From assembly GCA_036387235.1 (NCBI GenBank), contig DASVUD010000028.1, positions 3,129 to 27,128 on the forward strand: a stretch of DNA of 24,000 bases. Reading direction: 5' to 3'. Below, piece after piece: positions 1-24,000 of the stretch. This DNA is from Pyrinomonadaceae bacterium (GTDB lineage Bacteria; Acidobacteriota; Blastocatellia; Pyrinomonadales; Pyrinomonadaceae). Each line of letters starts with the position of its first letter. The first letter of the stretch is position 1. The position numbers and the translations under genes were made by a program. The notes beneath the pieces were generated by a model. The model had not been told where the DNA came from, made no database searches, and saw only the letters and a list, made by a program, of their open reading frames with translations.

Positions 1-2459
1 GGCTGGTCGCCGAGTCCGGCGAGGTCTGGGCGCAGTTGCACGTTCAACTGATCGACGCCGGGCATGTCGGTCGGCGTGTTGCTCCTGATCTCGGTCGTGC
101 CGGTCAGCGTGCGGTCGCCGATGCGGACGGTGATGGCGCTCACGGGTATGTTGCGGATGCCGGTCAGGAAGATGGCGAGCGTGGTCGGCGTCGCCGTGCC
201 CATCACGTCGGTCGTGACGGGGAAGCCTTCCGCCGGCTCGGCCATCAAGGTCATGTTGGTGACATTGAAGACGCTGGCGCGCGTCGGCGCGTCCGAACGG
301 GTGAAGATGTCGGGCTGCGCCGCGACCACCTGCAAGACGCTGCGTATGCTGCGGGCGGGCGCGTCGCCTTCCCGGATGGTGATGACCACAGGGTAAGTGC
401 TCGTGGCCGTCTGTGCGGCCAAGCCGACGGGGACGACGAACTGAATCTCCGTCGGGCTGACGAAGTAGAGACCGGCGGCGGCGTTGTTGATCGAGAGCGA
501 GACGCCGCCGAGTTCGACGGGCAGCGAGGGACGACGGCGCGATTCGGATGCGGCGTCGCAGGCCGTCTGCGGCTGGCAGATGCGCGTGGTGGTCGTGCCG
601 AAACGGACGCCGCCTTCCGTGGCGGGCGCGCGCACGATGCCGATCATGCCGGGCGCGAGTCCGGTGATGGGCGTCGCGGCGGGCGTCGGACTCGGCGTCG
701 GCGTGGGCGAAGCGGCGGGCGTCACCACGGGGCGCTCCGATGCGCCGGTGAAATAAGTGAGCGCGCTCGTCGAGGCGGGCGTGCTCGTTGCGCCCGCGGC
801 CGTCGGCACGAGGAGATAAAAGACTTCGGCCGTGACGGCGGCGGTTTCACCCGTCGCCGTGCCGTTGCCGCCGCCGAGTTCGCCGCTGTAGGTCAGGGCG
901 AGCCGCTCGGTGGTGTTGCTGACGAAGGCTTGGAGCGACGCCAGCGAACCGTTCGTGATGTTCGTCAGGCGCGCGAACGATTGCGCGGCCGTACTCGAGG
1001 GCGGAACGGGCGCGGCGTAAATTTGCTTGAAGGCGGTCGGGTTCAGCCCCGTCGCATCGGTGGGCGCGACGCGCGTGCCCGTGGCCGTGAAGTTGAGCGC
1101 CGAGGTGAAGACGAGCTGCGTGTTGTCGCCCGTTCCGGCGAAGGTGGGGAAGCGGAGCACATCCTCTTCGCCGTCCGCGGCCGAGCCGCGCGGCCCGACC
1201 TGAATGAACGTGTCGGTGGCGACGACGTAGACGAACATGCCGCGCACTGCTTGATTCGTGGTCGTATCGGCCTTCGGGTCGGTGGCGACTGACTCGAAAG
1301 CGACGAGGCGGCCGTCGCGGCTGACGCGCGGCCCCGGGTTGAGCAGGTTGACGAGGTCGTTCGGGTTGGTGCGGCGCGTGCGCGTGGCCTGTCTAAAGTC
1401 GCTGGTGATCGCGCCGTTGAAAGCGGTGACGAAGACTTCGGCGTTGCCGTCCGCGTTGGCGATGGTCACGTTCGCGTCGTTCGCGTCGCGGAGCGCGGTG
1501 GCGTTTGAGATGAAGGCGATGCGAGAGAGCGAGTCTTCCGCGCCGTCATCGGTCGAAGTGCCGCCGGAGATGCTCGGATTGTCGTTGAAGGTGAACGTGC
1601 CGGTGGTGTTCGTCACCTGCGTGAACGCGCCGGTGGCGGGCACGGCGGCGGCGTCCGAGGTGCGCGTCCAGGCGAAGATTTCCGGATTGGCGTCGGCGTT
1701 CTTCGCGGCCAGATCGCGCGTGGAGACGAAGACGATGCGCGAGGCGCGGTCGTTCGTTTGCGCGGCGCGGTTATCGTCGGCGACGATGGGTGCGCTCGAT
1801 GCCGTGCCCGCGACTGGGACGCGGCTCGCCGCCGTGTTGGTGATGCGCGTGAAAGCGTTCCGCCGCAAATTGACGTAGCCCGCATCGACGCCGCTGCGCA
1901 GGTCTACGGCCGTCACGTCGGGGATGCGATAGAGGAAAATCTCTTGATTGCCGTCGGCCTGAAGGGCGGTGCGGTTGGCGTCGCCGTCGAAACTGAAAGG
2001 GGTGTCGGCGTTTGAACTGAAGACGATGAAGCGCCCGTCGCGGCTGATGTAAGGGCGGTTGTTGCTCACCTCGACGGCGATGTTGCTGAAGTTGGTCAGC
2101 GTCGTGGGATTGATGGCCGGGGCGGCGGTGTCTTTGCGCGCGCTCGTCGTGCTGGTCAACTGGAAGATTCGGCGCTGCGCGTAATCGTAGAGAAAGATTT
2201 CGCGGTTGCCGTCGGCGTTGTTGACCGTTCTGGTGGTTTCGCCCGGAGCGAGAGTTGCCAGATCGCCCGTCGATTCGAAGACGACGAAGCGCCCGTTACC
2301 GCTGATGCCGCCAACGAAGGAGTTGGCGGTCGTCGAAGAGGTAACTTGCGCGAAGAACGAATCGGGCGTGGGTGTCGGCGTCGCCTGCGCGAAGGCCGAG
2401 GCGGCCGACAGGCAGACGAGCAGCAGGACAAACAAAAACAGGCGTAAAGCGTTTTTCAC
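1..2459 (-). CDS. Secreted TolB-like beta-propeller repeat protein with C-terminal Ig-like (TIGR03437/Solibacter-type) domains; C-terminus lies beyond the left edge
   Basis: Missing from the ORF track, consistent with having no stop inside the window. Reading the reverse complement from GTG at 2459 (GGAGA 6 nt upstream) gives MKNALRLFLFVLLLVCLSAASAFAQATPTPTPDSFF..., a signal peptide. Recurring blade motifs follow: GNGRFVVFES, DGNREIFLYD, RDGRFIVFSS, DGNQEIFLYR, RDGRLVAFES, typical of TolB/PD40 propellers. The distal part reads ...LPVELGGVSLSINNAAAGLYFVSPTEIQFVVP... and ...ITVRIGDRTLTG...PGVDQLNVQL.... The frame is still open at base 3. The + strand ORFs listed here (36..1292, 1258..1878) are Arg/Gly-rich shadows. 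Confidence 0.75.
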   Translation of the reverse strand, partial: MKNALRLFLFVLLLVCLSAASAFAQATPTPTPDSFFAQVTSSTTANSFVGGISGNGRFVVFESTGDLATLAPGETTRTVNNADGNREIFLYDYAQRRIFQLTSTTSARKDTAAPAINPTTLTNFSNIAVEVSNNRPYISRDGRFIVFSSNADTPFSFDGDANRTALQADGNQEIFLYRIPDVTAVDLRSGVDAGYVNLRRNAFTRITNTAASRVPVAGTASSAPIVADDNRAAQTNDRASRIVFVSTRDLAAKNADANPEIFAWTRTSDAAAVPATGAFTQVTNTTGTFTFNDNPSISGGTSTDDGAEDSLSRIAFISNATALRDANDANVTIANADGNAEVFVTAFNGAITSDFRQATRTRRTNPNDLVNLLNPGPRVSRDGRLVAFESVATDPKADTTTNQAVRGMFVYVVATDTFIQVGPRGSAADGEEDVLRFPTFAGTGDNTQLVFTSALNFTATGTRVAPTDATGLNPTAFKQIYAAPVPPSSTAAQSFARLTNITNGSLASLQAFVSNTTERLALTYSGELGGGNGTATGETAAVTAEVFYLLVPTAAGATSTPASTSALTYFTGASERPVVTPAASPTPTPSPTPAATPITGLAPGMIGIVRAPATEGGVRFGTTTTRICQPQTACDAASESRRRPSLPVELGGVSLSINNAAAGLYFVSPTEIQFVVPVGLAAQTATSTYPVVITIREGDAPARSIRSVLQVVAAQPDIFTRSDAPTRASVFNVTNMTLMAEPAEGFPVTTDVMGTATPTTLAIFLTGIRNIPVSAITVRIGDRTLTGTTEIRSNTPTDMPGVDQLNVQLRPDLAGLGDQ

Positions 2460-2572
2460 CGGGAAATCTCCAAATGAGGCCGAAACGGAATTGTTCATGA
2501 AATTCTTAAGATCGCCGCGCCCTTAGAGTCGTGCAGCGCACCGGCGGCCACGAAAGGCGAACGGGAACGGGC

Positions 2573-2602
2573 ATTCTAAGCGCAACGCACGTAAGAGAGC
2601 AA
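2573..2602 (-). promoter_or_regulatory. Candidate sigma70-type promoter for the TolB-like gene
   Basis: On the minus strand: TTGCTC (2602..2597), 18 nt spacer, TAGAAT (2578..2573). It lies about 110 nt upstream of the GTG start and downstream of the hairpin at 2619..2693. Sequence match only. Confidence 0.3.
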
Positions 2603-2618
2603 GTTAGGCAACAAAGCC

Positions 2619-2693
2619 GTGAATCGTAAATCGTCAATCGTAAATAGAGAAAAACCGTCTTCTTCTATTTACGATTGACGATTTACGATTCAC
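2619..2693. repeat. Palindromic heptamer-repeat hairpin element, copy A (perfect 30-bp stem, 15-nt loop); probable terminator behind the S8 protease gene
   Basis: 2619..2648 (gtgaatc gtaaatc gtcaatc gtaaata ga) is the exact reverse complement of 2664..2693. The loop is gaaaaaccgtcttct. The element starts 10 nt past the protease stop (2704..2706 on the minus strand). It is AT-rich within GC-rich DNA. Confidence 0.8.
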
Positions 2694-2703
2694 TTCTCTG
2701 CCC

Positions 2704-5700
2704 TCACGGTTGGCCGAAACGGAGACGATACTCGGCCGAGTTGAGAAACGCGTTGACCATTTCGCGGGGGCTGACGCCGCGGTTGAGCGCGTTCAAGTTG
2801 TCCTGATAGCCTTGCGGTTCGGGCGTGCGGCGCAGGTAGCCGTAGTATTGCACGGCGACGAAGGCGCTGTTGAACTCGGCGGCCTGCACCTGATCCGAAT
2901 CGGCGATGGCGCGCAAGACCTGAGCGCGCGTCAGGAAGTTCGCGTCGAGTTGATTGGTAAAGGTCGCGGCCGTGAACGTCACGCGCGTGCCGCTATCGGG
3001 CGTGGACGGATCGGGCGTCGTCACGGAAGCGAGACCGTAGCGCGCGAACAAGGTCTGGACAAACTGCGCGTTCGACAAGTTGGCGTAAGCGCTCGCAAAG
3101 TCCGTCCGGGCGGTGAAGTTGCGCGCGAAGGCGGCGCGGCGCGCATAGACCTCCTGCTCGGTCGCCCCGGCGACGAAGCTCATGTCCGAGACGATCTCCC
3201 TGTATTCGGGCAAGCGACCGAAAGCCACTTTGTAGAAGCGGAAGACGTAAGCGCCTTTCAGACGAAACTCCGGCGCGCCGAAGAAGGCCGCCGACACGGC
3301 GATGCGGTCGCAGTCGGTCACGACTGACGGGCCGGTGTGAATGTTCGGGCAGCGGTTCAGGACGGCCGACCACGGCTCGCCCGCTTCCGGCTCGCGCGAG
3401 AGGAAGTCGAGATACTGCTGCCGGACGAAGAACGGGATGGAGTTGACGACCGGGTTCGGCACTGTGCCCGCGTCGTTATCCGTAATGGTGACGGTGGCGA
3501 CGCCCGGCGCGCCGAGCGTTGTGCCCGTGCCGACGGCGTCGCTCAGTTGAAGCTGGAAAGTCTCCGCGCCTTCGACGTGTGCGTCGTCGATGAGGGGCAC
3601 GGTGATCTCTTTCTCGATCTCGCCGCGCGCGAAGTTGAGCGTGCCGACGGTGGTGGCGAAGTCGCAGCGGGCATATGCCCCGCCGTTGTTGTTCGTCGTG
3701 TCGGCGCAGCCGACGGTGAAGGTATCGCTGTCGGTGGTGCGGTAGTTAACCGTGACCGTGCCGGTCGTGTCGCCGCCGCGCACGACTCTGAACGTAACGC
3801 GCCCGTCGCCTTCGCTCACAGGGCTGCTGTTAAAGGCCAACTGGACGGTGTTCGGCCCGGTCGGCGCGTTCGAGGCGGCGGTAAAGTTAGCGCCCTGATC
3901 CGAGATCAGGTTGGCGATGGTGATGCTCGCGGGCGTGTAGGTGAAGTTCGGGTGCGAGGGCGTGATCGTGTAAGAGAGATTGGCGGTCAGGCCGGTGAAC
4001 GAATAGTTGCCGTTCAGGTCGGCCATCGTCACGGCGCTGCGGCCGCCGCTCAAAAAGATCGTGGCCGGCGCGCCCACGCCGTTCGCGTCCGTGACGCGCC
4101 CGCTGATGGAGAAAAGCTGCACGACGCGCGGCGAGAAGGTGACGGTCTGCGCGCTCGTCAGACTGATCGGCTGCGCGCCCGTGCCGGTCAGTTCGCGCGT
4201 GTGCGAGGCGACGACGTAAGCGTCCGGCTCGCCGCCCGAAATGCCGACCACGGGAAAGACGCGCGGATTGTCGCCGTAGCGCGTGATGATCGTGCCGTCG
4301 TTGCGCAGTTCGATCTCGAAGTTAACGTTCTGGCGCGGCGACAAAAACGTGACGCCCTGCCAGCGGAAGATGATGCGCGCGCCGTCGGGCTGGATGACGT
4401 AGACGCCGCTGTCGGGGCGAATCGTCGTGTTGATGTCGATGTCGTCCCACAAGCCCGCGATCATCGTCTGGCCTTGCAAACCTTCGACGGTGCTCGGCAC
4501 GTCGTCGGCGTCGAGGTTCTCGCGGCGCGGGGGCGTGGAGAAATAGAGGACGCCGTTCGTGGAGACGGTCAGGTTGGTGCGCTGCGTGCCGTAGAACGGG
4601 AAGGCGAAAGGCAGAGTGTAACCGGCGTACTTGTCGTCGCCCGTGACGATGCTCGACCCGGTGATGGGCGTGAGCGATTGCGCCGCGCCGAGCGTGACCG
4701 TGTAAGGATCGCTGCCCGTGTTGACGGGAATCGTCACGGCGACGGAAGCCGTGCTTGAGTTGCCCGCGTTGTCGTAGGCGCGCAGTTGGATCGTGCCGCT
4801 GAAGTTGCGGAAGGGCACGTCAACCGTGACGGTCTGCTGCGTGCCCGCCGGGGCGGGGACGAGTGTGGTGGGCAAGAGAGTTCTGGCCTGCCCCGTCGAG
4901 TTGACGAAGAAGAAGTCGTAGTCGGCCACCGTGCCCGCGTTGCCGTCGTCGCCCGGCGCAGTCCAGGCGAGCGTGACGCTACGCCCCGTTTGTCCTTCGA
5001 CGCGGAGGTTCGCGGCGGCGGCCGGTGCGGTTACGTCGTTTTCGAGCGCGCTCGCCATGGCGTTGGCAACATTCAAGCGGCGGCCGGTCGTCGTTCTGGT
5101 TTCGAGCGCGGAGATGCGGTCGCCGGTGAAGGCGAGCACGCCGCGCAGTTGCGCCGCCGTGATCGAAGGGTTGGCGGCGCAGATCAGGGCGGCCGCGCCC
5201 GCGACGTGCGGCGAAGACATCGAAGTGCCGCTGAAGAATGAGTAGGTGTTGTTGGGCGTCGTGCTGAGGATGCTCGAACCGGGAGCGCCGATGCTGACGA
5301 CGCGCGCGCCGAAGTTGGAGAAACTCGAAAGGAAGTCGTTGCTGTTGGTCGAAGCGACAGCGATGACGTTCGGCACGTCGTAGTTCGCGGGGTAATCGGG
5401 AAAGCTGAAATTGTCGCGCGCTTCGTTGCCGGCGGCGACGACGAAGAGGATGCCCGTGCTGTTGAGTTGGTTGATGGCGTCGAGCGCGGCCAGAGATTTT
5501 CCGGGGCCGCCGTAAGAGTTGTTCAGCACGCGCAGGTTGACGCCCGCCTGACGCAGGCGGCGCGCGTAGTTGTAACCGTTGATGATGTTGGCGACCGAGC
5601 CGCCCGTGGGGCCGAGCACCTTCATCGAGACGATGCTGACATCCCAGTTGACGCCCACGACGCCGAGGCTGTTGTTGCCCTTCGCGCCGATTGTCCCGGC

Positions 5701-6471
5701 GACGTGCGTGGCGTGGTCGTCGCCGTCTTCGTTGTCGAAGACCGTCCGGTCGTTGTGATGAAAGTCCCAACCGTTGATGTCGTCGATGAAGCCGTTGCCG
5801 TCGTCGTCAACGCCGTTGCCGGCCACTTCGCCGGGGTTCGTCCAGATGTTCGCGCTCAGGTCTTGATGGTTGACATCCACGCCGCCGTCGAGCACGCCGA
5901 TGACGACGCTCTTGCTGCCCGTCGTCGTGTCCCAAGCGGCGGGCGCGCCGATGCGGTTCAGGCCGTACAACTCGCCGCTCGTGTAGCGCGGGTCGTTCGG
6001 CGTGCGCGTGGCGTGCCAGATGTAGTTCGGCTCGGCGTAGAGCACGTCGGAGCGCGCGGCGAGTTCGGTGACGGCTTGGAGCGTGTGCGCCGGGTCGACT
6101 TTGGCGAGGCGCAAACCGCGCACCGTCTCCGAGCCGCCGAAACTTTCGATGCTGATTTCGCTCGCGTCCTCGGCCGCGCGCAAGGGGAGCGCGAGGGCTT
6201 CGGCCGTCTTGGCCGCCGTCTCCGTGCGGAAGCGGACGAGCACTTCGCCGGGCACGAACTCAGCGCCGTCGATGATGTTGGCCTGTCCTTTCGCCGGACT
6301 CTGCGAGCGTGTCGCACGTTCTTCTTCCTGCTGCGATGTGGACGCGGACGCGCCCGCGTTGAAGTAGGGCAGCGCGGCGACGGTGAAGGCGAATAAGCTG
6401 AGGGCTACAACGAAGAGGCGCGCATGACGCACGCGGGTGGATGATTTCCGGCCTAACGGGGAACGAAACAT
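2704..6471 (-). CDS. Secreted multidomain S8 (subtilisin-family) serine peptidase, 1255 aa
   Basis: Longest ORF in the window. ATG 6471 has GGAGA 8 nt upstream. Signal peptide: ARLFVVALSLFAFTVAALPYFNAGASA. Subtilase motifs: VIGVLDGGVD (Asp195), DDHATHVAGTIG (His253), NNSYGG (oxyanion Asn), FSGTSMSSPHVAGAAAL (Ser417). C-terminal modules: FN3-like (aa ~480-580); a FAFPFYG...IAGLWDDID module (aa ~613-745); a carboxypeptidase-regulatory-like sandwich (ISGRVTDANG...NGNYSF); Calx-beta-like (aa ~875-1000, ending VTITDND); two DUF4214-like segments (FFVRQQYLDFLSREPE, AVQYYGYLRRTPEPQGY). Confidence 0.95.
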   Translation of the reverse strand: MFRSPLGRKSSTRVRHARLFVVALSLFAFTVAALPYFNAGASASTSQQEEERATRSQSPAKGQANIIDGAEFVPGEVLVRFRTETAAKTAEALALPLRAAEDASEISIESFGGSETVRGLRLAKVDPAHTLQAVTELAARSDVLYAEPNYIWHATRTPNDPRYTSGELYGLNRIGAPAAWDTTTGSKSVVIGVLDGGVDVNHQDLSANIWTNPGEVAGNGVDDDGNGFIDDINGWDFHHNDRTVFDNEDGDDHATHVAGTIGAKGNNSLGVVGVNWDVSIVSMKVLGPTGGSVANIINGYNYARRLRQAGVNLRVLNNSYGGPGKSLAALDAINQLNSTGILFVVAAGNEARDNFSFPDYPANYDVPNVIAVASTNSNDFLSSFSNFGARVVSIGAPGSSILSTTPNNTYSFFSGTSMSSPHVAGAAALICAANPSITAAQLRGVLAFTGDRISALETRTTTGRRLNVANAMASALENDVTAPAAAANLRVEGQTGRSVTLAWTAPGDDGNAGTVADYDFFFVNSTGQARTLLPTTLVPAPAGTQQTVTVDVPFRNFSGTIQLRAYDNAGNSSTASVAVTIPVNTGSDPYTVTLGAAQSLTPITGSSIVTGDDKYAGYTLPFAFPFYGTQRTNLTVSTNGVLYFSTPPRRENLDADDVPSTVEGLQGQTMIAGLWDDIDINTTIRPDSGVYVIQPDGARIIFRWQGVTFLSPRQNVNFEIELRNDGTIITRYGDNPRVFPVVGISGGEPDAYVVASHTRELTGTGAQPISLTSAQTVTFSPRVVQLFSISGRVTDANGVGAPATIFLSGGRSAVTMADLNGNYSFTGLTANLSYTITPSHPNFTYTPASITIANLISDQGANFTAASNAPTGPNTVQLAFNSSPVSEGDGRVTFRVVRGGDTTGTVTVNYRTTDSDTFTVGCADTTNNNGGAYARCDFATTVGTLNFARGEIEKEITVPLIDDAHVEGAETFQLQLSDAVGTGTTLGAPGVATVTITDNDAGTVPNPVVNSIPFFVRQQYLDFLSREPEAGEPWSAVLNRCPNIHTGPSVVTDCDRIAVSAAFFGAPEFRLKGAYVFRFYKVAFGRLPEYREIVSDMSFVAGATEQEVYARRAAFARNFTARTDFASAYANLSNAQFVQTLFARYGLASVTTPDPSTPDSGTRVTFTAATFTNQLDANFLTRAQVLRAIADSDQVQAAEFNSAFVAVQYYGYLRRTPEPQGYQDNLNALNRGVSPREMVNAFLNSAEYRLRFGQP

Positions 6472-6711
6472 CTATTGATTCTCCTGCATGAAAAATGCGC
6501 CCGCTTTGTAGGTGTCGATGAACCGGCGCGCCTTATTGATTCGTCTAAAATGGCCTGAAAATTAGGAATTGTGGGGGCGTCCGTCGAAAGCTCTGAACAC
6601 AGCTTTTTTTGAACTACCTTCAGATGCCGCCGCGACGCCCAAAAGATGTACGCCCGCGCGATATTTTTCGGATTTTTGGCGGCTTTTTGCGCGTGCGGCG
6701 AGGGGCGCGAA

Positions 6712-9504
6712 TCAGCGTAGATTCTGCCCGATCTGCTCCGTGCCGAACGTGCCGATGCCGTTTAAGCGGAAACTGAAGACGACGCGGTTTTCTTTGCGCA
6801 GGCCGATGTTGAAGAACGAGTCTTGCAGCGTGACGGCGCAGCAATCCCAGGCGTAGCCGACCGTGACGGTCGAACTGACGAGCGGCGAGTTTTTGCCCGG
6901 CCGGTTCTGGAAGTCGAAGAAGACGCCCGCGCCGCCGAACAGCCCGCGCTCGCGGTTGCCGAGGAAAATGTATGGGCTCCATTGCGCGCCGCGCAACGTC
7001 CCCGCCTCTTTGCCGCGCGCGTCCGCAAATTGACGCAAGCTCGGCGCGAGCGAGATGGCGCGCGTGTAGTAGAAAGTCTGAAACGCCTGCACGAGCCGTC
7101 GATTGATGCCGAAGCTGACGGACAGGTCGCGCACTCCGCCGCCCTGCACGTCGAGGTTGGTGCGCACGTCGGCCGTCAGGTTCGGGTGCGGGCGATAGCG
7201 CGCCTCGATGTTGATGGGCGAGAAGCGGCGCGGCACGCCTCCGTAGGTGAACCCGGAGAAAGTGTTGATCGGATAGAACTGGTTGCGCCTTCCGGCAACG
7301 AGCGCGCCGCCGAAATACGGGTCGAAGAAATACTTGCCGCGCACCGTGATCGACAGCACCTCTTCGGGACGACTCGACACGGGCAGGAGCGACGACCTGC
7401 CGCCGTTCTTCCCTCGCCCGCTCGCACCGCCGTTCGCCACGCTATCGCCCGCCGCGTCGTCTGTGGCATTGACGGTGCGCGGCGTCTTGCCGCTCACGTT
7501 CTCGGTCGAGTGGCGCGTGAAGAAGCGGTTGGAGATGCCGTACTCGATCTCGTTCGTGTCGGCGATGGCGTCGGTCGAGTCGAAGCGGATGATGCGCGGA
7601 AAATTGTTGATGCCCGTGATCTTCCGGTAGATGATGTAAGGCTCGATGACGTGACGAAAGCGCAGAGAGTCGTCGCCGCGATAAAAGTTGCGCGCGAGCG
7701 CCGGAGGCCGCACGTCGAAACTCAGGTTGGCGTAGGCGCGCGACACGTCGCGGCCGAGCACGAGACGCGTCAGCGGATCGATGGAGTTGGAATAGTAAGT
7801 GCCGCGCAGGGCGGCCGTCGCCGTCGCCGACCAGCCGCGAAAGTAGACGGGGACGGCGAAGGTCGGGGTCACGTCGAGACGCTGCACGACCGAAGGCGTG
7901 ATGACGGGTTCGCCGTCCGCCTCTAAGCGAAACTGCGCGAGGTTTTCCACCGTCTCCTTGCGGCTCACGCCTTCGAGCGCGCCGTCGAACGAGAAATAGA
8001 CGGCCAGACGTTCAAAGTAACTGAGAGGCGAAGGGCGCTTCTGCAATTCGATGCTCGGCAAATTGCGGATGCGGATGCGCGCGTTCGGCAAAGACGTGAC
8101 TTGATTGCGCGCGAGAAAATTGAAGCTGTAGTCGCCCGCGTTTTTGTTGATGAAGACCTGCGAGCGTTCTTCGGGCGAGATGGCCTGCTGGATGTTGTCG
8201 GAGAAGACCTGCCGGAAGGCCAGATTGGAAGTGATGTTGATGTCGGCGGCGGCGAGAAAACCGTTCGGGAAATAATGCACGCCGTCCACGTAGAAACTCG
8301 ACCCGCCCTGATCCGGTCGCTCCGCAGATTCCTTTCCGCCGAAGATGCGATCCTTGACGGTGTAGAAACCGAGATTGAAATAGGAGCGCGAGTTGGCGCG
8401 CGTGCGCAGGTCTGCGCCGAAGCCGAGGCCGCGCCGCGTGAAGATGTCGTTTCTGAGCGTCACGTCGGCCGAGCGTCCGAGCGTCTGGTAGTAGGCGTTC
8501 GAGAGGCGAAAGCCTTTCTTGCCCGAACCGCTGAAGGTCGGCGTGAGAAAGCCGGACGCGCGGTCGCGTCGCTTGAGCGAGACGGAGACGTAAGGCAGCG
8601 GGATGATCGTGACGCCCTTTACTTTGAACTTCGGATTGCGCGCGCGCACGCGGTCGTTCAGAGTGATCTCGGCACGCTTGGCGGTGAAACTCCACTTCGG
8701 CGTCTCTTCGTCGCAGGCCGTGATCTCGCCGTTGAGGATGACGATGCGATTGGCCGACACCTTCTCGACGCTGTCGGCCGTGAAGTAGATGACCGTGCCG
8801 TCTTCGGTCTGGTTCGTGAAGCCCGTGGAGTTGATGAAGAAGCCGAGCTTGGTGGCGTAGTTGAACTCGGCGCGCGTGCCCGTGATGCGCTGCAACTCGC
8901 CTTGGTCGAAGACGACGTTGCCTTCGGCGACGACGCGGTTCGTCGCCTCGTAGACGGTCAACTTGTCGGCCTGCAAACGAAAGATGCCGATGCGCGCATC
9001 GACGTTCCCTTCGTTGACCACGACGCGCGCGCCCTCCGGCCCCGTCACGGTCTGCTTGTCCGTGTTGATGTCTAAATTTTCGGTCGATTGTCCCTGCGCG
9101 CCGTCGCCCCGGCGCACGGGCAGCCGCGGCCGGATCGGTTGCTCCTGTTGCAGAGGGTTGACGTTCGGCGTGTCCGTGATCGGATTGAGCACCTTGCGCT
9201 CGACCGGGTTCGCCTGTTGCTGCTGTGCGAGCGCGTGCGGCGCAGACGCGCCGTAGAAACACGCGACGAGACAGAGCGAGGCGCACCCCGCCAAGAGGCG
9301 GCGCGCCGTGGAGAGCCGGAGAATTTTGTTGCCGAAGAGGGAACGCAAGAGTGGAGCCGAAAGACCTCCGCCGCCTGAACAACGAGCGCGCGCCTGCCGC
9401 CACTTTCTCGTGCGACCACAGGCGCGCTGCCAAAGCGCGGCGATGCTAACATGCGTCGCCAACGACGGACAAGCAAACAGCCTCTCCGGCGCGTTTCTCG
9501 CCAC
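6712..9504 (-). CDS. lptD: LPS-assembly outer-membrane protein LptD (OstA family)
   Basis: OstA-like N-terminal motifs: ADKLTVYEATNRVVAEGNVVFDQGELQRITG and FTADSVEKVSANRIVILNGEITACD. LptD-type C-terminal barrel region: GFLTPTFSGSGKKGFRLSNAYYQTLGRSADVT.... The stop is secure. The start is uncertain: the maximal ORF begins at 9504, but an in-frame TTG at 9348 would give (M)RSLFGNKILRLSTARRLLAGCASLCLVACFYGASAPHALAQQQ, a much better signal peptide. Confidence 0.9.
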   Translation of the reverse strand: MARNAPERLFACPSLATHVSIAALWQRACGRTRKWRQARARCSGGGGLSAPLLRSLFGNKILRLSTARRLLAGCASLCLVACFYGASAPHALAQQQQANPVERKVLNPITDTPNVNPLQQEQPIRPRLPVRRGDGAQGQSTENLDINTDKQTVTGPEGARVVVNEGNVDARIGIFRLQADKLTVYEATNRVVAEGNVVFDQGELQRITGTRAEFNYATKLGFFINSTGFTNQTEDGTVIYFTADSVEKVSANRIVILNGEITACDEETPKWSFTAKRAEITLNDRVRARNPKFKVKGVTIIPLPYVSVSLKRRDRASGFLTPTFSGSGKKGFRLSNAYYQTLGRSADVTLRNDIFTRRGLGFGADLRTRANSRSYFNLGFYTVKDRIFGGKESAERPDQGGSSFYVDGVHYFPNGFLAAADINITSNLAFRQVFSDNIQQAISPEERSQVFINKNAGDYSFNFLARNQVTSLPNARIRIRNLPSIELQKRPSPLSYFERLAVYFSFDGALEGVSRKETVENLAQFRLEADGEPVITPSVVQRLDVTPTFAVPVYFRGWSATATAALRGTYYSNSIDPLTRLVLGRDVSRAYANLSFDVRPPALARNFYRGDDSLRFRHVIEPYIIYRKITGINNFPRIIRFDSTDAIADTNEIEYGISNRFFTRHSTENVSGKTPRTVNATDDAAGDSVANGGASGRGKNGGRSSLLPVSSRPEEVLSITVRGKYFFDPYFGGALVAGRRNQFYPINTFSGFTYGGVPRRFSPINIEARYRPHPNLTADVRTNLDVQGGGVRDLSVSFGINRRLVQAFQTFYYTRAISLAPSLRQFADARGKEAGTLRGAQWSPYIFLGNRERGLFGGAGVFFDFQNRPGKNSPLVSSTVTVGYAWDCCAVTLQDSFFNIGLRKENRVVFSFRLNGIGTFGTEQIGQNLR

Positions 9505-9622
9505 ACCGAACGGCTCACGCGTCGCCCCTTAACCAGAGTTTATGTTGTTGCACGACGACCGTGGGTGTACTATTCAGCCTTACCCTGCACTAACCTAAAG
9601 TGTGCAACTCTTCGAGGCCGTG

Positions 9623-10399
9623 ATGTCAACTTTCAACGATTACACGCCGCGCGAGATCGCGGCCTTTAGAGAGCGCTTGCAAGAGGCTTTGAAGGAGTGC
9701 GCGCAGCTACAGGAGGCCGCGCAAGTGTGCGCCCGCGCGCTCTACGAAGAATTTACGGAGTCGGTCGTGCTCGCGCGTCTGTTCGTCACGCTCCCTTTCG
9801 CAGACCTGCCCGCACGCGACCGGGCGTTCGTCTCCGCTCTGGCCGACGCCAAAGGCATCGCGCCGCTCTTGGACGAAAAGACGCAGGTGCTCTCGCTGCT
9901 CGGAACCAACGGCGCGCAGCCCCCTTGGCGCGAACGCTACGAATCGCAAGCGCATCTCGGCATCCCGCTCGTGACGGCCGAGTTCGTCGAATCGATTCCG
10001 ATGGTCGCGCGCTTGATGCACGACATGGGCGTCGGCGCAGGCAGGGCGGACGAAGGCGGGACGGACGTGCTGGTCAAGAATCTGGGACGCGCGGCCGGAG
10101 TCTTCTACGTGCGCGACGCCAAGACGTGGCTCGACGCGCGCAATCGCAAGATCGTCTCGGCGCAGGATTTCGTCGCCGCCAACGACATACGCACGGTCTT
10201 CGGTCTCGGCGGCAGTTATCTGAACGGCAGTTTCGTCGCTATGATCCTGTTCACGCGCGAAATCATCGAACAGTCTCAAGCAGAGGCTTTCATGCTGCTG
10301 GTCAATACCTTCAAGACCGTCACACTCAGCCTCGTGATGGACGGCGCGCTCTTTCCCCGCGCGGAGAGCGCAACACGCCCCGCGCCCCGCACAACTTAA
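9623..10399 (+). CDS. Hypothetical protein, 258 aa, no family recognised
   Basis: Normal-looking amino-acid composition and GC3-rich codons, unlike the overlapping Arg-rich ORFs 9697..10749(+) and 9707..10279(-). I prefer ATG 9623 (GAGG 5 nt upstream) to the listed GTG 9602. The protein begins MSTFNDYTPREIAAFRERLQEALKE. No signal peptide or TM segment is visible. Confidence 0.75.
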   Translation: MSTFNDYTPREIAAFRERLQEALKECAQLQEAAQVCARALYEEFTESVVLARLFVTLPFADLPARDRAFVSALADAKGIAPLLDEKTQVLSLLGTNGAQPPWRERYESQAHLGIPLVTAEFVESIPMVARLMHDMGVGAGRADEGGTDVLVKNLGRAAGVFYVRDAKTWLDARNRKIVSAQDFVAANDIRTVFGLGGSYLNGSFVAMILFTREIIEQSQAEAFMLLVNTFKTVTLSLVMDGALFPRAESATRPAPRTT

Positions 10400-10400
10400 T

Positions 10401-11372
10401 TCACCCCGCGCGCCGCGCGTCGTCCGCGCCGATCCGGAAACGACGGCACAGGTCGCGTGCGGCCGCAGGCCAAGTGGGGAAGCGAAACTCGAACCCGCTC
10501 TCCAAGAGTCTCGCGGGCACGACGCGCCGGCTCTTGAGCACGAGTTCCGTTTCGCTGCGCATCAGGAACGCGCCCGCACTGAGCATCAGGCGCGTCGCCG
10601 GAAGACCGATGGGCATGCCCCACGCCTCGCGCAACGCGCGCATGAACTCCGCGTTCGTGACGGGGTTCGGCGCGGCGAGGTTGATCGCCCCTACTAGTTC
10701 CTCGTGCTCGATGAGCCACTCGACCGCGCGCACGAAATCTTCATCGTGAATCCAAGAGACGTACTGCCGCCCGTCGCCGGATTGCCCGCCGAGTCCGAAA
10801 CGCACGAGCCTGAGCAAAGTGTCGAACGCGCCGCCCCGGTCGGGACTCATGATCACGGCCGCGCGGAGTTTCAACTTTCGCGTCCCGGGCGTCGGCGCTT
10901 CGTCAACGGCGCGCTCCCAAGCGGTCGCCACGTCAATACTGAAACGCCAAGAGGCGGGCGCGTCCGGTTCCGTGCCGCCGATGATGCCCGTCGTCTCGTC
11001 GTTCGGCGCGTCGAAGCGGTGCGCGTAGATGGTGGCGGTGCTCATCTGTAACCAGACGCGCGGCGGGTGCACGGCACGCGCGATTGCCTCGCCCACGACG
11101 CGCGCCGAGTTGACGCGCGACTCCAAGATGGCGCGCCGGTTCGCCTCGTTGTAGCGACAGTTCACGCTGCGCCCGGCCAGATTGATGACCGCATGCGCGC
11201 CCTCCAGCTCCGACGCCCAAGGCCCCAACGTCTCCGCGTCCCACCGGACGACGCGCCAAGCCGCGCGCTGAGGGCTGCGACTCAAGACCACGACCTCGTG
11301 CCCGCCTTCCCGCAAGGCACGCGCCAGCACCGTCCCGACCTGCCCCGTCCCGCCCGGCAACACGATCTTCAT
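10401..11372 (-). CDS. NAD-dependent epimerase/dehydratase-family protein with DUF1731 C-terminus (TIGR01777 / YfcH-like SDR)
   Basis: N-terminal Rossmann motif MKIVLPGGTGQVGTVL. The motifs INLAG, YVSWIHDEDFVRAV and the C-terminal ...PARLLESGFEFRFP are typical of the YfcH/SDR39U1 group. Strong SD (GGGAGGTGG) 5-8 nt upstream of ATG 11372. Confidence 0.9.
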   Translation of the reverse strand: MKIVLPGGTGQVGTVLARALREGGHEVVVLSRSPQRAAWRVVRWDAETLGPWASELEGAHAVINLAGRSVNCRYNEANRRAILESRVNSARVVGEAIARAVHPPRVWLQMSTATIYAHRFDAPNDETTGIIGGTEPDAPASWRFSIDVATAWERAVDEAPTPGTRKLKLRAAVIMSPDRGGAFDTLLRLVRFGLGGQSGDGRQYVSWIHDEDFVRAVEWLIEHEELVGAINLAAPNPVTNAEFMRALREAWGMPIGLPATRLMLSAGAFLMRSETELVLKSRRVVPARLLESGFEFRFPTWPAAARDLCRRFRIGADDARRAG

Positions 11373-11410
11373 CTAGTCCACCTCCCGCTTCGGACAACAC
11401 GATAACCTCT

Positions 11411-11478
11411 CGCGTGATAATAGCAACTCCCGCTCGCCCCCTGTCGCACGCCTGCGCGGCAGTTGCTATTATCGCGCG
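11411..11478. promoter_or_regulatory. 23-nt inverted repeat (13-bp perfect core) in the divergent epimerase/lpxB control region
   Basis: Left arm cgcgtgataatagcaactcccgc (11411..11433) and right arm gcggcagttgctattatcgcgcg (11456..11478) are reverse complements with 2 mismatches. The perfect core is gataatagcaact (11416..11428) with agttgctattatc (11461..11473). Each arm carries GATAAT on its outward-reading strand. The right arm ends 2 nt before ATG 11481. Confidence 0.55.
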
Positions 11479-11480
11479 CG

Positions 11481-12689
11481 ATGCGGAGAGAGACGGAGGG
11501 AAATCTGCGTTTGATGATCGTGGCGGGCGAGGCTTCGGGCGACGCGCACGCAGCCTCGCTCGTGCGGGCTTTGCGCGAGCGCGCGCCGGGCGTGACGTTC
11601 GAGTTTTTCGGCGCGACGGGGCGCGAGATGCGCGCCGCCGGAGTCGAGTCCATCGTCGAGACGGACGACCTCTCGATCACCGGCCTGATGGAGATCGGCG
11701 GCGCGCTCAAACAGTTCTGGCGCGCCTATCAAAAGCTCAAACGCGCCGGACGGGAGCGCGCGCCCGACGCCGTCGTCCTCGTCGATTGGCCTGACTTCAA
11801 CTTGCGCCTCGCGCGTTTCTTCCGCCGCCAAGGCGTCCGCGCCATCTATTACATCAGCCCGCAACTCTGGGCTTGGCGCGAACACCGCACGCGCAACATC
11901 CGGCGCGACGTAGACCTCCTGCTCGCCATCTTGCCCTTCGAGCCCGCTTGGTACGCCGCGCGCGGCATCTCGCACGTCGAGTTCACCGGACACCCTCTGA
12001 CCGGCGAAGTGCGCGCGCGCTACGACCGCGCCGAGTTTTGCCGCCGCCACGCGCTCGACCCCGCGCGCCCCTTGCTCGCGCTTCTGCCCGGCAGTCGCCG
12101 CAAAGAACTCTTGCGCATCCTCCCGCACATGATCGACGCGGCGCAACGCATTCAAGACGCTCGCCCCGGCGCGCAGTTCGTCGTCGCGCTTGCGCCCAAC
12201 CGTGCAACCGAAGAGGCGCGGTCGATTGTGGACGCTGTAACGCTCGACGCAGATCACACAGACCTCGCGCGCGCCATCCGCATCACCCGACACGAGACGC
12301 GCGAAGCGCTCGGCGCGGCGGACGCGGCGGCCGTCGCCAGCGGCACGGCCACGCTCGAAGCCGCGCTGCTTGAAACGCCGCTCGTCGTCGTCTACAAAGA
12401 ATCCTTCATCAACTGGCACACGCTCGGCCGTCTCATCAAGACGGAACACTTCGGTCTCGTCAACCTCATCGCGGGCGAACGCCTCGCCCCGGAACTCATG
12501 CAGAACGACTTCACAGGCGACACGCTCGCCGCCGAACTACTGAAACTCTTAGACCCCGCGCAGAACGCCGAGACGCGCCGACGCCTTCGCGCCGCCACCC
12601 GGACGCTCGGCGCGGGCGGCGCTTCCCGTCGCGCCGCCGAAGTTATTCTTCAAGCTGTTCAGAAGTGGAAAAAAGAGCAGCCGGATTAG
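11481..12689 (+). CDS. lpxB: Lipid-A-disaccharide synthase LpxB
   Basis: LRLMIVAGEASGDAHAASLVRAL, DWPDFNLRLA, YYISPQLWAWR and GTATLEAALLETPLVVVYK match the LpxB (GT19) pattern. The start is ambiguous: listed TTG 11463, ATG 11481, or ATG 11514. The last has GGAGG 12 nt upstream and gives MIVAGEASGD. Confidence 0.9.
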   Translation: MRRETEGNLRLMIVAGEASGDAHAASLVRALRERAPGVTFEFFGATGREMRAAGVESIVETDDLSITGLMEIGGALKQFWRAYQKLKRAGRERAPDAVVLVDWPDFNLRLARFFRRQGVRAIYYISPQLWAWREHRTRNIRRDVDLLLAILPFEPAWYAARGISHVEFTGHPLTGEVRARYDRAEFCRRHALDPARPLLALLPGSRRKELLRILPHMIDAAQRIQDARPGAQFVVALAPNRATEEARSIVDAVTLDADHTDLARAIRITRHETREALGAADAAAVASGTATLEAALLETPLVVVYKESFINWHTLGRLIKTEHFGLVNLIAGERLAPELMQNDFTGDTLAAELLKLLDPAQNAETRRRLRAATRTLGAGGASRRAAEVILQAVQKWKKEQPD

Positions 12690-12693
12690 GCGT

Positions 12694-12734
12694 GTTCAAT
12701 TTTTAGGTGAGTTCAATTTTAGGTGAGTTCAATT
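12694..12734 (+). repeat. AT-rich tandem direct repeat, 16-17 nt unit x ~2.5
   Basis: gttcaatttttaggtga (12694..12710), gttcaattttaggtga (12711..12726), gttcaatt (12727..12734). The preceding attaggcgt (12685..12693) resembles a unit end and contains the lpxB stop TAG (12687..12689). Confidence 0.7.
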
Positions 12735-12756
12735 CAAGAGCAACTAACAAAACCAT

Positions 12757-12832
12757 GAAACCACGAATTCACACGAAGCCACACTAAACTCTTCTTCGTG
12801 TTGTTTCGTGTGAATTCGTGGTTTCGCTTTTT
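12757..12832. terminator. Hairpin element copy D; bidirectional intrinsic terminator between convergent lpxB and lpxD
   Basis: gaaaccacgaattcacacgaa (12757..12777) pairs perfectly with ttcgtgtgaattcgtggtttc (12805..12825). An inner acac/gtgt extension leaves the loop taaactcttcttc. A TTTTT tract follows on the + strand (12828..12832), and GGTTTTGTT follows on the minus-strand reading. Confidence 0.75.
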
Positions 12833-12881
12833 CAGATGCTCTAAGCAAATGTCGTGCGTGTCGTGTCCGTCGTGCGTTTTG

Positions 12882-13997
12882 CTAGTCGTTGCTCGTTTCC
12901 GTATCGGTCGTTTTCGCGTTCGCGCTCTCGTCAAGGCGCGCCGTCAGCTCCCGCACCTGTCGCTTGAGTTCGTCGATCTCCGCGCGCATCTGCGGCAGCC
13001 GACCGAAATGTGCGTTCAAGCGTTTGTACTCATCTAGTGGACGCACGGGCACGCCCCACACGACCGTGCCCGCGCGCACGATCTTGCCCGGCAGTATCCC
13101 CGCCTTCGACCCGACGACGGCTCCCGCCTCCACGCGCGCATGATCGCCCATCCCGACCTGTCCACCGATCACCGCGTCCGACCCGACCACGGTGCTGCCC
13201 GAAATTCCCGTCTGCGCCGCGATCACGACGCGCTCGCCGATCTCCACGTTGTGGCCGACGTGCACGAGATTATCGAGTTTCGTCCCGCGCCCGATGCGCG
13301 TCTCTCCGAGCGCGCCGCGATCCACGCACGAGTTCGCGCCGATCTCCACGTCGTCCTCGATGACGACCGTGCCCACCTGCGGAAATTTGTGATAGCCGTC
13401 ACGCCCGCGCACGTATCCGAACCCGTCCGCCCCGACAACGACGCCCGCGTGCAACACGACCCGACTCCCCACACGCACGCCCTCGTACAACACCACGTTC
13501 GGATGCAGCACGCACTCCGCGCCGACCTCCACGCCCTCTCCGATAACTGTGCCCGCCAACAATTGTGTCCCCCGCCCGACCCGCGCGCCTTCGCCGACCA
13601 CCGCGTGCGCGCCGATGTAGACATCTTCCTCCACCCGTGCCGCCTCGGCCACCGACGCCGTCGGATGGATTTCACCGGCTCGCCGTCTCCGCGCATGCAA
13701 CACCTCCGCCACGAGCGCGAACGCCAACTTCGGCCGCGCCACCTCGACGAGCGTCGCCGCAAACTCGCCCGCCGTCTCCCCCACGCCTTCCGGCACGAGC
13801 AGGCACGACGCGCGGCTCGCCCTCGCCCCTTCCAAAAATTTCCCTTCCTCGACGAAACTGACCGCCCCCGCGTCCGCCGCCTCAAGGCTCGCCACGCGCT
13901 CGATCAAAACTCCCTCGCCGTCGCTCCCGACCACACGCCCACCCGCAAGCGCGGCCAACTCCGCGACCGTCATCCGTCGTCTGTTTTCATTGTCCAT
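12882..13997 (-). CDS. lpxD: UDP-3-O-acylglucosamine N-acyltransferase LpxD
   Basis: N-terminal domain ([19 protein letters not shown]...[23 protein letters not shown]) followed by a long left-handed beta-helix of hexapeptide repeats and a C-terminal helix. The true start may be the second ATG at 13973 (MTVAELA...). There is an extra coiled-coil/acidic tail: ...[32 protein letters not shown]. Confidence 0.95.
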
Positions 13998-14042
13998 AAA
14001 AACTCAATCGCCCGAAGCCTGCACGGCAAAACTGTAACCGAA

Positions 14043-14123
14043 CATTTCAGTCTTCGCCCGTCTCTTCACCATTTCAGCCTTCGTTCGTCTCTGCAACATC
14101 TCAGTCTTCATTCGTCTCTTCCA
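14043..14123. repeat. Three tandem 27-nt direct repeats spanning the lpxA stop and the lpxA-lpxD spacer
   Basis: R1 catttcagtcttcgcccgtctcttcac (14043..14069), R2 catttcagccttcgttcgtctctgcaa (14070..14096), R3 catctcagtcttcattcgtctcttcca (14097..14123). Identity is about 80 percent and the units are contiguous with no spacers. Confidence 0.85.
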
Positions 14124-14910
14124 CGCCACGGCGCGCGCTTCTCTCTTCGCGCGAAAAACCGCGCCGCGAGCCGCGTATGAAATTTGCCAGATGCCGCGCG
14201 TGCTCGTCGTCCATCTGCTCCAGACGCGCGAGCGCATCCGCGAGCGGCAGACGCGCGCGAAACAGAAGTTGATAAGCGCGTCGCAAGGCCAGCCTCGACG
14301 CGGGCGCGAACCCCGCGCGCCGCAAGCCCACCGTGTTCAAACCGCGCACGCGCGCCGGATTCCCGTCCGTCGTAAAGTACGGCAACACGTCCTGCACGAT
14401 CTTCGACTTCCCCCCGACCATCGCATAACGCCCCATCCGCACGAACTGGTGCGCCCCCACGTTGGAAGACAAAAACACGTGATCCTCTACGTGGATGTGC
14501 CCGGCCAGCGCCACGCCGTTCGCAAAGATGTTGTCGTCTCCCACCACGCAGTTGTGCGCGATGTGCACGCCCACCATCAAAAAGTTCCGACTCCCCACGC
14601 GCGTCTCCGCGCCCTCGCCGCTCGCGCGATGCAGCGTCGCCCCCTCTCGGATCAAGTTGTCGTCCCCCACCAACAGACGGCTCGCCTCGCCCCGAAACTT
14701 CACGTCCTGCGGCTCGCCCCCCAAAGTCGCGTGCTCAAAAACCCTGTTGCGCGCCCCCAGCACCGTGTAACGCTTCACGACCGCATGCGCCCCGATCTCG
14801 CACCCCTCGCCAATCGACACGTCATCCTCAATCAGCGCATACGCCCCCACACGCACGCCCGCGCCCAACTCCGCGCGCGGACTGACCACCGCTGTCCGAT
14901 GAATTTCCAT
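14101..14910 (-). CDS. lpxA: Acyl-ACP--UDP-N-acetylglucosamine O-acyltransferase LpxA
   Basis: MEIHRTAVVSPRAELGAGVRVGAYALIEDDVSIGEGCEIGAHAVV..., VGDDNLIREGATLHR, HIAHNCVVGDDNIFANGVALAGHIHVEDHVFL, HQFVRMGRYAMVGG and GLNTVGLRRAGF are colinear with E. coli LpxA as I remember it. The short C-terminal extension (REERSARRGVEETNED) is encoded by repeat R3. Confidence 0.95.
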   Translation of the reverse strand: MEIHRTAVVSPRAELGAGVRVGAYALIEDDVSIGEGCEIGAHAVVKRYTVLGARNRVFEHATLGGEPQDVKFRGEASRLLVGDDNLIREGATLHRASGEGAETRVGSRNFLMVGVHIAHNCVVGDDNIFANGVALAGHIHVEDHVFLSSNVGAHQFVRMGRYAMVGGKSKIVQDVLPYFTTDGNPARVRGLNTVGLRRAGFAPASRLALRRAYQLLFRARLPLADALARLEQMDDEHARHLANFIRGSRRGFSREERSARRGVEETNED

Positions 14911-14927
14911 AAGACTTTTCGACCAGA

Positions 14928-15112
14928 CTGTTCGACGCGCAAACTTTACTTGAGAGCCTCAACACCCGACTGTACACGAGAGCCTCAACGCCCGACTTCA
15001 CCTGACAGCTTCGACGCGCCAACGTACCCGAACATTCCGACGCGCGACTTTGCAACCGGAGCTTCGACGCTTCAATGTATGCCGGAGACTCGACGCGGCG
15101 GATGGTACATCC
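14928..15112. repeat. Degenerate tandem array, 7 units with 26-27 nt period, upstream of lpxA
   Basis: The core (C)TTCGACGCGC / CCTCAACRCCC recurs with CGAC/CAAC at 14933, 14960, 14986, 15012, 15038, 15065 and 15091 (spacings 27, 26, 26, 26, 27, 26). The best pair is gagagcctcaacacccgact (14952..) and gagagcctcaacgcccgact (14978..). Confidence 0.6.
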
Positions 15113-15256
15113 CCACCCCCCCATCCGCAACGCCCTGAGCCATCAAGGCATGCCCGTCGTTGGGCGTGGGACGTGTTTCTCAAGACCGCGCCATGAGGCT
15201 GGGTCAAAGCGCAGTGTAAGTGATCTCTCTTTCCCTCAACGCGGAAGACAGATACG

Positions 15257-15297
15257 GAAGGCCGCCGCGCGTTGGCTGTGCGGCGGCCTTCGTTTTT
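15257..15297 (+). terminator. Strong rho-independent terminator with no annotated gene upstream (orphan)
   Basis: gaaggccgccgc (15257..15268) pairs perfectly with gcggcggccttc (15280..15291), giving a 12-bp GC-rich stem with an 11-nt loop. It is followed by GTTTTT (15292..15297). The U-tract is present only in the + orientation. Confidence 0.75.
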
Positions 15298-15398
15298 GGG
15301 GCGCGTCCCGTCGGCCGTATTGCTAAGCGGCGGACGATCAACAGGCTACGGTCGCGCGCCGCTCGCTCTGTCCGGCGCTCCGAAGTGTCTCCACTGTC

Positions 15399-15427
15399 TT
15401 GTGTTTACGAGAGTATGCCTTTATCAT
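15399..15427 (+). promoter_or_regulatory. Candidate sigma70-type promoter for the radical SAM gene
   Basis: TTGTGT (15399..15404), 17 nt spacer, TATCAT (15422..15427). It lies downstream of the orphan terminator and ~175 nt upstream of GTG 15603. Sequence match only. Confidence 0.35.
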
Positions 15428-15602
15428 AGCGCGTCGTCCGGCGGTCTCCCCGCCCGTTAGCGGCTGCAAGGCCGGGACGATAATTTTGCAGGACGGCCGA
15501 ACTTTAAAAATTGTGCGGCTGTTCCCCGGCTTCAAGCATCTAAGGCAACTTCCAGGCATCGAAGGCGAGCGGGAAAACAACTCTCGGAGGATTACGGTCA
15601 CA

Positions 15603-17576
15603 GTGTTTAGCGATCAATTTCGCCGGAACGAATCGGTGAGAGGCAAATTTAGCGGAGTGCGCAGTTCGGCGCTGATTTCGAATTTATCGAACGCGGCGTG
15701 GAAGGTGTTTCAGTCCGTCAACCGCGCTCTCCCGGAAGGCGAGGCGATTCGGCCGCAGTGGGCTCCGGGGCCGCTCCTCAAATCTTATGAGAAGACCGCG
15801 CCGCCGCTCGGCTTCCCGCGCGAAACCGACTCGCTTTGTCCCACCTGCGTCAAAGAAGTGCGCGAGGCGGTCATCTCCGGCCAGACGCCGCTCGAAACCT
15901 TGATGCACGAGCATCCGGGCGAGATCAAGGCGCAGATCGTCGAAGAGGACGGGCGCATCGTGATGCGCAAGACTTGCGCCAAGCACGGTGAGTTCGTCGA
16001 TGTGATGGCGACCAGCCCCGACTTTTTACGACGCATCGAGTCGCTTTTCTACGGGCGCGATTTCCGCACGGCCGAAGACGCGCACGTCCATCGACACGGC
16101 ACGTCCGACATCAAGTACGGACGCGGCGCGGTGCTCACGGTTGACCTGACGAACCGCTGCAACATGATGTGCAACCCGTGCTTCATGGACGCCAATCAGG
16201 TCGGCTACGTGCACGAACCGACCTTCGAGGACACGAAAGCCATCCTCGACCGCGCCGTCTCCTTTAAGCCGAAGCGGCAGGTCATCATTCTCTTCTCCGG
16301 CGGCGAGCCTACTCTGTCGCCCTACTACCTCGAAGCCGTCGCCTACGCCAAGAAGATCGGCTTCTACCGTATCCTCGCCGCCACGAACGGCATCCGCTTC
16401 GCCGAAGACATAGAGTTCTGCCGGCAGGCGAAAGAGGCCGGGCAACACGGCGTCTATCTGCAATTCGACGGCGTCAGCGAAGAGAAGAACAAGCACCGCG
16501 GCGTCGGCAATCTCTTCGACGTGAAGCAGAAGGCCATCGAGAATTTGGCCGAGGTCGGCATCAAGGTCACGCTCGTGACGACCATCGTCAACACGATCAA
16601 TAACGACGCCATCGGCCAGATCGTCGAGTTCGCCGCGAAGAACATCGACAAGATTCAGACCATCGCCTTCCAGCCCGTCTCCTTCACGGGACGCGACGAA
16701 GACGTGCCCGACGACGTGCGCATCCAGCAGCGTTACACGCTCGCCGACATGGCGACCGATCTGGAAAAGCAACTCGGCGGCGACTTGAAAGCCCTGCGCG
16801 ATTGGTTTCCGCTCTCATCCTATTCGGCCTTCACTTCCGTGATGGACATGCTGCAAGGCGCGGACGCCCCGTGGGGCTGGTCTAGTTGCAACTGTCATCC
16901 GAACTGCGGCGTCTTCACTTTGATGGTCGTCAATCGACACACGGGCGCGTGGACGCCGCTCTTCAAGTTCTTCAACTACGAGCAGTTCATGCGCGACGTG
17001 GCCGTCATCACGGACACGGCGCGCGGCGCGAAACTCTCGATGGCGCAGCTTGCCATGACCATCATGCGCAACTACGACGCCCGGCGCGCGCCCGAGGGTT
17101 TCCCCATCTCGCAGATCATCAACCTCTTCAAGCCCAGTTCGACCAACTCGAACTCGGATCGCAACGACCGCATGAAGACGCAAGCATCTTCGGAAGACCC
17201 GAACGATGCTTGGCGCGTGCTCTGCGTCGAGGGCATGTGGTTCCAAGACCTCTTCAACTACGACTTCCGCCGCACCGAAATGTGCGTCATCCCTTACGGC
17301 ACGCAGGAAGGCGAAATCTCCTTCTGCGCTTACAACACGGGCGTCGGCTGGCGGCAGATCATCGAGAACATGCACAAGACGGCGGGACTCGCCGAGTGGT
17401 ACAAAGAGCACGGTCGCCATCCTGTCTACGCGGCGGGCAAGGAAGTGCCCGGTATCCCACGCAAGCATTCGCTCTCGCTCCCCATCGTGCAGGCCATCCT
17501 CGCCGAAGACGCGGACGCGCCGCCCGTCAAGGTCACGCCGTATCTTGTCGAAGAAAAGGAAGAAGCGGTCGTCTAA
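15603..17576 (+). CDS. Radical SAM enzyme, tetraether-lipid-synthase (Tes / GDGT-MAS, MJ0619-family)-like, ~657 aa
   Basis: Radical SAM motif LTNRCNMMCNPCF (CxxxCxxC) and SAM-binding FSGGEPTL. N-terminal Cys module SLCPTC...(IVEEDGRIVMRK)TCAKHGEF. Large C-terminal extension with Cys motifs SSCNCHPNCG, EMCVIPYG and ISFCAYN. I prefer GTG 15603 (GGAGG at 15586..15590) to the listed 15399, whose extra 68 aa cross a promoter-like AT-rich stretch. There is no in-frame ATG before the CPTC motif. Confidence 0.9.
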   Translation: MFSDQFRRNESVRGKFSGVRSSALISNLSNAAWKVFQSVNRALPEGEAIRPQWAPGPLLKSYEKTAPPLGFPRETDSLCPTCVKEVREAVISGQTPLETLMHEHPGEIKAQIVEEDGRIVMRKTCAKHGEFVDVMATSPDFLRRIESLFYGRDFRTAEDAHVHRHGTSDIKYGRGAVLTVDLTNRCNMMCNPCFMDANQVGYVHEPTFEDTKAILDRAVSFKPKRQVIILFSGGEPTLSPYYLEAVAYAKKIGFYRILAATNGIRFAEDIEFCRQAKEAGQHGVYLQFDGVSEEKNKHRGVGNLFDVKQKAIENLAEVGIKVTLVTTIVNTINNDAIGQIVEFAAKNIDKIQTIAFQPVSFTGRDEDVPDDVRIQQRYTLADMATDLEKQLGGDLKALRDWFPLSSYSAFTSVMDMLQGADAPWGWSSCNCHPNCGVFTLMVVNRHTGAWTPLFKFFNYEQFMRDVAVITDTARGAKLSMAQLAMTIMRNYDARRAPEGFPISQIINLFKPSSTNSNSDRNDRMKTQASSEDPNDAWRVLCVEGMWFQDLFNYDFRRTEMCVIPYGTQEGEISFCAYNTGVGWRQIIENMHKTAGLAEWYKEHGRHPVYAAGKEVPGIPRKHSLSLPIVQAILAEDADAPPVKVTPYLVEEKEEAVV

Positions 17577-17592
17577 CTACAAATCGCTTTCC

Positions 17593-17629
17593 GGCGAGTC
17601 CCGTCGCACCTCAAGCGACGGGACTCGCC
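17593..17629 (+). terminator. GC-rich 15-bp perfect hairpin between the radical SAM gene and the next gene (attenuator/terminator-like, weak U-tract)
   Basis: ggcgagtcccgtcgc (17593..17607), loop acctcaa, gcgacgggactcgcc (17615..17629), followed by ttcctgattc. It begins 17 nt past the stop codon at 17574..17576. Confidence 0.45.
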
Positions 17630-17697
17630 TTCCTGATTCAACCCCTCAACCAGCCAACACCGCCGGCTCGTGCCGCCGTCTTAACGGAGAAATTCTC

Positions 17698-18225
17698 ATG
17701 TCCAGAATAAGATTCGCGCTTTTACTTTGTCTCGTCGCAAGCGTGTCTGTGGCCACAACCGCCCAGACCAAACCGGAAAAGAATTATAAGAACAAGTACC
17801 AGAACATAGAGGTCACGCGTTTCGACGTGGCGGCGGGCAACGAAGTGCCGCCCGAATACCTCGACGAACTGGCGAAGGACGTTGCCAACCAGTTAAGGGA
17901 CACCAAGAAATTCAAGCAGGTCATTCGCGCCGGCGAGACCGCTCCGGTCGCCGCCGACCCGGCCGCCTCGACGCTGCGTCTGACCGGCACGATCACGAAA
18001 TTCAAAAAGGGCAGCCGCGCCAAGCGTTACCTCGTCGGCTTCGGCGCGGGTGCGACCAAGATGATCGTGCACGTCAAATTTGCGGATGCCTCGACCGGAG
18101 AAGTTTTATTTGAAGACGACGTGGACGGAAAGGTCTTTATCGGACTTTTCGGCGGCGATTCGAAGGGGGCGACTAACGGGGTGGCTAAAGATATCGGCAA
18201 AGTGGCCAAGAAGGAATTCTTCTAA
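17698..18225 (+). CDS. Small secreted protein, 175 aa (DUF4410-like by recollection, low certainty)
   Basis: ATG 17698 with GGAG ~9 nt upstream. Signal peptide MSRIRFALLLCLVASVSVATTAQT. The mature part is Lys-rich, with ...GSRAKRYLVGFGAGATKMIVHVKF.... The listed start at 17206 adds an Arg/Ser-rich shadow overlapping the radical SAM gene. Confidence 0.85.
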   Translation: MSRIRFALLLCLVASVSVATTAQTKPEKNYKNKYQNIEVTRFDVAAGNEVPPEYLDELAKDVANQLRDTKKFKQVIRAGETAPVAADPAASTLRLTGTITKFKKGSRAKRYLVGFGAGATKMIVHVKFADASTGEVLFEDDVDGKVFIGLFGGDSKGATNGVAKDIGKVAKKEFF

Positions 18226-18234
18226 ACCGCGCGG

Positions 18235-18264
18235 TTGACAACCTCCGCGCCCGCACGTTAATTT
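18235..18264 (+). promoter_or_regulatory. Candidate promoter for tRNA-Gln
   Basis: Perfect -35 TTGACA (18235..18240), 18 nt spacer, TAATTT (18259..18264). It lies ~18 nt upstream of the tRNA 5-prime end. Confidence 0.45.
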
Positions 18265-18281
18265 CATTCATCACTGCACTT

Positions 18282-18355
18282 TGGGAGGTGGTGAAATGGT
18301 ATCACACCTGACTCTGGATCAGGCTTTCGGGGTTCGAGTCCCTGCCTCCCAGCCA
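18282..18355 (+). tRNA. tRNA-Gln (anticodon CTG), CCA encoded
   Basis: Manual cloverleaf, 74 nt in total. Acceptor tgggagg/cctccca (U1-A72, as in bacterial tRNA-Gln). D arm gtga-aatggta-tcac. Anticodon arm cctga-ctCTGga-tcagg. Variable loop cttt. T arm cgggg-ttcgagt-ccctg. Discriminator G plus CCA. Confidence 0.92.
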
Positions 18356-18396
18356 AATTTCTAGTTGCGCCGACAACTCAAAACGCGTTAACTCAA

Positions 18397-18437
18397 AGAT
18401 CAGGTAGCCACTCTCCGGCTACCTGATCTCTTTTTTA
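18397..18437 (+). terminator. Rho-independent terminator after tRNA-Gln
   Basis: agatcaggtagcc (18397..18409), loop actctcc, ggctacctgatct (18417..18429): a 13-bp perfect stem followed by CTTTTTT (18430..18436). Confidence 0.85.
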
Positions 18438-18534
18438 CCGGCAACGACGGCGACGACACCGCCCGCCATCTTCACGGTGCGGGCGGCTTGCGACTCACAC
18501 GCGGATTGCCGTGGGAAAGTTTATGGCGCGAGCG

Positions 18535-18587
18535 TTGACGATTTGTGCGCGCGCGCGTATCAGACAAAGCGTCTCATGCCTTATAAT
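18535..18587 (+). promoter_or_regulatory. Candidate promoter(s) for the lysC-dap operon
   Basis: TTGACG (18535..18540), 17 nt spacer, TATCAG (18558..18563). There is also a consensus TATAAT at 18582..18587 with only a weak -35. Sequence match only. Confidence 0.35.
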
Positions 18588-18671
18588 GCCTCGCCCCCGT
18601 CAAACCGATAGAACATTTTGAATCGTCCGCCCGCGCTCGTCTTCGGAAGCCGCGCGCCGTGTGTGTGAGAA

Positions 18672-20093
18672 GTGGTGGCTGAGCAACCAACGGTAATGAA
18701 ATTCGGCGGCACGTCCGTCGAGGACGCGCGTGCGTACTCGCGTGTGGCGCGCATCATCTCGGAGCGTCGCGCCGAACGCCCGGTCGTGGTCGTCTCCGCG
18801 ATGAGCCGCGTGACCGACGCGCTGCTCGAATCGGTCGAGCTGGCCGCGACGACCGGCGACGCCGACGCCGCGCTTCGTTCGCTCGAACCGCACTTCGAGC
18901 GGCACACGCAGGTCGCGCGCCTGCTGCCCGCGGGCGGGCGCGACGAGCTGTTTTTGGAACTCGAACTCGCGCGGCGCGAACTCGACGCGCTGCTCGCGCG
19001 CGTCACCGCGAACACCGAGCCGCGTGCGGCCTTACAAGATTCAATCGTCGCTTACGGCGAATGTCTCTCGGCCAAGTTGCTCGCGGCCGTACTCGCCGAG
19101 CGCATGTTGCCCTCCGCTTACGTGGACGCGCGCCGCTGCATCATCACGGACGACGCGCACGGCGCGGCCACGCCCGCCAATGATGAGACCTACGAACGCA
19201 CGCGCGCCGAACTCTCGCCGCTTCTGGCCGATGGGCGCATCCCCGTTCTCGGCGGCTACATCGGCGCGACCCCGGACGGCCGCACGACCACGCTCGGGCG
19301 CGGCGGCTCCGATTACACGGCCGGGCTGGTCGGCGCTAGCCTCGGCGCGCGCGAGATTCAAATTTGGACTGACGTGAACGGCGTCTTGACCGCAGACCCG
19401 CGCGTCGTCTCGAACGCCCGCACCATCCCCAGCCTCTCCTTTGCCGAAGCGGCCGAACTCGCCTACTTCGGCGCGAAGGTGCTTCACCCGAAGACGATCC
19501 TTCCGGCCATCGTGCGCGGCGTCCCCGTCCGTATCTGCAACTCGCGCGAACCGGAACAGGCGGGCACGGGCGTCTATTTCGACGCGGAGATGTCGCCGCG
19601 CACGGTCAAAGCCATCGCGCACAAAAAAGGCGTCACGGTCTTGCACATCACCTCCGCGCGCATGCTCGGCGCGTACGGTTTCCTGCGCGCGCTCTTTGCG
19701 GTCTTCGAGCGCCATCGCACGATCATCGACATCGTCACCACTTCGGAAGTCTCCGTCTCGCTCTCGCTCGAAGACGCGAGCCGCGTCGAAGAGATCATCC
19801 GCGACTTGAAACCCATCGCGGCCGTCAAGGTCGAATCCGGGCTGGCCGTCGTCTGCATCGTCGGGCAAGACTTGCGCTACACGTCCGGCGTCGCCGCGCG
19901 CGTGTTCAGCACACTCTGCGACATCAACATCCTGCTCATCTCGCAGGGCGCGTCGAACGTCAACCTCACCTTCGTCGTGGCTGAGGGGGATGTGGAAGAG
20001 ACCGTCAGGCGGCTGCACGCCTCTCTGTTCGAGTGCGACACGCAGGAACTGGCGCCGCTCTTTCAACGCAAGAAGGAGGGCGTCTCCGGTTGA
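18672..20093 (+). CDS. lysC: Aspartate kinase (monofunctional class)
   Basis: VMKFGGTSVEDA, VVVVSAMSRVTDAL, GRGGSDYTA, WTDVNGVLTADPR, FAEAAELAYFGAKVLHP, then two ACT-like regulatory repeats. The start is either GTG 18672 or ATG 18696 (MKFGGTSV). Confidence 0.95.
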   Translation: MVAEQPTVMKFGGTSVEDARAYSRVARIISERRAERPVVVVSAMSRVTDALLESVELAATTGDADAALRSLEPHFERHTQVARLLPAGGRDELFLELELARRELDALLARVTANTEPRAALQDSIVAYGECLSAKLLAAVLAERMLPSAYVDARRCIITDDAHGAATPANDETYERTRAELSPLLADGRIPVLGGYIGATPDGRTTTLGRGGSDYTAGLVGASLGAREIQIWTDVNGVLTADPRVVSNARTIPSLSFAEAAELAYFGAKVLHPKTILPAIVRGVPVRICNSREPEQAGTGVYFDAEMSPRTVKAIAHKKGVTVLHITSARMLGAYGFLRALFAVFERHRTIIDIVTTSEVSVSLSLEDASRVEEIIRDLKPIAAVKVESGLAVVCIVGQDLRYTSGVAARVFSTLCDINILLISQGASNVNLTFVVAEGDVEETVRRLHASLFECDTQELAPLFQRKKEGVSG

Positions 20094-21238
20094 ACCTCTT
20101 CGCACTCACGCGCCGTCTGATAGACATCCCCTCGCCGAGCGGCGACGAACTGGAGGCCGCGCGCTTCCTTGCCTCGTATCTCGAAAGTCTGGACTACCGG
20201 GTCGAGCTTCAAGAAGTCGCCCCCGGCCGCCCGAACGTCATCGCCACCGCAACGCCTCGGCCGCGCCTCTTCTTCTCCACGCACATCGATACAGTGCCGC
20301 CTGTCGTTCCTTCCGACGAAGACGACGCGCACATCTACGGGCGCGGCGCGTGCGACGCCAAAGGCATCATCGCCGCGCAAATCTTCGCCGCCGAACGCTT
20401 GCGCGCCGAGGGCACGCGTGACATCGGCCTGCTCTTTACGGTCGATGAAGAACTCGGCAGCCTCGGCGCGCGTGCCGCCAACTCGCACCCGCTCGCCGAG
20501 GGTTGCGCCTATCTCATCAACGGCGAGCCGACCGACAACAAACTCGCCGCCGGCTCAAAAGGCTCCCTGCGCCTGCGCTTGACGACCACGGGGCGCGCCG
20601 CTCATTCGGCTTATCCCGAACACGGCGACTCGGCCGTCGAACGCTTGCTCGACGTGCTCGCCGACATACGTCAAACCAATTGGCCGGCCGACGACTTCTT
20701 CGGCCAGACCACCTGCAACATCGGCACTATCACAGGCGGCACGCGCCCCAACATCATCCCGGCCGAAGCCGAGGCGCAACTGCAAATCCGTCTCGTCACG
20801 GAATCCACTCGCATCAAAGCGGAACTCGAACGCGCCGTCCGCGGCCGCGCCGAAATCGAATATTTGTCCGTCGCCGAACCGGTGCGCCTTTACGCGCCCG
20901 CAGGCTTCGCGAGCGAAGTCGTGCGTTTCACCACCGACATTCCTTATCTGCCGAACTGGGGCACGCCCCTCCTGCTCGGCCCCGGCTCGATTCTCCACGC
21001 GCACACCGACCATGAGCGCATCCGCAAAGACGAACTCTCCGAGGCAGTTGAACTCTACGCGCGCCTCGCCGCCTCGCTTCTCTCAAGCGACGACGCGCGA
21101 ACCGGCGAGACGAACGACACGCGGAGCGTAGTTGATGTTGCGCCCGAAGCGGCACACCAAACACACGACGCGCCGGACGGCGACAGAGCCGCCACGGCGA
21201 ACGGGATGACGACGACGGAAGGAGTCGGTTTCAAGTGA
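20090..21238 (+). CDS. M20-family metallohydrolase (ArgE/DapE family), probable N-succinyl-diaminopimelate desuccinylase by context
   Basis: STHIDTVPP, GRGACDAKG, VDEELGSLG, INGEPT and GRAAHSAYPEHGDSAV are M20 metal-binding and catalytic motifs. I prefer TTG 20090, which overlaps the lysC stop (TTGA) and gives MNLFALTRRLIDIPSPSGDE, to the listed 20033. It carries a ~50-aa low-complexity tail (SSDDARTGETNDTRS...TTTEGVGFK). Confidence 0.85.
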   Translation: MNLFALTRRLIDIPSPSGDELEAARFLASYLESLDYRVELQEVAPGRPNVIATATPRPRLFFSTHIDTVPPVVPSDEDDAHIYGRGACDAKGIIAAQIFAAERLRAEGTRDIGLLFTVDEELGSLGARAANSHPLAEGCAYLINGEPTDNKLAAGSKGSLRLRLTTTGRAAHSAYPEHGDSAVERLLDVLADIRQTNWPADDFFGQTTCNIGTITGGTRPNIIPAEAEAQLQIRLVTESTRIKAELERAVRGRAEIEYLSVAEPVRLYAPAGFASEVVRFTTDIPYLPNWGTPLLLGPGSILHAHTDHERIRKDELSEAVELYARLAASLLSSDDARTGETNDTRSVVDVAPEAAHQTHDAPDGDRAATANGMTTTEGVGFK

Positions 21239-21948
21239 AACTCGCCATCATCGGCAATGGCGCGATGGGCAAGCTCGTCCGCGCGCTGGCCGAAGCGGAA
21301 GGCCACGAAATCGGGCGCATCCTGACTTCCGAGGACGCCGGGCGCAGCGCCGTCGAACTGGCCGAACTGCTCGGCGGCCACGATGCGGCCATAGATTTTT
21401 CCGTCTCCGGCGCGGTGCTCAAAAACGTCGAAGCGGCAGCGCGCGCGGGCGTCCCGCTTGTCGAAGGCACGACCGGCTGGAACGCACATGAAGCGGAAGC
21501 GCGCCGCATCGTCGAAGCACACGCGGCGGGCGCGCTTCTGTTCGGCGCAAACTTCTCCATCGGCGTCAATCTCTTCTACCGCATCGTCGCGCGCGCGGCC
21601 GAACTGTTCGCCGCCACCGATTACGCACCCTTCATCGAAGAAGCGCACCACGCGCGCAAACGCGACGCGCCTTCGGGGACGGCCATCAAACTGCGCGACC
21701 TGCTGGCCGCGCAGATCGCGCGCGACATCCCCGTCGTCTCGACGCGCGCCGGGCACATTCCCGGCACGCACCGCGTCGGCTTCGACTCGGCCGCCGACCA
21801 GATTACCCTGACGCACACGGCGCGCACCCGCGAGGGCTTCGCCTCCGGCGCGCTTCTCGCCGCCCGCTGGCTCAAGGACAGACGCGGCGTCTACGAATTT
21901 TCCGAGGCAATGGATGAAATAATAAAAGACGTGAATCGTGAATCGTAA
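21235..21948 (+). CDS. dapB: 4-hydroxy-tetrahydrodipicolinate reductase DapB
   Basis: MKLAIIGNGAMGK (Rossmann fold), VEGTTGW, IEEAHHARKRDAPSGTA and HTARTREGFASGALLAARWL. The GTG start overlaps the upstream stop (GTGA). The last 5 codons and the TAA lie inside hairpin element B. Confidence 0.95.
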   Translation: MKLAIIGNGAMGKLVRALAEAEGHEIGRILTSEDAGRSAVELAELLGGHDAAIDFSVSGAVLKNVEAAARAGVPLVEGTTGWNAHEAEARRIVEAHAAGALLFGANFSIGVNLFYRIVARAAELFAATDYAPFIEEAHHARKRDAPSGTAIKLRDLLAAQIARDIPVVSTRAGHIPGTHRVGFDSAADQITLTHTARTREGFASGALLAARWLKDRRGVYEFSEAMDEIIKDVNRES

Positions 21949-22006
21949 ATCGTGAATAGATTTAAAACTGCTTTCTTCTATTCACGATTGACGATTTACG
22001 ATTTAC
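21931..22006 (+). repeat. Palindromic heptamer-repeat hairpin element, copy B (dapB-dapA junction)
   Basis: Left arm gtgaatc gtgaatc gtaaatc gtgaata ga (21931..21960) pairs with the right arm 21977..22006: 27 Watson-Crick pairs, 2 G-U pairs and 1 A-G mismatch. The loop is tttaaaactgctttct. The right arm is nearly identical to that of copy A. Confidence 0.8.
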
Positions 22007-22024
22007 GAAAGTTGAGGTTGAAGG

Positions 22025-22936
22025 ATGACGTTACAAGTCGAATGGCTGCGCGGGTGCGCGACGGCGTTGGTGACGCCGTTCGGGGCGGACGGGTCGGTTG
22101 ACGAGGAGCGTCTGACGGCGCTCGTCGATAGACAGATCGAGGGCGGCGTCCGTCTGCTCGTGCCGTGCGGGACGACGGGTGAGAGCGCGACGATGACGGA
22201 AGAGGAAGACCGTCTCGTGATTCGTCTGACGATTGAAGCGGCGCGCGCGAGGGGTGCGCGCGTCATCGCGGGCACGGGCAGCAATTCGACCTCGGCCGCT
22301 ATCGAATACGCGCGCGCGGCGCGCGCGGCGGGCGCGGATGCCGTGCTCGTCGTCGCGCCCTTCTACAACAAGCCGACGCAGGAAGGCTTGTACGCGCACT
22401 TCCGCGCGGTGGCCGAGTCGGTCGCGAGGTTGCCCGTCGTCATCTACAACGTGCCGGGTCGCACCTCTTCAAACATCGCGGCGGCGACCGCGCTCCGGCT
22501 CGCGCGCGAAGTGGAAAACATCGTCGCCGTCAAAGAAGCCTCCGGCGACCTGTCGCAGATCATGGCGATCTTGCGCGAGCGTCCCGCGAACTTTCGCGTC
22601 CTCTCCGGCGACGACGCCTTGACGCTGCCCATGCTCGCGCTCGGCGCGGACGGCCTCATCTCCGTGGCCTCGAATGAGACGCCGGATTTGATGGCGCGCC
22701 TGTGCGAACTGGCGCTCGCCGGCGAGTGGGACGAGGCGCGCGCGCTCCACTTCCGCCTGCTGCCTTTGATGGAAGTCAACTTCATCGAGTCGAGTCCGGG
22801 GCCGGTCAAGGCGGCAATGAAGATGTTGAATTTGCTCGAAGAAAATTTCCGGCTCCCGCTCGTCCCCATTCAAGACAAGAGCCGCGCGCGCGTGCGCGAA
22901 GTGTTGACGGAACTCGGACTACTGACGAAACGATGA
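22025..22936 (+). CDS. dapA: 4-hydroxy-tetrahydrodipicolinate synthase DapA
   Basis: ALVTPF, LLVPCGTTGESATMT, VIAGTGSNST, YNKPTQEGLYAHF, VIYNVPGRT and VAVKEASGD (catalytic Lys motif). GAAGG RBS before ATG 22025. Confidence 0.95.
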   Translation: MTLQVEWLRGCATALVTPFGADGSVDEERLTALVDRQIEGGVRLLVPCGTTGESATMTEEEDRLVIRLTIEAARARGARVIAGTGSNSTSAAIEYARAARAAGADAVLVVAPFYNKPTQEGLYAHFRAVAESVARLPVVIYNVPGRTSSNIAAATALRLAREVENIVAVKEASGDLSQIMAILRERPANFRVLSGDDALTLPMLALGADGLISVASNETPDLMARLCELALAGEWDEARALHFRLLPLMEVNFIESSPGPVKAAMKMLNLLEENFRLPLVPIQDKSRARVREVLTELGLLTKR

Positions 22937-22947
22937 ACGGGAGACCG

Positions 22948-23018
22948 GTAAATAGTGAATGGTAAATGGTGAATGGTGAAAAAACAGTCTTCTACCATTT
23001 ACCATTCACCACTTTTAC
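22948..23018 (+). repeat. Palindromic heptamer-repeat hairpin element, copy C (dapA-dapD junction), GGTRAAT variant
   Basis: gtgaatggtaaatggt (22955..22970) pairs perfectly with accatttaccattcac (22994..23009). An outer gtaaa (22948..22952) / tttac (23014..23018) helix lies beyond a small internal loop. The apical loop is gaatggtgaaaaaacagtcttct. Confidence 0.7.
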
Positions 23019-23045
23019 TTCATCGTTTTTCATTAAGGGACTTTG

Positions 23046-23888
23046 ATGTCAAATTTGCAGGAACGCATCGAGGCGCTGGCGGCGAAAGCGCCGGGCAATT
23101 ACACGGAGGCGGACTTCGCGTTGTTCGCCGAGTTCAAGCAAGCGCTCAATCGCGGAGAAGCGCGCGCGGCCGAACGCGACGTTGACGGCGCGTGGCGCGT
23201 CAACGCGTGGGTCAAGCGCGGTATCCTCGCGGGCTTCCGCATGGGCGCGCTCGCCGAGATGTCGCCGCCCGGTGGCTCGCTTCAGTTCTTCGACAAAGAC
23301 ACTTATCCGATCCGCAAGTTCTCGACCGGAGACTCCGTGCGTTTAGTGCCCGGCGGATCGAGCGTGCGTGACGGCGCATACCTCGCGCCGGGCGTGGTCT
23401 GCATGCCGCCGATGTACGTCAACGTCGGCGCATACGTCGATGAGGGCACGATGATCGACAGTCACGCGCTCGTCGGCTCGTGCGCGCAGGTGGGCAAACG
23501 CGTGCACCTATCGGCGGCGGCGCAGGTGGGCGGCGTGCTCGAACCCGTGGGCGCAGCGCCCGTCTGTATCGAAGACGACGTACTGGTCGGCGGCGGCTGC
23601 GGCATCTACGAAGGCACGGTCGTGCGCGAACGCGCCGTGCTCGCCGCGGGCACGATCCTGACAGGCTCGACGCCCGTCTACGATCTCGTCCGCGAACAAA
23701 TCTATCGACGCACGGCGGACGACGCGCCGCTCGAAATCCCGGCGGGCGCAGTGGTCGTCCCCGGCTCACGCGCCGTCACGGGCGAGCGCGGGCGCGCGTG
23801 GGGGCTGTCGCTCTACGCGCCCGTCATCGTCAAATACCGCGACGAGAAGACAGACCGCGCCGTGCAGTTGGAGGACTTCCTGCGTTGA
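23046..23888 (+). CDS. dapD: 2,3,4,5-tetrahydropyridine-2,6-dicarboxylate N-succinyltransferase DapD
   Basis: Colinear with E. coli DapD as I remember it: ...[11 protein letters not shown]..., [77 protein letters not shown]. The start is ATG 23046 (the listed TTG 23043 is one codon earlier). Confidence 0.95.
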
Positions 23889-24000
23889 ACTCTGAAAGCG
23901 TTAGCGACAAAGCGCGCGACTTTCAACCGGCGGCGCGCTTGCGCGGTATCGAGAAGAGTATGATTCGTCAACTCTTCGACCGCGCGCGTCCGGGCAGCAT
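23885..24000 (+). CDS. Class I/II PLP-dependent aminotransferase (N-terminal fragment; candidate DapC-type), runs off the right edge
   Basis: TTG 23885 overlaps the dapD stop (TTGA). The open frame to the window end reads [38 protein letters not shown]. The IEKSMIR...F segment resembles the N-terminal arm of class I aminotransferases. Only 38 codons are visible. Confidence 0.55.

Follow-up and report, generated by a model that had tools for sequence, protein, structure and literature searches.

The ORF-bearing intervening sequences (IVSs) of 23S rRNA, found in helix 45 of Coxiella burnetii and in Leptospira, Brucella and Xanthomonas, carry a gene for the S23p protein (PF05635). The Coxiella IVS encloses the S23p ORF and has a 28-bp terminal stem, in the middle of which RNase III cuts; IVSs take the place of the tetraloops of helices (PMC4990558). 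The protein is a four-helix bundle that forms a pentameric toroid (PMC4990558). IVSs are distributed sporadically across phyla, as are the elements described here. We know of no biochemical activity of S23p; Avd, a nucleic acid-binding protein, is related to it.

In bacteria, tandem repeats of heptamers date back in the literature to 1990 (STRR), and strain typing has made use of them. Mazel et al. (1990) reportedly described the cyanobacterial STRR heptamers, examples of which, in heterocystous cyanobacteria, are CCCCAGT, TTGGTCA and CAACAGT. As in the elements analyzed here, several tandem-heptamer families are dispersed in the intergenic DNA of one lineage; however, STRR have other sequences and occur in another phylum (the units found here are GTNAATC, GGTNAAT, GTGACNA, GAGGTNA and others, in an acidobacterium), they are described mainly as direct arrays, and the hairpin is not part of their definition. 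Inverted arrays of GGGAATC in Xanthomonas and of GGGGA(C/T)T in Nostoc, with 70-75 convergent inverted pairs per genome, were described by Rehm et al. (2015, PMC4692102). The Xanthomonas arrays are also built of 7-nt units, usually four per array (PMC4692102), they are intergenic, close to the upstream ORF (28 nt, vs 160 nt to the next one) and rare between divergent genes; tandem 7-nt units, convergent inverted pairs and placement near the upstream ORF are all found here. Direct TAACTGA repeats in Beggiatoaceae, cyanobacteria and Bacteroidetes (MacGregor 2015, PMC4679880) likewise represent one heptamer amplified in unrelated phyla, in intergenic DNA and with no known mechanism, but they are placed just before start codons, whereas the arrays described here are inverted pairs just after stop codons. 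Finally, the REP/BIME/REPIN elements of proteobacteria are also extragenic palindromes present in hundreds of copies at gene 3′ ends and in operons, without target-site duplication, and REPs stabilise mRNA and can partially terminate transcription (bioRxiv 10.64898/2026.03.23.713779). The over-representation of heptamer simple-sequence repeats, the STRR and the inverted Xanthomonas arrays are already published, and the part worth following is the connection with S23p: no paper linking heptamer arrays to S23p was found, a literature search with the exact repeat strings returned nothing relevant, and no description of such repeats in Acidobacteria was found.

The window, i.e., the whole stretch of 24,000 nucleotides analyzed here, corresponds to positions 3129-27128 of contig C28 of a Pyrinomonadaceae genome (G000; 5.22 Mb, 62% GC, 54 contigs). 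A preliminary description of the window had reported a perfect 30-bp hairpin, and indeed positions 2619-2648 and 2664-2693 are exact reverse complements that flank a 15-nt tip, gaaaaaccgtcttct, at 2649-2663 (copy A). By simple arithmetic (24000 × ~46 loop sizes / 4^30), perfect 30-bp inverted repeats around a short loop are expected ~1e-12 times in random DNA of 24 kb. The 5′ arm reads GTGAATC, GTAAATC, GTCAATC and GTAAATA followed by GA, so that it consists of four GTNAATC units and ends in AATAGA. The whole element, for which a family consensus of the foot, inner junction and tip is available, spans 2612-2700 and has no assigned strand: an A-rich foot, caaagcc (2612-2618), is followed by the 5′ arm, the tip, the 3′ arm and a T-rich foot, and over this length the palindrome is imperfect (44-nt arms, 86%). 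The stop codon (2704-2706, minus strand) of a 1255-aa gene (2704-6471) is 10 nt from copy A, and the next minus-strand gene past the hairpin starts at 2498.

The three further hairpins that had been reported in the window were also recovered, again without an assigned strand. Copy B (21930-22007; 31-nt arms, 90%) belongs to the GTNAATC family and is located between dapB and dapA; the dapB stop codon (21946-21948) falls inside its first units, and dapA starts 17 nt downstream of it. Copy C (22948-23018; hairpin with 21-nt arms at 22950-23014, 90%) is a member of the GGTNAAT family located between dapA and dapD, it begins 12-19 nt past the dapA stop codon, and its left side has one additional unit without a pairing partner. 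On both sides of copy C there are short arms, AAACGATGAA at 22928-22937 and its pairing partner TTCATCGTTT at 23019-23028 (neither with an assigned strand), which are the residue of an older GATGAA-type hairpin, copy C being nested in its centre. About seven C-terminal codons of dapA have been lost to the structure that holds copy C. The tips of copies A-C are 15-23 nt long and contain no ORF. Copy D (12757-12825; 28-31-nt arms, ~90%) is located between the convergent genes lpxB and lpxD, whose two stop codons are 57-68 nt away. It belongs to a CACGAA-type family with a period of ~10 nt and ~88 copies in G000, and its period-7 score of 0.24 means that it has no 7-nt period and is not a heptamer element. 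Hence, the proposals that all four hairpins have a stop codon no more than 70 nt away and that copies A-C, but not D, have heptamer stems were correct, but the proposed four-member family with copy A as its founding member dissolves into three separate families (A and B, C, and D). An Rfam search of the window, which had been suggested as a check, gave no family match for these hairpins; a tRNA alone passed the gathering threshold, and the sub-threshold matches were generic miRNA-precursor hairpins.

An inverted-repeat scan of G000 (stem of at least 16 nt, loop of at most 45 nt) returned 1080 loci, and 536 of them, which make up 0.77% of the genome, had arms with a 7-nt period; the high genomic copy number anticipated from the window is therefore a fact. 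These period-7 hairpins have a mean stem of 27 nt, a median length of 75 nt and a ΔG of ~-45 kcal/mol on either strand. When tandem arrays of at least three units were counted, 833 had a 7-nt period, vs 96 with a 6-nt period and 13 with an 8-nt period, and an inverted partner was present within 160 nt for 670 of 830 period-7 arrays (81%). At least eight heptamer families were distinguished among 441 classified hairpins: GTNAATC (116 hairpins, including copies A and B), its sister family GGTNAAT (133, including copy C), GTGACNA (51), GAGGTNA (49), AAGTCNC (32), GGGATGA (26), TTAGCNN (18) and AAAGGGG (16). Their polarity is invariant, the named unit being in the 5′ arm in 441/441 cases. The arms are AT-rich (33-45% GC), unlike the Xanthomonas and Nostoc arrays, which are G-rich and have been read as G-quadruplex formers; so many families, with most arrays paired, also set the present elements apart from them.

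The modal arm has four units (~28 bp) and most of the others have three; in the GTNAATC family, 82/116 hairpins have four. As in an IVS, terminal inverted repeats give a stem of ~28 bp, made here of four heptamers (30 bp in copy A, 27 as the genome mean); unlike those of an IVS, the arms are tandem heptamers belonging to many interchangeable families. Each family has one variable position per heptamer, which in GTNAATC and GGTNAAT is G, A or C (C in 15-20% of the units) and is T in at most 0.5%. The order of the residues at this position is not random: A-G-A-G/A was found in 55/162 four-unit GTNAATC arms (AGAG in 31, AGAA in 24), and AGAG alone, with its 31 cases, would be expected only ~5 times if the units were independent. 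A foot, aAAAgcC, and an inner junction, AATAGA followed by aAAAaC.GtTTTt, are common to separate loci, the A-rich foot is similar to a tip in its 5′ half, and the flanks of the hairpins are A-rich upstream and T-rich downstream. The copies go back to a master pattern, local slippage being only a part of their history. The variable position is identical between the two arms in 73% of the units (vs 38% expected). Slippage occurs on top of this descent: in 20-44% of the hairpins the arms are unequal by one unit.

To place the hairpins relative to genes, 3790 genes were predicted in G000 with our own codon-usage caller. A hairpin occupied 417/2773 tandem spacers (15%) and 86/477 convergent spacers (18%), but only 31/486 divergent ones (6%). 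Within tandem spacers it starts a median of 5 nt past the upstream stop codon and ends a median of 17 nt before the next start codon, 310 hairpins being nearer to the stop and 102 nearer to the next start. The position of the stop codon itself peaks at 8-10 nt ahead of the first unit, where T[AG]A merges into the A-rich foot; otherwise the codon falls within the first units. As it directly adjoins the stem, the upstream gene is likely to be subject to REP-like effects. All copies are located between protein-coding genes, unlike IVSs, which reside in helix 9, 25 or 45 of 23S rRNA. No target-site duplication was detected (the best k-mer at any offset was shared by 11/349 copies, vs 2 in the control), and with none at the ends of the inverted repeats an identity as MITEs was rejected.

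What had been described as a conserved loop is in fact a loose purine/pyrimidine pseudo-palindromic tip that is found in both orientations. Its occurrence on the + strand in all four hairpins of the window, to which a meaning had been attached, is due to chance, because genome-wide the GTCTT tip is on the + strand 103 times and on the - strand 92 times, and no replication-strand bias of the tip was found across G000. The tip does follow the genes: AAAAC..GTCTT runs along the flanking genes in 97 cases and against them in 59, and its orientation tracks the direction of transcription (52:26 vs 33:45) and not GC skew (p=0.57). The stems are 94% Watson-Crick paired. In the sense RNA, G-U mismatches (216) are not preferred over A-C mismatches (249), and the sense RNA, being the more stable strand in 168 hairpins vs 213, is not the favoured one. 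With no G-U preference and no gain of stability on the sense strand, the hairpins do not directly show that the structure of the sense RNA is under selection.

The distribution of the pattern GTRAATCGTNAATCGTNAATCGT, with 214 occurrences in G000, follows the family: it is present in 21/24 other genomes of the Pyrinomonadaceae and in 0/16 genomes from other families of the class. In those genomes of the same genus in which the dapB-dapA junction is preserved, the spacer carries a hairpin whose distance to the dapA start codon is unchanged, but the heptamer varies by lineage (GTNAATC, GTGACRG, GTGACGA or GTGATGA), and between the genomes G010 and G006 the tip is inverted. At this spacer 6 out of 7 positions per unit are kept across species and the tips diverge; within the GTNAATC lineage the arm differences are almost solely at the variable position, and the tips are unalignable. 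This is the opposite of what the preliminary description proposed, namely that the stems vary by paired changes while the loop is kept. A second conserved hairpin site is located after gene g15. At dapA-dapD, in most relatives the two genes have an overlapping stop/start (ATGA), and copy C is a lineage-specific insertion; the GATGAA-type hairpin is still intact at this place in the relative G012. Such nesting is not restricted to copy C: 60 hairpins of G000 are enclosed by a further inverted repeat (at least 10 nt), vs 6 after shuffling as a control. This enclosing repeat nearly always belongs to another family, with the consistent order GTGACNA/GATGAA outside GGTNAAT outside GTNAATC. The nesting of hairpins inside outer repeats indicates that new hairpins arise in the centres of older ones, a tip insertion that recalls the IVSs, which are inserted at tetraloops.

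A profile search identified a single PF05635 gene in G000 (match at C34:150589-150900, 133 bits; S23p at C34:150556-150915). It is co-directional with, and located between, a nuoA-like stop codon and a nuoB-like start codon, and inverted TTAGCNN arrays enclose it, one reading AGCTATTAGCTGTTAGCCGTTAGCTGTTAGCT and the opposite one being the mirror image of this sequence; the stop codon of the gene sits in the 3′ arm of the bracket. In the genus, 18/19 genomes have PF05635, with 1-8 copies, and inverted heptamer arrays (match of at least 12 nt) bracket 26 of 30 sampled S23p genes; the families of these arrays are those of the gene-less hairpins, and each heptamer family has its S23p-bearing counterpart. 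The clearest parallel to copy A comes from the genome G014, where the arm of the cassette reads GTAAATC GTGAATC GTAAATC GTAAATAGA and is followed by GAAAACCA-ATG, the cassette in full being TCGTAAATCGTGAATCGTAAATCGTAAATAGAGAAAACCA-ATG ... TAA-CTATTTACGATTTACGATTCACGATTTACG. Its four units follow the master order, AGAA, and its inner junction is that of copy A. The left junctions of GTGACNA, GAGGTNA and GGATGA cassettes resemble the gene-less consensus of their own family. Counterparts that share arms and junction with the gene-less copies and do bear the gene were found in G014 and G011, in a complete Pyrinomonadaceae chromosome, and in Terrimonas and Flavisolibacter. As in an IVS, the loop of the full-length form contains an S23p ORF, but more than 99% of the copies in G000 are gene-less, unlike IVSs. 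In the gene-less tip, the left half, rich in purines, corresponds to the sequence immediately preceding the S23p start codon, which could explain why the orientation of the tip follows transcription. Copy A was filed as a gene-less derivative or relative, and not as a full cassette, because it has no PF05635 ORF between its arms.

In a tree of S23p proteins the nearest neighbour had the same arm type in 24/33 cases, vs 2.3 for shuffled labels. Each S23p type occupies one orthologous locus in the genus, so that this covariation can be explained by linkage alone, and it was dropped as a proof of specific recognition. G000 keeps hundreds of GTNAATC, GGTNAAT, GTGACNA and GAGGTNA hairpins without the S23p types that go with them, and its one S23p gene is bracketed by yet another family. 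The orthologue in G000 of the G014 GTNAATC-S23p site holds a gene-less TTAGCTG-type hairpin; as this hairpin belongs to a different family, simple loss of the gene in place was not supported, and the site has been conserved and its content replaced. No S23p remnant was detectable in the gene-less copies, because G000 has one PF05635 match in total, and a PDDEXK_3 cassette is absent from G000.

Beyond the phylum, GTNAATC arrays of at least four units occur in many phyla, and in viral contigs they were found in 53, vs 24 for a reversed control heptamer. Since the reversed control is about half as frequent, sporadic GTNAATC arrays are considered generic, and a special status for those in viruses and other phyla was not retained. 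The situation is different in three Bacteroidota genomes, in which the three-unit GTNAATC pattern was found 227 times (a Flavisolibacter MAG), 181 times (Terrimonas ferruginea DSM 30193) and 197 times (a Chitinophagales MAG), vs 0 for the control. GGTNAAT is also amplified in the Flavisolibacter MAG and in T. ferruginea DSM 30193, and GTGACNA and GAGGTNA are not amplified in these two. The arms in Flavisolibacter have the same polarity, the GTGAATAGG junction and the same order, with GGTNAAT outside GTNAATC, and their loops of 70-190 nt hold nested hairpins; single-armed arrays are present in Terrimonas and Chitinophagales. The S23p genes of Terrimonas, Chitinophagales, Flavisolibacter and the complete Pyrinomonadaceae chromosome were bracketed by inverted arrays in 7/7 cases, with arrays of ~30 nt located 384-506 nt apart and GTNAATC arms in two of them. 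A recent cross-phylum transfer of the GTNAATC-S23p cassette was not supported, the Bacteroidota and Pyrinomonadaceae S23p proteins with GTNAATC arms not being grouped in the tree.

We consider it somewhat more likely than not that copy A is the gene-less shell of an IVS-like S23p cassette, with an RNase III-type stem that punctuates an operon. The cassette consists of an A-rich foot, often with the stop codon of the upstream gene, about four heptamers, the AATAGA junction, a purine-then-pyrimidine tip and the mirror image of these parts, and its full-length form has a PF05635 gene in the place of the tip, a design as in the ORF-bearing IVSs of 23S rRNA. The RNase III-type reading was adopted because four heptamers correspond to 28 bp and because G000 encodes an RNase III gene. 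Transcribed together with the flanking genes, the near-perfect stem of 28-30 bp may act like the stem of an IVS, which is cut by RNase III (PMC4990558); by analogy, RNase III would cut the polycistronic RNA between cistrons at the stem, the stem halves left after cutting would shield the new RNA ends, and the hairpins could in this way uncouple and tune neighbouring genes. The orientation of the tip, which goes with transcription, is a point in favour of this part of the proposal, and the missing signature of selection on the sense RNA is a point against it. New copies would arise by a transposase-independent process that targets the centres of hairpins or the ends of genes, and the arms would later change by slippage of 7 nt. 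The same arms, unit order and junction with and without an S23p gene, in two phyla, provide a concrete hypothesis for the origin of widespread repeats, and punctuation of operons by RNase III-type stems is a candidate role in a phylum with scarce canonical terminators. A more specific version, which we regard as rather unlikely, is that every heptamer family represents the footprint of one particular S23p paralogue, which would recognise the cognate 7-nt arrays, so that the pentameric protein together with host enzymes would seed or maintain hairpin shells at gene ends. If this were true, S23p and the heptamers would form a system of autonomous and non-autonomous elements without a transposase, and the heptamers of STRR, Xanthomonas and Chitinophagaceae, as well as the rRNA intervening sequences, would be manifestations of one system.

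The gene-less shell has to be weighed against explanations that need no cassette. The hairpins might be simple-sequence repeats born locally by slippage and mirrored by template switching, neutral or weakly useful, in which S23p landed by chance. Over-representation of heptamer repeats is indeed known in bacteria (PMC4692102), the one-unit inequality of many arms and the single-armed arrays of Terrimonas and Chitinophagales are as expected for slippage, and the reversed control heptamer, too, makes arrays in viral contigs (24 vs 53 for GTNAATC). Local birth does not account, however, for a master unit order common to separate loci, an arm length held narrowly at three to four units, a conserved foot and inner junction, a polarity without exception in 441 hairpins, a variable position that tolerates C and almost never T, or an S23p cassette with the identical junction, and we regard it as unlikely. 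A DNA-level element, i.e., a cruciform or an array bound by S23p or a nucleoid protein that acts on the chromosome, would agree with the symmetric mismatch spectrum without G-U bias, with the conservation of 6 out of 7 positions per unit between species, which goes beyond the needs of pairing, with the exclusion of T at the variable position, and with S23p being a pentameric toroid (PMC4990558) related to nucleic acid-binding Avd; but the tip orientation tracks transcription and not GC skew, and placement is tied to stop codons and not to the chromosomal coordinate, so that this option seems quite unlikely to us.

Placement just past stop codons and depletion in divergent spacers would also fit transcription terminators, possibly bidirectional, that replace scarce canonical intrinsic ones in a GC-rich genome. 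No more than 2-3% of the tandem spacers and 12% of the convergent ones contain a canonical GC stem with a T-tract, on one strand canonical terminators are rarer than expected together with the large AT-rich hairpins (1/249 vs 31/856, p=0.004; for the opposite strand and for convergent spacers the deficit lacks significance), and the flanks are A-rich upstream and T-rich downstream. An intrinsic terminator, however, has a short GC-rich stem and a U-tract, and here the arms are AT-rich and a T-run of at least 4 follows only 18% of the hairpins, which upholds the earlier opinion that they are not generic terminators. Moreover, stems of ~28 bp and -45 kcal/mol far exceed the size of a terminator, and the median of 17 nt to the next co-directional start codon leaves no room for a promoter (as in dapB-dapA-dapD and nuoA-nuoB); we hold termination as the main role to be decidedly unlikely. 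REP/REPIN elements mobilised by RAYT, an IS200/IS605-type Y1 transposase, share with our hairpins the high copy number of extragenic palindromes at gene 3′ ends and the lack of target-site duplication, and Y1_Tnp genes are present in 34/40 genomes of the family and in 13/19 of the genus. But the search for a RAYT gene that had been recommended yielded none in G000 (no Y1_Tnp, PF01797), such genes are missing from 6/19 other genus members, including G011 with its 158 GTNAATC matches, and 0/7 sampled Y1_Tnp genes of relatives had a heptamer array within 1.5 kb. The stems are about twice as long as those of REPs and made of tandem units, and the GTAG head, whose absence had been pointed out, is found in 22/536 hairpins and the CGTC tag in 17/536, i.e., at background level. 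A RAYT/REPIN origin was rejected as very improbable. For the annotation of these genomes, the gene-less shells have a practical side, in that the hairpins supply stop codons and reshape the ends of genes, as in dapB and dapA.

The only PF05635 gene of the source genome (S23p, "23S rRNA intervening-sequence protein") lies outside the window, at C34:150556-150915, and is flanked by nuoA-like and nuoB-like genes. It is enclosed by inverted arrays of TTAGCNN, one of the heptamer families that form the arms of mostly gene-less hairpins in this genome, and the 3′ arm of these arrays contains the stop codon of the gene. One spacer occurs with an S23p cassette in some genomes and without the gene in the source genome. 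Positions C1:70582-70647 of the source genome and L271:1437-1869 of G014, a relative from the same genus, correspond to the same spacer, i.e., that between the start of an rfbA-like gene and the end of the neighbouring gene. In G014 and in its congener G011 this spacer is filled by a 433-nt S23p cassette with GTNAATC arms; in the source genome it has only a gene-less TTAGCTG-type hairpin, the arms of which are unequal (2 versus 5 units).

A hybrid hairpin was observed at C3:20241-20334 of the source genome, in which a 5′ arm of GTNAATC units is paired with a GGTNAAT-type 3′ arm, with one C-C mismatch per unit. This structure suggests arm-by-arm conversion between the sister families, or recombination between elements.

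The GTNAATC and GGTNAAT heptamers of the source genome are also amplified in the Bacteroidota family Chitinophagaceae, to 80-230 copies in each genome, the carriers being Terrimonas ferruginea DSM 30193 (L045, L073 and L287) and Flavisolibacter and Chitinophagales MAGs. Single-armed arrays are frequent in Terrimonas and in the Chitinophagales MAG. Since T. ferruginea DSM 30193 is a cultured isolate, it is usable for experiments.

A simple custom scan of the whole source genome revealed that canonical intrinsic terminators (a GC stem followed by a T-tract) are scarce, being present in 2-3% of the tandem and 12% of the convergent spacers. Genes for Y1 (IS200/IS605-type) transposases are abundant in most Pyrinomonadaceae genera (genomes G020-G075), with a maximum of 16 per genome, and none was found in the source genome or in several of its congeners.

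The window hairpin at 12757-12825 belongs to a separate family, built from (A)CACGAA with a period of ~10 nt, which has ~88 loci genome-wide. A related octamer form, CTTCGTGT, was found in both polarities, and in a Flavisolibacter MAG (L168) the same motif is nested within GTNAATC elements. A further hairpin family of the source genome carries AAAGGCGCAAAGG in its arms (~38 loci, e.g., C3:67771 and C34:439194), and in Flavisolibacter (L166 and L169) the element loops contain repeats of GCGCAAAGG, which resemble it. Immediately 3′ of the lpxB stop codon, upstream of the 12757-12825 hairpin, ~2.5 tandem copies of the 16-17-nt unit aggtgagttcaatttt occupy window positions 12694-12734; the corresponding spacer of the relative G004 carries a different tandem repeat, of ~16 nt.

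Follow-up and report, generated by a model that had tools for sequence, protein, structure and literature searches.

The tes-like gene and its surroundings

The window analyzed here is a 24,000-nucleotide stretch of DNA from a Pyrinomonadaceae bacterium. At positions 15603–17576 of the forward strand it carries one intact open reading frame, hereafter the tes-like gene, encoding a 657-aa radical SAM protein homologous to archaeal GDGT-MAS/Tes. The start codon is a GTG at 15603, and a ribosome-binding site GGAGG (15588–15592, forward strand) can be read from the sequence 10 nt 5′ of it; an AGGAG-type motif is kept ahead of the start codon in related loci. The gene call is considered right since the product is identical from end to end to a database protein (P0001), whose cluster at 90% identity has 94 members. 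The product is a cytoplasmic and probably membrane-peripheral radical SAM enzyme of the Tes/GDGT-MAS family. All motifs quoted in an earlier sequence-only reading of this DNA were found in this forward-strand frame: SLCPTC contains C79/C82, CNMMCNPC is C186/C190/C193, GGEPTL spans residues 233–238, SSCNCHPNCG holds C429/C431/C435, EMCVIPYG C561, and ISFCAYN C575. The stretch KTCAKHGEF provides C125 and H128.

A sigma-70-like promoter candidate is located at 15399–15427 on the forward strand (−35 TTGTGT at 15399–15404, 17-nt spacer, −10 TATCAT at 15422–15427), which implies a 5′UTR of approximately 175 nt. Both hexamers are invariant across a four-locus alignment, and among 51 promoter-region sequences (the window and 50 loci) the pattern CTTGnnTTT...TATCAT is present in 32 and TATCAT alone in 45. 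The tes-like gene thus appears to have its own conserved promoter-like element, a candidate by consensus match. A riboswitch or other structured leader was considered and rejected: the 5′UTR is poorly conserved, gives nothing at the Rfam gathering thresholds and chance-level matches only at E ≤ 5, and yields no consensus structure in RNAalifold.

The upstream side is occupied by genes of outer-membrane biogenesis, namely a divergent lpxA (14101–14910, reverse strand; Pfam Acetyltransf_11 and Hexapep), lpxD (12882–13997, reverse strand; LpxD and Hexapep), lpxB (11463–12689, forward strand; LpxB, E 3.8e-87) and lptD (6712–9504, reverse strand; LptD, LptD_2 and LptD_N). On the downstream side lies a 175-aa secreted protein with a signal peptide (17698–18225, forward strand; DUF4410, PF14366, E 6e-15). 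This gene order is as the sequence-only reading described it, but the conclusion drawn from it there, that envelope-lipid remodelling is co-organized with outer-membrane biogenesis, fares poorly. Among 80 Pyrinomonadaceae loci, the best matches of at least 585, lpxA is found upstream of the tes-like gene in 44, lpxD in 58, lpxB in 44 and lptD in 22, many loci being too short to extend to lptD. The lpx block was not found at any of five loci examined outside the family (a Vicinamibacterales MAG, two assemblies of the same group, Terriglobus roseus and another subdivision 1-type MAG), and the linkage to lpx and lptD is therefore rejected as a family-wide association. Even within Pyrinomonadaceae, many loci have 2.5–5.6 kb of unrelated genes inserted between lpxA and the tes-like gene, such as an nSTAND/SIR2 pair in locus L088, and the 690-bp spacer contains a terminator-like hairpin. 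The DUF4410 protein, previously read as part of the envelope-lipid set, was likewise discarded as a partner because it is present in just 2 of the 80 loci. The usual downstream genes elsewhere are a small HisKA-domain protein (43/60 loci) and a 290-aa secreted protein (39/60 loci), the latter belonging to no known Pfam family and bearing no resemblance in sequence to the window's DUF4410 protein. These observations are a caution against taking the lpx neighbourhood as functional evidence.

Homology, predicted fold and metal sites

Archaeal GDGT-MAS/Tes is the best match of the tes-like protein both in sequence and in predicted fold. Pfam assigns Radical_SAM (PF04055, E 4.5e-22) and Zn_ribbon_HMPTM (PF23545, E 3.8e-14), and the top NCBIfam model is that of Tes (NF045702; 320.7 bits, E 1.5e-95, model positions 2–483 of 486), followed at a distance by TrsS (212 bits) and NirJ1 (97 bits). 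The Tes score does not reach the equivalog cut-off of 450 bits, so that the protein is, by its sequence, a Tes homologue yet no NCBI equivalog. The match to PDB entry 7TOL (E 5.2e-69) covers residues 108–603 with 31% identity over approximately 500 residues. An AF2 model (pLDDT 81.9, pTM 0.84) adopts the four-domain fold of 7TOL/7TOM, and Foldseek matches it to these entries with E 1e-39, a target-normalized TM of 0.87–0.88 and an rmsd of 3.2–3.3 Å, including the C-terminal cluster/lipid domain; the second-ranked fold, MoaA, has a TM of only 0.51. Thus profile HMM, ligand-by-ligand alignment to MJ0619 and predicted fold all support the homology that the sequence-only reading had suspected, and the comparison with the GDGT-MAS structure that it had proposed agrees. 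The radical SAM (seleno)protein TrsS (NF045646) shares the zinc-ribbon/rubredoxin end and the radical SAM core (residues 107–397), with a match that ends before the C-terminal domain (model positions 13–301 of 441) and scores 212 bits against a cut-off of 490. Placement among SPASM maturases, HpnH-type enzymes or cofactor enzymes, which the same reading had named as the outcome that would speak against it, is ruled out by the domains and alignments.

The domain order shared with GDGT-MAS (MJ0619, MA_1486) is a rubredoxin-like Fe domain, an N-domain, a radical SAM 3/4 TIM barrel and a C-terminal cluster/lipid domain. These are preceded in the tes-like protein by approximately 70 additional residues including an amphipathic helix (residues 19–42; 15657–15728, forward strand) that is predicted by AF2 with pLDDT of about 87–93, has a hydrophobic moment up to 0.63, and contains a W33 nearly invariant in our alignment of relatives (A1). 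The helix is specific to the clade described below and absent from MJ0619, whose Fe site begins at residue 9; it would be a possible membrane-interface anchor. The rubredoxin-like mononuclear Fe domain (PF23545; residues 71–136; 15813–16010, forward strand) has the ligands C79, C82, C125 and H128, aligned with C9, C12, C33 and H36 of GDGT-MAS, and the N-terminal Cys module noticed earlier (SLCPTC) is thus the counterpart of the Tes Fe site, with a spacer of 42 residues in place of the 20 in GDGT-MAS. The radical SAM core (PF04055; residues 182–344; 16146–16634, forward strand) contains CX3CX2C (C186, C190, C193) and the SAM-binding motif GGEPT (233–237), whose columns do not vary in A1; the three Cys and G233-G234-E235 are the same in every one of the 60 relatives aligned.

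The C-terminal auxiliary-cluster/lipid-pocket domain (residues ~425–603; 16875–17411, forward strand) holds C435, C561 and C575 together with M545 and Y565, equivalent in the MJ0619 alignment to Met439 and Tyr459. All five are invariant in 39 of 39 sequences of subdivisions 4, 6 and 3 (14 Pyrinomonadaceae and 25 of the Vicinamibacterales/Bryobacteraceae group), as are the four ligands of the Fe site. The C-terminal Cys motifs pointed out by the sequence-only reading therefore do align with the catalytic [4Fe-4S]C of Tes through these three Cys, which we infer to be its ligands from their conservation across canonical sequences; Met439 is the sole ligand of this cluster that the text of the GDGT-MAS paper names. 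The domain also has two extra Cys, C429 and C431 (CxCHPxCG), that are invariant in the clade and have no counterpart in GDGT-MAS, and the protein extends approximately 50 residues further at its C-terminus.

One metal site is missing. Between H128 and C186 (15987–16157, forward strand) the whole segment was inspected and contains no Cys, whereas in this segment of GDGT-MAS C73, C77, C80 and a His ligate the N-terminal auxiliary [4Fe-4S]N, according to the text of Lloyd et al. (2022), whose ligand numbering was used. The aligned residues in the tes-like protein are H161, H165, S168 and K171, from which the N-terminal auxiliary cluster of Tes is judged to be lost. This Cys-free segment had been overlooked in the sequence-only reading, and its assignment of a Tes layout holds for the Fe site, the radical SAM motifs and the C-terminal Cys but not for the N-terminal cluster, nor for a score at equivalog level. 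In GDGT-MAS the C–S intermediate forms on the C-terminal cluster, and the literature assigns no role to the other metal sites. By the alignment, the tes-like protein and GDGT-MAS have identical ligands at the mononuclear Fe, at the radical SAM cluster and, labile Met and conserved Tyr included, at the C-terminal cluster; the protein keeps exactly the metal sites implicated in archaeal C–C coupling.

A clade without the N-terminal cluster

The loss is shared by a clade of Pyrinomonadaceae (subdivision 4), Vicinamibacterales and Bryobacteraceae. The segment corresponding to H128–C186 has at most two Cys in all 60 clade members, compared with three to six in almost all canonical representatives. 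Canonical bacterial Tes homologues, such as those of Koribacter versatilis and Solibacter usitatus, to which Zeng et al. (2022) and Chen et al. (2022) refer, and the Phycisphaerae protein P0210, belong to the same family and have the same proposed role in brGDGT or membrane-spanning lipids. Nearly all the canonical representatives inspected retain the CX3CX2C+H of the N-terminal cluster, unlike the tes-like protein, and they are only 27–33% identical to it (the Koribacter and Solibacter sequences were not among them). The window protein instead falls into a separate clade with Vicinamibacterales, Bryobacteraceae and Terriglobales sequences. The cluster loss and this clade structure are what is new here.

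The Terriglobales branch is degenerate, its catalytic-cluster Cys and conserved Tyr being gone as well. The copy in Terriglobus roseus resides among relaxase, integrase and T4SS genes of a mobile element, and with this protein as query no other named subdivision 1 isolate appeared among the matches. Terriglobus roseus was considered and dismissed as support for a link to subdivision 1 iso-diabolic acid, the branch being sporadic, mobile and devoid of catalytic-cluster Cys.

In the species-representative genome collection, a close relative of the tes-like protein is encoded by no fewer than 585 matching stretches. The closest, the best 80 of these matches, are 82–96% identical and all belong to Pyrinomonadaceae/Blastocatellia MAGs, while the adjacent LpxA, LpxD and LpxB are 57–86% identical in full-length matches from the same 80 species-level genomes. 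The tes-like gene is a core and very strongly conserved gene of Pyrinomonadaceae, an abundant soil family, and like the GDGT-MAS gene it stands alone, with no conserved partner.

Proposed function and its alternatives

The type species of Pyrinomonadaceae lives as an obligate aerobe, and iso-diabolic acid together with iso-branched glycerol ethers makes up more than 40% of its membrane lipid. Unlike the GDGT-MAS hosts with their isoprenoid G1P diethers, the host of the tes-like gene is an aerobic bacterium whose iso-branched G3P lipids are of the ester/ether kind; an iso-fatty acid ends in an isopropyl group identical in structure to the end of a phytanyl tail, an argument made by Zeng et al. 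(2022). Zeng et al. (2022) had already proposed a role of bacterial Tes homologues in membrane-spanning lipids, as had Chen et al. (2022), the latter having discovered the abundant brGDGTs of Solibacter usitatus through a search of bacterial genomes for Tes homologues, and so this hypothesis is not new and has been in print since 2022. The same reaction type is known from Mss of Thermotoga maritima and Thermoanaerobacter ethanolicus, a radical SAM enzyme that couples two fatty-acyl tails into diabolic acids in E. coli (Sahonero-Canavesi, 2022). The structure of Mss reportedly superimposes on that of Tes; BLAST detects no homology between the two, T. maritima yielded no Tes homologue, and a published search found no mss homologue in acidobacterial genomes. 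So far Mss is known from anaerobes only, with activity only under anaerobic conditions. The earlier mention of bacterial homologues in both Acidobacteria and Thermotogae therefore stands for Acidobacteria, where they were proposed in 2022, and falls for Thermotoga. Its remark that the acidobacterial branch lacks biochemical proof is in agreement with a 2025 paper, and a 2026 review has bioinformatic detections only.

Our analysis favors, with a probability of roughly 0.55, tail-to-tail coupling of iso-branched chains to iso-diabolic-acid or brGDGT-type lipids as the function of the tes-like enzyme. By analogy with GDGT-MAS, SAM would be reductively cleaved by the CX3CX2C [4Fe-4S] cluster, and the 5′-deoxyadenosyl radical would take a hydrogen off a membrane glycerolipid held in a hydrophobic tunnel, at the terminal (omega) carbon of one of its iso-branched C15 or C17 chains. 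The substrate radical may then be held on a sulfide of the C-terminal [4Fe-4S] (C435, C561, C575 and the labile M545) until a second chain is activated by a second SAM and a C–C bond joins both tails. The product would be a membrane-spanning lipid of iso-diabolic-acid type, or an ether or brGDGT-type derivative of it if ether-forming enzymes act before or after. Such an enzyme would operate without the surface-exposed N-terminal auxiliary cluster and with the rubredoxin-like Fe site retained. Homology, ligands, fold, taxonomy and conservation were computed here, whereas GDGT-MAS chemistry and Pyrinomonadaceae lipids are taken from the literature; from these together we infer the substrate, the product and the dispensability of the lost cluster. 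Somewhat short of even odds, we would further suggest that the Pyrinomonadaceae/Vicinamibacterales/Bryobacteraceae clade is the long-sought iso-diabolic acid and brGDGT synthase of those Acidobacteria of subdivisions 3, 4 and 6 that live aerobically in soil. It would be a streamlined tetraether synthase whose metal centres are limited to the radical SAM cluster, the C-terminal [4Fe-4S] and a rubredoxin-like Fe, the N-terminal cluster having been shed possibly as an adaptation to oxygen.

The score under the Tes cut-off, the loss of the N-terminal cluster and the aerobic hosts were all counted against a coupling role. Fe–S radical SAM chemistry is oxygen-sensitive. A published survey found Tes homologues in just 3 of 14 genomes of iso-diabolic-acid-producing Acidobacteria, from which its authors concluded that Acidobacteria may use another pathway to iso-diabolic acid.

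It is conceivable, though we consider it unlikely, that the protein is a Tes-family lipid enzyme with a different reaction, such as intramolecular macrocyclization, an H-shaped chain cross-link, ring formation or C–S chemistry on a lipid tail, and that the iso-diabolic acid synthase of Acidobacteria is another enzyme. This would suit the reported absence of Tes homologues from most producers, the two products of GDGT-MAS itself (macrocyclic archaeol and GDGT), and a clade that scores below the equivalog level with two additional invariant Cys and one cluster fewer. The sporadic, degenerate and mobile copies of subdivision 1 point in the same direction, since they imply that in subdivision 1, at least, iso-diabolic acid is made with no functional enzyme of the tes-like type, so that subdivision 4 could share that other pathway; this counts against coupling as well. 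What speaks against a different reaction is that every residue tied to the GDGT-MAS mechanism is retained and invariant, that the cross-linking Gms and ring-forming GrsA/B are other radical SAM families lacking the rubredoxin domain, and that no alternative product is linked to the tes-like clade. A role in outer-membrane lipid biogenesis, in which lipid A precursors, or long-chain lipids bound to the outer membrane, would have their acyl chains coupled or modified, would account for the conserved position beside lpxA, lpxD, lpxB and lptD, the divergent block being upstream in most Pyrinomonadaceae loci with enough flank (lpxD in 58 of 80). In addition, the iso-diabolic acid of strains from subdivisions 1 and 3 is reportedly freed mainly by acid hydrolysis, and part of it may thus be bound elsewhere than in ordinary phospholipids. 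We nevertheless regard this role as improbable, given the synteny missing outside Pyrinomonadaceae, the inserted genes, the hairpin in the spacer, and divergent transcription from what appears to be the gene's own promoter.

Two readings outside lipid chemistry are harder still to sustain. A peptide- or cofactor-maturing enzyme of SPASM or twitch type is suggested by weak NCBIfam matches to NirJ, AhbC/D, PqqE, mycofactocin and sactipeptide maturases and by PDB matches to SkfB and PqqE, but all are restricted to the radical SAM core (residues ~175–395). The Pfam scan gave no SPASM domain (PF13186-type), the last 250 residues of the protein find their counterpart in Tes instead of in a SPASM domain, and no conserved small-peptide or partner gene adjoins, the downstream genes varying by lineage; such an activity is very improbable. 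Close to negligible in probability, finally, is the activity under which JGI and some NCBI records list close relatives, that of a 7,8-dihydro-6-hydroxymethylpterin dimethyltransferase, a class D radical SAM methylase. Many homologues bear the dimethyltransferase name, as does the Pfam zinc-ribbon family, and every instance goes back to the function assigned to MJ0619 in 2014. Methanopterin synthesis is not known from Acidobacteria. According to Lloyd et al., the methylase activity of MJ0619 could not be reproduced, its active site is a lipid tunnel, narrow and hydrophobic, in which a pterin is unlikely to bind, and the protein was demonstrated to make macrocyclic archaeol and GDGT. Pterin dimethylation is hence already refuted for the founding member and survives in annotations only.

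Tail-to-tail coupling remains the favored function, and the tes-like gene gives experiments a better-defined target and a natural way of testing whether the N-terminal cluster is needed. Few terrestrial biomarkers of past temperature and pH are used as widely as brGDGTs and iso-diabolic acid, and Tes homologues are the leading candidates for the membrane-spanning-chain enzyme of Acidobacteria. The motifs of the clade, namely the absence of Cys from the end of the Fe site up to the radical SAM motif together with CxCHPxCG, could sort likely functional genes from the degenerate mobile copies of Terriglobales, which would be useful when brGDGT producers are inferred from metagenome genes. Subdivisions 4 and 6 have been suggested as the place to look for the sources of 6-methyl brGDGTs (Chen et al., 2022). 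If the clade is indeed the synthase, its gene would mark, in neutral to alkaline soils, the organisms that make brGDGT palaeoclimate proxies, with the sources of 6-methyl brGDGTs as one example.

Family assignment and metal sites of the tes-like protein

The tes-like gene (15603–17576, + strand) is a single intact open reading frame of 657 amino acids, with a GTG start preceded by a GGAGG ribosome-binding site (15588–15592, + strand). The product matches the database entry P0001 (in a 90%-identity cluster of 94 members) at every residue, and thus the coordinates first read from the sequence are those of the true gene. The window protein is a radical SAM enzyme of the Tes family. Pfam detects Radical_SAM (E 4.5e-22) and the “HMPTM” zinc ribbon (E 3.8e-14), and the top NCBIfam model is tetraether lipid synthase Tes (320.7 bits, E 1.5e-95, model positions 2–483 of 486), at a score below the curated equivalog cut-off of 450 and followed by TrsS (212 bits, core only) and NirJ1 (97 bits). 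Among PDB sequences the sole strong match is the archaeal GDGT-MAS 7TOL (E 5.2e-69, residues 108–603), and identity to MJ0619 is 31% across 506 residues. An AlphaFold2 model built from a 60-sequence alignment (mean pLDDT 81.9, pTM 0.84) matches 7TOM/7TOL with E 1e-39, a target-normalised TM of 0.87–0.88 and an rmsd of 3.2–3.3 Å, while the next-best structure, MoaA, reaches a TM of only 0.51; the predicted overall fold, including the C-terminal cluster/lipid-pocket domain, agrees with 7TOM/7TOL. The homology to Tes/GDGT-MAS proposed in the sequence-only reading is therefore borne out, as the closest homologues belong to Tes rather than to another subfamily and the Cys motifs align with Tes.

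GDGT-MAS has four metal sites: a rubredoxin-like Fe (C9, C12, C33, H36), an N-terminal auxiliary [4Fe-4S] cluster (C73, C77, C80 and a His), the radical SAM cluster, and a C-terminal [4Fe-4S] cluster bound by three Cys and the labile Met439, with the conserved Tyr459 adjacent (Lloyd et al., 2022). The C–S intermediate forms on the C-terminal cluster, and the literature assigns no role to the other metal sites. The window protein was aligned with 32 full-length representatives of 50%-identity clusters and with residues 16–495 of MJ0619, transcribed from the 7TOL match (7TOL chain positions 36–515). Every motif quoted in the earlier reading was found. The Fe site falls on C79 and C82 (SLCPTC) and on C125 and H128 (KTCAKHGEF), the radical SAM cluster on C186, C190 and C193 (CNMMCNPC), with GGEPTL at 233–238, and the C-terminal cluster on C435 (the last Cys of SSCNCHPNCG, after C429 and C431), C561 (EMCVIPYG), C575 (ISFCAYN) and M545, with Y565 as the Tyr459 equivalent. 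Conservation suggests C435, C561 and C575 as the three Cys ligands, and both the cluster that cleaves SAM and the catalytic site of the C-terminal cluster are intact. The N-terminal cluster positions are occupied by H161, H165, S168 and K171, and the segment from H128 to C186, read directly and independently of any alignment, has no Cys, which makes a Cys-ligated N-terminal cluster impossible in this protein. The Tes layout originally claimed thus holds for the Fe-site, radical SAM and C-terminal motifs and fails for the N-terminal auxiliary cluster, whose absence had been overlooked. Compared with MJ0619, the window protein is about 70 residues longer at its N-terminus, where an amphipathic helix is confidently modelled at residues 19–42 (hydrophobic moment up to 0.63), has a longer Fe-site spacer and two additional Cys (C429 and C431) within CxCHPxCG, and ends in a disordered tail of about 50 residues.

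An acidobacterial clade lacking the N-terminal cluster

When 1.84 billion cluster representatives were searched exhaustively with HMMER, 499 matches reached E ≤ 1e-30, and at least 585 stretches matched in the GTDB collection of species representatives encode a close relative. Among the matches listed, the closest relatives (82–96% identity) all come from Pyrinomonadaceae/Blastocatellia metagenome-assembled genomes, which places the window in acidobacterial subdivision 4. A rough neighbour-joining tree groups the sequences that lack the N-terminal cluster into one clade, separate from canonical Tes-like sequences and comprising two grades. The first unites Pyrinomonadaceae with a large group in which Vicinamibacterales, Bryobacteraceae and “Acidobacteriota” genomes are the named members, and it keeps all Fe-site, radical SAM and C-terminal cluster ligands as well as the Met, the Tyr, C429 and C431 (14/14 Pyrinomonadaceae and 25/25 of the other group). 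The second is Terriglobales-type, represented by Terriglobus roseus DSM 18391 (WP_014786616) and by metagenome-assembled genomes labelled Terracidiphilus sp. and Acidobacteriaceae bacterium, and has mostly lost C435, C561 and Y565. The T. roseus homologue, 46% identical to the window protein in the phmmer match and 44% by BLASTP, lacks all three catalytic C-terminal cluster Cys. No other named isolate occurs in the 120 best matches, so that this grade is sporadic. Around the T. roseus gene (10001–11875 of L081/L082, the DSM 18391-type locus) are genes for a TrwC relaxase, two tyrosine integrases, a replication protein, ParA and a TraG/T4SS coupling protein, a setting that resembles a mobile element of integrative or plasmid-like type, and another member of the grade adjoins a DDE transposase gene. 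In the canonical clade, the representative P0191 has lost its N-terminal cluster Cys independently.

The closest full-length relative beyond the window protein's own 50%-identity cluster is P0122, a 561-aa protein from a Logan assembly (60% identity in the phmmer match, 58% by BLASTP). Its radical SAM CX3CX2C is replaced by the Cys-free stretch NLNKQPDLVAGYP and its Fe-site and C-terminal-cluster Cys are kept; it is either a pseudo-enzyme or an assembly/frameshift artefact.

Genomic surroundings of the tes-like gene

The neighbours reported from sequence alone are present as described: lpxA (14101–14910, − strand) is divergent from the tes-like gene, beyond it lie lpxD (12882–13997, −), lpxB (11463–12689, +) and lptD (6712–9504, −), and the small secreted protein encoded 3' (17698–18225, +) is a DUF4410 protein of 175 aa that has a signal peptide. 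An NAD-dependent epimerase-family gene (10401–11372, −) stands between lpxB and lptD. Across 80 Pyrinomonadaceae loci, an lptD(−) lpxB(+) lpxD(−) block, with or without lpxA(−), precedes the tes-like gene in divergent orientation in most loci of sufficient length (lpxD 58/80, lpxA 44/80, lpxB 44/80). Many of these loci hold insertions of 2.5–5.6 kb between lpxA and the tes-like gene; in L088, a 5.19-Mb Pyrinomonadaceae contig, a 919-aa nSTAND1/WD40 protein and a SIR2_2 protein are encoded there (5434–9463), a defence-system-like couple. Another small radical SAM gene is present within 8 kb downstream in L088 (12324–19993), together with genes for an MGDG-synthase-like glycosyltransferase and a diacylglycerol-kinase-family protein, so that further lipid genes lie close by in this genome. 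In loci L036, L038, L042–L044, L046, L048, L053, L057, L059, L064, L066 and L079, lpxD lies directly upstream with no full-length lpxA detected between; in several of them (e.g., L044, L046) the gap of 320–450 nt is too short for lpxA, which must be elsewhere. Near homologues outside Pyrinomonadaceae, no lpx gene was found in the five loci examined.

The downstream side is variable. The secreted DUF4410 protein, suggested at first as part of the arrangement, occurs in only 2/80 Pyrinomonadaceae loci and is not a conserved feature. A survey of loci L006–L080, 0.2–2 kb 3' of the tes-like gene, showed as the usual genes those for a secreted protein of about 290 aa without a Pfam family (39/60), unrelated to the DUF4410 protein, and for a small convergent HisKA-domain protein (43/60). 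The window and its nearest relatives L001–L003 have DUF4410 and/or aspartate kinase instead, indicating a rearrangement in this sub-lineage.

The tes-like gene also has its own promoter-like element (TTGTGT, 17 nt, TATCAT; 15399–15427, + strand), whose two hexamers do not vary among four aligned loci; 32 of 51 sequences (the window and 50 loci) carry the complete motif. The leader of about 175 nt gave no Rfam match and, among related loci, no consensus fold and no conservation. In view of the loose linkage, the family restriction, this promoter-like element and the variable downstream genes, we set aside the proposed co-organisation with lpx genes as a functional clue and treat the neighbourhood as a gene order conserved at family level rather than as a sign of function. 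One feature of the context does count: in the same loci the homologues of the window protein are 82–96% identical and full-length LpxA, LpxD and LpxB matches 57–86% identical, which indicates strong purifying selection. The tes-like gene is a core gene of Pyrinomonadaceae.

In the middle of the 690-bp spacer between lpxA and the tes-like gene is a terminator-like hairpin (15257–15291, + strand) with 15 pairs in the scan, 11 of them G-C, 12-nt perfectly complementary arms and a following T-run; upstream of it on the + strand there is no gene and no Rfam family. A degenerate tandem array (14912–15100) immediately precedes the lpxA start. TRF reports a 26-nt unit in 2.9 copies (14943–15017, score 87) and a 13-nt unit in 1.9 copies (14912–14936), and weaker 26-nt-spaced copies with a TTCGACGC core extend to about 15096; the array is not conserved in the related locus L004. 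Directly 3' of the DUF4410 gene is tRNA-Gln (anticodon CTG, 18282–18355, +), and a 13-pair terminator-like hairpin (18397–18429, +) follows these two and the tes-like gene, all on the + strand. Beyond is a compact lysine/diaminopimelate biosynthesis block (18672–23888, +) of an aspartate kinase with an ACT domain (18672–20093), an M20 DapE/ArgE-like peptidase overlapping it by 61 nt (20033–21238), dapB (21235–21948), dapA (22025–22936) and a dapD-like succinyltransferase (23043–23888), all on the + strand. A 1255-aa subtilase (Peptidase_S8; 2704–6471, −) with a fervidolysin-like prodomain, Calx-beta and a C-terminal DUF4214 adjoins lptD; two related loci (L053, L064) conserve it in part. Some of the long + strand ORFs without a Pfam family, at 36–1292 (418 aa), 1258–1878 (206 aa) and, overlapping each other, 9602–10399 and 9697–10749 (265 and 350 aa), may be shadow ORFs of this high-GC sequence.

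Proposed function in membrane-spanning lipid synthesis

Acidobacterial Tes homologues were proposed as possible makers of brGDGTs by Zeng et al. (2022), an idea that successfully guided the choice of Solibacter usitatus by Chen et al. (2022), who also pointed to subdivisions 4 and 6 with Tes homologues as candidate sources of 6-methyl brGDGTs, and that was discussed by Halamka et al. (2022). With its candidate synthase, the sequence-only reading hence correctly arrived at a hypothesis already in print and still open. As far as our literature search reached, there appears to be no earlier description of the acidobacterial clade without the N-terminal cluster, of its N-terminal helix and its invariant motif CxCHPxCG, of how it differs from the degenerate, mobile Terriglobales branch, or of the family-restricted lpx synteny.

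GDGT-MAS removes an H atom from a saturated phytanyl chain at its terminal carbon and holds the substrate radical on a C-terminal cluster sulfide until it couples to a second activated chain; the enzyme also binds ester-linked bacterial phosphatidic acid. The terminal isopropyl group of an iso-fatty acid is identical to the phytanyl end (Zeng et al., 2022). In the type species of Pyrinomonadaceae, an obligate aerobe, membrane-spanning iso-diabolic acid and iso-branched ether lipids jointly make up more than 40% of the membrane lipid, and homologues of Mss, the other known synthase, were not found in Acidobacteria. We propose that the enzyme would join the omega carbons of two iso-C15/C17 glycerolipid chains into iso-diabolic-acid-type membrane-spanning lipids, with the N-terminal cluster being dispensable for the coupling, and give this reading a probability of about 0.55. 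It is not put higher because the activity of bacterial homologues is listed as unconfirmed in the 2025 literature and reported as bioinformatic detections only in a 2026 review, because Tes homologues were detected in no more than 3 of 14 iso-diabolic-acid-producing acidobacterial genomes, and because subdivision 1 copies are degenerate. The last point implies another route to iso-diabolic acid in at least some Acidobacteria, one that subdivision 4 might share.

Among other explanations, a different lipid radical reaction on the same scaffold is a tentative possibility, clearly less probable than the coupling of iso-branched tails. A role in lipid A or the outer membrane is suggested by the lpx neighbours and improbable given how loosely they are linked. 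A SPASM-type maturase is less probable again: SkfB and PqqE match the radical SAM core of the window protein, the match is confined to it, and a Pfam search found no SPASM domain. Least probable of all is a pterin methylase, the name carried by an obsolete annotation.
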